DNA from: a virus
Taxonomy: Duplodnaviria > Caudoviricetes
IMG/VR virus record: IMGVR_UViG_3300044841_000118
Coordinates: 1-60,317 of that record
Length of the DNA: 60,317 bases
Direction: 5' to 3' (one strand)
Of this stretch, positions 1 through 60,317 are shown piece by piece; position 1 is the stretch's first letter, and each line of letters begins with the position of its first letter. The position numbers and the translations under genes are program-made. The notes below the pieces were generated by a model that had not been told where the DNA came from, did no database searches, and saw nothing but the letters and a program-made list of their open reading frames with translations.

Positions 1-627
1 CAGGTGGAGTTGAGTACGCCTGAAATCGCCAACATGACGGCGGCGCACATCCTGCGAAAAGATCGTAATCACCTCAGCCACGAGGACAACAAGCAGGCCG
101 CGCGGTTGTTCAGAGACGCAGCCTACTACGTGGGCAACGATCCGATGATCACGGAAGCGCAGCAAGCTCTCGACCTCATCGAGAAAGCAATTGCGCGGTT
201 GGGAGCGACCATCGTTATCCTCGACAACCTGCACGCGCTCTGCCGAGGGGACAACGAGTTGCGCGACCAAGCATCCGCCAGCCGCCGTATCAAGACTATC
301 GCACAGAGAACAGGCACGAAGTGGGTGGTCGTCTGCCAGCCCCGGAAGGCCGACTCCAAGAACAAGGGCAAGACCCTCCACATCTCCGATATCAAAGGGG
401 CGGGAGCGATCATCGAGGACGCGGACGCACTCTTCACGATCCACCGTAACTATGTCCAGAATCCAGATCCCAATAACCCGCCCATGGACACCTACGAGCC
501 CGAGACAGAAATCCACTGTCTGAAGGCACGTACCAAGGCTGACGGCCCCACGTTCTCGAAGCTGTTCTTCCACGGGGCGCTCGCCACATACGCCGACATC
601 ACTCACATGGAACCTCCTCCGCAATGA
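1..627 (+). CDS. DnaB/T7 gp4-like replicative helicase, C-terminal part (5' end outside window)
   Basis: SF4 motifs IVILDNLH (Walker B), VVCQPRK, DIKGAGAIIEDAD, CLKAR. Confidence 0.85.
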   Translation, partial: QVELSTPEIANMTAAHILRKDRNHLSHEDNKQAARLFRDAAYYVGNDPMITEAQQALDLIEKAIARLGATIVILDNLHALCRGDNELRDQASASRRIKTIAQRTGTKWVVVCQPRKADSKNKGKTLHISDIKGAGAIIEDADALFTIHRNYVQNPDPNNPPMDTYEPETEIHCLKARTKADGPTFSKLFFHGALATYADITHMEPPPQ

Positions 628-824
628 ACCTACACAAGAGACTGCGCACGAAGTCCCTCTTCGACAGATACGCAAGGACGCCTCGCGGTGCCTCTGAAGA
701 AATGATGTACCGGTTCTCGATCACGTTCGAGTTACTTACGGGTGCTTCATATAAGGAAGCCAGACGTAAAGTTCTATGCAAAATACGGCGTAAATTATTT
801 GGATTTTCCGCATCAAAGCAGTAG
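624..824 (+). CDS. hypothetical protein (66 aa, basic)
   Basis: ATGA overlap with helicase stop; lower GC. Confidence 0.4.
   Translation: MNLHKRLRTKSLFDRYARTPRGASEEMMYRFSITFELLTGASYKEARRKVLCKIRRKLFGFSASKQ
790..817 (+). promoter_or_regulatory. ECF-sigma-like promoter (GTAAAT-N14-GCATC)
   Basis: same two boxes at the same 20-nt offset recur at 5764, 11577 (+) and 50732 (-). Confidence 0.5.
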
Positions 825-862
825 ACCCTTCCAAATCTGAAGAACCCGCAGGGAGCACACCC

Positions 863-1060
863 ATGCCCGTACAGGCGAAGAACTTCTTCTTGTTCCGGAC
901 TTTCAACGAGGACGGATCCGTCAAGAACCCTGGGATCAAGTTCCGCCAGTCCTTCGACGCGCCAACCGATGTGGTGCTGATCAATCCAGCTGTTCTCCAG
1001 CAACTCCTGGCGACGACAGCTGTGAACGGACTCATCGACGTATACATCGCTTCCGAGTAA
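863..1060 (+). CDS. hypothetical protein (65 aa)
   Basis: GGGAG RBS; phage-typical codon use. Confidence 0.7.
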   Translation: MPVQAKNFFLFRTFNEDGSVKNPGIKFRQSFDAPTDVVLINPAVLQQLLATTAVNGLIDVYIASE

Positions 1061-1070
1061 CACCCCTTCC

Positions 1071-1205
1071 ATGACACCAGAAACACAACAGCCGCCCCAG
1101 CGCGTGTGGACGAAGCCTGCGCTCACGATCCTCGCCCTTACCCGCGCCGAGCATGGCGCACACGGCGTCGGTGTGGACCACAGCCGTGCCCACCGCAGCG
1201 CCTGA
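1071..1205 (+). CDS. lasso-peptide-precursor-like peptide (44 aa), copy 1
   Basis: MTPETQQPPQRVWTKPALTILALTRAEHGAHGVGVDHSRAHRSA; fills the gap between neighbours; paralogue at 54419-54556. Confidence 0.75.
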   Translation: MTPETQQPPQRVWTKPALTILALTRAEHGAHGVGVDHSRAHRSA

Positions 1206-1215
1206 AAGGAACCGC

Positions 1216-2289
1216 TTGAACATCCCTGCCGCCACTCTCAAGTCCCTGCTGAAGAAACTCTCGTCCGTGCGCTCCGAACTGGTGCTGCTCGATACCGCCG
1301 CTGGCACGCTCTTCGCTGCGGACAATGACATCCGCCTCTGGGTAGAGTCGCCTGCACTGAAGGACGAGTCGGGCGCGGTACTCACGGTGAATGGCCGCCG
1401 GCTCTCCTCCGCCGTCAGCCGGCTCTCGGGCGTCCTCAGCGTGACCCACGGCAAGAAAGGTCTGACCGTCGCCTCCGCTAAGACGCGCTTCGACCTCGAA
1501 GTCACTCCCGGTAAGCTGGATCCCCGTACGGCTGAGAAGGGCGCGACCTACACGCTACCGCTGGCCGAAACCAAAGCGCTGCTCAAGGCTGGCGCCATCA
1601 TCACCCAGAAGGGTCACGCCTCCTACTCCGACATCGTCGAATTACGCGGCGACACGGTGCTGCGGGTTCGCGCGACCAACGAGCGGCGCCTCGCGGTGAT
1701 CTGGGGCGGCCCCTACGAAGGCGAGGCATTCCAGCACCTGATTCCCGTTTCGGTGATCGGCGCGCTGCAGGAGATCCCCGGCGAGTCAGCCGTGCTCACC
1801 GTCAGCGACGCCTTGGTCACGTTCTCGACTACCGACGACCAGGAGACCCGCGTCATCGTCTCCGCCCGCCGGTCGGCCAAGCAGTTCCCGGACTTCGACG
1901 GCATTCTCCCCAAGACCTTTGCCCATGAGGTCAAGGTGGATGCGGCCGCGATGCGCGAGGCACTGGCCCGTGTCGCCCCCTTCATCCCCGCCACCGACCT
2001 CAAGACCGTGCTGGTGACCTTCCCCGGCTCCGAGGTTCAGGTCTCAGCCAGCAACGGCGGTGTGGCAGTAGACGCCGTCCCGCAGATTGACCCGGCCAGC
2101 ACCGAGGACGACCCGTTCGCCGAGACCCCGGCCGCGCCGTACAGACTTCACATGAACCACACCTACCTGAGCGACTTCTTCCAGGCCGCGGAGGGCACGG
2201 TCACCATCGGGCTCAACACCCACCCCAAGCCTGTCTGGATGGACGCCGGGAAGACCAGCGCGCTGTTCACCCTCCAGGTTCCCGCCTAA
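1216..2289 (+). CDS. dnaN: DNA polymerase III beta sliding clamp-like protein
   Basis: three-domain size; motifs VRATNERRLA, QFPDFDGILP, MNHTYLSDF; TTG start after AAGGA RBS. Confidence 0.8.
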   Translation: MNIPAATLKSLLKKLSSVRSELVLLDTAAGTLFAADNDIRLWVESPALKDESGAVLTVNGRRLSSAVSRLSGVLSVTHGKKGLTVASAKTRFDLEVTPGKLDPRTAEKGATYTLPLAETKALLKAGAIITQKGHASYSDIVELRGDTVLRVRATNERRLAVIWGGPYEGEAFQHLIPVSVIGALQEIPGESAVLTVSDALVTFSTTDDQETRVIVSARRSAKQFPDFDGILPKTFAHEVKVDAAAMREALARVAPFIPATDLKTVLVTFPGSEVQVSASNGGVAVDAVPQIDPASTEDDPFAETPAAPYRLHMNHTYLSDFFQAAEGTVTIGLNTHPKPVWMDAGKTSALFTLQVPA

Positions 2290-2337
2290 CACACCGGCGA
2301 CTTTTGCCGCGATATCGCTTTTCAGAAGGTAATCCCC

Positions 2338-3225
2338 ATGAAGTGGAAGTCTCTCCTCCTCGCAGTGGCACTTGCAGTCAGCGCGTCCGCACAGACGGTC
2401 ACCGCGCCAGTTGTCGTCGGAAACACGATTCAGTTCTCCATGACGGACCCCTTGGGCACGTACGCCTACACGATCCCGGTCGTCCTCAGCGTAACCGTCG
2501 GCACCGCCTCCGTGGCCTTTACTCCTGTGCCACCGCCGCCGCCTCCTCCACCTCCGCCCGGTATCACCATTCCCGGAAACGCAATCCAGATCGGCATCGA
2601 GAATCGGACCAACTGGATCGCGGTACACGACGCAGGCACGCCCGGTGCTGTCCAGACCATCGTCAACACCTACAACGCGACGACGGGTGTACGCACGCAC
2701 TCCATGACCTACACCGGCAATGGCGGAACCCGCTGGTCGGTAAGCCTGGGCAGTGCAGCGTACGACACCGTGGCCACCCATTTCGTCTACGACGTGTTCG
2801 TCACATCGCCGAACTGGCTGCAGGTGAAGAACCTGGAACTGGACGCGAATCAGGTGCTGGCGAACGGCGACACGGTCATCTACGGTATGCAGTGCTCCAT
2901 GTGGTCGAACACCTGGGAGTACACCTCCACGGTCGGCGGCACGCACTGGATTCCGAGCAACGTACCGTGTAACTCCACCAAGTTCGCGCCCAACTCGCGC
3001 CACCACTTCCGCCTTGCCTATCACCGCAACAGTGCAGGCATCGTGACCTACGAGGGAGTGGAAGTGGACAGCGTGTACTCGGCGCTGACCGGAGCCGTCG
3101 TCAACGCAGCCAAAGCGCTCGGATGGCCGAAGGGTGACCTACTCTTCAACGTCCAGACCGAAGGTGCTACCGCAGCAGGTACGACCACCATCCTCACGGA
3201 TGGGCTGACGATCTACCGCTGGTAA
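2338..3225 (+). CDS. secreted protein: signal peptide, poly-Pro linker, lectin/ConA-like beta-sandwich
   Basis: MKWKSLLLAVALAVSASA|Q; 10 consecutive Pro; domain paralogous to C-terminus of 29945-31258. Confidence 0.75.
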   Translation: MKWKSLLLAVALAVSASAQTVTAPVVVGNTIQFSMTDPLGTYAYTIPVVLSVTVGTASVAFTPVPPPPPPPPPPGITIPGNAIQIGIENRTNWIAVHDAGTPGAVQTIVNTYNATTGVRTHSMTYTGNGGTRWSVSLGSAAYDTVATHFVYDVFVTSPNWLQVKNLELDANQVLANGDTVIYGMQCSMWSNTWEYTSTVGGTHWIPSNVPCNSTKFAPNSRHHFRLAYHRNSAGIVTYEGVEVDSVYSALTGAVVNAAKALGWPKGDLLFNVQTEGATAAGTTTILTDGLTIYRW

Positions 3226-3250
3226 CCGAGAGGCCCACAGGAGAAACGGC

Positions 3251-3583
3251 ATGAATTACGTAGAAGCACACCAAAATCCGGCACCCTGGACGCATAGCCA
3301 AGAGGGCCTCGGCGATTACATCCACAACGCCAAAGGCGAGTGCGTCATGAGCGAGGAGAAGTACAGCACGGACATCAACCTGACCGACGAGGAATGGAAG
3401 ATCGTCGCGGCTGCTCCTACTCTCGTCAAGGTGGTTCGGGACTTTCTCTCCGTGATGGCGCGGTTCGGCAACTGGGATGAGGGATGCTTCTACTACAACA
3501 GCGTGACCGCTAGTGAATTGCAGAAGCCGATTGCTGATGCTGAAGCGGCTTTGACGGCAGCCGGGGCAAGCCTTGCTAGTTGA
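3251..3583 (+). CDS. hypothetical phage protein
   Basis: AGGAG RBS; PAPW...IVAAAPTL motif common in phage proteins. Confidence 0.7.
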   Translation: MNYVEAHQNPAPWTHSQEGLGDYIHNAKGECVMSEEKYSTDINLTDEEWKIVAAAPTLVKVVRDFLSVMARFGNWDEGCFYYNSVTASELQKPIADAEAALTAAGASLAS

Positions 3584-4250
3584 GGTTCTTCCCCCGGAGT
3601 CGCTTGCGATCATCGACCCGGCGGAGGTAGCGCGGCAGACGGTCGTCCAGTTACTGGACGACATCCGCGATCACGAGTACGAGCTGGCCGCCAACTACGC
3701 GCGGCTCGGCGCGGTGCTCTTCGACATCCGCCGCAACCAGTACTGGGACAAATGGGGCTACCTCAGTTTCGGCTCCTACATCCGGGAACTGGCGGACCGG
3801 GTACAGAAAGAGCGGTCACAACTCTACGCGTACATCGGCGTGGCGGAAAAACTTCTGCCGGAGGTAGACGAGCACACGCTGGTCGCGATCGGTATCACCA
3901 AGGCCGGCGAGCTCAAGCGCTTCGTCTCCCAGTCCGGCCGCCGCATTCCTGAGAAGCTGCTGCAGGTAGCGCTCGACGACAAGCGAACCGCCAAGGAACT
4001 GCGCGCCGCGGTGCTCGAAGAGTTGCACCAAGCACCAGACCCGGCGGGCAAGTATTACGAGATCGGCGGGTTCTTTTGCACACCTGATGAGAAGGCAGAG
4101 ATCGATCTGTCGATCCGGATAGCGAAGGGTTTGGATCCAGCTATTCCAAACAACATTCCAGAACATATGCAAATGAAAGAGGTCATGTTGAGGTGGGCGC
4201 GCGAGTTTATCGCCACTTGGCAGGAGGCATTTGAACGTGGAGGAGCTTGA
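3573..4250 (+). CDS. DUF3102-like DNA-binding protein
   Basis: RLGAVLFDIR...WGYLSFGSYI...RSQLYAYIGVAE pattern. Confidence 0.55.
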   Translation: MLVEVLPPESLAIIDPAEVARQTVVQLLDDIRDHEYELAANYARLGAVLFDIRRNQYWDKWGYLSFGSYIRELADRVQKERSQLYAYIGVAEKLLPEVDEHTLVAIGITKAGELKRFVSQSGRRIPEKLLQVALDDKRTAKELRAAVLEELHQAPDPAGKYYEIGGFFCTPDEKAEIDLSIRIAKGLDPAIPNNIPEHMQMKEVMLRWAREFIATWQEAFERGGA

Positions 4251-4803
4251 GCTTACCTGCTATAGGTGCCGCGTCACGAAAGTAGAATCTTTGTTCCACC
4301 GGTGCAAAAAGAACAAGACAGGCCGGCACACGATATGTATCGAATGCTCCAAAATGGAGAAGGCGGCCTACTATCGTTCGGAAAAGGCTGTGCGGTTGAG
4401 AAAAGAACGACAGCCCGAGATTGTAGCTTGGCGGGCACAGTACAACAACAACCCGATAAACAAGGAGAAAAGACGCGACGCACATTACAAACATAAATAT
4501 GGAGTCACTCTAGAAGAGTTCCGTTCCATATTAGAGCGTCAACACCATCGTTGTGTCGTGTGCGGAGAGAGTCCATCCAAGTCTACGCAAAAGAAATTCT
4601 GGAATCTAGATCACGATCACGACACAGACAAAGTTCGGGGTGTGCTGTGCACACCCTGTAATCTCACGCTCGGAGTGGCCAAAGAAAGCATACCTCGCCT
4701 CCAGCGCTGCCTAGCCTACCTCCGATTCCACAAAGGAATGATCAAGGTTCCGGGTCCTTTCATGTACAGCAAGCCTCCCCAAGTTGCGCGTAAGAGTTGG
4801 TGA
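4231..4803 (+). CDS. endonuclease VII-family protein with N-terminal Zn finger
   Basis: YGVTLEEF...CVVC...LDHDH...VRGVLCTPCN; lower GC than flanks. Confidence 0.85.
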   Translation: MNVEELELTCYRCRVTKVESLFHRCKKNKTGRHTICIECSKMEKAAYYRSEKAVRLRKERQPEIVAWRAQYNNNPINKEKRRDAHYKHKYGVTLEEFRSILERQHHRCVVCGESPSKSTQKKFWNLDHDHDTDKVRGVLCTPCNLTLGVAKESIPRLQRCLAYLRFHKGMIKVPGPFMYSKPPQVARKSW

Positions 4804-4809
4804 AAACGC

Positions 4810-5103
4810 ATGGCACGGATACACGTCCCGCATAGCCCGCTCGGGAAGTTCTGCTTCTTCTTCGCAACACAGTGCCTGTCCTACTTTCTGTTCGTGGCCA
4901 ACGCCCGGGCGTACACCCAAGGGCTCTATCTCTGGACCGGAGCGACGGACGGGCTTTTCGCCATGCAGAGCTTCATCATGCTCCAGCTGATAGCGAAGGA
5001 CGCACAGGCCAGCGGCTTCTGGGCCGGGGCCGGTTACACACTGGGCGGTGTGTTCGGCTCGCTGCTCTCTATTTTCGTCACACAACACCTCTACGGACAC
5101 TAA
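4810..5103 (+). CDS. small membrane protein (~3 TM)
   Basis: hydrophobic helices; GYTLGGVFGS. Confidence 0.65.
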   Translation: MARIHVPHSPLGKFCFFFATQCLSYFLFVANARAYTQGLYLWTGATDGLFAMQSFIMLQLIAKDAQASGFWAGAGYTLGGVFGSLLSIFVTQHLYGH

Positions 5104-5114
5104 GGAGACTCACC

Positions 5115-5378
5115 ATGTCAATGAATCCTCAATACAGCTATGAAGGCAACAGCATCAACGCAGGCGTCGGCCAGAGTAACGGCGACCTGAACAGAACAGC
5201 GATTGGTGGGCTTTCGGGCTATGCCTTCACCGTCAACCAGGGCGGCGAATACGGGAAGCACGAGATCATAGACGCTGACCGGTTCGAACTGGAAGGTGAG
5301 TTCGTGATCTTCTACAAGAAGAACAATCAGGTCGCGCTCCGCCGCCTCCACGAAATCGGCAGCATCTCCGCCCGGTGA
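5115..5378 (+). CDS. hypothetical protein
   Basis: TAAGGAG RBS before ATG 5115. Confidence 0.7.
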   Translation: MSMNPQYSYEGNSINAGVGQSNGDLNRTAIGGLSGYAFTVNQGGEYGKHEIIDADRFELEGEFVIFYKKNNQVALRRLHEIGSISAR

Positions 5379-5767
5379 GCAAGACCGTCCACTGTGAGAT
5401 CGACGCCGCTGGCGATGTGATTCGCATCTTCAAGTTCGCCAAAGATGCGAGAGCACTGCCAGCGGAGGCGGTCCGCGAGTACCCCAAGGCATACGCCGTT
5501 GAGCAGATCCGCCGCTTCGTCTTCGAGCGATCTAAAGACATGGACGGCGTCTCCTGCTGCGAGTTCTGTGGTGCCTCCCTCACATGGGAAAGCGGGCATA
5601 TGCACGAGCGGCACGCCAAGGGCAAACAGATCGACGGCGTCTTCGGCGAGGTCTCGCGGGCCAACAGCTGCTTTATCTGCTCGGGCTGCCATACCGAACG
5701 TCCGGATTCTGCACACGGGGACCGCCGCTGGCAGAGCGCGAAAGTAAATCATGCACAGTTCGCGTAA
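5375..5767 (+). CDS. HNH-like Zn-binding nuclease
   Basis: CEFCG...GHMHE...NSCFICSGCH. Confidence 0.65.
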   Translation: MSKTVHCEIDAAGDVIRIFKFAKDARALPAEAVREYPKAYAVEQIRRFVFERSKDMDGVSCCEFCGASLTWESGHMHERHAKGKQIDGVFGEVSRANSCFICSGCHTERPDSAHGDRRWQSAKVNHAQFA

Positions 5768-5828
5768 GTTTCGCCCGTAAATTGCATCATATTTATCACA
5801 ACCCTTCACGCACCACCCTGAAAACCCC

Positions 5829-6236
5829 ATGCCAGTTTCTGTCTCAGTCAGTTACGAGCTCGACTCCGCGCGCGTCCACTTCCCGGATAACGGGCCGGTC
5901 ACAGTCCCTGCGGACTCCATCACCGCGTCAATCACACACGTCAGCTTCCAGTGTGACAATCCACTCTGCAAGAAGAACTTCGGCGGCGTTCCCCGGTCAT
6001 TCTCCTGGCAGGAAGAGAAGGTACAGGCGGACGCAGACGCGCTCCCCGACGATGCCTTCCGCATCCTCAACGTCCAGTTGTTCGACGGCCGCAAGTTCGC
6101 ATTCTGCTGCCGCCAGTGCGTCGGCACCGCGCTCGACATGCTCGGACCGCTCAAGAGCCCACGGGAGCAGATGAGCAACGTCATTGCCATGCCGACCAAG
6201 GATGACAACGACGCGGTCACGGTGGCGCACGTATGA
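5829..6236 (+). CDS. Cys-rich (TRASH-like) hypothetical protein
   Basis: CDNPLC...FCCRQC; ECF-like promoter upstream at 5764-5788. Confidence 0.65.
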   Translation: MPVSVSVSYELDSARVHFPDNGPVTVPADSITASITHVSFQCDNPLCKKNFGGVPRSFSWQEEKVQADADALPDDAFRILNVQLFDGRKFAFCCRQCVGTALDMLGPLKSPREQMSNVIAMPTKDDNDAVTVAHV

Positions 6237-6583
6237 CCGGCGACGAGTACATCAAGGCGCAGATCGCCCGGGCGGCGTGGCTCCGGGCGAAGGAGAACGG
6301 CCCGCTTGCTATGTTGGCAGTCGCCATGGTCGTTCGCAATCTGGAGCGGACGGGTAAGTCGTGGCTTGCGGCATGCGATGAGGTGACCGTGGAATGTTTC
6401 GGCGGCAACCCAGATGTCCGAAACCCAGACTTCCAGAAGTTGCTGTACGGCGTGGAATCGATCTTCGACGGAACCGCGCCCGACAAACTGACCAACGGCG
6501 CAACCCTAATCGGTTATCTCGGGGAGGCGTACCCCGGATACCAGCAGTGCGCTGTCGTCAGCGGCTTGGTGCTGCTGAAGTGA
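6233..6583 (+). CDS. SleB/Hydrolase_2-like cell-wall hydrolase homologue, possibly inactive
   Basis: ARAAWLRAKENG.LAMLAVAMVVRN...DKLTNGAT; expected catalytic Glu not evident. Confidence 0.5.
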   Translation: MTGDEYIKAQIARAAWLRAKENGPLAMLAVAMVVRNLERTGKSWLAACDEVTVECFGGNPDVRNPDFQKLLYGVESIFDGTAPDKLTNGATLIGYLGEAYPGYQQCAVVSGLVLLK

Positions 6584-6711
6584 CGCTGCTCCTTTGCTGG
6601 CGCTGCGGGTACGACACGCGGCTCACCCAGACCACCTGTCCAGAATGTGGACACCCTCTCAAGCCTGTCGCAGGCAGCGATTCCCGGAGACCAAATGCCG
6701 AGAAAATCTAA
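6580..6711 (+). CDS. small Zn-ribbon protein (43 aa)
   Basis: CWRCGY...CPECG; GTGA overlap. Confidence 0.55.
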   Translation: MTLLLCWRCGYDTRLTQTTCPECGHPLKPVAGSDSRRPNAEKI

Positions 6712-7165
6712 GCCCCGCACCCCGGCGCAGCAAGAGCGCGACACCGACCTCCGGCTCCGGCGCACCTACGGCATCACGCTCGCCGAGTACAACGAGCGAC
6801 TGGCCCAGCAGGGCGGCGGGTGCGCCATCTGCGGGAAACCCGCCGCGACCAAGCGCCTGCACACCGACCACTGCCACAAGTTCTCGAAGCTGTTCAAGAT
6901 CGCCCGGTTCAAACTGAAGCACGGTGGGTACCACGCGTCGGCGGAACACAAGACCGACCCCACATCTCGGCTCTTCTACTTCTTCACGGTAAAAGACACG
7001 CGGCAGGAAGCAGTCGCCGAGGTGAAGAAGGAACTGAAGAAACGCAGTGTGAGGGGTATCCTCTGTGCCCACTGCAACCGGGGCTTGCGCTATTACTTCG
7101 ACCGGCCAGAGTTGTTCGTCCGAGCAGCCCAGTACCTCCGCGACTTCGCGGACCGCACCGCATGA
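6695..7165 (+). CDS. endonuclease VII-family protein with internal insertion
   Basis: YGITLAEY...CAICG...HTDHCH...VRGILCAHCN. Confidence 0.85.
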   Translation: MPRKSKPRTPAQQERDTDLRLRRTYGITLAEYNERLAQQGGGCAICGKPAATKRLHTDHCHKFSKLFKIARFKLKHGGYHASAEHKTDPTSRLFYFFTVKDTRQEAVAEVKKELKKRSVRGILCAHCNRGLRYYFDRPELFVRAAQYLRDFADRTA

Positions 7166-7204
7166 TCTACGTCACTCCCTAATCTGCCATTCCCGAGGAA
7201 CCCC

Positions 7205-7471
7205 ATGCCCTCCAAGACACCCCTGAAGCTCAACGGCAAGCCGCTCGAGCCTTCGAACAAGCAGCGCATCCAGCAGGTGATCGCTTCGATCCCGCACGGC
7301 CATCTGCTCTCGACGGCTGAGATTGCCAAACAGGCCGGCGTGCACACCAACGACATGGCCATGAATCACCCGGATTTCCAGGCGCACAAAAGGAAGCACG
7401 TAAATCGCTTGGTTTGGGGTGGCAAAAAAACCATCGACCAGTACGACCAGCAGATGAGCGAGGGTAAATAG
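7205..7471 (+). CDS. small basic HTH-like protein
   Basis: LSTAEIAKQAGV. Confidence 0.55.
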   Translation: MPSKTPLKLNGKPLEPSNKQRIQQVIASIPHGHLLSTAEIAKQAGVHTNDMAMNHPDFQAHKRKHVNRLVWGGKKTIDQYDQQMSEGK

Positions 7472-8652
7472 TGCCTACCACCATTGCAGAACTGAAGCAG
7501 CGCCAGGACGAGAAGGACGCCGCCGGAGCCAAGCTCGGCGAGCAGCACGAAGTCACCGGCAACACATGGGAAGTGTCCATCCCTCGGACGCGCATCTGCA
7601 CTCTGGAGCAGTTGGTCGAACACTGCAAGATCGATCTAAACACCTGGACCGTTAAGAGGTTCGTCGCCAATAAGTGGGAGGTTGGTGCCAAGAACCCGGA
7701 CTCCGGCAAGATCGAGGTCGAGCCGCTCTTCCAGATCAAGGCGTTTCTAGAGCGCCGGGTCGAGGTCGCTGACGCTGTCCAGGAACTGGACGAGTTGAAG
7801 CGGAAGGCTAAGCTCAGCGCAAAACCCTGGGTGTCGATAGATCGGAAGATTTCTCTGCCCTCCGGCAACATGCTTGAGGTCAATCTGCCCGATTTACACG
7901 CGGGCAAACTTGCATGGCAGCAGGAAACTGGCGGCCCGAACTATGACACCAAGATAGCGATCAAAGGGTACTGGGATGCCTTCAACACTCTGCTATCTCG
8001 CGTGAAGCATTTCGAGTTTGAGCAGGTGCTATTCGTGGTCGGCAACGACCTGTTGAACTCCGATGACACAGAAGGGCGCACCAACGCCGGCACACAAGTC
8101 TCCACGGATGTCCGCTACCAGAAGACCTTCGGTACTGTTCGGGACACGATGATTGAGTCGATAGAACGCCTTCGGCGCATCGCTCCGGTCAAGGTGGTAA
8201 TGGTTCCGGGAAATCACGACAAGCTGTCGGTCTGGCATCTTGGCGACTCCCTGGAGTGCTACTTCCACAAGTACGAAGACGTGGAAATCGACAACCGACC
8301 GCGTCAGCGCAAATACCATCAGTTCGGCCTCGTCGGTCTCATGTTCTACCACGGTAACAAGGGGAAGAAGGCAGACTACCCCCTAACCATGGCAACCGAG
8401 ATGCGGAAGATGTTCGGCGCCACCAAGTTCAACGAGTGCCATACCGGACACCTTCACAAATCATGGGCCGACGAATTTCACGGGGTCATCGTCCGTATCC
8501 TGAGCGCGCTCTGCCCCGCCGACGCTTGGCATTCGGAGAACAACTTTATCGGTAACCAGCGTACGGCCGAAGCCTTTGTCTGGAACAAGGACGAAGGGCT
8601 CATCACTATCGCGAGATACACGGCAACCGAAGAAGACGAGGAAGTCGCATGA
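7471..8652 (+). CDS. calcineurin-like metallophosphoesterase
   Basis: DLHAGK, GNDLLN, PGNHD, YHG, HTGHLH. Confidence 0.85.
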   Translation: MPTTIAELKQRQDEKDAAGAKLGEQHEVTGNTWEVSIPRTRICTLEQLVEHCKIDLNTWTVKRFVANKWEVGAKNPDSGKIEVEPLFQIKAFLERRVEVADAVQELDELKRKAKLSAKPWVSIDRKISLPSGNMLEVNLPDLHAGKLAWQQETGGPNYDTKIAIKGYWDAFNTLLSRVKHFEFEQVLFVVGNDLLNSDDTEGRTNAGTQVSTDVRYQKTFGTVRDTMIESIERLRRIAPVKVVMVPGNHDKLSVWHLGDSLECYFHKYEDVEIDNRPRQRKYHQFGLVGLMFYHGNKGKKADYPLTMATEMRKMFGATKFNECHTGHLHKSWADEFHGVIVRILSALCPADAWHSENNFIGNQRTAEAFVWNKDEGLITIARYTATEEDEEVA

Positions 8653-9140
8653 GCGATTACCAACTGCACGGACCAGAAGTCCCCATACTCCGGAAGAGAC
8701 CGGGACTGACGACATGGACACCGGTCCGCAAGCCCATCCAACTCCGCTTCCGCAACGGCTACTGGGAGTTCGAGGTGGATGGGAAGCAGCACAGCGGGTA
8801 CAGCTGCCTGACGTGCGCTCTCGGCACCGCCAGCAAGATTCAGATGGCTGTTCGCAAGCGGGAGATCGACCGCGCGCTGCTGGAGATGGAAGCGAAAATC
8901 TGGCGACACGAGTTCGACACCCCCACCGACCCTGTCCAGAAAACGGACGATAACCCATTCGCGTTTCAGGAAGTACTGAACCAAGCCAGCCCCAATGAGT
9001 TTCCTTGGCCCGGCACGATCATCCCCGTGGATGCTGACGACCCGCGACTGCCTCGTCGCAACTGGTTCCATCGCCAACTCGAGGACATCGGTCTGACAGT
9101 CCGCATGATGTGGGAGTTCGTAAAACGGGAGGTTTTGTGA
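8649..9140 (+). CDS. hypothetical protein
   Basis: coupled to both neighbours by ATGA/GTGA overlaps. Confidence 0.65.
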   Translation: MSDYQLHGPEVPILRKRPGLTTWTPVRKPIQLRFRNGYWEFEVDGKQHSGYSCLTCALGTASKIQMAVRKREIDRALLEMEAKIWRHEFDTPTDPVQKTDDNPFAFQEVLNQASPNEFPWPGTIIPVDADDPRLPRRNWFHRQLEDIGLTVRMMWEFVKREVL

Positions 9141-9691
9141 TTTTACTCGGCGTGATCGGAAGAGCTCAACAGGGGAAAAGTACCCTCGCTAATGCGATCG
9201 TCACCCACGCCGCCACCCGCGGTTACGGTGCCCGCGTCTACGAGGTCTCGCACCTCATCCTCCGCTACTGCCAGAAGGCCGGGCTGATCGAATCGTGGAA
9301 GACCCGTGCGGACTGCACCGAGCAGGACGTCCAGACCCTGATCGACGTGGGACACGAGAAGCGCATCGAGGACCAGAACTACTGGCTCGACTCCATCGCC
9401 GAGATGATCCGGCTGGACGCGGCTGACGTAGCTATCATCCCGAATGTCCGTGCAGATAACGAATGTGCCTTCGTACGCGAAAAGGGTGGCTCCATCCTCC
9501 GAGTGGTGAGCACGAACCCGGATGGCACGCCGTACATCCCGCGCGACCGTGACCCCAACAACCGCTTCGAGACCATCTCGATGACGCTCACCCCGGACTA
9601 CGAGATCAAGACGCCACGCGGCGCCGAAGCCCTCGCCAAGTCCTACGCACACTCCCTCTTCGACTACCTCGCTGCCAAGGCTGGCGAGTGA
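9137..9691 (+). CDS. deoxynucleoside monophosphate kinase
   Basis: P-loop GRAQQGKST; IPNVRADNE (DxRFxNE-like). Confidence 0.8.
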   Translation: MILLGVIGRAQQGKSTLANAIVTHAATRGYGARVYEVSHLILRYCQKAGLIESWKTRADCTEQDVQTLIDVGHEKRIEDQNYWLDSIAEMIRLDAADVAIIPNVRADNECAFVREKGGSILRVVSTNPDGTPYIPRDRDPNNRFETISMTLTPDYEIKTPRGAEALAKSYAHSLFDYLAAKAGE

Positions 9692-9969
9692 GAAAGCCGC
9701 GGATCGTGGTAACTGCCGGCTTCTACGCCAAAGCCAAAGAGACGTGGGCAACGATGGAGGCGCGACAATCTATGTCTGAAACCCTGCCCGCCAACTCCAC
9801 AGTCGAGCGAATGAGTGAAGTGCTGAACGACCTCCGGGCCAAAGTCCAGAAGAAGTACCTACTCGACGAGCCGTATATCGCTAAGTTCCAGAACCTGACC
9901 TTCGTGGCACCGGTTCTCCGCGACACGATCATTTGCGACGTGAGCATAACTACAGAGGTGAAAGCATGA
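9688..9969 (+). CDS. hypothetical protein
   Basis: operonic GTGA overlap. Confidence 0.55.
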   Translation: MRKPRIVVTAGFYAKAKETWATMEARQSMSETLPANSTVERMSEVLNDLRAKVQKKYLLDEPYIAKFQNLTFVAPVLRDTIICDVSITTEVKA

Positions 9970-10130
9970 GACATCCAATGTTATTTGTCGCGGATATCGC
10001 GCTGTGTGGTCTTTTCGGTTTACTGCTCTCGACACTATTGCCTGTGCACGGTGGGCATGTTCTAGGTGCGTTGGCGCTCATCGTAATTTTTCATGCGGAT
10101 CGCTTCTTGTTCATCTTCGGTAAACGATAA
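9966..10130 (+). CDS. small 2-TM membrane protein
   Basis: GAGGTG RBS; hydrophobic; low GC. Confidence 0.5.
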   Translation: MRHPMLFVADIALCGLFGLLLSTLLPVHGGHVLGALALIVIFHADRFLFIFGKR

Positions 10131-10720
10131 TGCCTGGCATCCTGAGCCGCTTCCACGACACCCAGCCCTTCGTCTTCTCCGCCGATGGGCGCAAGCTCGG
10201 CCCTGGCCACAACGCGCCGACCGTCAGCGAAATCGCGCGCGGCCTCGGCAAGCTCTGCCGGTTCGCCGGCAACAGCCGCGTCTTCTGGCCAGTGCTACTG
10301 CACTCCATGGTGGTGGCCGATCTGGTAGACGAGGAGATCGCGTTGTACGCCCTGCTGCACGATGCGGCCGAGGTGGTCTTCAACGACACGCCGACGCCGT
10401 TCAAGCCGTCGTTCTTCGAGGCGCGGGAGAAAGCAGTACTGCGCAAGCTCTACGCCGACATGGGTGTGCCTGAGCCGACCGAGGATATCTTGGCGCGCGT
10501 GAAGGTCGCCGACCGTGCGGCGCTGGTCGCGGAGGCGCATGTCATCGGGCCGCTGGGACTGGGCGAGTACTTCGGGGAGAGCGACTCGACGACAGAAGCC
10601 GTCATTCTCGCCTATCTCAAGGACTACTCACCCAACGACTACCTGACCGAAGGCCGCGCCGTGATCGACTTCCAGACCCGCGTCCGCTACGCCGCTGATC
10701 GAGTGCGGAGGGCCAGCTGA
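10130..10720 (+). CDS. HD-domain phosphohydrolase (YfbR/5'-deoxynucleotidase-like)
   Basis: LCRFAGN...VLLHS...ALLHDAAE...D.PTPFK...VKVAD. Confidence 0.85.
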   Translation: MPGILSRFHDTQPFVFSADGRKLGPGHNAPTVSEIARGLGKLCRFAGNSRVFWPVLLHSMVVADLVDEEIALYALLHDAAEVVFNDTPTPFKPSFFEAREKAVLRKLYADMGVPEPTEDILARVKVADRAALVAEAHVIGPLGLGEYFGESDSTTEAVILAYLKDYSPNDYLTEGRAVIDFQTRVRYAADRVRRAS

Positions 10721-10920
10721 TGCCGGTGCGCCCCATGCGCCAAGTCGACATCCGCGACGCCCTCGGAGACGTCACCCAGACCCACGTCCTCCCCAGCACC
10801 ATCGGACCGGACATGGTTCTCGACTACTACGGGCACGCTCTGCATCACTCCTGCCCATGCACCCCGCGCGTCGAGTACGTCAACATGACGCCGGTTCTGA
10901 TCCACCGGAGGGACGTATGA
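10720..10920 (+). CDS. small His/Cys-rich hypothetical protein
   Basis: THVLP...HSCPCTP...LIHR; coupled stops and starts. Confidence 0.6.
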   Translation: MPVRPMRQVDIRDALGDVTQTHVLPSTIGPDMVLDYYGHALHHSCPCTPRVEYVNMTPVLIHRRDV

Positions 10921-11552
10921 GAATAGTCACCCTGTCAGATACGCATGGACTCCACCACAAAGTCCATATTCCAGACGGCGACGTGCTGGTCCACGCTGGT
11001 GATTTCATGAACTTCGGAACCAGAGTTCAAGAAGCTACAGACTTCCTATCCTGGTTCGCGGGGCATCCGCATTCCGAAAAGATTTTGGTCGCCGGGAATC
11101 ACGACATCCTGTTCGAGCAGGACCCGTCGTGGGCTAATTCCCTGATCCCACCGGGCGTCCAGTACCTGAAGAACTCCGGTACAACGATCCACGGTATTCG
11201 GTTCTGGGGCTCTCCGTTCACTCCGCGCTTCATGGAATGGGCGTTCATGGCTGACCCCGGCGAACCTATCGCCCACATCTGGTCTCAGATTCCAGGAAAG
11301 ACGGATGTTCTGATTACACACGGGCCTCCGCTCGGGATTCTGGACGAGATGGACGAGCCCAAGCAACGAGTCGGCTGTGAAGAACTGCGCAAGGCTGTGG
11401 ATCGGATAAAGCCGCGCTACCACATCTTCGGTCACATCCATGCAGGCTACGGAGTCGAGATGCCGGAAGAGTCCGAAACCCTGTTCGTCAACGCTGCCGT
11501 GTGCAACGAGCAGTACCGCCCGATCAACCAGCCCATTGTCATCGACGTTTAG
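10917..11552 (+). CDS. metallophosphoesterase (MPPED/239FB-like)
   Basis: SDTH, HAGD, AGNHD, THGPP, FGHIH. Confidence 0.9.
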   Translation: MRIVTLSDTHGLHHKVHIPDGDVLVHAGDFMNFGTRVQEATDFLSWFAGHPHSEKILVAGNHDILFEQDPSWANSLIPPGVQYLKNSGTTIHGIRFWGSPFTPRFMEWAFMADPGEPIAHIWSQIPGKTDVLITHGPPLGILDEMDEPKQRVGCEELRKAVDRIKPRYHIFGHIHAGYGVEMPEESETLFVNAAVCNEQYRPINQPIVIDV

Positions 11553-11623
11553 TAACGTGGCCCTGCGTATTTCCGCGAAATAAATCTCGCCGAATTGCAT
11601 CCATAGTGACAGAGGAACAACAG

Positions 11624-11815
11624 ATGACGTTGAAGGAGAAAGCGAAGGCGCTCTTGTACTCGCGTCGGCCGCTCGGTCTCAACCTCCAGTTATGCAACCA
11701 CCCTGACCGCTTCGTGGTCTACGCCGGGATTGCAGGGTTCGGAACAATAACGGCGGTCTGCACACGCTGCCTACTGCAGGCGGTGTCTCGTCGCTGGTGG
11801 AGGTTCGGACGCTGA
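11624..11815 (+). CDS. small Zn-binding hypothetical protein
   Basis: GAGGA RBS; CNH...CTRC. Confidence 0.55.
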   Translation: MTLKEKAKALLYSRRPLGLNLQLCNHPDRFVVYAGIAGFGTITAVCTRCLLQAVSRRWWRFGR

Positions 11816-12009
11816 TGGACCTGATCGCAGAACTCGATTCGCGGAAGAGCTACCTGAAGGTGTCAGAGTTCGCCCGGATGCTCTCGGTCAGCGCGCGCCA
11901 GGTCTACAAACTGGTCGAGCAGCACCGCCTGCCCGCACTCAAGATCGGCACCACCGTGCGCCTCTGCCCCCGCGCCGCTGCCGCATGGCTCCGCGAAAGG
12001 ACTGCCTGA
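11815..12009 (+). CDS. xis: excisionase-family HTH protein
   Basis: YLKVSEFARMLSVSARQVYKLV...LPALKIG..VR; close to attP and int. Confidence 0.8.
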   Translation: MDLIAELDSRKSYLKVSEFARMLSVSARQVYKLVEQHRLPALKIGTTVRLCPRAAAAWLRERTA

Positions 12010-12278
12010 TGTCTGAAACGAAGAAACGCTACGTGGTCGTCACTCTCTCCATCCCTGTTGTCCTTTCCTATCCCGACGATTCGTACTGGAACAAGGAGGG
12101 GATCGAGTTCCACCTTAATGAAGGATCCAACTGCGTCGACAACCAGATCCGCGACTTCATCCAGCAGTTCGAACACAGGAATGACAAGGACTGCTACTGC
12201 TTCGACCCCGAGACCAAGGCCACCTATGTCCGGGAGGCTACAGACGAAGACATCTTGAGAACAGGGATTCGCAAGTGA
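12009..12278 (+). CDS. hypothetical protein
   Basis: coupled to xis; last gene before terminator. Confidence 0.65.
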   Translation: MSETKKRYVVVTLSIPVVLSYPDDSYWNKEGIEFHLNEGSNCVDNQIRDFIQQFEHRNDKDCYCFDPETKATYVREATDEDILRTGIRK

Positions 12279-12297
12279 CCAACGACACAAAGCCACA

Positions 12298-12324
12298 AGG
12301 CCCGCCCGCTCCGGCGGGCTTTTC
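12298..12324 (+). terminator. intrinsic terminator of left arm
   Basis: GCCCGCC/GGCGGGC stem then TTTT. Confidence 0.75.
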
Positions 12325-12338
12325 CATTTCCCGGACAA

Positions 12339-12372
12339 CGCCTTAGTCATGCGCCGGTCGCCTTAGTCATGC
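12339..12372. repeat. integrase arm-type direct repeats CGCCTTAGTCATGC x2
   Basis: 12339-12352 and 12359-12372; partial copy TAGTCATGC at 12583-12591 on the other side of the core. Confidence 0.7.
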
Positions 12373-12492
12373 AAAACGGGTCCAGACACGCATCTAGGTT
12401 CGCTGTATTCGCATTTGGAAGATTCCTCGATGTGCCCAGAACCCGCATGAACACTGGGAAATCCAGTTAAATCAAGGGGATTTTACAAAGGC

Positions 12493-12512
12493 TGGCGGAG
12501 AGGGAGGGATTC
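12493..12512 (-). mobile_element. attP core (3' end of tRNA-Ser)
   Basis: minus strand GAATCCCTCCCTCTCCGCCA = T-loop to CCA of tRNA-Ser; ~100 bp upstream of integrase. Confidence 0.85.
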
Positions 12513-12608
12513 TGATCACAACCACTGCAAGTACTTCATTCTATAGATACTTGACAGGAACACACAGCCCGTAGTACTACAATAGTCATGCAGTTCTGAA
12601 GGAGACGC

Positions 12609-13805
12609 ATGGCTAACCGAACCTGCACCCTGATGCTCTACTGCCGCACCGAGAACGGGTGGCGCCGCTTCCCTGCCGCCTTTGGCAAGAACGGGCGCAT
12701 CCGGCCCAACTACGCCGAGGTCGCAGGCGAGCAGGTCCACTTCGATACCGCGCGGTACGAGATCCGCTTCTACGCTGGCCGCAAGGTCCAGTTCAAAGCC
12801 GTCCAGGGAAGCGCAAAGGACGCGCTGGCAGCCCGCCGCCGGCAGGAGGCTCTGCTAGTCGCCCGGGACTCGGCCAAGGCCTCTGGGGCCACCCTGGTCG
12901 AGAATGAGCCCACCCGGAAGAAGCTGACGCAGGAGAAGCAGCGCTGGCTTGAGGGGCTGGAGGCCCGCGGAAAAGCCGAGTTCATCAAGACCGCGCGGGT
13001 GGCGATCGACGACTTTCTGGCCGCCACGGAACTGATCTACGCCGACCAGATCACCGCAGACGCCATGCTGGTCTTCTACCGGGTTCTGCGGAAGCGCGGC
13101 AACTCGGCGCGCACCCTCTACAACAAGGTGATCAACCTCTCCGCCTGGTTCAAGGACATGGGGCTGGAGGTCAAGTCCATCGTCAAGCACAAACCGGTCT
13201 ACACAGAGCGGGAGGTCGACGTCTACAGCCCCGAAGAGATCGGCGACCTGTTCCGCGCCTGCCGCAACGACTACCAGCGCGCGCTGTTCGACGTGCTGCT
13301 CAAGGCCGGGCTGCGCGAGCAGGAGGCGGTCAATCTGGAGTGGACGAACGTCGACTTCCGGGCCAAGGTGCTCCGCGTCCGCGAGAACGTACAAACCGGG
13401 TCATCCATCAAGGACCGGGCCGAGAGATCCGTCCCTATGCCTGACAGTCTGATCGAGTCATTGCGCGCCTGGCGGGAGAAAAGGCCCAAGGCACACCTCG
13501 TCCTCGGCACCGCGACCGACCGGCCCAACAACAAGATGCTGCGGACGCTGAAGCGGGTGGTCAGCGCGGCTAAGCTCAACTGCGGTCGCTGCGATGGGTG
13601 CACCACCCGGGACGAGTGCCGCCGCTGGCGCCTGCACAAGTTCCGGGCCACCTACACCACCCGCCTGCTGCAGAACGGGGTCGATGCCCGAACGGTCATG
13701 GCCTACACGGGGCACGCGGATTTAGCGACCGTGCTGCGCTATCTGGCGCCGGCGGAGGACGCCCCGATGCAGTCCAGGATCAGCAGCATCGAATGGGTGC
13801 GGTAG
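12609..13805 (+). CDS. int: tyrosine integrase
   Basis: GLREQE (R), LHKFRATY (HxxR), GHADL...RY. Confidence 0.95.
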   Translation: MANRTCTLMLYCRTENGWRRFPAAFGKNGRIRPNYAEVAGEQVHFDTARYEIRFYAGRKVQFKAVQGSAKDALAARRRQEALLVARDSAKASGATLVENEPTRKKLTQEKQRWLEGLEARGKAEFIKTARVAIDDFLAATELIYADQITADAMLVFYRVLRKRGNSARTLYNKVINLSAWFKDMGLEVKSIVKHKPVYTEREVDVYSPEEIGDLFRACRNDYQRALFDVLLKAGLREQEAVNLEWTNVDFRAKVLRVRENVQTGSSIKDRAERSVPMPDSLIESLRAWREKRPKAHLVLGTATDRPNNKMLRTLKRVVSAAKLNCGRCDGCTTRDECRRWRLHKFRATYTTRLLQNGVDARTVMAYTGHADLATVLRYLAPAEDAPMQSRISSIEWVR

Positions 13806-13817
13806 TCCGGGAAATGG

Positions 13818-13843
13818 AAAAGCCACCCGGTGAGAGGTGGCTT
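13818..13843 (-). terminator. terminator between int and late arm
   Basis: AAGCCACC/GGTGGCTT stem; U-tract on minus strand. Confidence 0.65.
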
Positions 13844-13900
13844 GGGTTACGATGGTAAGTTGATGCCTTACGACCCGCAGGGCATCATACGGGGTGGGGT

Positions 13901-14083
13901 ATGGTTGTGGCCTTCTTCGAGATCCTCGGGATCCTGACGCTACTCAGCTTCTCCATACAGGCGACGGCCTTCCTGTTCGACTTCCTGACGAAGCCTGTCC
14001 CTCGCCGCTACCCTGCTCCTGTGCGCCCCCGTACTGCACATCCAAGGGCTCGCATGGTGTCTTTCAAAACACACCCCGACTAG
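13901..14083 (+). CDS. possible small membrane protein
   Basis: N-terminal hydrophobic helix; GGGGT RBS-like. Confidence 0.35.
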   Translation: MVVAFFEILGILTLLSFSIQATAFLFDFLTKPVPRRYPAPVRPRTAHPRARMVSFKTHPD

Positions 14084-15948
14084 TTTCCGCCCATAATCTT
14101 CTTCGCCTTGGCTGCCTTCACCTTTGGCGCAGGAGCCTTGAGCGCGGGACGCTGGATGTGCGCCTCACCCTCGGGGGTCACATGCACCGGGCTGGTCTTC
14201 GGAGGTTCTGGTTTCGGATAAATCGGGCGCCGTGTTCGATCGACTGCTGTCTCCGCGTTCAGCTTCGGGTACGTTGATCCTGGTACCCCGACATTGCTAT
14301 TCGATGCGTTTCCGGGGAGACCCTTCGCTGCTGGTGCGGCTTGCGGCAGCGCCCCCTGCGAACGGCCAGCCTGCAACGCCTGGGGCGGGGCTGTCGGGCC
14401 AGCAGGTGCCGGGTTGGGCGTCGTCTCGGCAGTGACCGTCTCGGGTGTTCCCTTGCTCGGCAACCGCGGCCTGTCCGGAGTCTGGACGCCGCTATCGAAT
14501 GTGCCGGGCACGGACTCGGGTATCTTCTTGGTGAAGCGGCGGATGTCCGCCTGCGTCTGCGTCATCGGAGACTCGCGGAGCAGCGTCTGTGCGATCTTCT
14601 TCTTGTCTCCGTGCCCGAGGACAGCCCCGGTGACGTCACCGACAGACTCCGCCACGTGTCCGATGAACTGCTTGCCTGTCATCGGGCGGTTGAACTGAAC
14701 CTCTTTCGATGCCAGCGGAACGCGCGCGTTCTCCAGCGCTTCACGAGTGGTGAGTAGATCAGATTCCGTCTGCTTGAGCTTTTTGAAGTCCTGTCCGGTG
14801 GCGTTGCTTAGACCGTCGTAGTATGTGTTACGGACAGCTGACGAAGCGGCACTCAGAGCCTGATCCAGATTCGCCGACCGCTGTACAGCCACGCCGCTCA
14901 TCTTGAAGGACGGAGATGTCTGGTTGTTCAGGTACATCCGAAGTCCGTTCAACTCCCCGAGCGTATCTACGCTGGCGACGCGCTTCTTCAGCGATTCCAG
15001 TTCGTTGACGTCATCTGGGGCATATTTTTCCATGCCCTCCTTCTTCAGATCGTCAATGGCTTGCAGAACGGGTTTCATATCGACGGGCTGGTTCTTCACA
15101 TTCCGCAGCGCGTCCAGGTGTGCCTCGTCGATGTGCTGCTGCGCATTGTGGACAGCTTCGTGGAAGGCGTCGTAGGTTTCCTCTGGAGTGGCTTTCGGAT
15201 CGAGGATGCGTTCCCGTAGTGCCCGGTTCGACTGGATCTCCTGCTGAACGATTGGGGAAACGCTGCTGGCGACCTCCTTCGCGTCGAAGTTCTTCCCCAT
15301 GCCAGCCTTGCCTTGGTCGATGACCGCAGTGAAACCGCGATGGGCTGCGCTGTTCTCAGGATTGGCTCGGTTCTCAAGAGCCCCCTGCGTCTTGTTGACG
15401 CCGCGTTCCGTAAGGTGCGGGACCAAAGAGGTCAGAAGGTCGCCTAACGTTTCGCCTGCACCCCGGTTGGGGCTTTCTTCCATGTCCTTCTGGTCTTCAG
15501 CAAGCGCTGGATTGACTGCCGCATCCGCCATGTGTGATAGACCGAGGTAGTAGTTGGACGCGCGCTGGCTGTTGGTGACAGCGGGGTCGTTCCGAAGATG
15601 ATACGCAGTGCTGATTTCGTCGGCACCCTGCCGTATCAACTGTCCACGATTGTGCAGGTCGCTCTTTATACTATCGACAGGGTTATCAGTGGGAATGGTG
15701 AGCCCCGACAAACGGTGCATCATCCCACGCGCGGCGTCCCCCATGTTTGAAAGGAAACCCCCATCCGTGGGTGCACTACCGCCCGTACTCGGTGCATCCC
15801 ATTCCACACCGTCCGCGCCGCTGGGTGTAGCAGGAGCAGAGGCGGACGGCTCAGAGGTTCCGGTATACACGGTCGCTGGCGCAGTAGCGCCAGCCGTTGC
15901 TGGTGCGTCCCACTCGACTCCGGGAGTTGTGTTCTTCTCGTCGGCCAT
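14080..15948 (-). CDS. internal virion/DNA ejection protein
   Basis: last gene of podovirus morphogenesis block; helical; GVEWDAP repeats. Confidence 0.6.
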   Translation of the reverse strand: MADEKNTTPGVEWDAPATAGATAPATVYTGTSEPSASAPATPSGADGVEWDAPSTGGSAPTDGGFLSNMGDAARGMMHRLSGLTIPTDNPVDSIKSDLHNRGQLIRQGADEISTAYHLRNDPAVTNSQRASNYYLGLSHMADAAVNPALAEDQKDMEESPNRGAGETLGDLLTSLVPHLTERGVNKTQGALENRANPENSAAHRGFTAVIDQGKAGMGKNFDAKEVASSVSPIVQQEIQSNRALRERILDPKATPEETYDAFHEAVHNAQQHIDEAHLDALRNVKNQPVDMKPVLQAIDDLKKEGMEKYAPDDVNELESLKKRVASVDTLGELNGLRMYLNNQTSPSFKMSGVAVQRSANLDQALSAASSAVRNTYYDGLSNATGQDFKKLKQTESDLLTTREALENARVPLASKEVQFNRPMTGKQFIGHVAESVGDVTGAVLGHGDKKKIAQTLLRESPMTQTQADIRRFTKKIPESVPGTFDSGVQTPDRPRLPSKGTPETVTAETTPNPAPAGPTAPPQALQAGRSQGALPQAAPAAKGLPGNASNSNVGVPGSTYPKLNAETAVDRTRRPIYPKPEPPKTSPVHVTPEGEAHIQRPALKAPAPKVKAAKAKKIMGGN

Positions 15949-15951
15949 GAG

Positions 15952-17865
15952 TTAGTTCGCCCTCTTCCAGTTCTTGTTCTTCGCCAGCAAATCATCGACT
16001 TTGTCCATGGTGGTTGTCCCGCCGCGGCCCTTGTCGTCCACAATCCGGACAGGGATAGAGGCTCCGAAGTGCGCGCGCACGAACCGGTTGTGGTCCGCGT
16101 ACACACGCATGCGATCACCCAGCGCAATGCGCGCCGCGCGCACGGCTTCGTCGATCTGCGCAGTGTTGAAGTTCTTCGGGAAGTTCTCCTGCGCGAGCTT
16201 AATCTTGGCGTCTGATGTGGCGCCGCCCTGAGCGAAGATCGAGCCGTATTGCTCCGCGATATCGTTCATCAACTGATGAAGCGTCACACCTTCGGGGCTG
16301 CCGGACTGGATACGGCCCCAAGCCTGTACATCGTTCAATGCCGGCAGTGATGTAATCCCGGCCTTATGCGCCTCCTGCTGCAACTCGGACAGCAGTCCGC
16401 TCTTGCCGTCGCTGCCGGTCAGCGTAACGTTGGCCTTCACCTTAGTCTGGACGGGGACGCTGTTGAACTCCTTCGCCTCCTGGCGCTGGCCCTCAAAGTC
16501 GTACTTGCCGCCGGAGAGTTTCAGGATGCGGTCCTGCACGTCCTGACGGAACTTGGACGCTTCCTTACCCATGCCTTTGCCGACGGTGTCGATGGTATCG
16601 TTTCCGGCAATGATGTTTTTGGCGGCGCGACCAACGCGGTCATCCGCGTTGTTGGGATCAGACACGTCCGATGCAGCATCTGCCGCCTGACTGGTCTGCG
16701 TGGCTCGGCCTGCCCGGGCAGTCTGGTGTGATTTCGCGTCGGAAGCATGAGCAGCGCCAAGCCGCTGGGCCGCCTGCGCCTGTTTATCCGCGAGGTCCGC
16801 CGCATCCATGGCGACCTTCTGCTGCTTCTGCCGATCCGTCTCCTGCTGGAGTTGATACTGCGTGTGCTTGTTCTTCAGCGCGATGTACTGGCTCGCATCC
16901 AGTTGCTTGCCCGGCTGTAGGATGTCGGCCGCGTTCTGCCCCATGGTGTCAAGGAAGCCGTCCTTCTTCCACGCGTTCAGCGTGACGTCTGACAATGGCA
17001 CCTTGCCCTTGGGATCGAACGCCGAGTAAACGTACTGGTAGTGGTGCTCGCCAGTCTGCGCGTCGACGCTCTCCTTCATACCGACCGGCTCCCAGTCCAA
17101 CGCACTTGCGCCAGGATTGCTCTGGATGGTCTTCTGCATCTCTTCTTCGGGAACTTGGTCGAAGGTCGGTTTCAGTCCCGCGTCGAGGTACGGGGCCACA
17201 TTCGTCTTGCCGGCCTGCGCGTGCTTCTGGTGGGTGTCGTAATCCTGTGCCTGCGTTTCCTGATTTAGCTTCAGGGTCCCGATGTTTGAATGAGCGATCT
17301 GTGCCTTCAACAGTTGCCCGTTGACGTCGGTCTCCTGCTGGTCCCGCTGGTTCTTGTCAGCGGTCATTTGATTTTTGAACTGGTTCTGCGCCTGCTCCCG
17401 CCGGCCTTCATCCTGTTGACCCTTCATCTGTTCGACAGCGCCTGCGCCTGCGACGGCACCGGCCAGCGGACTTCCACCTGCCGCGCGCGCGGCCTGCCCA
17501 CCAACGGCTCCACCAACCAACGCACCTGCTAGGATGCGCCGGAAGAGTTCGCCGGGCTTCATGTTGCTCACCGTCGTGACGGTCTGTCCAGTTTTCGGAT
17601 CGATGCTGTAGTTAGCTTCCTTGCCGAGCGCGCCGAGCAACTGCTGCCCGATGCCCGCAAGATGGCTGGTCTTCGCGGCTTGAACCTTCGCTGTTACATC
17701 CGGCTCCGTCGGATTCAGAGCCGCGACTTGCGCGTTCGGCTGCGGCGCGGGGGTTGTCTGCTGTACAGGAACTGGACTCGGCTGCGCCTCTGCCGGTGCG
17801 GTTGGTTCGCCGGCGGGCTGCGCGTCTCCCTGGGGTACTTGCTCGTCGTTCTCTTCCGGACCCAT
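15952..17865 (-). CDS. internal virion/DNA ejection protein
   Basis: Gly-zipper hydrophobic segment; Q/A-rich coiled coil; position. Confidence 0.6.
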   Translation of the reverse strand: MGPEENDEQVPQGDAQPAGEPTAPAEAQPSPVPVQQTTPAPQPNAQVAALNPTEPDVTAKVQAAKTSHLAGIGQQLLGALGKEANYSIDPKTGQTVTTVSNMKPGELFRRILAGALVGGAVGGQAARAAGGSPLAGAVAGAGAVEQMKGQQDEGRREQAQNQFKNQMTADKNQRDQQETDVNGQLLKAQIAHSNIGTLKLNQETQAQDYDTHQKHAQAGKTNVAPYLDAGLKPTFDQVPEEEMQKTIQSNPGASALDWEPVGMKESVDAQTGEHHYQYVYSAFDPKGKVPLSDVTLNAWKKDGFLDTMGQNAADILQPGKQLDASQYIALKNKHTQYQLQQETDRQKQQKVAMDAADLADKQAQAAQRLGAAHASDAKSHQTARAGRATQTSQAADAASDVSDPNNADDRVGRAAKNIIAGNDTIDTVGKGMGKEASKFRQDVQDRILKLSGGKYDFEGQRQEAKEFNSVPVQTKVKANVTLTGSDGKSGLLSELQQEAHKAGITSLPALNDVQAWGRIQSGSPEGVTLHQLMNDIAEQYGSIFAQGGATSDAKIKLAQENFPKNFNTAQIDEAVRAARIALGDRMRVYADHNRFVRAHFGASIPVRIVDDKGRGGTTTMDKVDDLLAKNKNWKRAN

Positions 17866-18272
17866 TAGCGGGGCTCCTTGTCACTCTGAAAATTGGCGGT
17901 GAATATTGTTAGATGAGTTTCGCGGGAAATACTTGCATCTTTCAGCGCGCGGCGGAGGAATTTCACCACCTGCTCCACGCCTCCCAGTTCGCGTATGCCA
18001 TAGGCGGCCAGCAGATTGCGTAGCGAGTCGTCAGCCTTGATCCGGGACCGGGACTTGCCCGATAGCTTGAGTTCCATGTCGACGACGGACGCCTTGTAGC
18101 CATTGACGAACGAAGGGAAGACACGTCTCCCTTCCTCATCCAGTTCGTGCTTACCAGGGCGCGCAAAGGAGCGGAGGAGGAGCGGACTCCGAAGTCGGTA
18201 GGCCGTAGACTCCGGCTCGTGCGCCCGGTTCAGGTGTGCAATTGCGTCAACGAGTGCTTCTGCTTTGTTCAT
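17865..18272 (-). CDS. lysozyme-like virion protein homologue, apparently degenerate
   Basis: AIAHLN...AYRLRSPLLLR...VFPSFVNGY resembles the RNNPGNLR...F.T..G family. Confidence 0.4.
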   Translation of the reverse strand: MNKAEALVDAIAHLNRAHEPESTAYRLRSPLLLRSFARPGKHELDEEGRRVFPSFVNGYKASVVDMELKLSGKSRSRIKADDSLRNLLAAYGIRELGGVEQVVKFLRRALKDASISRETHLTIFTANFQSDKEPR

Positions 18273-18276
18273 GAGG

Positions 18277-18903
18277 TTAGCTGCCCATCACCTTCTTGGC
18301 GATTTTTGTGGCGCGTGGCGTATCGTCGTCATCGTCGCCGTCTACATCCGGTTCGTTGTCGGCGCAGCAGGACTTGTCTTCTACCGGATGCCCTTTCATA
18401 GAGCACCAGCGCGGACGCCCTTCGGAGTCGGGCTGATTCAGTATCCCTTCGCCGTACTCACAGCGCTCACACCCAAAGCCGCGCGGGTTCGGTGTGGTGC
18501 CGAAGTCCATGCGTGTGTCGTTGAATCGACCGCCGGGACAGTACTTCCCTTCCGGGTCGCCGAAATTCGTGACCTCCCAGAATCCGCAACTGGACTGGTG
18601 CGGCTTGGCGATCACTTCGGTGATACGGATGAGGCAGGCGTCGCCGGGGGCGAGCTTGTTGCAGGCCGCCGAAGACCCGTCCTTCAATCCGCCACAGAGG
18701 TAGGCACCCATGGGGTCGTACGTGTTGGAGAGGCCGCACCGCGAGTCTGCGTACTGCGCCAGCCGGACGCTGTCCATGCGGCGCTTCGCGTACATCACCT
18801 CGTCTTCCACGGTGATGCTGGTCGGCATGATGAACAGGCCGTCGTCGCCGACCGGTGCGTAAAGGATGGGTCTCCCCTGCTGCTTGTCTGTTTGTTTGCT
18901 CAT
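18277..18903 (-). CDS. Cys-rich protein (11 Cys), putative metal/Fe-S binding
   Basis: two Cys clusters; the second is CERC-x15-C-x11-CC. Confidence 0.6.
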   Translation of the reverse strand: MSKQTDKQQGRPILYAPVGDDGLFIMPTSITVEDEVMYAKRRMDSVRLAQYADSRCGLSNTYDPMGAYLCGGLKDGSSAACNKLAPGDACLIRITEVIAKPHQSSCGFWEVTNFGDPEGKYCPGGRFNDTRMDFGTTPNPRGFGCERCEYGEGILNQPDSEGRPRWCSMKGHPVEDKSCCADNEPDVDGDDDDDTPRATKIAKKVMGS

Positions 18904-18933
18904 ATCTTAGAAGCTCGGCATGGTTATGGGGCG

Positions 18934-19686
18934 TTACCCGCCCATGATTTTCTTGCCGATCGCGCCACCACCGGCTCCACCGAGGAACGCGTCCGCCGCG
19001 CCTCCGAGCAGGCCAGCCCCGATGTTCCATGGATTCGCCGCATCCGCCATCTGCGTGTTCTGTTGCGCGGAGTTATAAGCTGTGGTGCCTGCTCCAGTAG
19101 CCGACCCGGCTGCTGCGTTCGGGTTCTCGATACTGGATAGGGTGTTGAGACTGGACACCGCGTTGTTGTAGTTCGCGTTGCCCTGCTGGTACCCGGCGTT
19201 GGTGATGCCCAACTGCTGCTGCGACTGCTGCCCGGCCGCTGCGTTGGCATTCTGCGCTGCGATCTGAGAGGTCACACCCTGCGGGATCACCGCGTTGCCT
19301 CCGCCAGCCGCCGCGATGTTCTCGCCGGACGCTTGCTTGGCTGCTGCATAGTTCGCCGCAGTTCCGCTGTCTGCCTGTGTCCGCAGGGCCGCATCCTGTT
19401 GCGCACCGAAGCCGTACTGGCCGGGGCCGCCCTGCAAGGTCGACGTCAGCGAGTTCGTCAGATTGCCCAGCGTGGATGCCTGATTCTTGAATGTGGATCC
19501 GTAGTCGTTCTGCAGCGTGTTGTAGAAGCTCTGCTGTGAGTTGGCCAGGCTGGTCTGCTGCGAGCTCGGGCCTTTGCACAGCGCAATCGGCGAGCCTGCG
19601 GGCAGATCGTATCCTTCTTCGAAGACGCACACGTAGCGGCCTTCTTCATCATTCCAGCGGTACTCTGCCCTTGTGGTTATGCGCAC
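18934..19686 (-). CDS. DNA pilot/ejection protein (P22 gp7-like)
   Basis: LCKGPS processing-type motif; Q/A/G/N-rich; C-terminal Gly-rich hydrophobic tail. Confidence 0.65.
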   Translation of the reverse strand: MRITTRAEYRWNDEEGRYVCVFEEGYDLPAGSPIALCKGPSSQQTSLANSQQSFYNTLQNDYGSTFKNQASTLGNLTNSLTSTLQGGPGQYGFGAQQDAALRTQADSGTAANYAAAKQASGENIAAAGGGNAVIPQGVTSQIAAQNANAAAGQQSQQQLGITNAGYQQGNANYNNAVSSLNTLSSIENPNAAAGSATGAGTTAYNSAQQNTQMADAANPWNIGAGLLGGAADAFLGGAGGGAIGKKIMGG

Positions 19687-20147
19687 GTCTTCTTCTCCAG
19701 GTCAGACAGCCGCAGCCGGTAGACGGTATGCGGCAAACGTTCAAAAATCTGGTTGGCGGCCAGGGTCTCGGTGCCCTTGTCGCTGCTCAGGAAATAAATC
19801 TCGCCGGTTCCCTTCAGGTACCCCAGCGAAACTGCGAACTGCAGCAGTTCTTTCATCGCGCGGCTCACGTCTGGTTTGCTGATCCCCGGGCGAAAGGCCA
19901 TGCCTTCGAGGAACATCGGCGTCTCTGCTACGGGCCGGGGTTTGCTCTCAGCGTCGATCAGCAGCGGCTGCTGCAGCGGCAGGAAGGCCAGCGGGCCGTC
20001 CTCGTCGAACGCACACATGGTGATGGTGTTTTCATACGTCGCCACCATGGGATCGAAATCGCTCTGCTCGCGGTTCGCCATCGCCCACTCGAAGAACACC
20101 GGGGCTTCCTGTTCGCGCGCAATCCGGCAGTAGATGTGCGATCGCAC
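19677..20147 (-). CDS. GNAT-fold virion assembly protein (T7 gp13-like position)
   Basis: size, position before pilot protein, alpha/beta pattern. Confidence 0.45.
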   Translation of the reverse strand: MRSHIYCRIAREQEAPVFFEWAMANREQSDFDPMVATYENTITMCAFDEDGPLAFLPLQQPLLIDAESKPRPVAETPMFLEGMAFRPGISKPDVSRAMKELLQFAVSLGYLKGTGEIYFLSSDKGTETLAANQIFERLPHTVYRLRLSDLEKKTCA

Positions 20148-20551
20148 TAGCGATTCTCCTCAGACGAAACGATGGTCGGCGGACCGGGAATCTGCGGCAT
20201 CGGCATATACCCGCCGGGGAATGAGCGGGCAAACATGATAGGCAGCAGCGATTGCAGCCAGTGGCTGAGCGCACCGATGCTGGTTTGAATGGCGTCGATC
20301 TTGCCCCGCATCTCTTCGCGCGGAACGAACCTCTCACTCAGAGTGTCGAACTTGCCGGCGTGGTCATCCAGACGCTCCCCGTGGTCTACCAAGGTCTTGT
20401 TCGTTGTCTCTTCCCAAGCCGCGCGCGTCGCCTCGTTGGCCGCGTGTAGTTCCTTCTGCTGCAACAGCTGCTTGCGGTTGTTGTAGAGCAGGATGGCGAT
20501 GGTAACGAGTGGCGGGAGGACGTCGTGGAGATAGGGGGGAAGAGAGGTCAC
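20147..20551 (-). CDS. membrane-anchored coiled-coil protein
   Basis: N-terminal TM followed by coiled coil. Confidence 0.55.
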   Translation of the reverse strand: MTSLPPYLHDVLPPLVTIAILLYNNRKQLLQQKELHAANEATRAAWEETTNKTLVDHGERLDDHAGKFDTLSERFVPREEMRGKIDAIQTSIGALSHWLQSLLPIMFARSFPGGYMPMPQIPGPPTIVSSEENR

Positions 20552-20606
20552 GTGGGCCGGTGTGCTTTCGAGAGGATGGGTCTACGAAGGGCGGTGCGGG
20601 GTGCTA

Positions 20607-21104
20607 CTAAACCAAGGTGAGCGTCAGAACGCCGCTGACCACCTGCAACCGGTACGTGTTCCCATTGGTCGTATCAGGGATCACAATGCCGCCGGACGCG
20701 CTGGTGTCGAACTCTGGCGCGTGGACAGTGCCGGTAAAGGTGGCACCGGCAAGTGCTGCTCCGCCGATAGCGGCGAGGGTGCCGGATGGTAGGTCAGCGG
20801 TGGTGAGCGCGCGGAAGGTCGGCGCTGCTGCGGTGCCGCTCGCCGGGCCAGCCCAGAAGGTGTTGGCTGTCTGCGTCGCGAGTGTGGCGGTGATGGTTCC
20901 GTTCGCGGTCAGCGGGGATCCGGTGATGGTGAAGATACCGGGGAAAGTCAGGCCGACGCTCTGCAACGCGACGGCGAATGTCGCATCTTCGCGCAGAAAC
21001 TTTGTCGTGCCAGGCGTCGATCCCGGGTCAGGGACGAAGCCTGGCGCATGGTTCGGGCCGGAGGCACCCATCTGCGTGTTCTGTGTGAGAATCTTCGCCG
21101 ACAT
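20607..21104 (-). CDS. short tail fibre-like protein
   Basis: KFLREDATF, AGPASG.AAAPTFRAL, GATFTG, YRLQVVSGVL fibre motifs. Confidence 0.7.
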   Translation of the reverse strand: MSAKILTQNTQMGASGPNHAPGFVPDPGSTPGTTKFLREDATFAVALQSVGLTFPGIFTITGSPLTANGTITATLATQTANTFWAGPASGTAAAPTFRALTTADLPSGTLAAIGGAALAGATFTGTVHAPEFDTSASGGIVIPDTTNGNTYRLQVVSGVLTLTLV

Positions 21105-21892
21105 TAGAACACCACCAGAAGCGTGTGACCGGTAGTTGGGGCGGTCGTGAAATCGATCACCCATTCCCCGGCGATGATGTTCAACGTCGCAGCGGCGGAG
21201 ACCTGATAAAAGCCGTTGTCGAAGACATCTACGCTGGTTGTCTCGGGCGCTCCGCCGACGATGCGGAACCGGGTCGTAGTTCCGTTCGGCACCGGGGCGA
21301 GTGCGTACTGCGCGCGGTCATCGACAATGTCGGGGGTGAAGATAGCGAATGGCGTTGCGCTGGCGGCGGGTGCTGTGGTGAAGACCACTGTCCAGTTTCC
21401 GGACACCCGGTTCAGCGTGTAGTCGGTACCGGGAATCAGCAGATGCCCGTCCGCGCTGTAGACGTCCACGTACGCGCCGTTAGGTAGCCCCGTCGGGAAC
21501 GTGAATGAGGTGATTGTGCCGTCTGCGATAGGCGTGAGTCCGTACTGCTGCCGCGCGTCCACCGGTGTTGCGTACACAGCCGCCATCGTCACGCTGGCTG
21601 CGGGGGGTGTAACGAACGCCACCTGACTGCCGCTCAGGGTATACGCGCTGGTCGGTTGCAGCAGCCCGCCCACGAAGATGTCGGTGTAGCCGCCGGGGAC
21701 CGGCCCCTGGATGGTGAAGGATCCATTCGACCCATCCGGCACGGGCGTCGTGGGGTACTGCTGCCGCGTCGTCTGCGCGCTCACGGTGACGCTCTTGTTC
21801 AGCGTCGCTGTCCCGCCGCCGAACAGACCTGCCCCGGCCACGACGGTGACGCCGACAGTGCTCGAGACGGGTTGCGGGTAGAGTTGGGGCAT
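21104..21892 (-). CDS. virion protein with three tandem repeats
   Basis: RQQY...P..DG...F...VDV...FTTAP x3. Confidence 0.7.
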   Translation of the reverse strand: MPQLYPQPVSSTVGVTVVAGAGLFGGGTATLNKSVTVSAQTTRQQYPTTPVPDGSNGSFTIQGPVPGGYTDIFVGGLLQPTSAYTLSGSQVAFVTPPAASVTMAAVYATPVDARQQYGLTPIADGTITSFTFPTGLPNGAYVDVYSADGHLLIPGTDYTLNRVSGNWTVVFTTAPAASATPFAIFTPDIVDDRAQYALAPVPNGTTTRFRIVGGAPETTSVDVFDNGFYQVSAAATLNIIAGEWVIDFTTAPTTGHTLLVVF

Positions 21893-22593
21893 TAGGCTTG
21901 AATCACAGCGAACGAGAAGGACACGTTGAGGATCGTGCTGCTGCCTACCGGGTTGGTCACGGTGACATAGATCGTGCTGACGCGGGTGTTGTCGTCGTTG
22001 AACCCGATCACGATCGGTGAGCAGGTCCAGTCCATCTCATTGGGCGCCAGCAGCAGAAAGTCAGCGATGATGCCGGACTCTGAGCCGGGTACCACCGGGC
22101 TGGTCTGGCTGCGGCCCAGATCAGCAACCTGCGCGGCCTTGGTCGAGTACATCCGGATGCGCGCCGGCGCGTTGACAGTGACGTGAAGCAGAGCAAACAC
22201 CGTCGCCATCGAAACCGACACCTGGATGGACTGTCCCTGGTTCAGGACCGGTGTGGTCACCGAAGCATTCTGAATCGTCTGCGCCGCTACGCTGCTGCCC
22301 GTCGTGCCTGCGGAGGAAGAGCCACCAGTGCCGATAACCGTCGTGGTCGACCCCGACGAAGCTCCGCCGTTGTTGGTCGGCTGCGACGGCGTCATGGTGC
22401 GCGTCTGGGGAATCCCCGGCATGTCGAACTGGCGCAGCGAATCAGGGGTGACCGAGACCGGGGGCAGAGGACAGCGGAGGAAGTTCGGCGCGGCCTGCGC
22501 AGCCTTGACATCACCACCACTCGGCGTGGGCCGGGTGGTCGGCTCGTATCTCTCCCGGTTGATCGGTGCTGTCGCTTCTGCTAGGGTCGCCAT
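21892..22593 (-). CDS. tail-associated structural protein
   Basis: ATG 22593 coupled to nozzle stop; PARIRMY beta domain. Confidence 0.65.
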   Translation of the reverse strand: MATLAEATAPINRERYEPTTRPTPSGGDVKAAQAAPNFLRCPLPPVSVTPDSLRQFDMPGIPQTRTMTPSQPTNNGGASSGSTTTVIGTGGSSSAGTTGSSVAAQTIQNASVTTPVLNQGQSIQVSVSMATVFALLHVTVNAPARIRMYSTKAAQVADLGRSQTSPVVPGSESGIIADFLLLAPNEMDWTCSPIVIGFNDDNTRVSTIYVTVTNPVGSSTILNVSFSFAVIQA

Positions 22594-25500
22594 TATTTCT
22601 CGGAAGAATAGCCGCCGTACAATGTGAGACTTAGAAGCTCGTTGGCAGCGTCTTCTGCGGGCCATGCGAACTTGATCTGCATGTGACGGCAGATTGCGGG
22701 CAACTGTGTCTGCGAGAAGTACCGGCGGTCCATGTAGAGGGAGGCGCTGGCCGGCAGTTGCGTCGGGTCGGGAACGTTGTTCGGCAGCGCCTCGAAGGTT
22801 CCGGATATCTCGTCGAGCAGCACGCTAATCGACGCGCGCGACCCGAGAGCACTGGCGTCCGTCGTCAGGAAGGAGAGTTCGGCAATCTGGCCGGGCAGTG
22901 CGAGCACTAGCGAACCGATGATGCCGAATGCTGTGAAGGCCGTACCGTTGTCAGTGTTGGCGGACAGGTTGCGCTGCAGGAGTTGGCCGGATCCGGTGGG
23001 TCCGACCAGTAGTTTGTGCACGCCCGGGGTGATCTCGATGGACTGGACCGCCTTGACGCCGCCAGTTATGGTCGCGAACGGACTCCACATCATGCCGGTC
23101 TCGGGCGCGGGCGTGGGGCACAGCCGGTACCATCCGGTCGAACCGTTCGCCACGTACAAGGCCTTGTCCTGTGAGCCGTCCACATGCCAGCTGACGTACA
23201 CCTGCGTCGGGTCCCACAACTGAAGCTGGTCGCCGATCGGGAAGCCCACTTCGGAGACTCCGGAGCTCGGGTCGAGCGCGATCAACTGCCGGTCGGCCGT
23301 GAAGAGGTAGATCAGCGTGCCGTTGACATCCAGCGCGTTGTAGGAGAGCAGCCCGATGCCGGTGAGGTACGGCGTGAACAGCAGCGGACTGTTCGCGGTT
23401 GCGTTGCCGACGCCCAGGTAGATGTCTGAGACGGTGAAGACCAGCAGGCCGATAGATGTCGGCACCATGCGCTTCACCGCGCTGGGAAAGGTCGCGAAGT
23501 TGATCGGCTGAAATCCGTTCGTGCCGTTGCCGATGGGCGTGTCCGGGCCGGTCGACCAGTACACCGTGTTGCCCAGCGAGACGAAGATCCGGCCAAGGTG
23601 GTAGGTCAGGTTGACCACTCCCACCAGTGGTGGCGTGTTCTGTAGCGCCGTTGGTGCCTGCAGCAGGATGTTCAGTCCGCGGTCGGTGGTCGTGTCTGTA
23701 TACCCATTGGCGAGATAGTCCTGAATCGCAAGCGTGTACGGGGTGTTTCCCGGGCCGGGGATCAGGAAGAAAGTCGCGCCGCCGTCCTGTGTCCGGAAAA
23801 TGGCCACGTAATCAACCTGCGGGTCATAATTCGCCGGGATGCCGCCGCTCACCGCTACGCCCGTGGAGGCGCGGAAGTTGCCAGTCGCCGCAGTGATCGG
23901 GCTGACATTCGACACCGTGTCGTCCAGCGTGTTGACCAGCGAAATGCAATACTCCCACCCGCCGTTGACTGTGGTCAGCGTGCCAGTGGGTGGCGAGCTC
24001 GCCTGCCCCTGGTTGATCCAGAGCAGGTTCGGATTGTCGGCGGTCGTCCCGGAAAATGTGGTGGAGAATGACGGCTGCGTCGTCCCGGACTTACCCGCTT
24101 CATACGGGTTCTGGGTGTTGTTGTTCGGGTCGATGATGTCCGCGGTCGTGATGTATGAGGTCAGCGCGATCCATGCGTAATCCGCGACCGGGCCGATGTT
24201 CGTCCAGGTGAGCGCGCCCTGCGACTCGGACACCGTCGGATAGCTCGGGGCGAAGCTCGTGTTCCAAGCCGGCCAGATGGGTTGGGTTGCACCGCTCTCT
24301 GCGGGGTCCGGGATGATGTTTTGCCCGTTGACAGTGACCTGCAGAGTCTGGCCGGAGTGGTACCAGTAGTCCCAATCGATCTCGATGGGATACGTGCCGG
24401 CGGAGGGGAAATTCACCACCACCGAGTCGGTATTCGTGCCCGCCATGTTCGTGCATCCGAACACCGGGAAATTGCTCACCGCCGTCGTGGTCTGGCCGAT
24501 GGGGTTGGTGGTGAGGCCGCTCACCATCTCGGCGCCGCCGCCGATGCCCCAGATCAGGCCGTCCTGATGGATGAGGCTGAAGGTGTACTGCCCCGGCGCA
24601 GGGACTTCGATGTTGGCGATCAGCGCGAGCGCGTAGTTCTCTGAGTTGCTGGGGAACGGGACCGTGTACCCGGTGGTCTCGCCCGCGCCGTTCAGCGTCG
24701 CCCACTGCACTGGCTTGCGGTTCGGGTTCGCTGGCGGATTGAACAGGAAGCTGTTGCCGGAAGCGGTCGCCACTGCGCTGCCCGTGGTTGTCGGGAAGGT
24801 GAGGATGCAAGCGCCCACCGGCCCGCTGTGCGGCGCGTTGTAGAGGTAGGCGTTGATCGCCCCGGTGGTCTTGATGCCGGAGAAGCCTTCAAGCTTGAAC
24901 AGGCAGGGTGTGCCGACGGCTGTACCGATGATGAACTGGCCTTGCGGGTACGTGGTATGTGGATGCCATACCAGCGAGGCCGCCGTCTGGATCATCGTCC
25001 AAATGGCCGTGCCGTCTGTCGTGGTCGTACCGACGGAAGTAGCCCATGCCGGGGCGCTGTTGCTGCTCGTGCCCGCAGTTGTCACCTTCTGCAGGTTGCC
25101 GTTGCTGTCGATGACGACTGGGTCGTTCGCGTAGAACGTGTTTGGCTGCCAGGAGTTGCTCTGACCCCCGTGAACGATGGTCGGCTTGACACTCGGCGCG
25201 GCGATGCCCCAGTTCTGGAGCGGGTTGCCGCGATTCACCCAGATGATCGTGCCGTCGTAGGTCTTGCCGAGCAGCGTCGTGTTCCAGGTCGGCTGCGTGG
25301 TGCCGGTGATCGCAGTGCCGCCGGAGAGCACGGCGGCTTTGCCAGTATCGGCGACGCTGGTGTCTGCATGGGTGAAGTTGTTCGTGAACGACGCGGTGAA
25401 GGTCGTGCCGCTCACTGCGGTGATGGTGACGGTCTGGCCGTTCAGCCAGGTCGCTGTGCTCAGGCCAGAGAACCGGATGCTCAGGTCAACGGCGAGGATC

Positions 25501-26147
25501 GCGCTGATGTCAGCGGTGCAGGTGATCGTCAGGACGTTGCTGGCCACCGCGACGTGCGCCACCGTGGCGAAGACGCCGAACAACTGCTGCATGTTTCCGT
25601 TCGGGTCGATCAGGAAAGTCTGGGTGCTGGCGATGTCCAGCGTGGTGTTGGCGGTCCATGCGAGCAGCGAGTTCTGCAGCTTCTTTTGGTCAATGCCGTT
25701 GCCGAAGAACAGGCAGTTGGCGACGCTCTGCATGTAGCTTTGGCCAGCGCCAGCGCTCTTTGTCCACAAAATGGACTTGGTGCTCGCCCCTGTCGCGTTG
25801 TAGAGACCGTCGGCCTGGTCGGCCAGTACTTTGATCTGCTCGGTACGCGCGTTGAACAGCCGCAGTTCGTAGAAGAAGTCGACCGCGTTGAAGGTCTGGG
25901 AGTTGTAGACCGTGTGCCCGGGTCGACGGATGGCAGTCAGTCGGTTGGAGAGTTCGATGTTGCTGCCATCGATGAACGCATCACCGCGTGGCCCGTAGAA
26001 CTTCTCCTCCATACGCGTGCTCGCGGCATCGCGCAGGGGGCTGCGCTGCGTCCACAGGCCGGTACAGAAGCGACCGGTCCAGAGAGGGGCGTAGTGGGAA
26101 CTACGCAGCGCCTGCGCGCCTGCTAGTTGAAGGGCATTTCCAGACAT
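22593..26147 (-). CDS. tail nozzle (P22 gp10/T7 gp12-like) with large inserted repeat and PA14-like region
   Basis: N-terminal SNIEL...RRPG; C-terminal propeller-like GRIFV..G..VYWS and CRHMQIKF. Confidence 0.7.
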   Translation of the reverse strand: MSGNALQLAGAQALRSSHYAPLWTGRFCTGLWTQRSPLRDAASTRMEEKFYGPRGDAFIDGSNIELSNRLTAIRRPGHTVYNSQTFNAVDFFYELRLFNARTEQIKVLADQADGLYNATGASTKSILWTKSAGAGQSYMQSVANCLFFGNGIDQKKLQNSLLAWTANTTLDIASTQTFLIDPNGNMQQLFGVFATVAHVAVASNVLTITCTADISAILAVDLSIRFSGLSTATWLNGQTVTITAVSGTTFTASFTNNFTHADTSVADTGKAAVLSGGTAITGTTQPTWNTTLLGKTYDGTIIWVNRGNPLQNWGIAAPSVKPTIVHGGQSNSWQPNTFYANDPVVIDSNGNLQKVTTAGTSSNSAPAWATSVGTTTTDGTAIWTMIQTAASLVWHPHTTYPQGQFIIGTAVGTPCLFKLEGFSGIKTTGAINAYLYNAPHSGPVGACILTFPTTTGSAVATASGNSFLFNPPANPNRKPVQWATLNGAGETTGYTVPFPSNSENYALALIANIEVPAPGQYTFSLIHQDGLIWGIGGGAEMVSGLTTNPIGQTTTAVSNFPVFGCTNMAGTNTDSVVVNFPSAGTYPIEIDWDYWYHSGQTLQVTVNGQNIIPDPAESGATQPIWPAWNTSFAPSYPTVSESQGALTWTNIGPVADYAWIALTSYITTADIIDPNNNTQNPYEAGKSGTTQPSFSTTFSGTTADNPNLLWINQGQASSPPTGTLTTVNGGWEYCISLVNTLDDTVSNVSPITAATGNFRASTGVAVSGGIPANYDPQVDYVAIFRTQDGGATFFLIPGPGNTPYTLAIQDYLANGYTDTTTDRGLNILLQAPTALQNTPPLVGVVNLTYHLGRIFVSLGNTVYWSTGPDTPIGNGTNGFQPINFATFPSAVKRMVPTSIGLLVFTVSDIYLGVGNATANSPLLFTPYLTGIGLLSYNALDVNGTLIYLFTADRQLIALDPSSGVSEVGFPIGDQLQLWDPTQVYVSWHVDGSQDKALYVANGSTGWYRLCPTPAPETGMMWSPFATITGGVKAVQSIEITPGVHKLLVGPTGSGQLLQRNLSANTDNGTAFTAFGIIGSLVLALPGQIAELSFLTTDASALGSRASISVLLDEISGTFEALPNNVPDPTQLPASASLYMDRRYFSQTQLPAICRHMQIKFAWPAEDAANELLSLTLYGGYSSEK

Positions 26148-26159
26148 TCGGGGAGGGGT

Positions 26160-26328
26160 GCCGCGCTCTCACGGCTGTCACACCACTTAGCGACCCACGC
26201 AATGCGTGTTTTGGGCGGTCGCTTTATCTAGCAGCAGGTGTCGCTGGATGGGACTCCACCGGGTAGGTTGTTGCGGGTCCGGCTGCGAGGCTCCCAAATC
26301 GCCGCGCTCTGGCGGCCGTCACACCACT
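26160..26328 (-). repeat. 28-nt direct repeat hairpin x2 in a structured intergenic leader
   Basis: 26160-26187 and 26301-26328, 25/28 identical: AGTGGTGTGACRGCCGYSAGAGCGCGGC. Confidence 0.75.
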
Positions 26329-26442
26329 ACGTACTTATCAGGAACGCCCCAAGGTGTCGGGGTCACCGCTGCATCAGTCCCACTCTCAGGCAAACCCGAC
26401 GTGACAGAGGGCGCGAATAGGGGAGCAGCAGCACACTGTCCA

Positions 26443-26478
26443 GAAAATGGAAAGGGCAGGCGAGGAAACGCCTACCCT
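26443..26478 (-). terminator. intrinsic terminator/attenuator
   Basis: AGGGTAGGCG/CGCCTGCCCT stem then TTCCATTTT. Confidence 0.6.
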
Positions 26479-26522
26479 ATTAGATGCATTCTACGAGGAA
26501 ATCGCTCGGCTTTTTCTAGAAG

Positions 26523-27584
26523 CTAACCGCCGAATGGCCAGCCGGGTCCGATCGCCGCGCCCCCGTAGTAGCTGCCCGACTCCATCAGCCCACTGGAGGG
26601 GTACATGACGAAGTTCTCCTGCTCGCGGTCGGCTGCGCGCAGTGCGGTCATCAGGGTCGTTTCCCAGCCTGCCATGGTAGCGGCAGCTTTGGCGCTCCCG
26701 GCGTGCTCCATCAGATACGCCTTCAGGCCCTGCCGGAACAGGTACGCCATGTTGTTGGGCAGCGGGTAGATCGTGCTCTGCAGGTTCACGAACACGGGCG
26801 GGTTCCGCTGGTAGACCGGGTAGATCAGCCAGCAGAGTCCGCAGATGGCCGGCACCGGGTCCATGCGGACAGCCGCGCCGTCCGGGTCGGCCACTGTCCA
26901 TATAACGGACCCGTCCTGCACCGTGGTGCCAGGAGCCGAAAGTGTCGGCAGTGAGGGCTGGGTGCTTCCGCTCACCCCGTAAGGGCTGTTCGTCAGCGAG
27001 ATGGTGTCGCCGGTGAACCCCGGCGATACGCGATTCAATCCGAGCACCGTGCTGTCTATGTAGAGCAGATTCCCGTTGGCGTCCATGAACTGCTGCACCG
27101 GGGTGATGGGTGTCTGGGCGACGCCGTACCCGCAGGAGTAGACCGTGTTCGGCTGCCAGGTTCCCAGGATCGCGAGCTTGTTGGGGATCACGTTGAAGTC
27201 AAACGGCGACCCCTGCAGCGACTGCGGGTTCAGGTCGCGCACCGCTTCCGTGGTGAACTCCGGCTTCATCGCCAGGTTGCCGTTATTTGTGTTGTTGTTG
27301 ATGTCGACGCGGGTCACGCTCTCGAGCCAGCCCACGTCGGAGACCTGCGTCAGGTAGTCCTGTTGCAGCGCGACGGTGAGGAACGAAGGGATGAGCGCGC
27401 GGTTCCACTTCCAGTCCATCCCCTGCGCGAAGATCCGCTGCATCACGTCATTCGCCAGCGTCAGCGCGGGTTCTGTCGAGTAGCCGGTCGTCCCCAGGAT
27501 CGGGACGAGTTCGGGATACGTGCGAAGGAAGTTGACGATGCCTTGCAGCGTCAGACTGTTGTTGGTCGTTGTGAGTATGGGCAT
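26523..27584 (-). CDS. head-tail adaptor (tail tubular A-like), paralogue 2, with insertion
   Basis: PALTLANDVMQ...WKWNR...QQDY...GWLES. Confidence 0.7.
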   Translation of the reverse strand: MPILTTTNNSLTLQGIVNFLRTYPELVPILGTTGYSTEPALTLANDVMQRIFAQGMDWKWNRALIPSFLTVALQQDYLTQVSDVGWLESVTRVDINNNTNNGNLAMKPEFTTEAVRDLNPQSLQGSPFDFNVIPNKLAILGTWQPNTVYSCGYGVAQTPITPVQQFMDANGNLLYIDSTVLGLNRVSPGFTGDTISLTNSPYGVSGSTQPSLPTLSAPGTTVQDGSVIWTVADPDGAAVRMDPVPAICGLCWLIYPVYQRNPPVFVNLQSTIYPLPNNMAYLFRQGLKAYLMEHAGSAKAAATMAGWETTLMTALRAADREQENFVMYPSSGLMESGSYYGGAAIGPGWPFGG

Positions 27585-27588
27585 GGGT

Positions 27589-29511
27589 TTAGTAGCTGCA
27601 TCCCCACTTAGTCAGCGTGGGGTCGTACCGGCAATCCATCGGCTTATTGACAACAGCAGTTGAGGCGTTGGCGAAGTTGCCGCCCGTAACGATGGTCCAT
27701 GCAAAGTCAGGCCAGAGGGTGATTTTGCATAACTTGTTAAGGCTGTCGATGGTCGTCACCGCGCAGCCCGTGGGAACCGTCATGGTCTGAATTGAGCCGC
27801 CAGTTGTTGCCGTGACGTGGACCACAGCAGCCGTGGGAGCAATCGTGGAGTTAGCAACTGCTGCTATGTTTAGCGTGGCGCCGACGACATCGTAGGGCGT
27901 ACCTGCTGATGTCCATCCAGAGGTGGTGCCGCCCACTGCATTGCCCGTGTTGTTAACGTCGACAGTAACGCCGTGACCGCCGCCCTGTATGAATGCGTCG
28001 CCCTTTGATGTCTCGTAGCCGAACCTAGCCCTGCTGCCGGAGACGGAAAAGAAGTTAGTTGTCGCTCCACCAGCGCCAATGGTGAAAGCGCCAATCGTGC
28101 TGTTATCAAACGAGACGGACAAGTTGCCGCCCAGCACCAGGGCAGCGTTGTCGAAGTCCTTTGAGAGCCCTGTCCCATCGCAGACCTGATTCCCCAGCAT
28201 GGACACGCCGCCCGGCAGTCCGCCGACGAAGACATTTCCCGTGGCAGTGACGAACTCGTTGTAACCGCCTGCGGTCTGGTTTGCCCCACACCATAGGTTC
28301 GACATCTTGATCTTGCTAGCGAGGGAGCCGAAGAAGAAGTCCGAACTTCCGGGGTAGCTGTTATTCCATGTCCGAGACAGCCCGCTGACCGAGGAGTTGG
28401 TGCCCTCGAAGTCAATGCAATACTTGAATGTCGAGTCACACTCGAAGCCGATGAAGGCGCTATGTCCGCCGTCGTACACCCCTACGATGGAGCCGATGGG
28501 ATGAAGACCGTAGTAGCGGTTATCCCCCGACCCTCCGGTGATGTAAGTCCCTGCTACCGTAAAGTTGCCGTTTGTGCGGACTGCATAAAAGTCCGAGTCC
28601 GTCACGTTCTGAATCAGCAGGCCATAGTTCAGGCTTGCTGTAGGAAAGACCTGGACATACACCTGCCCGCAAGCCACACCTGTCTGAGACCAGGTAATTC
28701 CAGTCAGTGTTCCGCCCGATAGAACAGCGGTGCCTACTGGAAGGGTGGTGCAGGACTGAAGCGGGTCCAACACCAGCACGGACGTACCGGCTGGCAGGTT
28801 CGACCCAGCAGACGTGATTGTCGTACCAGAGATCGCACCGGTCGTCATTGTGACTGCTACCAGCGGGTCCACGACGCCGGAAACCGAAGGGCTGGTCTGA
28901 ATCAGGATGTCGTTGACCTGTAACTCATACGAGTAGCCACTACCCGTTGAGCCGAGCTGCAATACGTGGTCTGAGCCATTCGCATTCTTTAGCAGCAAGT
29001 GTTCGATCTTGGATCGACGGACGCCGAACACTTCCAGAGCTGCCGGAGCGTTGCCGTTGGCGTCGATGGTCATGTTCGCTATGTCGGGCTGCTGGTTCGG
29101 ATTAGCTCCGAAGGGCTGACCGACCGAGGCGACTGCGACAGAGCAGGACTGTTGAACGGTCGTGTTGATTGCTCCCACCCCATTCAGCGAGAGCGTTGCT
29201 CCCGAAGCCAGAGCAGGCAGCGTGAAGGCGTTGCAGTGGCGATAGGTTCCCGTGCCAAACTGGAGCAATGCATTCTTGTTATTCGCGGTCACCCATGCAG
29301 AGGCAGCCGTAAAAGCAGCGTCTGGTGATGCGTATCCGTCCGCATAGAAGATGGTCCCGATCTGCGGCGCACTGATCGGGCCACTAAATGCCTGCGGACT
29401 CGTGGTGGATGTAGACGCGCCACCGTTGGACGGCTGAAAGACAGGACTCTGCGCGCCGCACGAAGCCGCAGCGAGCAACAGCCCGAAAACGATGAGCAGC
29501 TTACTGCGCAT
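27589..29511 (-). CDS. beta-helix tailspike-like protein with signal peptide
   Basis: MRSKLLIVFGLLLAAASCGA|Q; LQFGTGTY...LNGVG pectate-lyase-like start. Confidence 0.7.
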   Translation of the reverse strand: MRSKLLIVFGLLLAAASCGAQSPVFQPSNGGASTSTTSPQAFSGPISAPQIGTIFYADGYASPDAAFTAASAWVTANNKNALLQFGTGTYRHCNAFTLPALASGATLSLNGVGAINTTVQQSCSVAVASVGQPFGANPNQQPDIANMTIDANGNAPAALEVFGVRRSKIEHLLLKNANGSDHVLQLGSTGSGYSYELQVNDILIQTSPSVSGVVDPLVAVTMTTGAISGTTITSAGSNLPAGTSVLVLDPLQSCTTLPVGTAVLSGGTLTGITWSQTGVACGQVYVQVFPTASLNYGLLIQNVTDSDFYAVRTNGNFTVAGTYITGGSGDNRYYGLHPIGSIVGVYDGGHSAFIGFECDSTFKYCIDFEGTNSSVSGLSRTWNNSYPGSSDFFFGSLASKIKMSNLWCGANQTAGGYNEFVTATGNVFVGGLPGGVSMLGNQVCDGTGLSKDFDNAALVLGGNLSVSFDNSTIGAFTIGAGGATTNFFSVSGSRARFGYETSKGDAFIQGGGHGVTVDVNNTGNAVGGTTSGWTSAGTPYDVVGATLNIAAVANSTIAPTAAVVHVTATTGGSIQTMTVPTGCAVTTIDSLNKLCKITLWPDFAWTIVTGGNFANASTAVVNKPMDCRYDPTLTKWGCSY

Positions 29512-29932
29512 TGCGGCCTCGCGTGTAGAAGAAGTGGATCTGTGTGGTCCCGTCCGCGCCGGTCAGCGTGCCGATGTTCACACGAATATAGGGGACTGGC
29601 TTCGAGTTGAACGAGTAGGTCTTCACTGTGGCGGAGGCGCATGTAACGTCGCCGCTTGGGGTGTCCACGCCGGTATCCCATGCCACGGTGTCAGGAGAAC
29701 TCTGTACCTCGAACGTGCAGACGCTCGGCACCGTGCCGGTGACGTATACCTGGACCGAGTACGATCCCGGCGCGCCACCGTTTCCGGCATTGAGCGTCAC
29801 AGGGATGCCGACCACGCCGGTCGCCACGGCCAATGGCCATGAGTAGGTTCCGGGGGTCGCGTAGGTCACCTGCTGCCCCCACGTCCGGAAAACGGACAGA
29901 AGGAGGATGAGGGGGAGGAGAATGCGCTTCAT
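29501..29932 (-). CDS. small beta-sandwich virion protein with signal peptide
   Basis: MKRILLPLILLLSVFRTWG|Q; VQSSPD...W...PYIRV. Confidence 0.7.
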   Translation of the reverse strand: MKRILLPLILLLSVFRTWGQQVTYATPGTYSWPLAVATGVVGIPVTLNAGNGGAPGSYSVQVYVTGTVPSVCTFEVQSSPDTVAWDTGVDTPSGDVTCASATVKTYSFNSKPVPYIRVNIGTLTGADGTTQIHFFYTRGRNAQ

Positions 29933-29944
29933 ATGAGGGGGTCT

Positions 29945-31258
29945 CTACTTGCTGGCGGTATAGTTGTCGGCGGTGTAAAGCATCGTGACGGTCTTGGAAG
30001 CACCGGTTATGTCTGTCTGCTTCTGGCTTCCTGTGGCTGAAGACCAGCCGGTATGCAGGAAGGCGGCGCGCATCGTCTGGTTCAGGACATAGGTGGTTGC
30101 CGATCCACCGGAGGCCTGAACAGTCAGCGAGTCGTAGTAGTTGCACGGCCCCGGAGTAGTTCCCGTCCCGCTTGCATTCGCTAACGTGCAAGCGGTGTCA
30201 CCGACAAGTCGGTGCCCCTTGAACGTGATGTGGTACCACGTCCCTGCGGTCAGGTTGCAGGGGACATTGGTACCGCTCTGCTTGGCGGTGATCCATGAGT
30301 CGTTCTGGTTGTCGATCTGCCAGATGTGCGAACTAAGATTGCATTGCAGGCCGAACATGAAGTCCAGGCCGTCGGTGCTGTCGAACATGTACATGTCCGA
30401 CTCGAGGTTTGCCGCGAAACTCACGGCGTTCGTGCTCGGCTGCATCCAGAAGTCATTCGAAAAGAAGGTGCAGCTATCGCAGTTCGGGAAATGCTTCACC
30501 CACAGAGCGTTGGTCTGCGTAGCCGACGATGTCGTAGAGAGCGTAGTCTGCATCCCCAGCGTGTCTGCGGTCGGTGGGCTGCTGACTGTCTGATAAGTAA
30601 TGGCTGTCGAGGCCGGAGCGTTGTTACCGCCCGGATTGCACGCGGTCAGGACACAGACTGCCTTGTCGTACTGCGCAGTGTCTGTGCTGTTGGTGATAGT
30701 GACCACGGGTGTCGCGCCTGTCCCGCTGGTCCCCCCGGACCCACTTCCCGTAGGGGTTACGGTCAGATCGGCGTTGGACATCGAATAGCCGATGGTCCAG
30801 TTAGGCGCTGCTGGGTTGGTCGTGCATCCCGCTGCGGCCTGCATGATGCCCCACATATAGGAGTGATTCGCTTGGAGAGCGAATGGCGTGGCGGGGTCTT
30901 GGGTGTAAGCTCTCTGCCCGTTCACGAAGGTGATGCGAAACTGCGAATCTACTTCCGCGCTCGTCGTGGTCGTGTCGTACAGCGTCACGATTGCAGGGGT
31001 GGTGCAGCCAACCGGGGCTGTCGACAGAACCACGTCCACTGTCTGAACATTTACCGCTACGGGGAGGTCGAGGACGGACCCGATCCCGGCAGTATTTGTT
31101 CCGGTGAACGTCGTCGTGTTGTCCGAGGTCCACGGGATAAACGCGACAGCCTGAGATGTGTGGACGGCCGATGGGTCAGGCAGTCCGGCATAGGACTGCG
31201 CCGCCGCGTGGAAGGAAAGCACGAGCCCGGCGCATACAGCGACCAGCGTCTTATTCAT
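29945..31258 (-). CDS. secreted protein with C-terminal lectin/ConA-like domain
   Basis: MNKTLVAVCAGLVLSFHAAA|Q; LESD...FGLQC...W...VPC...WYHI. Confidence 0.7.
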   Translation of the reverse strand: MNKTLVAVCAGLVLSFHAAAQSYAGLPDPSAVHTSQAVAFIPWTSDNTTTFTGTNTAGIGSVLDLPVAVNVQTVDVVLSTAPVGCTTPAIVTLYDTTTTSAEVDSQFRITFVNGQRAYTQDPATPFALQANHSYMWGIMQAAAGCTTNPAAPNWTIGYSMSNADLTVTPTGSGSGGTSGTGATPVVTITNSTDTAQYDKAVCVLTACNPGGNNAPASTAITYQTVSSPPTADTLGMQTTLSTTSSATQTNALWVKHFPNCDSCTFFSNDFWMQPSTNAVSFAANLESDMYMFDSTDGLDFMFGLQCNLSSHIWQIDNQNDSWITAKQSGTNVPCNLTAGTWYHITFKGHRLVGDTACTLANASGTGTTPGPCNYYDSLTVQASGGSATTYVLNQTMRAAFLHTGWSSATGSQKQTDITGASKTVTMLYTADNYTASK

Positions 31259-34217
31259 TGATGACTCCGGGGGAATCTGCTAGCCAGGCTGTCTGCGGTA
31301 CTGAATAGCTGAAGTGCTGCGAGGCACACTTGCTGGCCGTTGGCGCCGACCATGTCAGGAATCCGTGCACATTCGCGGGAGAAGCGACCGTCCTTCCGCC
31401 CGTGGCGTCCTGGCAGAAGGTCAGGGTCTTTGGCTGCCCATCGATGCCTGCTGCCAGTGTGAAGCTGGTGATGTTTCCCGTCAGGACGATGTAACTCTGC
31501 AGCGTCGCCGTAGAGAATGTCGGCGTGGCGGAGAAGGTCACCGTCTCCGACGATCCGGTCAGGGAGAAGTGGGTCCAGTGGTTCGTGGCATCAGCAACGT
31601 AGACGCCAGCACCGGCAAACCCGGACCCGGAAGAGATGTAGACCTCGCCCTGCTGTGTTGGTTCCGTTGCCGAGGTCGGGGCCGCCCTACCGATGATTAA
31701 CCCGCCCGTGGTAGTGATCCCCAGAAAGCCCGACGGGATGATGTTTGTGTTAATCGGTGCTGTATTGGTGTCGAAGATTTGCAGCGTCTGCGCTACAGCC
31801 GGATGCCCGTTGGTCGCTACGTCTCCCTGCGAGATAAGTCCCGGCGTGAAGCTTGGGTCAGTCGTCGCTTGGCGATATAGCTCATAGTGTGTCGTGCCGG
31901 ACGGTAGGGCTACGAGGATCTTGACGTTGTTCAATGGTCCGGTAGTCGCTGGAGGTGTGACCGACTCGGTGGCTATCTGACTGAAGGAGAAGCTGCCGCC
32001 TACCCATGCCTTGTATGCGTACGAATATGTGAAGGTGCCCGGCGATCCTGCGGTTGTAATGTTGGGAACGCCGATGACTGCGGACGGCCTGAACTGTGCG
32101 GTGCCGATGACATCCAGCATCGACAGCGACTGCACCGATGGCGTTGCCTGATTCGCAAAGTTGACCTGCCAGAAGTCCTGATCGACCGCTTGGCAGTTGG
32201 CCTGCGCGAAAATGGTTACTGGCGAACCTGTGTTGAAGACGAAGAACTCTAGCGAGTTAGACGGGCCGACGATATTGTGCCCCGTGCAGCTGTAGAAGTT
32301 TCCGCCGCTCTCCGGGGCCACGAGGATGTCATTTGCGCTCGCCAGCGAGATATAGAGATGCTGCCCGATGCGCTCGTTTGTGAGGCTCGTGATGTTCGTC
32401 GAGGATCCGTTCTGCATCAGGACATGGACGTACCTGCCCACGTCTGGGCTAGATCCGGTGAGCGGCGATCCACCGTTAAACTCTGCGCGATCCATCTCCG
32501 GAGTGGTCATGTTGACGCCCGGATAGGCGCCTAATGCGACTGCTCCAGAACGGTCGATCTGGTCGCCGTTGGCAGCAGGTACGTTCACCCACGAGCCTTG
32601 CCCAGCCGCGACGTATCCGGTGCGGAAGGAGGTTCCCAGCGGCGGATTGTCGAAGACATCTCCAGCCGTCCAGAAACCCCCGCTGGCGCTTGCATCTTCG
32701 ACGTCGTCGCAGTACCCGCGGGCAGTCACCCCGGCCTGAAACTTGCAGCCCTGAGATGCTTGGAAATGCGTGATCACCGAACTCGATGAGCCAGCAAAAA
32801 TGGCAGGGCCTGCGTGACCTTCCGACCTGACATTCGTTAGCAGCACGTGGGCAGCGGTAGAAGGTATGCAGATACCGTATTCGTCAATCTGGACGAAGGC
32901 CTTATCGACCAACTGTCCGCCGCCGCCGACAACTAAGCCGCAGAGGTGTCCGAACTCAGTGCCGGGGGTGTTGAATGTCCCGTAAGTCTCGACACTGTGG
33001 ATGCGTCCGTCTCCGCTGTTGTTCTCAACGCCGCCGTGCATTCCGTCTGTCGATGGGTTGTAGGTGATCCCGCTGCCGCGGTCGAATCGTAACCATGCCT
33101 GCGTGTCAAATGCCCAGAGGTCGTAGAAGTCGGAGTCCTGCCCGTTCGCGTCAATGCCTGTTCCGCCGGTGTAAGCAGCGCGGAGGTTCCTGCCGGTGCC
33201 ATGCGCTAAGCCGATGAAGATGCCCGTCTGATGTGGTCCAGCATTGCCCGTATAGGGGGACCCGGGGCTCTGTGCGCCACCGGTGTTCACCGTTCCCTGT
33301 ACCTGGATGTTCTCGACATTTCCACCGTCGAAGGAATTGGTAGCGGTCGTTCCATCAGCGCAGGTCGAGGTTTGCGGATCATCCACCCGGAAGATCCCGG
33401 AGTCAGTAAACGGGGAGGTGAAGATCGTGCCGCCTTCGTTGTTGCTCCCTCCCACGCCAATCGTTCCGCCGGCCGTCCCGATGACGTTCATGCCCGGTCC
33501 GAATGTCAGCGTCGGCGCTGCCGTTACGCCCACTTGGAATTTCCCCGGGGGGATAAAGATTGTGGCTGCACGGTGATTCCGCGATACGAAGCAGTTCATT
33601 TCGTTCGCGACTTCCTGCAGCGCCAGCGCGGGGTTGCTGGCCAGCGTAACCACGGTGTTGTTGCCGTCGATCTTCTCGACGCGCGGACGGCGGGCATCGA
33701 AGAGGCCGCGGTTCAAGTCCTCGACCCACGCCTGTGTCGTGTTGCCGGAGCCGTCGGTCGACCATCCCACTTCAGGGGCGGACACGATGGTGCCGCTGCC
33801 GTTCGATGCCACACCTTGGTTCGGGGTGACGGTGACAGTGCCGCCGCCTGCGCCGCCGAGCGTGACTACCTGCGTCTGGCAGGACGTGCCGGTTGCGCAC
33901 ATCTGCTCGACATAGTTGCCGGCGGTCACCCAGTAGGAGTAGTTGCCGTTCTTGTCTGCCTGAATTGGGTTCGTCGAATACGGCACCGTCATCGCCGGAT
34001 CCTTGTAAAGGGTCACGGTGCTGGTGCAGGCAGTCGGGTTGGACGAGTTGTAGGAGCAGACCTTGACCTGCGCGTAGGCCAGAATCCGGGCGACGCTTGA
34101 GGCGTTGCCGAGCGCCGTTGCCTGCCGCTGTGCTCCCTGCGCCTCGGCGGAGACGCAGAAAGACCCGGCCGCAAAAAGCAGCAGAGTCGAAAGGATCAAA
34201 CGTTGCATCCGGTTCAT
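31251..34217 (-). CDS. tailspike (particle-binding N-domain plus beta-helix) with signal peptide
   Basis: signal ...VSAEA|Q; LYKDPAMT...NPIQADKNGNY; TIFIPPGKF; C-terminal QDATGGRT. Confidence 0.75.
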   Translation of the reverse strand: MNRMQRLILSTLLLFAAGSFCVSAEAQGAQRQATALGNASSVARILAYAQVKVCSYNSSNPTACTSTVTLYKDPAMTVPYSTNPIQADKNGNYSYWVTAGNYVEQMCATGTSCQTQVVTLGGAGGGTVTVTPNQGVASNGSGTIVSAPEVGWSTDGSGNTTQAWVEDLNRGLFDARRPRVEKIDGNNTVVTLASNPALALQEVANEMNCFVSRNHRAATIFIPPGKFQVGVTAAPTLTFGPGMNVIGTAGGTIGVGGSNNEGGTIFTSPFTDSGIFRVDDPQTSTCADGTTATNSFDGGNVENIQVQGTVNTGGAQSPGSPYTGNAGPHQTGIFIGLAHGTGRNLRAAYTGGTGIDANGQDSDFYDLWAFDTQAWLRFDRGSGITYNPSTDGMHGGVENNSGDGRIHSVETYGTFNTPGTEFGHLCGLVVGGGGQLVDKAFVQIDEYGICIPSTAAHVLLTNVRSEGHAGPAIFAGSSSSVITHFQASQGCKFQAGVTARGYCDDVEDASASGGFWTAGDVFDNPPLGTSFRTGYVAAGQGSWVNVPAANGDQIDRSGAVALGAYPGVNMTTPEMDRAEFNGGSPLTGSSPDVGRYVHVLMQNGSSTNITSLTNERIGQHLYISLASANDILVAPESGGNFYSCTGHNIVGPSNSLEFFVFNTGSPVTIFAQANCQAVDQDFWQVNFANQATPSVQSLSMLDVIGTAQFRPSAVIGVPNITTAGSPGTFTYSYAYKAWVGGSFSFSQIATESVTPPATTGPLNNVKILVALPSGTTHYELYRQATTDPSFTPGLISQGDVATNGHPAVAQTLQIFDTNTAPINTNIIPSGFLGITTTGGLIIGRAAPTSATEPTQQGEVYISSGSGFAGAGVYVADATNHWTHFSLTGSSETVTFSATPTFSTATLQSYIVLTGNITSFTLAAGIDGQPKTLTFCQDATGGRTVASPANVHGFLTWSAPTASKCASQHFSYSVPQTAWLADSPGVINE

Positions 34218-34220
34218 CGT

Positions 34221-34943
34221 TTAGAAGGCTCCGCGCCCTTGGCGGGCGGACTGGGCATTGCCCAGGGTTTCCTGCGACTGACGCTGGGTATCCAGCCGGT
34301 CGGAGAGGAAGATGTTGGCTTGCGTCTCGTTCAGGCCACCGTTCGCCGCGATGCTCTGCCGCAGGAACAACTGCATGGCTACGCCGAACCGCTCGTCGCC
34401 GAGATACTCGTACGCTTTGGCGAGCATGCCCTGCGAGCACAGATAGTGGAGGTAGTCGGGGATCGGTGCCCACGTCTGTGACGGTGCTGTGAAGATCGGC
34501 GCCGCGTTCTGCGACGTCACTGTGACGGTGTAGACGCCATCCGGCACTGGGTGTAGGCGGAAGGTGATGTTCCCTGCCCCGTCATCCAGTTGCGCTGAGA
34601 TGTGGACGAGCTCGCCTTGCTGTTTCTCGTCGGCGAGGATCATCTTCACTTCAAGTTCGCGCGCGGGGTTCACGCTCTGGGTCAGATCAGTGAAGGTTGC
34701 TTTCTCGATCCATCCGAAGGTCGCTGCGGACACCGAGTAATCCTGTGTGCCTGCCGCCGTTTGGAAGGTCGTCACGCTCCGGTTCCAGCGCCACGCGAAC
34801 GGTGCCGCGAGCAGAAACTGACGAACCCAGTCCGCGTTGAGCAGAGCCGGGTCGTTGTTGCTGCCGAAGGTCAGCGGCGCGTTGCGCACGAACTGCTGCG
34901 TCAAATTGATCGTGCGCTGGAGAGTGATCGTGGAGGATGGCAT
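34221..34943 (-). CDS. head-tail adaptor (tail tubular A-like), paralogue 1
   Basis: WRWNRS...TAAGTQDY...RLHPVPDGVYTV...PIPD. Confidence 0.75.
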   Translation of the reverse strand: MPSSTITLQRTINLTQQFVRNAPLTFGSNNDPALLNADWVRQFLLAAPFAWRWNRSVTTFQTAAGTQDYSVSAATFGWIEKATFTDLTQSVNPARELEVKMILADEKQQGELVHISAQLDDGAGNITFRLHPVPDGVYTVTVTSQNAAPIFTAPSQTWAPIPDYLHYLCSQGMLAKAYEYLGDERFGVAMQLFLRQSIAANGGLNETQANIFLSDRLDTQRQSQETLGNAQSARQGRGAF

Positions 34944-34990
34944 TCGAAAGGGTCACGGACGCGGGGAGCGTCCGGAAAATGGACGGGCCT

Positions 34991-35476
34991 TTAGCCCATT
35001 ACGGCGGAGAAGCGCTGACCGGCCTGCGACATCTGGTTGCCGCTCTTGCGTCCCATCTGCTTCCTGTAGTCTTCGTCACCGGGCATGAAGACGCGGGTGC
35101 AGTTGGTGCAGATTCCGACCACCTGGTTGTTGTCCAACCGGTGCTTGATAATGCTGGTCATGTCGCCTGTGCGCTGGGACATTTCATTGCACCCCTGGAG
35201 GTGGGGACATGCGTCCTGCGCCGCTTTGATGTTCGCCTGCTTGCGCGCCTCGGCCTGGCGGTTGTGCTCACGCATCTGCTCCGCGAGGACCTTGTCGCCC
35301 GGGTTCTCATAGGGCTTCTTAATCTCGGCGAGCGCGGCGATCAACTGCGCCTGATTCCCTGCCTGGCTCTGCGTGATCGCGGTGGTGAGCAATGCCACCA
35401 TGTCTGCGACACTCAGGTTGGCCGGTGCGACGTCGGGGGTTACTGTCTCGTTGGTGTTCTCGGGCTGCTTTGCCAT
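34991..35476 (-). CDS. hypothetical protein with C-terminal Zn site
   Basis: GAGGAG RBS; CPH...CTNC. Confidence 0.7.
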   Translation of the reverse strand: MAKQPENTNETVTPDVAPANLSVADMVALLTTAITQSQAGNQAQLIAALAEIKKPYENPGDKVLAEQMREHNRQAEARKQANIKAAQDACPHLQGCNEMSQRTGDMTSIIKHRLDNNQVVGICTNCTRVFMPGDEDYRKQMGRKSGNQMSQAGQRFSAVMG

Positions 35477-35513
35477 ACATTCTCCTCGGCCAATCCGGGC
35501 CAGACGGTTGTCT

Positions 35514-36224
35514 TTACTTGCGGGCTTTCTCAGCTGTGGTACTGGTTTTGCGATTGCGCCAGCGGTACAAATCTCGGCGGTAGGTGAATCCGCCTTCACC
35601 GGTCGGTGGCCCAAACACGCGGTGCGCCTCGTCCTCGGTGATAATGGCTCTGCGAATCAGGTTCAGCAGCACTTGCCGCCAGCCGCGCAGGATTTCCTTC
35701 TTCGGAACGTCGCGCTGCGCATCGAACTCGTGCAGGCTGTACTCCGGCATCGTCCCCTTCGGGCAATAGAAGAGGTACTCGAACTGCATGCCCTCAAGAT
35801 GGGGCTGCGGTACGCCATACATCCGGTAGATCGCCAGGTCGCTCTCGAAGGCACCCTGCTCGAAATAAATCTTGTCGCCGGTGATCTGCTTCAGCGTCTC
35901 GAAGAACTCGACGTGGTGCATCGACTTCCCGACGCGCGCGGCGTACTTCTTGTACTCGTCCTGATCCTCCCAGCGTTGCGCGCGCACCGCTTCGGAGTTG
36001 TTGTTCATCTCGCGGAGCCGATCGACATGCTCGCGGGTGGAGAGGCGCGGGGAGCGCTCGCAGGAGACACACTGGAAGGCGCGTCCGTCTTTGTGTGAGG
36101 TATCCCGGCGGAAGTGGTTGTACGTCAGAGCACGGAGGCAGGAAACGCACTCTTTGCCCAGCAGTTCATCTGATTCATGGAGGTCGCGCTGAATCGTGTT
36201 TTCAACGGACGATAGATCGTGCAC
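35514..36224 (-). CDS. hypothetical protein with N-terminal Zn finger
   Basis: AAGGAG RBS; CVSC...F.RD...DG...CVSC. Confidence 0.7.
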   Translation of the reverse strand: MHDLSSVENTIQRDLHESDELLGKECVSCLRALTYNHFRRDTSHKDGRAFQCVSCERSPRLSTREHVDRLREMNNNSEAVRAQRWEDQDEYKKYAARVGKSMHHVEFFETLKQITGDKIYFEQGAFESDLAIYRMYGVPQPHLEGMQFEYLFYCPKGTMPEYSLHEFDAQRDVPKKEILRGWRQVLLNLIRRAIITEDEAHRVFGPPTGEGGFTYRRDLYRWRNRKTSTTAEKARK

Positions 36225-36263
36225 GCACGTCTCCTTTATGGGAAAGCGAGATGTCTGGGTGGA

Positions 36264-36623
36264 TTACTGCTGGACGGCGACCGCATCAGCGGCTGCAACT
36301 GCTTCGGCTTGGACGGCCGCGGCATCATCTGTTTTGGCTGCAGCGTCTGCGGCGGCAGCGACACGCACAGCAGCCAGGGCGTCGAGTTGCGCCTGATGTG
36401 CCTCTTCAACGGCAACCGTGGCCGCTTCGCTGCGCGCGTATTCAATGCTTGCGATCAGCGGTGCAATCTCGGGGCGCTTCGCCTGATACACACCCTTGTC
36501 CAGCAGAACCTCTGCGGCAAACGTGCGGGTATCTGTGGGGGCCGAGGGGTTGCGGGCAAGATCGAAGAGGTGGTTGTCGCTCAGGCCTGCGGTGGCAATG
36601 TCGAATTCAGCGCGTGTTGGCAT
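36264..36623 (-). CDS. hypothetical Ala-rich protein
   Basis: co-oriented in late operon. Confidence 0.65.
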   Translation of the reverse strand: MPTRAEFDIATAGLSDNHLFDLARNPSAPTDTRTFAAEVLLDKGVYQAKRPEIAPLIASIEYARSEAATVAVEEAHQAQLDALAAVRVAAAADAAAKTDDAAAVQAEAVAAADAVAVQQ

Positions 36624-36632
36624 TAAGGGTCC

Positions 36633-37151
36633 CTAGTTGGCAGCGTCGTAGTATTTGCGGAGCAGCGCGACGTACGCATCTACTCCCGGGTTGCTGGCGC
36701 CGATGTGGCCGCCGTTCCAAAGCTGTCCCCACTGCTCGACCGTCTGTGGCCGGGTGCGCAGGTTCAGTCGAACCAGAAAGTCAGCGGTCGCGCGGGCACA
36801 CTCTTCGGCCTCGCGCAACTGTGTGGGAGCCATGCCGACCGGGCAGTTGATCAGTAGGATTTGCCACGGCCCGTAGGAGCAATGAGCGCTGTGGCCGTAC
36901 ATGGCGGTGAGCCGGACGACTGCGGGGTTGGCGCTGTACAGGCCGGTGCAGTATGCCTTCTCGTGCCGCGGGTGGCAGTTCTTGCCGCCGGAAGACTCCA
37001 TCATGCTGATGGCCTTCACGAGTTTGCGCGGATCCAGGTTGGCCGGGTTGAACGCCTGGAAGAACCGCTCGATCAGGTCTTCCAACTGCGCAGGGGTCAA
37101 CACCGGCCAAGGGCCATCGATGAAGTTCAGGAGAGCCGACTGTACGTCCAT
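36633..37151 (-). CDS. lytic transglycosylase/lysozyme-like endolysin (start may be 37193)
   Basis: MESSGG (catalytic Glu), SYGPWQI, WNGG. Confidence 0.8.
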   Translation of the reverse strand: MDVQSALLNFIDGPWPVLTPAQLEDLIERFFQAFNPANLDPRKLVKAISMMESSGGKNCHPRHEKAYCTGLYSANPAVVRLTAMYGHSAHCSYGPWQILLINCPVGMAPTQLREAEECARATADFLVRLNLRTRPQTVEQWGQLWNGGHIGASNPGVDAYVALLRKYYDAAN

Positions 37152-37452
37152 GAGAGAAAGAGCCGCGAGACCGGTCGCGCCGGGGTGTTGCATCGGCTTG
37201 CCCCGCGTAGTCTCATATCGCCTACCGAACGGACCGAATCAGGTCAGCGCAGTGATTGAGTGGACTCTTCGCGAGCCGGGTGCAATCGACTCCTCACTTC
37301 CGGGCAAGGTCGCGGGGAGTCAAAGCGGGCGGGTGGGGTCTCGAGGCGAGCGGCCCGCGTGAAAGCAGGCCGGATGACGGAATGCCCGTCGAAAGAGGAA
37401 CCCGAATCCCTGGAGATCCGGGGCCGCGCAGCATTACTGCACGGGATGAATC

Positions 37453-37530
37453 TGGCTGGCAGAGTAGGACTCGAACCTACATAGGCCGCATTAACAGTGC
37501 GGTTCTCTGCCCAGATTGAGATATCTGCCA
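37453..37530 (-). tRNA. tRNA-Asn (GTT)
   Basis: acceptor TGGCAGA/TCTGCCA, G73, CCA; anticodon arm CCGCA-CTGTTAA-TGCGG; T-arm GTAGG-TTCGAGT-CCTAC. Confidence 0.95.
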
Positions 37531-37562
37531 GTGTTTGGAGCCCATTCCGAACCCGGGGGTTC

Positions 37563-37984
37563 GAATCAGCTTACCCACTCCGCACGGGCCAGACGTGTGG
37601 GGCTACGCTGCGGGTGCCTATCCCGAAACACTGAACTTCTCGCTCGGGGTTGCAACCACACTCAAACTTATCCCCCGATGCGGTGCCGTCAGGGCCGATT
37701 TGCAGCGGTCTCTGCGGCAGGGGGTCCGGTACATGACCCATATCCGCCCTGCAAGGCGAAACTGCGAGTCAGAGGGAATCCGGAGGCACACTATGGGACC
37801 GTCTCTCCGGCTGCCATGGGATTGTCCTCCCCATCAAGGTCTTCGCGGCCGGCTTGCTCCCAGCTGTCTAGCCGGGTCCATTACGCGAAGCGCCGGGCTT
37901 TTGATCCTGCCGGCGACGGTGAAGCCGAGATGTCCCTCTCGACGGGAGATCCTCGATAACTAGTCGAGGCAGTTAAGCTGACCC
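37563..37984 (-). ncRNA. candidate ~420-nt structured ncRNA, family unassigned
   Basis: 11-bp end-closing helix, many hairpins, promoter box ~25 nt upstream, no minus-strand ORF in the track. Confidence 0.5.
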
Positions 37985-38062
37985 CTGAAGTAGGTGCCGC
38001 TACATACTTAGATGCGATTCTGCATGAAAATCATCACCCTATTTTCGTCCAGAAACTGGACA

Positions 38063-38082
38063 AGCCGCCAGGGTAGGCGGCT
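38063..38082 (-). terminator. hairpin after capsid operon
   Basis: AGCCGCC/GGCGGCT stem directly followed by the GTCC-N7-GGAC site; weak U-tract. Confidence 0.45.
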
Positions 38083-38107
38083 CATTCAGGGTGAGGGTTT
38101 TTGTGGA

Positions 38108-38617
38108 CTAGACCTGGTCGATCGTGAACTCGGTCACGGTCACGCTGTTGGTCGCCAGAGCCGCGCCGAACGTCGCCGAAGCAACGAACTGCAGGCCCGA
38201 CGGATCAACGACACCGGTCTGTGCCGTGGTGGCACCGAACGCCGTCAGAGTGCCATTGGTCTGACCCCAGAACATGCCGTGCACCGTCTGGGAAACAGCA
38301 TCCCAGCTCAGCTGCGCCGTCACGTCGAAGTTACCGCCGGCTACCGGAATGGCTGCGCCGGAGACGGTGAAGGCCGCAACCACGCTGTCACTGGCGAGCG
38401 TCGCGGAGTTGCCGCGATACAGCTTGATCAGCAGGGTGGCAGCAGTTCCGCCGGTGGCCTTGCCGCGGATGTTCACCGCGATCGAGGACACGCGGTTCTG
38501 CGGGGCGAGACCAACGACCAGAGGTGCTCCGACTGCATTCAGAATCGCAGTCTCCGTGGTCGAATTCAGCGCGAACGCTGGATTGTTGTAGATACCAGCA
38601 ATCGTGTTGTTATTCAT
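38108..38617 (-). CDS. capsid decoration/minor head protein
   Basis: follows MCP; beta-rich; A/T/G-rich. Confidence 0.6.
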   Translation of the reverse strand: MNNNTIAGIYNNPAFALNSTTETAILNAVGAPLVVGLAPQNRVSSIAVNIRGKATGGTAATLLIKLYRGNSATLASDSVVAAFTVSGAAIPVAGGNFDVTAQLSWDAVSQTVHGMFWGQTNGTLTAFGATTAQTGVVDPSGLQFVASATFGAALATNSVTVTEFTIDQV

Positions 38618-38706
38618 GGATGGAGCCTCTTTCTTTCATAAAGGGGGTGTAGCGCGCACCAAGGGAGGACCCGGATGCGCGCCGTGGGGTTGTGTGGGTT
38701 GCGAAA

Positions 38707-39690
38707 CTAGCTACCGGTCTGGGCCTGGATGCGGCGGTAGGTCATCGTCGCGCCGGGGCGCAGCGTGTTGGTGTACTTCACGTTGTACGACACCCAGCCG
38801 CCAATCTGACGGGCGGGATCGGAAACGCTACCGCTCTGCGGAGCCTCCTGCACCATCAGCTTGTAGTTCTTGTCGCCGGCCGCGTTCTTGCCCAGGAAGA
38901 TCGAGAAGATCGCGTCGTCGCCGAAGACGTAGGTGTTGTACTTCAGGACGGCGTCCACGGTGCCGCTCGGCGCGGTCGTGGTCTGCTTGAACTTCACGCC
39001 AGCAAACTCGATGACGTCGTTCTCGCCCAGGGGTCCGAGCAGCTTTGCACGGTCGCTGTCGCTGCCGCGCTTCAAGATGTCGGTCAGACCGTTCAGGCTC
39101 GTGTCGTTCAACACGTCCCGCACAGCAAACGGGTGGATGATGCCGCCGTAGCCGCCGTCGCTCAACATCGGACGGGCATTGACGTTGGCCAGGGACTGGA
39201 CAGCGCTGCGGATGCCGTTCGCGGTGAGGAAGGTGCCGTTCGCGATGTCGATGTTCACCGAGGAGTCCACGGAGACACCGGCGTCAGCGGTCAGCTGCAC
39301 CAGCTTGTTCAGGGTCAGTGCCAGGCGGTAGGCCAGTTCCTCAGAGAGGCTCTGCATCAGGCCGCCGTCGTCAATCGCAACGTCCATCGCCAGATCAGAC
39401 GAGTTGATGAAGTCAGCGTACTGACCGATCGTCGCGTTGATCGAGGTGGAGGTTTCGGTCACGCCGCTGCCGACAGTACCTTCGGCCGCCTGCGTGGTGT
39501 TGGAGCCCAGGAGGGCGTAGGTGAAGAACTGAACCTGGTTGCCGGACTTGACGGGAAGCGGCTTCTGCTTCGTCATCGACATGAAAGGCGTATTCGCCTT
39601 CAGGTTGGGAATCGACTTCCGCTCGTAGTGGATAGCAACCAGGTTAGGCAGGCTGCCGGAAGTCAGGATGGATGCTGGGGAATAACTCAT
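38707..39690 (-). CDS. major capsid protein (N4-gp56 family)
   Basis: LPVKSG..VQF...EGT...ATIGQYAD...IIHP...DP..QIG.WV. Confidence 0.9.
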   Translation of the reverse strand: MSYSPASILTSGSLPNLVAIHYERKSIPNLKANTPFMSMTKQKPLPVKSGNQVQFFTYALLGSNTTQAAEGTVGSGVTETSTSINATIGQYADFINSSDLAMDVAIDDGGLMQSLSEELAYRLALTLNKLVQLTADAGVSVDSSVNIDIANGTFLTANGIRSAVQSLANVNARPMLSDGGYGGIIHPFAVRDVLNDTSLNGLTDILKRGSDSDRAKLLGPLGENDVIEFAGVKFKQTTTAPSGTVDAVLKYNTYVFGDDAIFSIFLGKNAAGDKNYKLMVQEAPQSGSVSDPARQIGGWVSYNVKYTNTLRPGATMTYRRIQAQTGS

Positions 39691-39726
39691 GGGGAGGCTT
39701 GGTGAAACGAAAGGGATGTGGGGTTC

Positions 39727-40947
39727 TTAGCGCTTGGCAAACTGGCTCTGCCGAATACCAACTATTAGTTGGTCAACTTCGGCATCACTCAATTGGTCAA
39801 GCGACACGGCGGAGGGCGGCTCGTTGGAACTCGGGGCGGGAACGTTGGACGTCTCGCTCGGTCGAATGCCGAAGCCCACTCTCGGCTGACGCACGGCGCG
39901 AGAAGGCGCGGCGGCAGGTGAAACGGGTGCTGCAGGGGTCGGGGTGGGTGCAACTGCTACGGGTGCGGCAGGTGCGGCTGCGGGAGTCGTTGCTACTGCG
40001 GCCGGTCGGACCGGCTCTGCTGGTTTGGGAGCAACAGGCTTCACTTCGAGCAATCCGCTCTCGCGCAAGTCCTCGTATGCTTCATCAAGGTTGCTGACAG
40101 TCCACTCGCCGCTCCGGACCAGTTCTGTAAGGATCTCGTCCTGGTTCTGGGTGGTGAGTATCTTGCCGAGTTTGTGCTTCGCCACATAAGCGACCATCGT
40201 GCTGAAGTTCGCATCGCTTCTGTGGTAGTCCGGATGGCTGGCCACGAATGCCGTAGCAGTCTCCGTAAGTAGTCCTTCTTCACGTGCCTGAACACCGGCG
40301 TCCGCTTGCTGGACAAGGGTCTCGAGGCTACGGCCCGCTCGCTGTTGAATCCATTTCGTCAATGCGGCGTCTGGATTCTGGTCGAACTCGTGCTTGAGGG
40401 CAACAATCTGGTCAGCAGTCAGCGCCTTGGGCGCTACGATCGGCGCGACTGGCACAACCGTCTGCTGCTTGGGGGGAACACCGAGCTTCAATTGCCGGTT
40501 CTGTTCCCGAATCTTTTTGGTGGCGTTCAGTTTGGCGATCGCCAGCTGGTGCCACATCTCGTTCTTCGTGGCGCCGTAGAAGACTTCCTTCGTCGCACCT
40601 GGCGTGCCGAGGTCCAGCGTCGCCTTCCAACCGCGCGAGGTTTTCTCGATCGTGATAGAAGACCCGTCCGGGTTCTCCGTCAACTCGGGGCCTGCTGGCT
40701 CCGGATCTACCTGCACCGCGACGGGTTCCACAACCGGGGCTACGGGCTGAGCGGATGCAGCCACGGCGGCTGCTTCCTCTGCTTCGGCAGCCTCTGCTGC
40801 CTGCTGCTCCGCGAGTTGCTCGGCGGCCAGGGCCTCGATATCGCTCTGGAGGGTGGCGCGCTGGTCGTCGTGCTGAACCCGGGTGAACTCATCATCGAGC
40901 CACGGGTCGGAATGTGGGGCTGCAGGAACTACGGTCGGTGTGGACAT
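39727..40947 (-). CDS. capsid scaffolding protein
   Basis: between portal and MCP; acidic; Pro/Ala-rich; LDQLSDAE C-terminus. Confidence 0.7.
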   Translation of the reverse strand: MSTPTVVPAAPHSDPWLDDEFTRVQHDDQRATLQSDIEALAAEQLAEQQAAEAAEAEEAAAVAASAQPVAPVVEPVAVQVDPEPAGPELTENPDGSSITIEKTSRGWKATLDLGTPGATKEVFYGATKNEMWHQLAIAKLNATKKIREQNRQLKLGVPPKQQTVVPVAPIVAPKALTADQIVALKHEFDQNPDAALTKWIQQRAGRSLETLVQQADAGVQAREEGLLTETATAFVASHPDYHRSDANFSTMVAYVAKHKLGKILTTQNQDEILTELVRSGEWTVSNLDEAYEDLRESGLLEVKPVAPKPAEPVRPAAVATTPAAAPAAPVAVAPTPTPAAPVSPAAAPSRAVRQPRVGFGIRPSETSNVPAPSSNEPPSAVSLDQLSDAEVDQLIVGIRQSQFAKR

Positions 40948-40992
40948 GGGCCTCTCGTTAATCCAACGAAACGGTTCGGTGCTACGTGGGTG

Positions 40993-41361
40993 TTACAGAG
41001 CCTCGGGCGGAAGGCCGGAGGTGTTGGCGTGTGCTCGGCGAAGAACTTCCGGGACGGTGTGTCCCGCGTTGATCGCGTTCTGCACATCGCTGTCGAAGAA
41101 GTGCCGGATGTCGTCGGCCATCTTGGCCGCGGCGTGCGCTTGGGGAACAGCGGGGTCGCCGGGCAGGAGCTTGAAGAGTTCCTTGGTCGCGCTGTCCGCG
41201 TAGGCCTTGATCATGTTGCGGACGATCTCCCAGCCGGGTTGCTGGGTAAGGTGCTCCAGTTCCCTGCCGTTGTGCCACTGATCAATTTCGTACTGCTCTT
41301 CCGGGGTCAGTTCCGCGGCCAGTTTGCTGCCGAGGCGGAACATCATCTGATCGGGGGTCAA
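40993..41361 (-). CDS. conserved small protein downstream of portal
   Basis: L.QQPGWEIV motif typical of this position. Confidence 0.65.
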   Translation of the reverse strand: MTPDQMMFRLGSKLAAELTPEEQYEIDQWHNGRELEHLTQQPGWEIVRNMIKAYADSATKELFKLLPGDPAVPQAHAAAKMADDIRHFFDSDVQNAINAGHTVPEVLRRAHANTSGLPPEAL

Positions 41362-41468
41362 GCGTCCTCACCTTCGTGGCCGCAGGCATCGCAGACGTAT
41401 TGTTCGGGGAACTCGCCGCGCCGGAGAAAACTCGATCCGCAGCGTTCACAAACCTTTGGCTTGCTCAT
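41358..41468 (-). CDS. Zn-ribbon peptide (36 aa)
   Basis: MSKPKVCERCGS...YVCDACGH; fills the gap between portal and next gene. Confidence 0.6.
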   Translation of the reverse strand: MSKPKVCERCGSSFLRRGEFPEQYVCDACGHEGEDA

Positions 41469-41470
41469 GG

Positions 41471-43546
41471 CTACAGCGCGCTTCCGGCTCCTGAGCCGCC
41501 CGGTTCACCGGTCAGGGTGATGGGGCCGGCAGATGCTTCAATGGCGTGTCGAAGAACCTCGCGCGCGGCGCGCGCCATATTCTCCTGATCGGCCAGTTCT
41601 TCCTTGCGGTCGAACGAGTGATCCTGCAACTGCTGCATCGCCTGAGCTTTGGCTGCTGCGGCGGCCGCCGGCGAATCCGCCTGCGAGCGTTGCAGTTCTT
41701 CGGGGGTCATATCCACGATGACGTCGTAGTAGTTGCGCCATTCGCTGGTCTCGAAGAACATGCGCAGGACTTCCTGCATATTCACCTTCTTGCCGGCAAC
41801 CATGAGTTGCTGCGTGACCGAAGGCTGGGAGAGGAACTGTGTGATGATCGGCAGCGACTGCGCCATCGCGCGCCGTGCCTGCATCTTCGCTCCGGCAGAG
41901 ATCGAGAAGCGCACTTGCGCGTTCAGAAGATCGATCACCGTGCCGCCTGAAGCCAGATACTCGTGCTCGAGCTCGTCGTTCAGGATGTCGCGAATGCTGG
42001 AGACTGGCAGGAGAGCCTTGTCCATCTCCATTGCACGGAAGACGAAAGGCAGAAATACCTGGGTCGAAAACTTCTCGACGAAATCACCTGTCCGGTTACT
42101 GGACCCGGCTGACAGCAGACTTGCGCCGGCGGCGGTGCGGGCCAGGTTGGAGTGCCCGGAGGCTCCGGCTACACCGGATGTGCCTGCGTCGCCCGCGCCG
42201 GAGACAAGGTCAACTCGTCCCTGCGACATGGAGATGTGGGCTCCGGCTTCGGGAACAGCCGGGGTACGGGGCAGCGGCGCGAAACCGTTGGGCTCGTCAA
42301 CTTCGATGATCTTGCCCGGCGCGATGCGGATGGACTGCGTCGGAACGTTTTTGCCGCGGACGCGGACGAAGACGCCGTTCAGGTTCAGCGCGGCCTGGTC
42401 GAGCCAGACGTTGGTGATGCCCTGCTGCAGCCGCTGCTCGGATCCGATCAGCTTGCCGAGGCCCATGCCGTGGAAGGCTTCGGGCACATCCCACCAGTTG
42501 ACGCTCAGGTAGGGGATTACGCCGTAGGGGTTCTCGGTATTGCAGATGACCAACTTCTTCTGCAGGACGACGATGTATTTGTCGTTGTCCCAGCGCTCGA
42601 GCACTTCGAGCGGCTCGTTGAAGGGGTCAATCGTGGTGGTCTCGTACGCCGGCTTGGCCTGCTGTACGGCGGTGCCCATCGCAGTTTCGACGGACCCGGT
42701 GTCCTGCTCCGGCTCCTCCCGCGGCGGGAAGAAAAGCATGATCAGCTTTTCCTTCGGCGGAATCGTGAAGCCGGGACGATCGCGGAGTTTGTCCAGATCG
42801 TCGAATGTCATGTACATCCGCTCGACGACGTACTTCGCCTTGCGGATGTCGGGCTTGTCCAGCCCGGGGTCAACCATCACGCGGCCAAGGTTGACGATGT
42901 GCTCGAAGAACGGGCGATCGATCTGTTCCTCGACCGGCTCTATTTCAATGTCGTCACTCTCGATGGTGATCGGAGAGGCGTTCGGGTTACCGGTCGGGTC
43001 CGGAATCTGGATAGGCTGATTCGGCCGGACGTACAGTTTGCGCTTGCGGGTGTAAGACTCCCAACCCCACTTCCAGATGCCGGTGCCGTAAAGCGCGGCC
43101 TGGTGAATGCCGAGCCGGCACTCTTCGCGGAAGTTGATGTCTTCCAACTGGAACGCGAGCAGGGCGGACCATGCGCGGGCAGCCTGCGCGGTTGTCTTCG
43201 GCCGCTGCTGCACCATAAACGGAGGGGACTCGTAGAAGAGCCCGTTCATGATCTGGGGCACCAGTCCGTTGACGGCGGTGGCCAGGGTGTAGAAGGGGAC
43301 GTTGGCGCGCTCAACTTGCGTGCCTTCCCAGTTACGTGTCCCGTAGGGGGACTGGTACAGGGTGGAGGCGACGGTCCAACCGTTCACCCACTGCTTTGAC
43401 TTCTCATATGACTCAGCGCGCGCCGCGTCCTGCACCACCATGCGAAGCGCAGGGTCGTCGTCCCACACTCCCGTGCGGAGGAACTTCTTCGCTTCGTCTG
43501 GAGTGAGAGGGGCTTGCGGGTTGGGGCTTTTGGTCTCGAGCAGCAC
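41471..43546 (-). CDS. portal protein
   Basis: LYGTGIWKWGW, VDP, NPYG..PY, FHGMG, RTAAG; podoviral portal. Confidence 0.9.
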   Translation of the reverse strand: MLLETKSPNPQAPLTPDEAKKFLRTGVWDDDPALRMVVQDAARAESYEKSKQWVNGWTVASTLYQSPYGTRNWEGTQVERANVPFYTLATAVNGLVPQIMNGLFYESPPFMVQQRPKTTAQAARAWSALLAFQLEDINFREECRLGIHQAALYGTGIWKWGWESYTRKRKLYVRPNQPIQIPDPTGNPNASPITIESDDIEIEPVEEQIDRPFFEHIVNLGRVMVDPGLDKPDIRKAKYVVERMYMTFDDLDKLRDRPGFTIPPKEKLIMLFFPPREEPEQDTGSVETAMGTAVQQAKPAYETTTIDPFNEPLEVLERWDNDKYIVVLQKKLVICNTENPYGVIPYLSVNWWDVPEAFHGMGLGKLIGSEQRLQQGITNVWLDQAALNLNGVFVRVRGKNVPTQSIRIAPGKIIEVDEPNGFAPLPRTPAVPEAGAHISMSQGRVDLVSGAGDAGTSGVAGASGHSNLARTAAGASLLSAGSSNRTGDFVEKFSTQVFLPFVFRAMEMDKALLPVSSIRDILNDELEHEYLASGGTVIDLLNAQVRFSISAGAKMQARRAMAQSLPIITQFLSQPSVTQQLMVAGKKVNMQEVLRMFFETSEWRNYYDVIVDMTPEELQRSQADSPAAAAAAKAQAMQQLQDHSFDRKEELADQENMARAAREVLRHAIEASAGPITLTGEPGGSGAGSAL

Positions 43547-43613
43547 GAAGGGAGGGGGTAGAACGTTCGGGTAGCCGGCTCATGCGGGTATGCGCGCGCC
43601 GGCTACGCTCGGA

Positions 43614-44018
43614 TTAAGCTGCGACGGGAACCACTTGGACCTTCAGGATGGCAACAACCGCATTGACGATGTTCGAGATCGCGGCGTTGTCGACCTTCAC
43701 GCCCTCAGCACTCAGCAGCGAGGTCACGGTCGGGGAGACCAGTGAGATAACATCGGCCAGCTTCTGTGCGTTGGATTCGTTGGACTTCCCGACATTCGAG
43801 GCGGTGTACTTCTGCTCGACCTCGACAACCGCGGTCTGGATCAGATCGACGGCATTGACTACACCGGAGATCGCCGCAGACTGGGCTGGGAAGATCAGCG
43901 AGGCCAGCGTGACCGCTGCCGGCAGGTACTGCTTCGTAATCGCGAGACCTTTGGCGAAATCCTTGCCGACGATCTCAAGTGCGTTGACGATCTTGTGCTC
44001 TACGGACGAGAGGCTCAT
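43614..44018 (-). CDS. holin-associated membrane protein
   Basis: amphipathic; AVVEVEQ...QKL; next to holin. Confidence 0.55.
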   Translation of the reverse strand: MSLSSVEHKIVNALEIVGKDFAKGLAITKQYLPAAVTLASLIFPAQSAAISGVVNAVDLIQTAVVEVEQKYTASNVGKSNESNAQKLADVISLVSPTVTSLLSAEGVKVDNAAISNIVNAVVAILKVQVVPVAA

Positions 44019-44049
44019 GATGAGTCTTTCTGCGCTGGGGGCGCGGGTG

Positions 44050-44316
44050 TTAGCTGTCTTTCTGGAGGGCACCCAGAAGTCCCTTGGTGATCGCAGTGAT
44101 AAGAGCGACCACAGTACCCGTGCCGACATGACCAAGTGTTATCTCCTGCGAGGCCATGGCCCCCGTCACGACCAGGGTGATTGTGAGTAGGGCGCTCGCT
44201 GTCGTCTTCCAGTTCTTGACGACGCGGTCGAAAACAAACTGCACGGGCTTTTCCAAGGAAGGTGAACCGGGTGGCACAGGTCCGAAGAAATCAGCCTGTT
44301 GGGTGGGAGGCTCCAA
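44050..44316 (-). CDS. holin
   Basis: KNWKTT plus two TM helices plus C-terminal KD. Confidence 0.65.
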   Translation of the reverse strand: MEPPTQQADFFGPVPPGSPSLEKPVQFVFDRVVKNWKTTASALLTITLVVTGAMASQEITLGHVGTGTVVALITAITKGLLGALQKDS

Positions 44317-44396
44317 GCGGACAAGGGTCCGCTCAAAGAGCCGTATAACAGATTAGATGCAAATTACCTTGGTTTCGTTCACAAAATATTTTGTGT

Positions 44397-46382
44397 TTAT
44401 CCCCACATGCCGCCACCGAGGATGCTCGGCATACCAGGGCTCGGGGTCTCCGCATAGCACTCCGGCTCCGGCTCGAGGATTTCCTGAATCATCTGCATCG
44501 GGTTGCCCATACCAAGGCGCCCAAATGCATCCGCCGGCATCTCGCTCTCGGTCAGGTACGGTCCGTAGAGCAGGTTGTACTCCGGATCGATCACCACCTG
44601 CTGATCGCGCGGCGTGTCGGAAGCGGCAAGTAGCATCTGCGGAGCGTACCGCGGCTGCTGCGAGATTACGTCCGGGATGTCGTTGTGGCCAGAGTTGGAC
44701 AGGCAACGCTCGAACTCGTCGTAGAGGGTCTCGAGATGTGGCAGGTAGTTCGCCAGTTTCAGGCGGTCGTGGACGAACCAGGAGTGTAGCGCCGCCATCC
44801 GGATCTTCTTCGCACCCTTCTGGTTGTCCGGTGTGAACCAGTCGATACGCGCGCAGATCGAAATCACGTACGGGTCGTTCGTCGCCCGGGCGTGCATCAT
44901 GATCGCGGTGTGGATGAGCTCGGACCCGGCGGCTTTCTCGATGCCGATGATTGACGGCTTCCACTTCCGGGCGAACTCAACCACGGCCTTCGCCAGGTCA
45001 TCCGGCTTGTACCTCTGGCGCAACAGATCATGCACACACATGGTGCCGTCCGGTTTCCAGACGACGGAGGCCGCCGTGCTGAAATCCCGATTCTTCTTTT
45101 CTGAGAACGCGAAGTCCCACACCTGGGTGATCACGCCGCGCTCCGGCATATCGGTCGGCGGGATGGTGTTCTTCAGCAGCAGCGGGCGATCGAAGGTGAC
45201 CTCCGACGCTGGCCGCGGATTCTGGTTCATCTGCCCTTCGAAGAGGGCTTCGTCCATGGACAGGATCTCCATCAGGTAGGAGAAGTCCATGTACTTCGGC
45301 ATCAGGAACACGCATCCATCCGGACCGGCTTCCTGATACGTCACCGCTCGACCTTCCTGCTCGAGCTTCGCCACAACTTCTGGCTTTATCTGGACGGCCT
45401 TCGCAATGAGGATGAGACTCTTCGCTGCCCGGTTCGTCGTCAGAACCCAGCCAGGGCCACGCTCCTCCTCCACCACACCGACGCTGTTGATCTCGATCTC
45501 GCGGCCATGATGGTCGGCGTCGTGGTAGCGCGTGCCGATGTCGTCGAAGTACCCTTTTGGGACAAGCGTGCGCTTACGAAGGATGATCGCCTTCGAGACC
45601 TTCTTGCACTGCTCTTCGTTCTCGGAGTTGCGGTCAGAGACTCCGTCGTCCGTCTTGATGAGCTCGAAGTGCCAGCCGGCCGCGGTCGAGGTGACCGACG
45701 ATGCGAAGACGGTAGGCTCTTTGCGCTTGATCTGCTTGGCTGCCCACACGGGGCAGGTGAACTCGAACTGGTTGCCGAGGTTCTTCTCCTCTACACAGAA
45801 CTCGGGGAAGAAGAGGTTCATCATTGTGGGCGCGTCCGTCTTGATGACGAAGTGCCCCTTCAACTCGTCGAGCAGACCCATGGCGAGGTCGTCGGCGGCG
45901 GTCAGGAACCAGATGCGGATGGCCGGGAAGTTAAGGATCCACTGGACCGCGTCGATCACGTCACACGTGGACTTGAGCCCGCCGCGGGGCCAGAGTAGGA
46001 CGCGCGTCTTGAACTCGCTCTGCTCGAGCATTGGCTTGCTGTCGTCTTTCTGGACAAACAGCTTGCGGCACATCACCCCGTGACTCTCTTCGGTAATGCG
46101 GTTGTCGCTGATCGGCTTCCACCCTTCGTGGTGAGCCATCGTCTCCCAGCAGAAGAACCCCGCGAGGAAGATCAGGTCCTGCTTCGAGCGGCGCCGCACT
46201 TCTTTCCCCAAAGGGGAACTGGGGATCTTGTCGACCCCCAGCTTGGCGAAATTGATCAGGTCGGGCCGGAACGAGTCGAGGAACCCGTAGAGCACATCGT
46301 TTGGAATCGCTTGCGCGGACCCGTACGACTCGATCATCTCCTGGAACGGGTTGCTTTCCGTTGTCGTGTTACTGGACACCAT
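44397..46382 (-). CDS. terL: terminase large subunit
   Basis: PRGGLKST, GWHFELIKTDD, IGTRYH, WDFAFS..DFS, IGIEK, HNDIPD. Confidence 0.92.
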   Translation of the reverse strand: MVSSNTTTESNPFQEMIESYGSAQAIPNDVLYGFLDSFRPDLINFAKLGVDKIPSSPLGKEVRRRSKQDLIFLAGFFCWETMAHHEGWKPISDNRITEESHGVMCRKLFVQKDDSKPMLEQSEFKTRVLLWPRGGLKSTCDVIDAVQWILNFPAIRIWFLTAADDLAMGLLDELKGHFVIKTDAPTMMNLFFPEFCVEEKNLGNQFEFTCPVWAAKQIKRKEPTVFASSVTSTAAGWHFELIKTDDGVSDRNSENEEQCKKVSKAIILRKRTLVPKGYFDDIGTRYHDADHHGREIEINSVGVVEEERGPGWVLTTNRAAKSLILIAKAVQIKPEVVAKLEQEGRAVTYQEAGPDGCVFLMPKYMDFSYLMEILSMDEALFEGQMNQNPRPASEVTFDRPLLLKNTIPPTDMPERGVITQVWDFAFSEKKNRDFSTAASVVWKPDGTMCVHDLLRQRYKPDDLAKAVVEFARKWKPSIIGIEKAAGSELIHTAIMMHARATNDPYVISICARIDWFTPDNQKGAKKIRMAALHSWFVHDRLKLANYLPHLETLYDEFERCLSNSGHNDIPDVISQQPRYAPQMLLAASDTPRDQQVVIDPEYNLLYGPYLTESEMPADAFGRLGMGNPMQMIQEILEPEPECYAETPSPGMPSILGGGMWG

Positions 46383-46656
46383 CGAGGCCGCGTTCCTTGC
46401 AGTTGTATGGGCCGGAGCATCCGGGTAGCGTGCACTTGACTTCGTTCTGATCGACGGCGCAGTCGGACGGCTCAGGCTGAGGCGACGCAGAGACAACGCT
46501 CTTCGCCCACGCTGCCGCGAACTCGTTGACCGCGACCTTGCGCGCGGTGTTCAGCGCGTCGACCACATCGTTCGCGCGCACCAGCGTCGACTTGCCGTCC
46601 TTGAAGACGATGTTGTAGAGCTTGGACCCGTCTGGTGTAGCTGGTGAATACCCCAT
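46369..46656 (-). CDS. hypothetical protein
   Basis: coupled to neighbours. Confidence 0.6.
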   Translation of the reverse strand: MGYSPATPDGSKLYNIVFKDGKSTLVRANDVVDALNTARKVAVNEFAAAWAKSVVSASPQPEPSDCAVDQNEVKCTLPGCSGPYNCKERGLDGVQ

Positions 46657-46962
46657 TTACACCCCCTGGGCGGCTGCGACCGGCGGTGCGGCCGGCTGTT
46701 CCTGTTCTGCCTCGGGCTGGTCGCCCATGTGATCCGCGACATGCTGCTGCAATTGATCGACGTCGCCGACCTGATGCTCTTCCATATCAGAGCCTGACAT
46801 CGGGTCCTTCGGGTCTGGCTTCATGTGGTGCTCAACGATGAACCCACCATTCGCCGCGCGCCGGATGTTCATACGGTGCACCGACTTCTTGCCAGACTTC
46901 GACTTTCCCTTTTTCTTTTCGCCGCCCATAACCCGCTGGGCACGGCTACCTTTGCTGCTCAT
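46657..46962 (-). CDS. small protein with basic N-terminus and His-rich core
   Basis: GAGG RBS; IRRAANGGFIVEHH...EEH...LQQHV. Confidence 0.65.
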   Translation of the reverse strand: MSSKGSRAQRVMGGEKKKGKSKSGKKSVHRMNIRRAANGGFIVEHHMKPDPKDPMSGSDMEEHQVGDVDQLQQHVADHMGDQPEAEQEQPAAPPVAAAQGV

Positions 46963-46964
46963 GC

Positions 46965-47510
46965 TTAACCTCTTTTCGGAATCAACTTGATGGAGAGCGA
47001 CGTGTCCCGCGGGGTGATGCGGTTGACGTGCTGCGGAACGTAGAGGATCGGCGCGCCAGCGGCTTCGAACGCGGCCGTGACCAACTCGCTGCAGTACCAG
47101 CTGTTCGGGGTTCGCCAGTCGCGGTGGGCAAGGACGCCAAAGATCGCGGTGGTATCGTATGGCTTCCCTATCTGCTTCGCGACGAACCGCACCAGTTCCC
47201 GCTTCTGATCGGGGGTGACTTCAACCAGGAAGCGGTCGTCGAGTGAATACGGGGTGTACGAATCAGACCGGACTTGCACACCGTCGGAGTGACGCGCGCC
47301 AATCGTCAGGTTGTTATATAGGTTTCCTTGGAGTCGATGCAGAGATTCCCGCAGACCTTGGGAAGAGGATGCGATTTCTTTAAGACCGGCATCCCACTCG
47401 GGATCCAGAACAAACTCGATGTGCGAGTACTGGCTCCAGGTAATATCCCGAATCCCTGCGCTGATGAAATCGTGGCTCTCGGTGACGAGACGTACTTCTA
47501 CAAAGCTCAT
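46965..47510 (-). CDS. permuted papain-like amidase (YaeF/YiiX, C92)
   Basis: YSHIEF...QIGKPYD...WYCSELV. Confidence 0.85.
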   Translation of the reverse strand: MSFVEVRLVTESHDFISAGIRDITWSQYSHIEFVLDPEWDAGLKEIASSSQGLRESLHRLQGNLYNNLTIGARHSDGVQVRSDSYTPYSLDDRFLVEVTPDQKRELVRFVAKQIGKPYDTTAIFGVLAHRDWRTPNSWYCSELVTAAFEAAGAPILYVPQHVNRITPRDTSLSIKLIPKRG

Positions 47511-49366
47511 TAGGATCCTGTCTGCTGGTATGCCTCTGGGGGAGGCGTGGGCGCACGCGGCGTCGTGACAATCCCGGCGCTGGTGTCGGAGGGGGCCGTC
47601 GGCTGAACCGTGCTCTGCGGCAGCTTGTCCAGGTCTTCGAGGTATGGCTTGTACGCGGCATCCATGTCGGAAGCTGCCTGGCCGGTGACGTGCGGCCGCT
47701 GTGAAACGTAGTACTGAATGGCTGCGGCCTGTTTCTCCCAGGGGAGAGACAGGATGGTTCCGCCCTTCTTGCGCAGGTCGATCAACCCTTGGGCGCCGCC
47801 GTAGTTGTACGGGTCCTTCTCGTCGTCGGCCGGAATTTTCGCGGCGATCTCCGGCGGAAGGTTGTGCTGGATGATGTGCATACCCTCATGCGCGACCAGC
47901 TGCTGGACGGTGTAATCGTCGAGTGGCGTGTTGTGGTCAAACAGGATGGTGTGCGGCTCGCCCTTCACCACACCGGCGTAGTCAGGGCGGCCAGTGATGA
48001 AGGAGTCTTCGAGCGCGCCGTGCCCGAACTGCACCTTGTCGCTGCTCAGGTGACGCTGCAACTGCGGCGGCATGGCCGTCACCGCGCGCGCCGTGACCTC
48101 CTGAAGACGATCGTGCGCGCTGCTACCGTCGGTAGGAGCCTTTGTGTCTGCCACCTTTTTTCCTTTGGGCGGGGTCATCCCGTGCGCCTTGTAGTCGTTC
48201 TCGTCCCAATCCGACTCAGGAGTAACGGTCTGCTTGCCCTTCGGCGCGGACTGTCCAGAAGGGCCTGCGGGCGTTCCGCTTTGGTCTACCTTCCTGTTGT
48301 GCAGCACCTGCGAATAAGCGTCGGCATTGTCCGGATTGTCGAACTTGCCAAGGTGCTCACCCGTCTTGAGGTAGTGTTGCCATGCTGCTTGGAACATGGC
48401 CTTCTCGGCAGGACTTCCTTCCGGCGGCTTCTTACCGTTTGGAGTAAGGAACTTACCTCCCACAACAGTGGGGACAAGTACTTCGTGACCGTCGTCGTCT
48501 CCGAAAGATGTGGAGTATTCAGAACTGATAGTCCCGTCCGCGTTGTGGACAATCGGGCGGTGCCAGATCGGAAGGTTGCCCTTCTCGACAAGACCCTTAG
48601 GATTGGCCGCAGCCATGAAGGGGTCTTGAGCACCCTGCATAGCATTCGGTTTCGTCTTGGATTTATTAGGATTCAACGGGACAGGGTCTCCACCCAACAG
48701 CGGGTCCGGCTTCAGCATTCCCAAGCCCGGGGTATCGGCGGGAGGCAGTCCGGGAGCTTCCGGATGGGTATTGATTTCGTCGCCCTCGGGCTGGGGCGCA
48801 AGCTGCTTGATGAAGGGGTGGTAGGCGTTCTGCAGGTCCGCGTAGTCCGCCAGGTCGTACTTGTTGACCTTCCCTTCCTTGGCGTATTGTTCGATTTGGC
48901 GAGATGCCTGGATGTAGTCCTTCACCATCTGGGCTTGCTGCTCTACGTTGAAGTTCGCCATGGTCTTGCCTTCGGCGCGCGCCTTTAGTAGGCCGGGGAC
49001 ACCGCCGTAGTCGTACATAGCCGTTGCGTTCGGATCGTGAGGCTCCGGCAAATCCTGACCGGGCTCAACGCCGTCGGTTCTTGCGAACTGCGAGACGTGC
49101 GTGGACTCGTGACCGCGAATGGGTGGTGTAAAGCCCTTACGGTTTCGTACCTTGATCGTTGTGGGGTCATCACCATCTACCTCGCCTGCCACCCACTTCA
49201 GTTTTCCGGGCAGACGTCCTGCCATGACTTCTTTGACCTTCGACCAGTCAACCGTTTGGCGAGCAAAGGCAGGGACGCCGTTGAGCGCACCGACTCCAGC
49301 GGCTGTGCCGGAGGTATCAAAATTGGGCTTCTTGGTTGCCACTAATTCCTTGAGGGGTTTGCCCAC
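47510..49366 (-). CDS. multidomain protein with two HExxH zincin-like domains
   Basis: HESTHVSQ...YDYGG...EQQA and HEGMHIIQ...YNYGG...EKQA flanking a TGEHLGKF domain. Confidence 0.7.
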   Translation of the reverse strand: MGKPLKELVATKKPNFDTSGTAAGVGALNGVPAFARQTVDWSKVKEVMAGRLPGKLKWVAGEVDGDDPTTIKVRNRKGFTPPIRGHESTHVSQFARTDGVEPGQDLPEPHDPNATAMYDYGGVPGLLKARAEGKTMANFNVEQQAQMVKDYIQASRQIEQYAKEGKVNKYDLADYADLQNAYHPFIKQLAPQPEGDEINTHPEAPGLPPADTPGLGMLKPDPLLGGDPVPLNPNKSKTKPNAMQGAQDPFMAAANPKGLVEKGNLPIWHRPIVHNADGTISSEYSTSFGDDDGHEVLVPTVVGGKFLTPNGKKPPEGSPAEKAMFQAAWQHYLKTGEHLGKFDNPDNADAYSQVLHNRKVDQSGTPAGPSGQSAPKGKQTVTPESDWDENDYKAHGMTPPKGKKVADTKAPTDGSSAHDRLQEVTARAVTAMPPQLQRHLSSDKVQFGHGALEDSFITGRPDYAGVVKGEPHTILFDHNTPLDDYTVQQLVAHEGMHIIQHNLPPEIAAKIPADDEKDPYNYGGAQGLIDLRKKGGTILSLPWEKQAAAIQYYVSQRPHVTGQAASDMDAAYKPYLEDLDKLPQSTVQPTAPSDTSAGIVTTPRAPTPPPEAYQQTGS

Positions 49367-49507
49367 CGGCTGTCACGGGGCTTGCAAGGATTTGCACCTG
49401 TCGGCGCGGGGTGCGCCTATTCGAGCGCCAGGGAGGCGCATCTCGAGACCAGCTTCGCCTCAGAAGAGACGGAGCCTAAAGCTCAAACCACGCATGGTGG
49501 GTGAGAC

Positions 49508-49635
49508 ATTCTGCGGGCAGGGCTTGATACCTGCTCAGGCTTGACCCGATATGGAAGTAGCCACCCTTGCGGGACGTCGGGCTCGTCTCATTCCTGCCTA
49601 GAGCGCAGGCGTGTCCATCCACGCCGCCGCAGAAT
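49508..49635 (-). ncRNA. tRNA-like RNA with non-canonical middle arm
   Basis: 9-bp stem ATTCTGCGG/CCGCAGAAT; D-like GCGT-GGATGGAC-ACGC; T-like GCAGG-TATCAAGC-CCTGC. Confidence 0.55.
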
Positions 49636-49640
49636 CTTTG

Positions 49641-49955
49641 TTACCGCATCACGTTGTAGGTGTCGCGGTATGGCGCGAGGTCCATCCAGACCTCCAGCGC
49701 ATCGTTCTCGACCCGTTCGCGTGTGATCGCGGGGTCGCCGTTCTGGAACTCTTCGAGATCCGCGAGAGCGTTGTGGTAGGCAACCTCGGCCTCGGTGAAC
49801 GACACATCGCCTTCGTGGTCGACGCGGATCTTGTGGATCAGCACGCGGTCGATGCGTAGGTCATCCGCGATGTGGCGGGCGAACACGACGTCGGACTTCG
49901 AGGAGGCGAGAGCCGGAAGAGCCGAGAGGAGCAGGACCGCGAGCAGCTTCTTCAT
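49641..49955 (-). CDS. small secreted protein
   Basis: GGAGG RBS; MKKLLAVLLLSALPALA|S. Confidence 0.7.
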   Translation of the reverse strand: MKKLLAVLLLSALPALASSKSDVVFARHIADDLRIDRVLIHKIRVDHEGDVSFTEAEVAYHNALADLEEFQNGDPAITRERVENDALEVWMDLAPYRDTYNVMR

Positions 49956-50124
49956 ACGGCCTCCGTGAACTATGGAGCAATCAGGCGGGGGAGCATCCCG
50001 CATCTAGTGGCCGCCGACATGTCGAGTGCCGCTCATCTTGCATTAAACGACCGATCGCATGTTGCGGTGTGTGCAGCCCTCCCACCGCGAGAGGCTCGTA
50101 ACGTGAGGTCTCCGCTGCTGCCTT

Positions 50125-50283
50125 TTAGAACCAATCCCACGTACCCCAGTGCCGGTGGCTCCTGGGTATCTGGGGCTCTTCCTTCTTGGTCTCGCGCTTT
50201 GCCCGGCGCCGATCGATGCGGTTCCAGATGCGCTTCAGTACCGATGGCGGTCCGCAGCCCTTCGATTTCCGAGTACGCGACAT
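50125..50283 (-). CDS. small basic protein (52 aa)
   Basis: MSRTRKSKG...RIWNRIDRRRAK...WDWF. Confidence 0.55.
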   Translation of the reverse strand: MSRTRKSKGCGPPSVLKRIWNRIDRRRAKRETKKEEPQIPRSHRHWGTWDWF

Positions 50284-50287
50284 CGGG

Positions 50288-50437
50288 CTACTTGCCCTTG
50301 ACCTTCTTGAGCGCCGGGTTCTTGCGCTTCGCGGCGGGGCTAGCGTTGCGGGAAGACGAGGCGAGGATCGCGCCAGCGGCCTTCTTGCTCACGCCTTCCT
50401 TCTTGGAAATCTTGTTCTCGACACTCTTGAACGACAT
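50288..50437 (-). CDS. small basic protein (49 aa)
   Basis: MSFKSVENKISKKEGVSKKAAGAILASSSRNASPAAKRKNPALKKVKGK; GGAGG RBS. Confidence 0.7.
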   Translation of the reverse strand: MSFKSVENKISKKEGVSKKAAGAILASSSRNASPAAKRKNPALKKVKGK

Positions 50438-50593
50438 TTACCGACCTCCGACCTTCATGGCGATGTCAACCAGAGCACGGACGTTCACCCGCTTGCCCTG
50501 CTCTGCCAGTTGCTTATGGAACTCGGGGGAGTCCAGGCAGTCGGCTAGGGTCGGGAGGGCACTGCGGAGCAGCTGCTTGGTCTCCATATCCAT
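50438..50593 (-). CDS. hypothetical protein (51 aa)
   Basis: AAGGA RBS; abuts neighbours. Confidence 0.55.
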   Translation of the reverse strand: MDMETKQLLRSALPTLADCLDSPEFHKQLAEQGKRVNVRALVDIAMKVGGR

Positions 50594-50750
50594 CTAGTCC
50601 TTCTCCTTGTCGAACTCGTGGCCGTCGGCGTCTATGGTGCTGGGGTCGTTGACGCGCGCAACAGAACTGGATCCACCACCGCTGGTCTTGATTCGCATAC
50701 TTACTTAGATGCGTAATCCCTATGGTATTTACGCGCGGCATTTGGAGATT

Positions 50751-51167
50751 TTACAAACCGTAGAGGCTGCGCGGCTCGACTCCCCGGTCGGCGGCCACCA
50801 GCGCCATGGCGGTCATCTCCGTGGCAATCTCGTTCGCGTAGTGCGCCTTCCCCTTCAGCACCAGCAGGACCTCCCCGAACCGGAGATGCAGCAGTTCATG
50901 AACAACCGTCACCTCCAAATCGTGGCAGGCGTGTGGTCCGTCGTCCTCCGGTATCTGCGCCGGGTCCTTGATGATCACATGCGCACGTAGGTGTGTCACG
51001 TTCCCACGCGCCTCTGCAATGCTGTCGAAGTCATCCGGTGCAGGCTTCACCTCGATGAGGTAGTCCTCCAGCCTGAGCCGGGGTACCCACTTGGCGACGT
51101 AGAATTCGGCATCACGCAGGAACGCCGGTTTTGCTGCTTTCCGTTTTCCCATTTTGGGTTTCCTCAC
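50751..51167 (-). CDS. HExxH zinc-metallopeptidase-like protein
   Basis: W...LRLEDY...TVVHELLH...E. Confidence 0.75.
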   Translation of the reverse strand: MRKPKMGKRKAAKPAFLRDAEFYVAKWVPRLRLEDYLIEVKPAPDDFDSIAEARGNVTHLRAHVIIKDPAQIPEDDGPHACHDLEVTVVHELLHLRFGEVLLVLKGKAHYANEIATEMTAMALVAADRGVEPRSLYGL

Positions 51168-51535
51168 CAGACTCCGTTGAGCGCGCCGATAGCCGCGAGG
51201 CGCTTCATTTCACGTTGGAAAGCATGACCGTGGACGTTCTTGCAGTCGAACCCGTTGGTAGGGTTGTTCCGCAGCTTCCAGTGCACCATCTCGTGCAGCA
51301 GCAGAAGGTTCCAGATCCAGCGGTAGGGCTTGAACTTGCGCCACAACCGGATGACTCCTTCGGTGACCGGGCCGTCGTCAATCCGGTACCCTGTGCAGCA
51401 ACCAGCGCAGTCGAACGGTATCCCCGGAATCTTGGGGCTGGACATCCACTGGACCTTGCACGGCGGCAGGTGCCCGCGGAAGTAGCGGCGGTTGAAGATG
51501 TCGAACATTTCCTGCGGTGTCTTCTTGGCCGACAT
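51164..51535 (-). CDS. SprT-like zinc metalloprotease
   Basis: FNRRYF.G.LP...LLHEMVH...HGHAF. Confidence 0.85.
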   Translation of the reverse strand: MSAKKTPQEMFDIFNRRYFRGHLPPCKVQWMSSPKIPGIPFDCAGCCTGYRIDDGPVTEGVIRLWRKFKPYRWIWNLLLLHEMVHWKLRNNPTNGFDCKNVHGHAFQREMKRLAAIGALNGVW

Positions 51536-51538
51536 ACC

Positions 51539-51793
51539 CTATTTGTTCTTCTCCACGAACACATGGATCATCTGGTCGACTTCGAACTCCGCCATGCCCC
51601 ATGGTTTGTCTAGGGTCTGCAGCGTCAGGGTCCCGGCGGCCGCGTCGAACTCGTAGGAGACCTTTGAGTCGAGGGCTTCGGCTACACCCTTGTCGTCGTT
51701 GATATCCAGGCCGGTCTTGGCGAGGAGGGCGGCCTTGAGGCGCTGCCACCGGTCATGGGTGAACGGGGCGAAGGACTGGATCTCGTGCATCAT
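51539..51793 (-). CDS. hypothetical protein
   Basis: coupled to def. Confidence 0.65.
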   Translation of the reverse strand: MMHEIQSFAPFTHDRWQRLKAALLAKTGLDINDDKGVAEALDSKVSYEFDAAAGTLTLQTLDKPWGMAEFEVDQMIHVFVEKNK

Positions 51794-52335
51794 CGCCCAG
51801 CCACCTTGCGGGTGCGTTCTTCCCGCTTGTGGATCTTCCGGTACCGGGTGAGCAGCAGGTCGCGCTTCACCGGCCCGAGGTGGTCCCAGAACATTCGGCC
51901 ATGGAGATGGTCCAGTTCATGCTGAACAATGCAGGACACCACACCGTCCACCGTCTTCTCGAACCACTCGCCTTTTTCGTTCTGCGCGCGGACCGTGACT
52001 TCCCTGCGTCTCTCGACGATGCCTGCAATCCCGGGCGCGCTGAGGCAACCCTCCTGGCTCAGGACCGTATCGTCGGACCAGTCCATGATTAGGGGGTTGA
52101 CCAGAACCAGCGTCTCGGGGAACTCAACCTTCTCTTTACCCTCGTACCCTTTTTCAGGGATTCGCACGATGGCAACCCGGAGGGAGGCGCCGATCTGAGG
52201 CGCAGCAAGTCCGGCGCCGCGGGCCATCTCGAGGATGCGGATCATGCCAGCGACCAGCGTCTCGAGGACGGGGCCGAAGGCGGTGACCTCCGCGGCGGGG
52301 TGGGTGAGGATCGGGTCGGGGTAGCGGACGATCAT
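51790..52335 (-). CDS. def: peptide deformylase
   Basis: GAGLAAPQIG, EGCLS, QHELDH. Confidence 0.95.
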   Translation of the reverse strand: MIVRYPDPILTHPAAEVTAFGPVLETLVAGMIRILEMARGAGLAAPQIGASLRVAIVRIPEKGYEGKEKVEFPETLVLVNPLIMDWSDDTVLSQEGCLSAPGIAGIVERRREVTVRAQNEKGEWFEKTVDGVVSCIVQHELDHLHGRMFWDHLGPVKRDLLLTRYRKIHKREERTRKVAGR

Positions 52336-52505
52336 ACGGGCTCCTTCTTGAGTTCGGCGCGCACCATGCGGCGTCGCCGTCGGTTGTACTGGGCCTTGAT
52401 CTGCCGGACCACCCCAGCGGTGTGCCCGTACCACTTACGCATACGGGTCAGGGCGTCGTACTCGTCTCCGCCTTTGAGAGGTATTCGGTCGTTGCGTTCT
52501 GTCAT
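52332..52505 (-). CDS. small basic phage protein (57 aa)
   Basis: KGGDEYDALT..R.W...IKAQYNRRRR; ATGA overlap with def. Confidence 0.65.
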   Translation of the reverse strand: MTERNDRIPLKGGDEYDALTRMRKWYGHTAGVVRQIKAQYNRRRRRMVRAELKKEPV

Positions 52506-52811
52506 CACCGCTTCTCCGTGTGAAAGAATTTGCGCGCGCGTTGCCAGGCGTTGACGTCTCTTACAGAAGCGTCGAGGGGCTTCCCCACCCGGGGGTCCGA
52601 TCCAAATTAAGGTTCCCCCACACCCACCCGCCGGCCAGAGCAGCGGACGACATCACCACCCGGCGCCGGCAGACGCATCGATCCACATAAGCGCTGGCAG
52701 CTGAGGGAGTATTTCTGGAGCATCCAGGGGTCGATCAGAGTTATTTCTGGGGCGCGTTTGCGCAAACCCTTTGTAATCAGCGAAGCATACTTGGTAGAGT
52801 CATGCACTCTA

Positions 52812-53111
52812 CTAAGTTCTGAGACTTGCGGAGCTCTCCAGCCTTTGGATCCTGCGCTCGAGAGTGTGCAGTCGAGTGTGATCCGGCCCAAAGATCAACA
52901 GCAGGTTGTCTGGCGCGTTGTTCTGGCGGTCGCCGTCGACGTGGTGAAGGACAAAGCCCTCTCGCATCTTCTCGTCGAGCCAGGTGGCACTTACGTACGG
53001 ATGCGCATCGAGCCAAACCGCGCGGTATTGCCGCGGTGTGAGGGGCATTCGGTCTGGATTCATATTGATTTTGAGCATAAGGATGTATGTTTCGGCGTTG
53101 ATCCGTAGCAC
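52812..53111 (-). CDS. HNH endonuclease
   Basis: VLHHVDGDRQNNAPDNL...HTRLH. Confidence 0.8.
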   Translation of the reverse strand: MLRINAETYILMLKINMNPDRMPLTPRQYRAVWLDAHPYVSATWLDEKMREGFVLHHVDGDRQNNAPDNLLLIFGPDHTRLHTLERRIQRLESSASLRT

Positions 53112-53333
53112 TCTGTACGACTTTCGCGCGCTTTCAATACGAATCGCTTACTTTTCGTGAGAATGACGATGTGCCAGGCAAACTGTGTCTGTCCCAAACC
53201 ACGGGCAGGAGATGCTATGTTTACGCGCGCCGCACCCAACCAGCGCACACTGCAGCGCATAGATCCGTGCCTCTTACGCCTGTCATTTCCTCTTCACTTG
53301 TCTCTATGTGTAGAGGTACAGGCAGTTGCGAGT

Positions 53334-53489
53334 TTATGTGTTGAGGAGCGGGCCGGCGCGCGGTTGTGACAGGCACGGGATGGCCAGAACGACGTGCCCG
53401 ACCCTGTAGCCGTCGGCGCCATTGATCGCGAGAATGACGTGACCAACGACGTAGGGCGGTTTGCCTGGCTTTGGGTTGTCTTGGCTCAT
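53334..53489 (-). CDS. 51-aa peptide with internal repeat
   Basis: YVVGHVILAI...YRVGHVVLAI; GCGTCTAA promoter box upstream. Confidence 0.45.
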   Translation of the reverse strand: MSQDNPKPGKPPYVVGHVILAINGADGYRVGHVVLAIPCLSQPRAGPLLNT

Positions 53490-53752
53490 AGGGAAATACC
53501 GGGCCGGCAGTCTCAATCTGGGCGAACCTGCCACTTTCGTCCGCAGATCGCGTGTAAATTCCTCCGCGTTTTCTGCCTCTAAGTGATTAGACGCAAAAAG
53601 CATGGGGCAATTGACAAGTATATTTTCAGGCCGGCCGTGGTCTGCCTGAGATTGGGTGCAGTTCGTGCGGTTCCGGCGTGTCCAGTTTCTGGACACTGGC
53701 TTGTGTGGCGCGCGCGTAGCCAAACTTTCATCACATACACACACTTTACGTG

Positions 53753-53780
53753 TTGACACTAAGTTTGTTTGTGCTACTCT
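53753..53780 (+). promoter_or_regulatory. sigma70 early promoter 1
   Basis: TTGACA-N16-TACTCT with extended TG. Confidence 0.75.
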
Positions 53781-53805
53781 AGACACATCAACAGAGGAGC
53801 CACCC

Positions 53806-54015
53806 ATGCAGACCTTCACCGGACAAAAAGAGACAGCGGCAACGGTAGCAAAAGCACAGCGCGCACTCATCGAGCAGCGTGCATACGTCATCAGCGTGTG
53901 GGGCAATCTCTGGATTGAGCAGTACGACCCAAAGCACTCGGCAGCCGTTGACGAACTGAAGAGACTGCGTCGGATCTTCGCCGTTAAGCAGGAGGCACTC
54001 AAGTGCGGACAGTAA
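53806..54015 (+). CDS. early hypothetical protein
   Basis: GAGGAG RBS. Confidence 0.7.
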   Translation: MQTFTGQKETAATVAKAQRALIEQRAYVISVWGNLWIEQYDPKHSAAVDELKRLRRIFAVKQEALKCGQ

Positions 54016-54422
54016 CGGAAGTGACAGACGTACTCGGCACGTCAAAGCCTGTTGCCCGCTATTACGGGGACGGCAGTTTCGATTGCCCGCACTGCTCCTA
54101 TCCTGTGCGCGCGGATCAAGGCCTGAGTCTCGAAGCACATAACCCGTGGTGCATCGCAAACCCTGCTTACCCTGTGGATTCGGCGCTCCAGTTTGTCGCG
54201 GATCGTGAGCGTAAGGAGCAGGAAGAAGCAGAGCGCCGGCGCAGTCGCGATGCGTCTATCGCGCGCGCCGAGGAATACCGGCAGTCCCAGGAACGCACCA
54301 GAACTGCCAAGCTGTTGGACGCGAAAGCGCGCGGACTCTGCGTTACCTGCTTAGTCCGCAGTGATTTTCGCAAGGAAGTGAAGCATCGGAAGGCTTGCCC
54401 CCTGACTGAGGCAACAGCATGA
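54003..54422 (+). CDS. early Zn-finger/coiled-coil protein
   Basis: GGAGG RBS; CPHC...HNPWC; CVTC...H..AC. Confidence 0.7.
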   Translation: MRTVTEVTDVLGTSKPVARYYGDGSFDCPHCSYPVRADQGLSLEAHNPWCIANPAYPVDSALQFVADRERKEQEEAERRRSRDASIARAEEYRQSQERTRTAKLLDAKARGLCVTCLVRSDFRKEVKHRKACPLTEATA

Positions 54423-54556
54423 CCCCTCACATCCCCTTGCCTGCTACCCCAAAGAAGGAGTGGAAGCGGCCGGCGATCGAAATCTTGGCGGTATCGCGCG
54501 CCGAGCATGGACACGGGCATGGCTCCGACAGTGTCTGGCGTCACAAGAGCGGGTGA
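54419..54556 (+). CDS. lasso-peptide-precursor-like peptide (45 aa), copy 2
   Basis: MTPHIPLPATPKKEWKRPAIEILAVSRAEHGHGHGSDSVWRHKSG; GAGG RBS; ATGA overlap. Confidence 0.75.
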   Translation: MTPHIPLPATPKKEWKRPAIEILAVSRAEHGHGHGSDSVWRHKSG

Positions 54557-54602
54557 TGTCCGGAAAATGGACAACTCACCCAAAGTATGTAGCAATATTG
54601 TA

Positions 54603-54630
54603 TTGACACGTTGTTAGATTGTGCTATTCT
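54603..54630 (+). promoter_or_regulatory. sigma70 early promoter 2
   Basis: TTGACA-N16-TATTCT with extended TG. Confidence 0.75.
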
Positions 54631-54655
54631 CAGTTCATCGCAGGAGGAAACGACA

Positions 54656-55060
54656 ATGCAGGCTGAATCGCTCATCGGAAAGACTCTGGTATGCGCTGAG
54701 ACGGGCAAGACGTTCGTAGGCGCGGCCGACGGAATCACCACCAACTACGCGCACAGCAGCGAAGGCGAGATCCTCTCGGATGAGGGCGTCAACATTCGCG
54801 AGCAGCGCGGGTTACTTGATCGCTCAAAACCTTTCTATGCCTATGTCTCGAGCGATGGGAAGCACATCACGGGTTGGAAGGGCAATGTGCTCGGCACCAT
54901 CATGAGCTCGCACTCCGTCCGCCTGACTCGCCAGTCCTACACCCACGGTTCGACGATTCAATCCTATGTGGTTCGCGACATTCACGGTGGGATGTGGCAT
55001 GGCCGCGGCAATCCCGGAATCTGCATCACCCTGCGCGCCTACAAAACCAAGGCAGCCTAA
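54656..55060 (+). CDS. early hypothetical protein
   Basis: AGGAGG RBS; ITGWKG..LG...G.WHGRG. Confidence 0.75.
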   Translation: MQAESLIGKTLVCAETGKTFVGAADGITTNYAHSSEGEILSDEGVNIREQRGLLDRSKPFYAYVSSDGKHITGWKGNVLGTIMSSHSVRLTRQSYTHGSTIQSYVVRDIHGGMWHGRGNPGICITLRAYKTKAA

Positions 55061-55092
55061 GCCAGTCCAGATTCTGGACAGAGGAGAAGAAC

Positions 55093-55395
55093 ATGACAGC
55101 TTACTGGACATCTAGCAGCGGATTGATCGATCTGGAGATGACACTCGAGCGAGCAGCGAGCGTCTCCCACTCCGGCCGATGTGATGACGACGTCGACGCG
55201 CTATCCCTCGTCCCTGAGATCGCCAAACAACTGGAAGCAATCAAGGCGGATGACCTACGCCGGGAACTGAAAGAGTACGGCGCATGGGATGCCGAAGAGT
55301 TGGTAGACCACCAGCAGAATCTCCAGCGTGTCCTCTGGCTTGCGGGCTGTGACATCAAGGAGCGCGCCGGGGAAGAAGACGAGGATGCGGAATGA
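55093..55395 (+). CDS. early hypothetical acidic protein
   Basis: GAGGAG RBS; SHSG.CDDDV...ELKEYGAWD..EL. Confidence 0.75.
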   Translation: MTAYWTSSSGLIDLEMTLERAASVSHSGRCDDDVDALSLVPEIAKQLEAIKADDLRRELKEYGAWDAEELVDHQQNLQRVLWLAGCDIKERAGEEDEDAE

Positions 55396-55721
55396 GCCCC
55401 CGAGCCGGCGAACGCCCCATCCTCACCCCGATAGTGACCCGCGCGCTGCTGCATACCGTCACCAACATCGGCCAGCTGTCGCGGGATGAGATCAACCAAC
55501 TCGAGCGCGCCATCCGTCACGGCATCCTGGCCAAAGGTAAAGGCGGGCCGTATCCCGCGCTGAAAACCGTCTATGCCCGCTTCGGGTTTGACTTCGAGCA
55601 GGAGCGGCGCGAGTGGGTCGCTTACATGATGCGCCTGCATGAACTGGAAACGTCCGGCCGTCGCATTGAAGCGCTCGAACTGATGAAAGCCGGCCCAGAC
55701 TCAAAGGAGACCAATGCTTAA
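55392..55721 (+). CDS. early hypothetical protein
   Basis: ATGA overlap. Confidence 0.7.
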   Translation: MSPRAGERPILTPIVTRALLHTVTNIGQLSRDEINQLERAIRHGILAKGKGGPYPALKTVYARFGFDFEQERREWVAYMMRLHELETSGRRIEALELMKAGPDSKETNA

Positions 55722-55857
55722 CACCATCGCAAACACCATCAGCCGGTTTATCTGCCTGCACCGTGGCTCGCAGCTGCGGCGCGTTGAAGGTTCCGTGCTC
55801 TACATCGAGTGCATGGAATGTGGCGCCTGCAGCCCTGGAGTTGTGACCGGCGAGTAG
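55714..55857 (+). CDS. small Zn-binding protein (47 aa)
   Basis: AAGGAG RBS; C.H...CMECG. Confidence 0.6.
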   Translation: MLNTIANTISRFICLHRGSQLRRVEGSVLYIECMECGACSPGVVTGE

Positions 55858-55916
55858 TCCAGTAAATGGACGGTTCCCACTTCGGGAATAGCGGTAAACA
55901 TCACACAATTTGTGTA

Positions 55917-55944
55917 GTGACACGAAGTTTGTTTGTGCTATTCT
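55917..55944 (+). promoter_or_regulatory. sigma70 early promoter 3
   Basis: GTGACA-N16-TATTCT; spacer almost identical to promoter 1. Confidence 0.7.
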
Positions 55945-55970
55945 CTGTCTATCCCAAGGAGGACACAACA

Positions 55971-56546
55971 ATGCGAGACATTCAGACCTACGCCAAGGAC
56001 AGACTAGCCGAACTGATGCACGACAAGGTTGAGACGGTTGACGATCTCCGCTCCGAGGCTAATGACCTTGAGGAAGATTTTGACGGCGACAGCTTCGCTC
56101 CTTACTACAACCAGAAGCAAGAAGTGATCGATCAGTATGAGCGCGAGTTTGGCTCTGACGCCGAGGACATTTGCGGTGAGGCAACTTTCAAGGCGTCTGA
56201 TTACATGGCTGCCATGTCCGCTTACGCTGACGCGATCGGATGGACCGCATTCTCTAGCTACTTCGCAGAAGCAAAGGAAGAGTTTTCCGATGCACTGGAC
56301 GCGATCCAAGAGGCAATCGAGGCGCGCGGACTAGACGCCGATGACGTCAAGGTGAGCGTTTCCAGTTCCGACCCGTTCGGCTGGTCTGCCCACAACCGCG
56401 AGGACGCTACTGGCTCGTTGACGCTCTGCATCCACGAGTCTGGCCAGTTAGACGGAATCAACGGTATCAGTGCCGAAGTATGGTCTGGCTTGCATCTGTC
56501 CTTCACCTGGGATCCGAGCAAGCCAGCAGCAAACGAAGCGGAGTAA
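55971..56546 (+). CDS. highly acidic early protein (Ocr-like DNA mimic candidate)
   Basis: AAGGAGG RBS; D/E-rich; DGDSFAPYY. Confidence 0.6.
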   Translation: MRDIQTYAKDRLAELMHDKVETVDDLRSEANDLEEDFDGDSFAPYYNQKQEVIDQYEREFGSDAEDICGEATFKASDYMAAMSAYADAIGWTAFSSYFAEAKEEFSDALDAIQEAIEARGLDADDVKVSVSSSDPFGWSAHNREDATGSLTLCIHESGQLDGINGISAEVWSGLHLSFTWDPSKPAANEAE

Positions 56547-56589
56547 CGCGTTCGTTCCCACTCTAACAATGCAAGACAGGAGGCACCAC

Positions 56590-56790
56590 ATGACGAACTA
56601 CAACTGTGATGGATCTGGACCGCACTCTGAAGGCGAAGTCAAGCTGATGCCAACAGGCGGAAGCGGCAACCTCATACTCTGCCACAACTGCTGGAATCAC
56701 GAGCTTGCCTATCGCAATAGCGAGATGGGCGAGTTTGCACAGTTCGACCTGCCCCTATGGTCACAGGGCAAGGTTTACGAGACAGTCTAA
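56590..56790 (+). CDS. early Cys-rich small protein
   Basis: AGGAGG RBS; NCDGSGPH...ILCHNC. Confidence 0.7.
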   Translation: MTNYNCDGSGPHSEGEVKLMPTGGSGNLILCHNCWNHELAYRNSEMGEFAQFDLPLWSQGKVYETV

Positions 56791-56925
56791 AGCAATCAGT
56801 TTCCTCAAAACCTGAAACAATCATCCTGTGCAACACTCAGCCCCTGGAACGCCAATAGCGATGCATACCGAATCAGCTTAGAAGGCTGATGCGCTAAGAC
56901 CGTGCCCAAGGAAAGGCTAGCACCC

Positions 56926-57210
56926 ATGCACTGCCCCATCTGTTACGAACGAAGCAAGGGACAAGGAGCGCGGCCGCTCCGGCGCAGCATCGGCAGGGTG
57001 GCCGCCGAATCCCTGAACCGCGCATCTGAATCCGCTATGCGAAATCTGACCAGTCCAGTTTCTGGACACATAGGGGTGATGGACGCGCGTAGTGCGGCAC
57101 ACGCAGCAAGACATCTGGAGATAGAAGCGCCGGCGCGGTTTGCCTATCTCCTTCCAGACTCCCCCGAGGGGGTGGGCCAGTTATTTTTGAAACGAACGGA
57201 GGCTGTATGA
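56926..57210 (+). CDS. hypothetical protein
   Basis: CPIC start; coupled to next gene. Confidence 0.5.
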   Translation: MHCPICYERSKGQGARPLRRSIGRVAAESLNRASESAMRNLTSPVSGHIGVMDARSAAHAARHLEIEAPARFAYLLPDSPEGVGQLFLKRTEAV

Positions 57211-57488
57211 GCATTCATCCCGGACCGTGGCGCGTAAAGCACGGCTATCAGATCGTCGATGGTAATGGTGTCCGCATAGTGGACGCCGAGAGAACAGGAC
57301 TCAACGACGCAACCATACAGGATTGCCTCCGCCTGATCGCGGCCGCACCGGCAATGCTCAAAGCACTGCAGGCTGTTTATGCCGGTGTGGTCAAGTCACG
57401 CAATGAGGAACGTCTTGTCATCAACATCAGTCTTCAGGCATTCAAAGACGTGGAAGCGGCCATATCTAAGGCCACAGAGCCCGAATGA
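57207..57488 (+). CDS. common phage hypothetical protein
   Basis: PGPW...LIAAAPAML motif. Confidence 0.75.
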   Translation: MSIHPGPWRVKHGYQIVDGNGVRIVDAERTGLNDATIQDCLRLIAAAPAMLKALQAVYAGVVKSRNEERLVINISLQAFKDVEAAISKATEPE

Positions 57489-57630
57489 GCGACCCGAGCA
57501 AGCCTGACGCCCCGGAGGGTGCTTTCCTTCCCTCCGACGCGCCAGCGCTGCCACTGATAGACCGTGTGGTAGGTTGGCTGGAGAAGATCGATGCGGCGAC
57601 TGAACCGTTGTTGCCAGATGAGGAGGAGGC

Positions 57631-57951
57631 TTGAACCGACCGAAGACCCGCGAAGAGTGGGCCGCGCTGCTTGAGACCTTCCCGGAAGAGCTCGGCGACC
57701 TGCTGATCAGTGCTGGGCAGAAGATGCGCGGGCGACTCTACCCCGGCGGGCGGTCGCCTGTGCTGAAGCCCTGTCCGAAATGTGGAGAGTCGTACTCCGC
57801 GCGCGAACTCCGCACACATCAGCGACAGTGTGGCGCCCATCTAGTACCGTGCAAGTTCTGCGGGCGGAAGTGGGGAGCGGCTGGCATCTATCTGCACGAG
57901 GTCCGCTGCTCCGAGAATCCGAACCGCAAAGAGAAAAAGGCCACCCGGTGA
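57631..57951 (+). CDS. double C2HC zinc-finger protein
   Basis: CPKC...H...C and CKFC...H...C; GGAGG RBS. Confidence 0.7.
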   Translation: MNRPKTREEWAALLETFPEELGDLLISAGQKMRGRLYPGGRSPVLKPCPKCGESYSARELRTHQRQCGAHLVPCKFCGRKWGAAGIYLHEVRCSENPNRKEKKATR

Positions 57952-57962
57952 AGGATGGCCTT
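57937..57962. terminator. terminator between convergent arms
   Basis: AAGGCCA/TGGCCTT stem with A-tract. Confidence 0.55.
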
Positions 57963-58005
57963 ACTGGGAGATTTCATCAAGAACCGCGCGGCGACTCTCC
58001 CTGGT

Positions 58006-58188
58006 TCACACCTTGTACAACTTTCGTCTCTCTGGGTACTGCTTGAGGTAAGCGGCGATCCGTTCCGGATGCTGCACTGACAGCCGTTTGGTCTTGTGAT
58101 CCCGGCAGACCAGGCCGGCCGGCTGGTGGCATCTCGGGCACTCGACGTGGGTCATTGCGTCCGTGTTGAGCATGCCGGTCACAACCAT
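58006..58188 (-). CDS. small Zn-finger protein
   Basis: CPRC..PAG..C...H..R. Confidence 0.6.
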   Translation of the reverse strand: MVVTGMLNTDAMTHVECPRCHQPAGLVCRDHKTKRLSVQHPERIAAYLKQYPERRKLYKV

Positions 58189-58319
58189 CGTACCGCTAGC
58201 TTACTCGTACCACACGGCCATCTCTTGGTGGATTCTGGCTCTCCACTCAGATTGATAGACCGAGTCGAACCGCATGCGTAACCGCCACGCCCACTCCTTC
58301 AGTTTCTCTAGCATTTTCC

Positions 58320-58517
58320 TCACCCCAGGATAGAAGCTGATTGCGCCTTGGCGCGGCGCTTGCGGCTCTCGTTCGAGCGGTCCCCTAGTTTCGTCTTCAG
58401 CATCTCAAGCAGCTGTTTGGCTGCGTCCAGGCGCTGGTCCGTGGTGTACTTGCCGGCCTTGTCCTCGGCGATCGAGATCAGAACGCGGCGCAACCGCTGT
58501 GGCGTTGAGGCGGCCAC
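58320..58517 (-). CDS. hypothetical protein
   Basis: helical, basic; in a chain of abutting small ORFs. Confidence 0.55.
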   Translation of the reverse strand: MAASTPQRLRRVLISIAEDKAGKYTTDQRLDAAKQLLEMLKTKLGDRSNESRKRRAKAQSASILG

Positions 58518-58624
58518 TTACTGCGCATCCAGTTTCTGGACAGCCAGCTGATTCTTCGGCCCACCCCAAGATAGTTCCGAACCGGAATCATCACTTAGGG
58601 CGTCGAGATTGATCAACGAGGCGG

Positions 58625-58849
58625 TCATGTCGTCTTAGAACCCCAAACGATCTTTGGCAGCACGGAGATGCTACCCCAATACATTTCCACGTATTCCGCA
58701 GGGCGCAATTTACCTGTAACAGCGAAGTCGAGAACGCTTGCGGCCAGAAAGAGAGGCCAGACCATCACGGCGAAGAACAAACCAGGCAGAGCGGCCAGCG
58801 GTGTGAGCAGTACGCGGAGGGTCAACTGGAGTAGACGGCGGATGGTCAT
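58625..58849 (-). CDS. small membrane protein
   Basis: hydrophobic hairpin; GCATC promoter box upstream. Confidence 0.55.
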   Translation of the reverse strand: MTIRRLLQLTLRVLLTPLAALPGLFFAVMVWPLFLAASVLDFAVTGKLRPAEYVEMYWGSISVLPKIVWGSKTT

Positions 58850-58933
58850 GGGAGGGGTGCTGGTAGTTAAGATGCGGATTGCTGAGAAAAATTAACATAC
58901 TTTTTCTCAATCGTTGTCCGCGTCTTGCGCGTC

Positions 58934-59017
58934 CTAAACCAAACCAAAACCTATACCAAACCTAAACCTAAACCCTACGGGCATCTTCCGGGATTATCCG
59001 GGAGACTCCGGGAGAAC
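58934..59017. repeat. ori-like region: AAACC-rich tract plus three 10-bp iterons
   Basis: CTAAACCAAACCAAAACCTATACCAAACCTAAACCTAAACCCT; TCCGGGATTA/TCCGGGAGAC/TCCGGGAGAA. Confidence 0.55.
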
Positions 59018-59115
59018 TGTAAGCTCCACAAAACACACGGCTTGCTGCAGGGGGTATCACAAAGGTAACTAAATTGTCTCTAAATTGTCATTTTCGCGTT
59101 TATGATGTGCTCTCA

Positions 59116-59295
59116 ATGACCAAAACGAAGGGCGGCAAGGTGCCGCAATGCCCTATCCATGGGCGGGATCTGGTGTGCCCGTCTTGTGCAGCAATCGAAC
59201 GGGGCCGGAAGGGCGGGGAGAAGACCTCCGCCGAAAAAGCGAAAACCGCGCGGGAGAACGCGGCCAAAGCTCGTAAGAAACGGCACCCGAAGTGA
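59116..59295 (+). CDS. small basic KGG-motif DNA-binding-like protein with Zn knuckle
   Basis: CPIH...CPSC; GRKGGEKTSAEKAKTAREN. Confidence 0.65.
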   Translation: MTKTKGGKVPQCPIHGRDLVCPSCAAIERGRKGGEKTSAEKAKTARENAAKARKKRHPK

Positions 59296-59329
59296 AGCCG
59301 GGCGGGTCTGTCTCCAACCCGCCCAACCC

Positions 59330-60043
59330 CTACGCGGCTTCTTCTTCTTCTACTTTGCGTGGGCGGCCGCGCTTGGCCCGTACGCCTTCGGCGATCGCAA
59401 TCGGCTCGAAACTCTGCCGGTTAGATATCCCCATTGCGGTCATCAACATGCCCACGTGTGCGTCAAGAAACGCTTTCCGTGCTTTGTGGCTGCGGGGCAG
59501 ACGCTTGACGCGGCTGTCCACAAACCGGAAGCACTCGAGCTCGATACGGTCCAGGCTGTACGTTCTCTCTTGCAGGTAATGCTCTTTGCGGAACTGGACG
59601 ACCTTGTCCAGGTAGTCGTGAACTTTCTTCGGATCTTGCGTCTTGGGCGGTGGCAGCGCAGCAACCGCTTCCGTGAAACGACCAAGGGGGCGCTCCTCAT
59701 TCGTCCCCATCATGTCCAGGCCCCGAGACATCGCTGCCAGCAAGTAAATCTCCGGCAGGTTGGCCTTCGCGTTCTCGAACCCGTTCATTAAGTTGTAGGC
59801 AGTCTTGCGGTCAAAGCGGATCTCGTCCAGAAAACGGACGAACACCCCCTTGGGCTGCAGGATTTCGCGGATGCGGACCAGCCGCTCCCCGATTGCCATG
59901 CGTGCCCGCCCGAAGTTGACCATGTCACTGCCTAAACCTTTGGTCTCCTTCTCAAGCGTGGCGCGTTCCTTTGGATCGAGTTCCCCCAGGTGGTCGATCA
60001 CCGCTTCGAAGTTCGTCAATGTGATGTCTGTGTTCTTCATCAT
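59330..60043 (-). CDS. DUF3102-like DNA-binding protein with AT-hook
   Basis: AIGERLVRIR...G.FVRFL...RKTAYNLM; C-terminal KRGRPRK. Confidence 0.65.
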   Translation of the reverse strand: MMKNTDITLTNFEAVIDHLGELDPKERATLEKETKGLGSDMVNFGRARMAIGERLVRIREILQPKGVFVRFLDEIRFDRKTAYNLMNGFENAKANLPEIYLLAAMSRGLDMMGTNEERPLGRFTEAVAALPPPKTQDPKKVHDYLDKVVQFRKEHYLQERTYSLDRIELECFRFVDSRVKRLPRSHKARKAFLDAHVGMLMTAMGISNRQSFEPIAIAEGVRAKRGRPRKVEEEEAA

Positions 60044-60317
60044 AAGATGTAGTCGTTACGCCATTCCCCTTTCCCTTTTTGGTAGCAAAGCGAAGATAGC
60101 ACATATGCTTTGTCTCCGCGCAATGACTTTTCTACCATCTTTGTGCCAAATAGGGATTACCCCTTTGGTTGTACACAGCATGGTAAATATTAGCTTGCAT
60201 TATTTCTTGACACGGCACTTTTTACGCCCTACCTTGTACTTACAAATTCAGTTCCAAAGGGCCGTAAATACAAACCCCCATGACTGTTCCCCCCTATTTT
60301 TCGAAGCGCTTTGAAAA

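Follow-up and report, generated by a model that had tools for sequence, protein, structure and literature searches.

A candidate long 5' leader in front of the tRNA-Asn gene of an uncultivated soil phage

Gene order at the tRNA-Asn locus

The window, meaning the whole stretch of DNA analysed, is an IMG/VR soil virus record of 60,317 bases that is estimated to be 56% complete. The minus-strand genes from about 14 to 50 kb constitute a podovirus-type structural (head) module. On this strand the terminase large subunit (44397-46496) and an SU10-type portal (41471-43546) are followed by a 406-aa gene without family that occupies the position of a scaffold gene (39727-40947), the major head protein (38707-39690) and p169, a decoration-like gene of 169 aa (38108-38617, stop codon at 38108-38110). 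An SU10-type adaptor is located further downstream (34221-34943, minus). An integrase is encoded at 12609-13805, which suggests that the phage is temperate. To our knowledge, the phage group has no cultured member.

A 956-nt gene-free gap (38107-37152) separates p169 from p186. Read on the minus strand, the order is the p169 stop codon, two hairpins, a GCATCTAA box, a leader of about 470 nt, tRNA-Asn, a trailer of about 300 nt and p186. The leader (37531-37998, minus) has no codon signal and no excess folding, and it is hardly conserved. It contains the region 37563-37984 (minus), which an earlier note had proposed as a structured RNA of about 420 nt. The tRNA-Asn (GTT; 37453-37530, minus) was found by ARAGORN, reaches 59.7 bits in Rfam as a tRNA, carries an encoded CCA end and begins 33 nt downstream of the 3' end of this region (37563). 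On the 3' side of the tRNA, a terminator-like hairpin (37401-37422, minus) followed by TTCCTCTTTC is predicted both in this phage and in the relative described below. The hairpin is followed by a T-rich tail, and about 250 nt of further non-coding sequence extend up to p186 (36633-37151, minus). The likely true start of p186 is the ATG at 37151 (172 aa), not 37193. Its conservation with the relative locus L027 sets in at M15. A near-identical strain has lost 2 nt at 37152, which fits a non-coding position. No family match was found for p186.

A capsid protein search of IMG/VR gave 91 confirmed relatives, and the best 80 of these 91 loci were used. Among the loci retrieved, the same gene order was found in one contig only, IMGVR_UViG_3300046543_000819 (G001, with the loci L027, L133 and L152). 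Its homologues of p169 and p186 share 48% and 65% identity with those of the window, and L027 carries a tRNA-Trp together with a tRNA-Asn.

A promoter-like box recurs between late genes

The first of the two hairpins behind p169, GAGCCGCC-TACCCT-GGCGGCTT (38062-38083, minus), starts 24 nt after the p169 stop codon and probably marks where the transcript of the upstream head genes stops. At the corresponding position, the relative carries a hairpin with a T-run behind it (TTTTGTGCTG). The second is the palindromic hairpin GTCCAG-TTT-CTGGAC (38047-38061, minus), a motif that is recurrent in this phage. The same 15-mer is found again at 53680 and 57053 on the plus strand, and with one change at 58527 (plus). 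On the gene strand, the recurring loop reads TTT, and ATAGGG(G)TGATG follows the copies at 57053 and 38061. This motif could be a terminator or a regulatory hairpin.

The hairpins are followed by a promoter-like module (37999-38046, minus), which contains the GCATCTAA box at 38008-38015 and GTA.GTAGC at its end, and which is conserved with L027 6644-6690. The box occurs four times in the window (26480-26487, 38008-38015, 44353-44360 and 50705-50712), in all four cases on the minus strand and between late genes. The expected number is 0.84 copies, and four copies were reached in 2 of 100 shuffles. G001 also has four copies, on the gene strand and in the same gene order, and their flanks are conserved pairwise between the two phages. 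Most copies have an A-rich run and GATTT(T/C)C upstream. No sigma-70 consensus was found at the box. The earlier note had named a promoter box at 38008-38015; its presence is confirmed and its recurrence added, while its putative role as a promoter is drawn only from recurrence, position and synteny. A DUF3800-IX match at 38025-38099 falls on this module and not on the leader; it is weak (22.6 bits versus a gathering score of 36.8) and was rejected.

The leader matches no known RNA family

When the whole window was searched with Rfam 15 at gathering scores, the tRNA was the only match, in agreement with the earlier note, which had left the region unassigned. Relaxing the threshold to E values up to 10 gave no relevant match over 37200-38300. 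GOLLD (RF02032, gathering score 150 bits) had no match in the window at that score and none at E up to 10 when the whole record was searched. ROOL (RF03087, gathering score 99.1 bits) likewise had no match in the window and none at E up to 10, although the direct ROOL search is weak when taken alone, as the model matched none of 14 control genomes either. That the leader could not be matched to GOLLD or ROOL thus holds for both covariance models. A tmRNA was rejected, as ARAGORN found only the tRNA-Asn and Rfam gave no tmRNA match. Retron-like a1/a2 ends were also rejected; there was no reverse transcriptase among the 50 ORFs scanned.

The setting itself resembles that of the large phage RNAs. 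GOLLD and ROOL are often located close to tRNAs and in prophages (PMC5737381). The leader likewise belongs to a virus record, lies within the head module and has a tRNA just downstream.

Like GOLLD, the leader is a large non-coding stretch in a phage that adjoins a tRNA; unlike GOLLD, it has no match to the model and no conserved multi-stem architecture. It shares with ROOL (581 nt on average) the phage and near-tRNA setting and a broadly similar size, but it has no match to the ROOL model, and its consensus fold with the only homologue amounts to just -7.4 kcal/mol.

The leader folds no better than shuffled sequence

All the sequence elements and helices named in the earlier note were located on the minus strand. 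The internal helices CCTCGA/TCGAGG, CGCCGG/CCGGCG and ATGGG/CCCAT are present, and so is CTTCGCG/CGCGAAG, which encloses CCGGCT/AGCCGG. The terminal helix is formed by GGGTCAGCTTA at 37984 and TAAGCTGATTC ending at 37563. It has 11 bp with two G-U pairs, as confirmed by script, and is the only ungapped helix in the leader with at least 11 bp and at most two G-U pairs. This helix exists, but it does not exceed chance: when the dinucleotides of the 470-nt leader were shuffled, 60 of 200 shuffles contained a helix of this kind. The boundaries proposed for the RNA of about 420 nt are set by this helix and are not supported, since 30% of shuffles contain one. When the whole 849-nt non-coding stretch was folded, the terminal helix was dropped.

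The minimum free energy (MFE) of 37563-37984 is -169.1 kcal/mol, compared with -167.8 ± 6.1 kcal/mol for shuffles (z -0.22), and 42 of 100 shuffles fold as well. Both parts of the leader behave in the same way. The 5' half, folded as 37796-37984, gives z -0.02 (106 of 200 shuffles as good), and the 3' part gives z +0.26 (117 of 200 shuffles as good). In contrast, local perfect stems of at least 6 bp are more numerous than in shuffles (9 versus 4.0 ± 1.95), and only 7 of 300 shuffles reach 9. Four coding stretches of equal length from the same phage contain 8, 2, 7 and 3 such stems. The excess of short stems is therefore a property of the genome and not specific to this region, and the named helices are mostly not more than chance gives.

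The leader is non-coding, as judged from its codon-position GC and stop codons. GC is flat over the three codon positions (0.58-0.67), whereas the flanking genes have a GC3 of 0.76-0.86, and each of the six frames contains at least one stop. Two plus-strand ORFs, 37516-37959 and 37535-37963, were considered and rejected; neither has a family, and the GC3 of 37516-37959 is 0.58.

The leader is hardly conserved in the only homologous locus

When the 477-nt leader was compared with the whole of G001 by BLAST, only 44 of its 477 positions aligned, in a piece of 18 nt with 100% identity and a piece of 26 nt with 85% identity. The 18-nt piece is the hairpin GCAGCCGGAGAGACGG with its flanks, and the 26-nt piece is ATAGTGTGCC with the letters that follow it. 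These two motifs stand in a different order in the two phages. RNAalifold of the alignable part of the leader with G001 gave -7.4 kcal/mol and 22 pairs, in helices of 2-5 bp. The 5' part of the leader (37815-37984, minus; 170 nt), which holds most of the named local helices, was found in this window alone and has no counterpart in G001, in the phage collection or in 145 loci. In contrast to the leader, the trailer and a second leader at 26 kb are 73-80% identical between the two phages.

Wider searches did not add a homologue of the leader. Neither blastn in distant mode with 37300-38200 against 50,697 phage records nor blastn with word size 7 against the 80 major head protein (MCP) loci matched it. 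The leader found L027 only when nhmmer was run against these 80 loci (E 0.015), and L027/L133 only, plus two tRNA-only matches, when run against 145 loci. Pattern scans of IMG/VR returned 65 stretches for the 16-mer of the hairpin, of which only L133 was similar beyond the 16-mer by nhmmer. They also returned 6 stretches for ATAGTGTGCC..CCCTCTG (5 unrelated) and 4 for an 18-mer of the trailer (3 unrelated). With p186 as anchor, IMG/VR gave one locus, again on the G001 contig, and metagenome contigs gave 230 pattern matches with none confirmed. The trailer pattern gave 15 stretches in metagenome contigs, with unrelated and mostly coding flanks. A candidate trailer relative, L166, shared three short pieces that were judged to be chance.

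These data bear directly on the proposal that the region is one discrete, functional and structured RNA, about 420 nt long and comparable to GOLLD or ROOL, lineage-specific and fast-evolving. The region is a non-coding stretch of several hundred nucleotides in a phage, with a tRNA next to it and a recurrent promoter-like box upstream. Its local stems exceed those of shuffles, and one strongly conserved hairpin lies inside. Against this stand an MFE at shuffle level, a terminal helix at chance level that is lost in the larger fold, a lack of Rfam matches at gathering score or at E up to 10 that includes ROOL and GOLLD, and the lack of the 5' 170 nt with most named helices from the only relative. 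The part shared with this relative consists of two short motifs without a common structure. Neither conserved structure nor covariation was found, as far as two sequences can tell, the test with one homologue being weak. We consider such an RNA unlikely, and the proposal of the earlier note is not supported in this form.

The locus lies in a tRNA-bearing region of related phages

Among the best 80 MCP-relative loci, 43 were scanned for tRNAs, and 11 of the 43 contained them. In the three relatives read closely, tRNA arrays with Thr, Ala, Pro, Trp, Tyr and Asn are located downstream of the capsid gene (L004 1536-2217, L009 6419-7785 and L012 2378-3361). The gaps between these tRNAs contain small ORFs with ribosome-binding sites, one of them with CxxC pairs, and a conserved promoter-like stretch is found upstream of the arrays. 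Because the relatives carry differing tRNA sets and arrays at the same place, the locus appears from these comparisons to be a variable tRNA island.

Contigs from two soil runs agree with this reading of the locus. They match the trailer with few differences and diverge from the window past 37397 and 37395, respectively. Contigs from four soil DNA runs leave 37536-37951 uncovered. In one of the diverging contigs, the first 30 letters resemble the post-tRNA hairpin, but with an altered stem.

The leader could be the decayed remains of a tRNA and small-ORF island, or a swapped cassette, without function as RNA or DNA. The divergence of near-identical strain contigs at the edge of the locus, the almost complete lack of conservation with G001, and the contrast between relatives with up to five tRNAs plus small ORFs and a window with one tRNA all point in this direction. 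However, a tRNA pseudogene or decayed array was not detected: none of the 17 tRNAs of relatives aligned better to the leader than to shuffles (highest z 0.94), and no second Rfam tRNA copy was found at E up to 10. Tblastx against 178 loci gave a single match with E below 0.01 (E 7e-4, 28 aa, opposite strand), and the 18-nt identical hairpin argues for some function. Decay to a functionless remnant is in our judgement very unlikely.

A GAGAG-loop hairpin is shared by two late leaders

The hairpin GCAGCCGGAGAGACGG (37799-37814, minus), which has a GAGAGA loop, is identical in the relative over 18 nt including its flanks. Since this identity is embedded in otherwise unalignable sequence, it indicates that at least part of the leader is likely to be functional. 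The earlier observation that the hairpin is related to a repeat at 26.2 kb was correct: GCCG..GAGAG..CGG occurs at 26161, 26302 and 37799, in all cases on the minus strand. The family is also present in G001, where one copy precedes tRNA-Trp by about 14 nt. According to our comparison of the copies, the stem bases vary and the pairing is kept. The hairpin is probably a binding or processing signal.

The copies at 26 kb belong to a second gene-free leader of 375 nt (26148-26522, minus), which starts with a GCATCTAA box and lies upstream of a 1184-aa gene. It contains two copies of a repeat of about 30 nt (..GTGGTGTGAC.GCCG..GAGAG..CGGC), has no Rfam match and is 73-80% identical to G001 42320-42783.

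The hairpin is also relevant to whether the 3' half of the leader encodes a small basic protein, with the remainder acting as its 5' UTR. The conserved motif ATAGTGTGCC (37785-37794, minus) contains a GTG (37791) that opens a possible ORF of 57 aa ending at 37618 (37618-37791, minus), for which the coding evidence is weak. In L027, a 45-aa ORF (6757-6894) opens at the same conserved GTG, and the frames of both phages stop shortly before the next conserved block. GC3 is the highest of the codon positions in both phages (0.69 and 0.70) but stays below the 0.76-0.86 of the neighbouring genes. A local protein score of 29 was obtained, which 44 of 1000 shuffles reach, whereas the in-frame pair ties with one out-of-frame pair at 31. 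A tblastn search of L027 with the 57-aa product gave no match at E ≤1e-3, and the two products differ in length and have few residues in common.

The surroundings of the GTG point both ways as well. The GAGAG hairpin ends 6 nt before it, and 12 nt separate the end of the copy at 26161 from the ATG of the 1184-aa gene; in L027, however, the hairpin precedes tRNA-Trp and not a start codon. Small ORFs do occur between tRNAs in relatives. The missing Shine-Dalgarno sequence is uninformative, because several late genes of this phage have none. Taken together, a small protein from this frame seems rather unlikely.

The trailer is better conserved and better folded than the leader

The trailer between tRNA-Asn and p186 (37152-37452, minus) is 74-78% identical to G001. 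Its conserved and structured core (37162-37347, minus) is closed by a 10-bp helix of 37337-37347 with 37162-37172. Compared with shuffles, the trailers of the two phages fold at z -2.27 (1 of 100 as good) and z -2.72 (3 of 200), and independent MFE folds agreed in their hairpins and in the long closing helix. The consensus of the two reaches -65.9 kcal/mol with 56 pairs, 15 of which are changed on both sides. A coding control matched in length and similar in identity reached -46.05 kcal/mol with 62 pairs, 10 of them changed on both sides; its z values were -1.18 and -0.11, and its folds differed between the phages. Given these energies, pairs and z values of the control, the excess structure of the trailer is real but moderate.

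A 1-nt indel shifts the frame within the conserved trailer block by our own reading of the alignment, which argues against coding. Near-identical strains show seven differences in the trailer: five in unpaired columns, one from G-U to A-U, and one insertion in the weakest helix. A covariance model of the core (37158-37351) was searched against 83 sources (733,954 bases), in which only the two training phages scored. The trailer may be read as a structured 5' UTR of p186 or as a processed tRNA trailer.

The better conserved and better folding piece of the locus is thus the trailer on the other side of the tRNA and not the leader that had been singled out.

Discussion

We consider it somewhat probable, with a little better than an even chance, that the stretch is the long and fast-evolving 5' leader of a small unit composed of the promoter-like box, the leader, tRNA-Asn and the terminator-like hairpin. 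The leader is on the tRNA strand and between the box and the 5' end of the tRNA, and no gene intervenes. Transcription would begin a few bases past the GCATCTAA box, at about 38000, and the transcript would cross about 470 nt of non-coding RNA into tRNA-Asn. RNase P would then cut at the 5' end of the tRNA (37530) and free the leader as a by-product. The larger part of this sequence would drift or be swapped freely and would not keep one conserved fold. The GAGAG-loop hairpin would be under constraint, and the lineage would reuse it in another late leader. A counterpoint is that short local stems are somewhat enriched, though two of the four coding controls reach 7-8.

In bacteria and phages, RNase P and RNase E remove the leaders and spacers of pre-tRNAs; certain spacer fragments function as small RNAs, such as the 3'ETS of leuZ in E. 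coli. The stretch resembles a pre-tRNA leader in being non-coding, in lying on the tRNA strand from a promoter-like element to the 5' end of the tRNA, and in being poorly conserved except for short signals. It differs in being, at about 470 nt, far longer than usual; in bacterial tRNA operons a tRNA leader of this length is unusual. By analogy, an ordinary pre-tRNA leader would be the closest functional counterpart, of which the present one would be a much longer version.

A second comparison can be made with lambdoid phages, in which the late promoter PR' is followed by 6S RNA and tR', and Stx phages carry tRNA genes just downstream. The likeness is in the series of a recurrent late promoter-like box, a long untranslated leader, a tRNA, a terminator-like hairpin and a downstream gene, and it is meant as an analogy only. 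Unlike in lambdoid phages, the locus is within the head/tail module, and neither a Q-like antiterminator nor a qut site was identified.

In a more far-reaching proposal, the whole 956-nt locus (38107-37152) would be a dedicated RNA-producing unit. A precursor driven by a phage-specific promoter would be cut by RNase P and RNase Z to release the tRNA, and two non-coding RNAs would result: a fast-evolving 5' RNA of about 470 nt with a conserved, protein-binding GAGAG-loop hairpin, and a conserved and structured 3' RNA of about 190-300 nt. This combination, products included, is unlikely. If it were true, the leader would be a lineage-specific large non-coding RNA, for example a decoy or sponge, and not junk, and it would evolve too fast for two sequences to show its fold. 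The host of the lineage would probably be an acidobacterium.

As a pre-tRNA leader, the reading we favour, the stretch is not a new kind of thing: it is a long non-coding leader before a phage tRNA, and a fold of 420 nt is unsupported. What may be worth keeping is the promoter-like box in four syntenic places of two phages, the GAGAG-loop hairpin reused in two late leaders and, between tRNA-Asn and p186, the conserved element of about 190 nt that folds well. Box, hairpin and trailer are modest leads, but they make late gene control accessible to testing in a soil phage lineage that is uncultivated.

Among reference genomes, the closest capsid relatives are on two contigs of Acidobacteria metagenome-assembled genomes (MAGs), JAOAPI010000069.1 (L159) and PMYF01000740.1 (L160), with 72% and 66% identity. 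The MAG with the 72% relative is labelled Candidatus Sulfotelmatobacter. These two were the only loci obtained from genome contigs with the capsid protein, and the non-coding locus is absent from both. They give a hint, and only a hint, that the host of the phage group is Acidobacteria.

Three further features of the phage group were observed. The minus-strand stretch 49367-50704, the 1.3 kb that follow the GCATCTAA box at 50712, contains only short sense-strand ORFs of at most 120 aa and could be either a further long leader or a group of small genes. In many relatives (L030, L034, L037, L038, L044, L047-L052 and others), the capsid match spans 1200-1400 bp for at most 327 aa, which suggests that the major head gene carries insertions such as introns, inteins or homing elements. 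Directly 5' of the starts of the head protein, portal and 1184-aa genes, CCTCCCC-like pyrimidine runs (39691-39700, 43547-43560 and 26148-26160, minus) replace the Shine-Dalgarno sequence. Several other late genes likewise have no Shine-Dalgarno sequence, and the integrase and p236 have GGAG.

Follow-up and report, generated by a model that had tools for sequence, protein, structure and literature searches.

How a virus comes to carry two short genes resembling the precursors of lasso peptides, and what such genes could do for it, is the question raised by a small ORF at 54419..54556 (+), here called copy 2, and its paralogue at 1071..1205 (+), copy 1. The window, i.e., the whole 60,317-bp stretch that was analysed, is an IMG/VR virus record with linear ends and a CheckV completeness of 56%. 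It contains a terminase and a portal gene, a DnaB-like helicase gene truncated by the contig start, a sliding clamp gene, genes for endonuclease VII, two calcineurin-like phosphoesterases, a tyrosine integrase, a peptide deformylase and an HNH endonuclease, and one tRNA-Asn. Megablast of positions 50000-60317 against the phage collection gives no match, and no close relative of the sliding clamp is found in IMG/VR. Two soil-metagenome DNA runs are listed for the contig, and no RNA run; the pieces recovered from the second run do not include the copy 2 ORF.

Copy 2 encodes 45 amino acids, in a translation identical to that quoted in the original prediction, and copy 1 encodes 44. Both were identified as homologues of lasso precursors with the host-only profile described below, copy 1 also by BLASTP against copy 2. 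The paralogy that had been proposed holds: 22 of 46 aligned positions are identical (E 5e-12), and the 14-mer CGCGCCGAGCATGG occurs exactly twice in the window, at 1143-1156 and 54497-54510, compared with an expectation of 0.00 from 100 shuffles. A profile search of the window likewise finds exactly two copies of the peptide. Ten of the 22 identical residues are specified by different codons, and the Nei-Gojobori comparison of the two copies gives a pS of 0.74, which is saturated, against a pN of 0.34; the likeness is therefore kept at the protein level and does not reflect a DNA repeat. The GC3 values of the copies (0.73 and 0.74) are comparable to those of adjacent genes. Both ORFs are real protein-coding genes under purifying selection. 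The antisense ORFs at 54167-54595 (-) and 599-1126 (-) were considered as true genes and rejected, with GC3 values of 0.62 and 0.56 versus 0.74 and 0.73 for the + frames, and with homologues existing for the + frames only.

Copy 1 is flanked by a 65-aa ORF (863-1060) on one side and the sliding-clamp gene (1216-2289; phrog_947, E 2.6e-29) on the other. Directly upstream of its ATG an open frame on the + strand (1026..1070), visible in the hmmsearch alignment and in the sequence, reads ..N-T-P-S ahead of the Met and resembles the N-terminus of bacterial precursors, while overlapping the stop of the ORF at 863-1060. The frame is probably what remains of a longer gene that was captured. No promoter-like site is found in the region upstream of copy 1, so that the different promoter classes proposed for the two copies are conjectural, as are the stage-specific use and the phage communication system that had been suggested along with them.

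The surroundings of copy 2 suggest the last gene of a small operon. The ORF at 54003..54422 (+) lies upstream of copy 2 in the same orientation and encodes a Cys-rich protein of 139 aa, which has no match in Pfam or PHROG and for which the best score in the protein atlas (0.85) serves as a lead only. Its TGA (54420-54422) overlaps the ATG of copy 2 (54419-54421), and the element at 54408..54422 (+), as read from the sequence, places a ribosome-binding GAGG 7 nt before the ATGA in which start and stop overlap. This arrangement fits the translational coupling that had been put forward for copy 2. A promoter-like repeat (TTGACA ... TGcTACTCT; repeat family D1) is located at 53738..53780 (+), before this operon, with a next copy at 54588..54630 (+), 32 nt past the copy 2 stop and at the start of the next unit, and a third copy at 55902..55944. 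The sigma-70-like pattern of the repeat occurs three times, where none is expected; no further ORF separates copy 2 from the site at 54588, and no terminator is predicted between them. An early-region architecture around copy 2 is plausible, as far as promoter-like repeats alone can indicate it. The sequences of the copies contain no hydrophobic N-terminal segment or signal peptide. Apart from the clamp gene, the neighbours of the copies belong to no recognised family in Pfam, PHROG or the atlas, and no receptor-like neighbour is recognised.

Neither peptide has a match in Pfam or PHROGs. The best library match of copy 2 is the NCBIfam model of the paeninodin family lasso peptides (NF033524), with a score of 20.7 bits relative to a cut-off of 27 and an alignment that covers the leader (residues 12-33 on model positions 1-22 of 30); copy 1 does not match this model. 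A word-based search for close relatives with copy 2 alone returns only copy 2 itself. A profile built from the phage pair alone and searched against 1.84 billion representatives retrieves four clusters of bacterial peptides of 52-53 aa (E 6e-5 to 5e-4), which align with the phage copies to their extreme C-termini. Among species-representative genomes the bacterial family occupies 21 loci, 19 of them labelled as Acidobacteriaceae and one each in MAGs labelled as Ktedonobacteraceae and Acetobacteraceae; nine further contigs come from metagenomes, and 14 of 301 sampled Acidobacteriaceae genomes contain the family. A wider alignment comprises 135 clusters at 90% identity, all of which are annotated as 'hypothetical protein' or are unnamed. 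The NF033524 model matches 11 of 28 family members at E <= 0.01, none of which reaches the cut-off of 27.

To avoid circularity, a host-only profile was built from 113 bacterial members, with the phage copies excluded. Among the 1353 frames of the window this profile selects copy 2 with 45.3 bits (E 5e-13) and copy 1 with 42.4 bits (E 4e-12), the next-best frame scoring 6.3 bits. In a tree of the peptides the phage copies are placed on branches of 1.9 and 2.6, relative to a median of 0.07. The tree rests on 34 columns and is unresolved, so that one acquisition and two acquisitions are indistinguishable; a common MTP start, a shorter N-terminus and a shared Arg give a hint of a single acquisition.

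The genomic context of the bacterial peptides reveals what kind of genes these are. The 34 bacterial and metagenomic loci comprise 21 from genomes, nine from metagenomes and four extra loci from the survey of 301 genomes. In 32 of the 34 a lasso cyclase gene adjoins the peptide gene, as detected by tblastn with the proteins of the locus in Acidobacteriaceae bacterium KBS 83 (20/21 genome loci, 9/9 metagenome loci and 3/4 extra loci). The same approach finds the kinase gene in 17 of the 21 genome loci, and in three of the extra loci both cyclase and kinase adjoin the peptide. At locus L007 the contig stops 28 nt past the peptide gene, and B2 and kinase genes are present. The remaining extra locus, L034, is a weak hit (E 2e-5) that contains an in-frame TGA; neither cluster genes nor a recognisable peptide are present there, and it was treated as a chance or decayed match. 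In the KBS 83 locus (L013) the peptide gene at 9944-10105 is directly followed by a gene for a 656-aa Asn-synthase-like protein (PF00733, 4.9e-33) and preceded upstream by an HPr-kinase-like gene (Hpr_kinase_C-like), and the cluster includes a nucleotidyltransferase fused to a transglutaminase-like domain (NTP_transf_5 + Transglut_core3). Against NCBIfam the cluster scores 74 bits for the lasso B2 protein (cut-off 33); the lasso isopeptide cyclase is a best match with 255 bits, under a strict cut-off of 525, the lasso PqqD chaperone a best match with 60.5 bits, under a cut-off of 80, and the HprK-related kinase model scores 32.7 bits, far under its cut-off. A PqqD gene lies approximately 3.3 kb upstream of the peptide in all five genomes tested, and tblastn detects PqqD at 18 of 30 loci. 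From this gene context the bacterial peptide family is the precursor of a kinase-type lasso cluster. Judged by their homology, both phage copies are descendants of the precursor (A) gene of such a cluster from Acidobacteriaceae. The original assignment of copy 2 as lasso-precursor-like is thereby borne out by the sub-threshold NF033524 match, the host-only profile and the cluster context of the homologues.

Superimposing the phage copies on the bacterial alignment shows which parts of a lasso precursor have been kept. In copy 2 the leader carries W15-x-x-P18-x-I20, and Gly31, Asp37, His42 and Ser44 are conserved; copy 1 shares these motifs and has an additional residue between Gly and Asp (a Gly-to-Asp count of 8). 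The lasso leader motif Y/W-x-x-P-x-L is represented by W-K-R-P-A-I in copy 2 and by W-T-K-P-A-L in copy 1. In all 113 bacterial members the W and P, the D of L-D-I-L, a Leu, an Ala, the core Asp and a Ser near the end are invariant, and the Gly and the His are nearly so (109/113 each). Both phage copies retain all four core invariants (Gly, Asp, His, Ser), and of the eight leader invariants copy 2 retains five and copy 1 seven. The invariant leader Asp of L-D-I-L is replaced in both, by Glu in copy 2 and by Thr in copy 1, and at position -4 both copies have an Arg, a residue seen there in only one of the 113 bacterial members, 110 of which have D, S, N or E. In addition both are some 8-10 residues shorter at the N-terminus, having 44-45 aa versus 51-54 aa in bacteria. 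The penultimate Ser to which attention had been drawn proves to be a family feature, with a Ser near the C-terminus in 113/113 bacterial members and in both phage copies. The notion of a conserved leader with a variable core is only half right: the Gly, Asp, His and Ser of the core are conserved as well, and in the phage copies they are kept better than the leader invariants.

Lasso cores begin with a small residue and contain an Asp or Glu at positions 7-9 for closure of the macrolactam ring. We infer that the conserved Gly is core residue 1, in which case Asp37 of copy 2 would be the ring acceptor at position 7. In this register copy 2 and most bacterial members have Gly1-Asp7, and copy 1 and the L022 member have Gly1-Asp8; with the boundary placed there, both copies combine a small first core residue with an Asp at 7-9. 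The proposed Asp8 thus holds for copy 1, and in copy 2 the residue counts as Asp7 from the conserved Gly. The Gly register places the Trp at -16 and a Glu at -2 in both copies, with Gln or Glu at -2 in the bacterial members. According to the available part of PMC10368454, the Y/W-x-x-P-x-L motif of lasso leaders is recognised by a PqqD-type RRE and has its aromatic residue at -17, and residue -2 is described as Thr, or as Ile/Val; neither copy shows this standard spacing, and neither has Thr, Ile or Val at -2. Since the bacterial family has the same departure in spacing and at -2, it is a trait of the family and not of the phage. If, alternatively, Ala28 were taken as +1, position -2 would be occupied by Ser or Thr in the phage copies, but the Asp would then be at position 10 or 11.

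In contrast to the bacterial loci, where the peptide gene lies beside genes for the lasso cyclase and B1/B2, the window has no such neighbours. It contains no match to PF00733, PF13471 or PF05402, i.e., no cyclase, B2 or PqqD, and eight ORFs from the KBS 83 cluster region, those for cyclase, NTP-B2 fusion and kinase among them, find no match in it by tblastn. Nor does any viral contig in IMG/VR encode a relative of the lasso cyclase alignment. Since the contig is only ∼56% complete, the enzymes could be encoded on the missing part. The peptide itself has no relative in IMG/VR by pattern scans with the two-copy and the six-member alignments, and when 50,697 phage records are searched by tblastn, neither copy has a match at E <= 1.

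The best match of the terminase by far is that of Tunturiibacter phage Tunturi_3 (E 2e-44, 28% identity), and 11 ORFs of the window, mostly from the structural module, match this phage at 28-49% identity. On these matches the window phage is a distant relative of Tunturi_3, whose length (97.6 kb) is consistent with the CheckV estimate for the window. The complete 97.6-kb Tunturi_3 genome contains no lasso genes and no peptide, the best of its 2260 frames scoring 6.3 bits (E 1.2). The isolation host of Tunturi_3 was an Acidobacteriaceae strain, and the phage, like the window, encodes a tRNA-Asn, as stated in the available part of PMC11924767. This relation and this host tie the lineage of the window phage to the bacterial family in which the peptide is at home, quite apart from the peptide. 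A direct prophage link is not seen, the terminase being absent from 401 Acidobacteriaceae genomes at E <= 1e-10. Two other host signals are uninformative, namely the peptide deformylase, which is 38-46% identical to proteins of Acidobacteriaceae, and the tRNA-Asn, with three weak matches among 101 genomes. The survey of leader conservation in related phages that had been suggested as a check finds no homologue, either in Tunturi_3, the sole related phage found, or in other viral records; with no second phage carrying the gene, conservation among phages is not demonstrable.

The best reading of these observations, which we hold tentatively, is that copy 1 and copy 2 are orphan precursors that are matured in trans by the lasso enzymes of the host. 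Purifying selection, the absence of enzyme genes alongside and the retention of residues that the enzymes would require favour such maturation. A phage of Acidobacteriaceae may accordingly have captured and duplicated only the substrate gene, and could use the enzymes of its host to produce lasso peptides of phage origin, or else suppress those of the host, a scenario that we regard as possible rather than probable. The presence of precursors without enzymes suggests that the phage either feeds its own peptides into the host machinery or jams it. In the mechanism envisaged, the PqqD-type B1 chaperone of the host would bind the W-x-x-P-x-[LI] leader of the phage peptides, the B2 protease would cut off the leader, and the Gly exposed at the N-terminus would be linked by the Asn-synthase-like cyclase to Asp7 in copy 2 or to Asp8 in copy 1. 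The HPr-kinase-like enzyme would then modify the conserved Ser, and infected or lysogenic cells would make lasso peptides specified by the phage. The action of host enzymes in these steps is presumed, and so is whatever biological effect the product may have.

Structures of complexes between RRE chaperones and leaders have been solved. For the B1 protein of KBS 83 with copy 2 a predicted complex scores 0.43, compared with 0.00 for the best of three controls, with runs that agree in at least 94% of the contacts and a partner pLDDT of at least 54. The calibration comprised 80 solved complexes, of which 58 attained the mark, and 110 mismatched pairs, of which 2 did; at scores <= 0.60 those attaining it were only 7 of the 80 solved complexes and both of the passing mismatches. 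Because solved RRE-leader complexes exist, the pass of the B1-copy 2 pair may reflect likeness to them only. The prediction lends weak support to binding and does not separate a substrate from a decoy. Several features speak against maturation in trans. The long branches of the phage copies could mean a changed function or a relaxed constraint. The lost invariant leader Asp, the Arg substitution, the shorter N-termini and the spacing of copy 1, which is off by one, count against it too, and the leader/core boundary would be unusual, with the Gly 16 and not 17 residues past the Trp and a Glu at -2. In addition, with the bacterial family present in 14/301 Acidobacteriaceae genomes only, most potential hosts would be without the enzymes.

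The retention of the leader recognition motif (W, P, I-L) would also be expected of a decoy or competitive inhibitor, peptides that bind the B1, B2, cyclase or kinase of the host, are poor substrates, and so block maturation of the host's lasso peptides. This we consider unlikely, as we do its extension that the phage benefits if, for instance, a host lasso peptide hampers phage growth. A blocking role would suit the substitutions peculiar to the phage copies close to the inferred point of cleavage (the Arg at -4 and the loss of the invariant Asp) and the early position of copy 2 behind a sigma-70-like promoter repeat, and the B1-copy 2 prediction (0.43 versus 0.00), weak as it is, fits binding either way. 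Moreover, in the available parts of the sources, anti-phage RiPPs are known in the form of lanthipeptides (PMC12360287; 10.1101/2024.06.26.600839), and bacterial lasso families are reported, by co-expression only, to be expressed together with defence systems (PMC11118758); no anti-phage role of a lasso peptide is described in the papers retrieved. For a decoy the leader alone would suffice, yet the phage copies have kept 4/4 core invariants while the leader invariants have relaxed. The same pattern bears on a more doubtful proposal, that the captured gene now serves a purpose that has nothing to do with lasso enzymes, with an unmodified small protein or peptide acting, e.g., in His-rich metal binding or as an arbitrium-like signal. 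The long branches, the differences of the leader from the bacterial family and the His/Gly-rich cores are compatible with this, and peptide signals of phages exist (AimP; PMC12360287, available part). However, what has been kept coincides exactly with the invariant positions of the cluster-embedded family, the inferred ring pair of Gly and Asp among them. In an arbitrium-like system a secreted precursor with a signal peptide is encoded beside its cognate receptor; neither a hydrophobic signal peptide in the sequences nor a receptor-like neighbour is recognised.

Two further explanations make the precursors either less orphaned or less functional than maturation in trans implies. The maturation genes could lie on the missing ∼44% of the genome, in which case the phage would possess a self-contained lasso cluster. 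The CheckV completeness of 56%, the linear ends and the helicase gene cut at the window start leave space for such genes, and temperate phages with whole RiPP clusters have been described (10.1101/2020.10.01.322628, as far as available). This is nevertheless improbable, as no IMG/VR contig has a relative of the cyclase, the complete Tunturi_3 genome is without lasso gene or peptide, and the precursor that in bacteria is directly beside the cyclase occurs in the phage as two copies 53 kb apart on the contig, amid unrelated genes. Least probable of all is that the copies are non-functional passenger DNA from a host lasso cluster. The relic of a bacterial N-terminus upstream of the copy 1 start would be expected of such DNA, as would the failure to find a homologue in any other phage. 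Against it are the existence of two copies in which synonymous change is saturated while pN is 0.34, the intactness of both frames, the ribosome-binding site and ATGA coupling of copy 2, GC3 values as in real genes, and the lack of any flanking remnant of cluster genes.

If the phage precursors are indeed matured by host enzymes, they would amount to an auxiliary gene whose contribution is a substrate instead of an enzyme, and would be the first case of a lasso-type RiPP element linked to a virus. To our knowledge phage auxiliary genes are nearly always enzymes, and the RiPP genes that we know of on phages are whole clusters. Viruses would then be able to reprogramme or sabotage a natural-product pathway of the host at the substrate level, and the copies would open a first way to the function of the lasso family of soil Acidobacteriaceae, which is widespread but unannotated, with its 135 sequence clusters. 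The setting, a known RiPP class that is virus-borne, reduced to the precursor and duplicated, appears to be new. Full-text literature searches brought up no report of a phage-encoded lasso precursor, and the word 'lasso' is absent from the available parts of both a 2025 review on natural products and phages (PMC12360287) and the paper on the Tunturi phages (PMC11924767). A literature search combining prochlorosin and cyanophage returned one unrelated paper only.

Among known systems the closest is the Acidobacteriaceae precursor family itself, to which the phage copies are 40-55% identical, with the order W-x-x-P-x-L-x-I-L ... A-[EQ]-x-G ... D ... H-x-S-x preserved; the bacterial genes adjoin a cyclase gene, whereas the phage copies are beside no cyclase, B1, B2 or kinase gene. 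The paeninodin family shares with the copies the conserved Ser near the C-terminus and provides the best library match of copy 2, and paeninodin-type clusters have the same extra genes, for an HPr-kinase-like protein and a nucleotidyltransferase, as the clusters of the bacterial relatives. In paeninodin the Ser is C-terminal, whereas in the bacterial family and the phage copies it is usually followed by one more residue, and copy 2 and all 28 family members that were compared fall below the cut-off of NF033524, which copy 1 does not match at all. BsfA-type precursors (Duan et al. 2023, PMC10368454) belong, according to the available part of that paper, to kinase-associated lasso clusters with leaders that break the Thr(-2) rule and occur also in Acidobacteriaceae; their -2 residue is Ile or Val and their aromatic residue is at -17, in contrast to the Glu at -2 and the Trp at -16 of the phage copies. 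The Acidobacteriaceae precursor list of that paper may already include the bacterial family. The temperate phages of 'Phages weaponize their bacteria with biosynthetic gene clusters' (10.1101/2020.10.01.322628), which in the part of the source available carry whole RiPP/bacteriocin clusters, resemble the window in having phage-borne RiPP genes, and the window encodes a tyrosine integrase; those phages carry enzymes and immunity genes, while the window has only precursor genes, at two separate places.

A further parallel is offered by the prochlorosins, in which precursor genes located away from the modifying enzyme ProcM share a conserved leader and are served by a single maturation system. 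Unlike the phage copies, the prochlorosin precursors are encoded in the chromosome of the producer and not in a virus, and they belong to another RiPP class.

A 43-nt repeat that resembles a sigma-70 promoter (TTGACA / TG-n-TAYTCT) is present three times (53738-53780, 54588-54630 and 55902-55944) and splits the early region of the phage into units. This region also contains, on the plus strand, all four perfect copies (53681-53695, 55066-55080, 57054-57068 and 58528-58542) of the near-palindromic motif TCCAGNTTCTGGACA, which occurs nine times in the window at no more than one mismatch, against an expected 0.02 occurrences. The five weaker copies are found at positions 6637, 7776, 21391, 26437 and 38046. 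The motif could serve as an operator or as a phage-specific promoter element.

In most precursors of the related bacterial lasso clusters the invariant Ser is followed by one more residue, and in two (loci L010 and L021) it is itself the last residue. A carboxypeptidase could expose this Ser. In some clusters, that of Acidobacteriaceae bacterium KBS 83 (L013) and those of loci L006, L008, L010 and L029, an M20 peptidase gene (12772-14148 in L013) lies directly 3′ of the cyclase gene, with PadR and MacB/FtsX genes next in order. Among the loci L032 (G053), L033 (G260) and L035 (G286), two Acidobacteriaceae genomes carry an additional lasso cluster that has diverged in sequence but is organised in the same way. 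The precursors of these second clusters have Leu at the position of the conserved Gly of the main family, which makes this Gly a putative rather than a firm start of the family's core.

The same cluster and peptide are also present in metagenome-assembled genomes labelled Ktedonobacteraceae and Acetobacteraceae (L015 and L018), where the enzymes share 38-50% identity with their KBS 83 counterparts; either a binning error or horizontal transfer may account for this occurrence. Two long-read metagenome-assembled genomes show apparent frameshifts, in the precursor gene of L020 (about 10060-10100) and in the gene for the PqqD-type chaperone B1 of L008 (6468-6848), which are probably assembly errors.

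Elsewhere the window encodes a tyrosine integrase (12609-13805, plus strand; PF00589, 7e-26), a peptide deformylase (51790-52434, minus strand) and two calcineurin-like phosphoesterases (7471-8652 and 10857-11552, both plus strand). The bacterial relatives of the phage peptides probably undergo phosphorylation, and it may be coincidence that the phage carries a phosphatase alongside these peptides. The window also carries a tRNA-Asn gene (37453-37530, minus strand); a phosphoesterase and a tRNA-Asn are likewise encoded by the distantly related Tunturiibacter phage Tunturi_3. Conservation between the two phages is highest for the gene of a 1184-aa protein (22593-26147, minus strand), which shares 49% identity over 933 aa with Tunturi_3 gp19, annotated as 'head decoration protein'.
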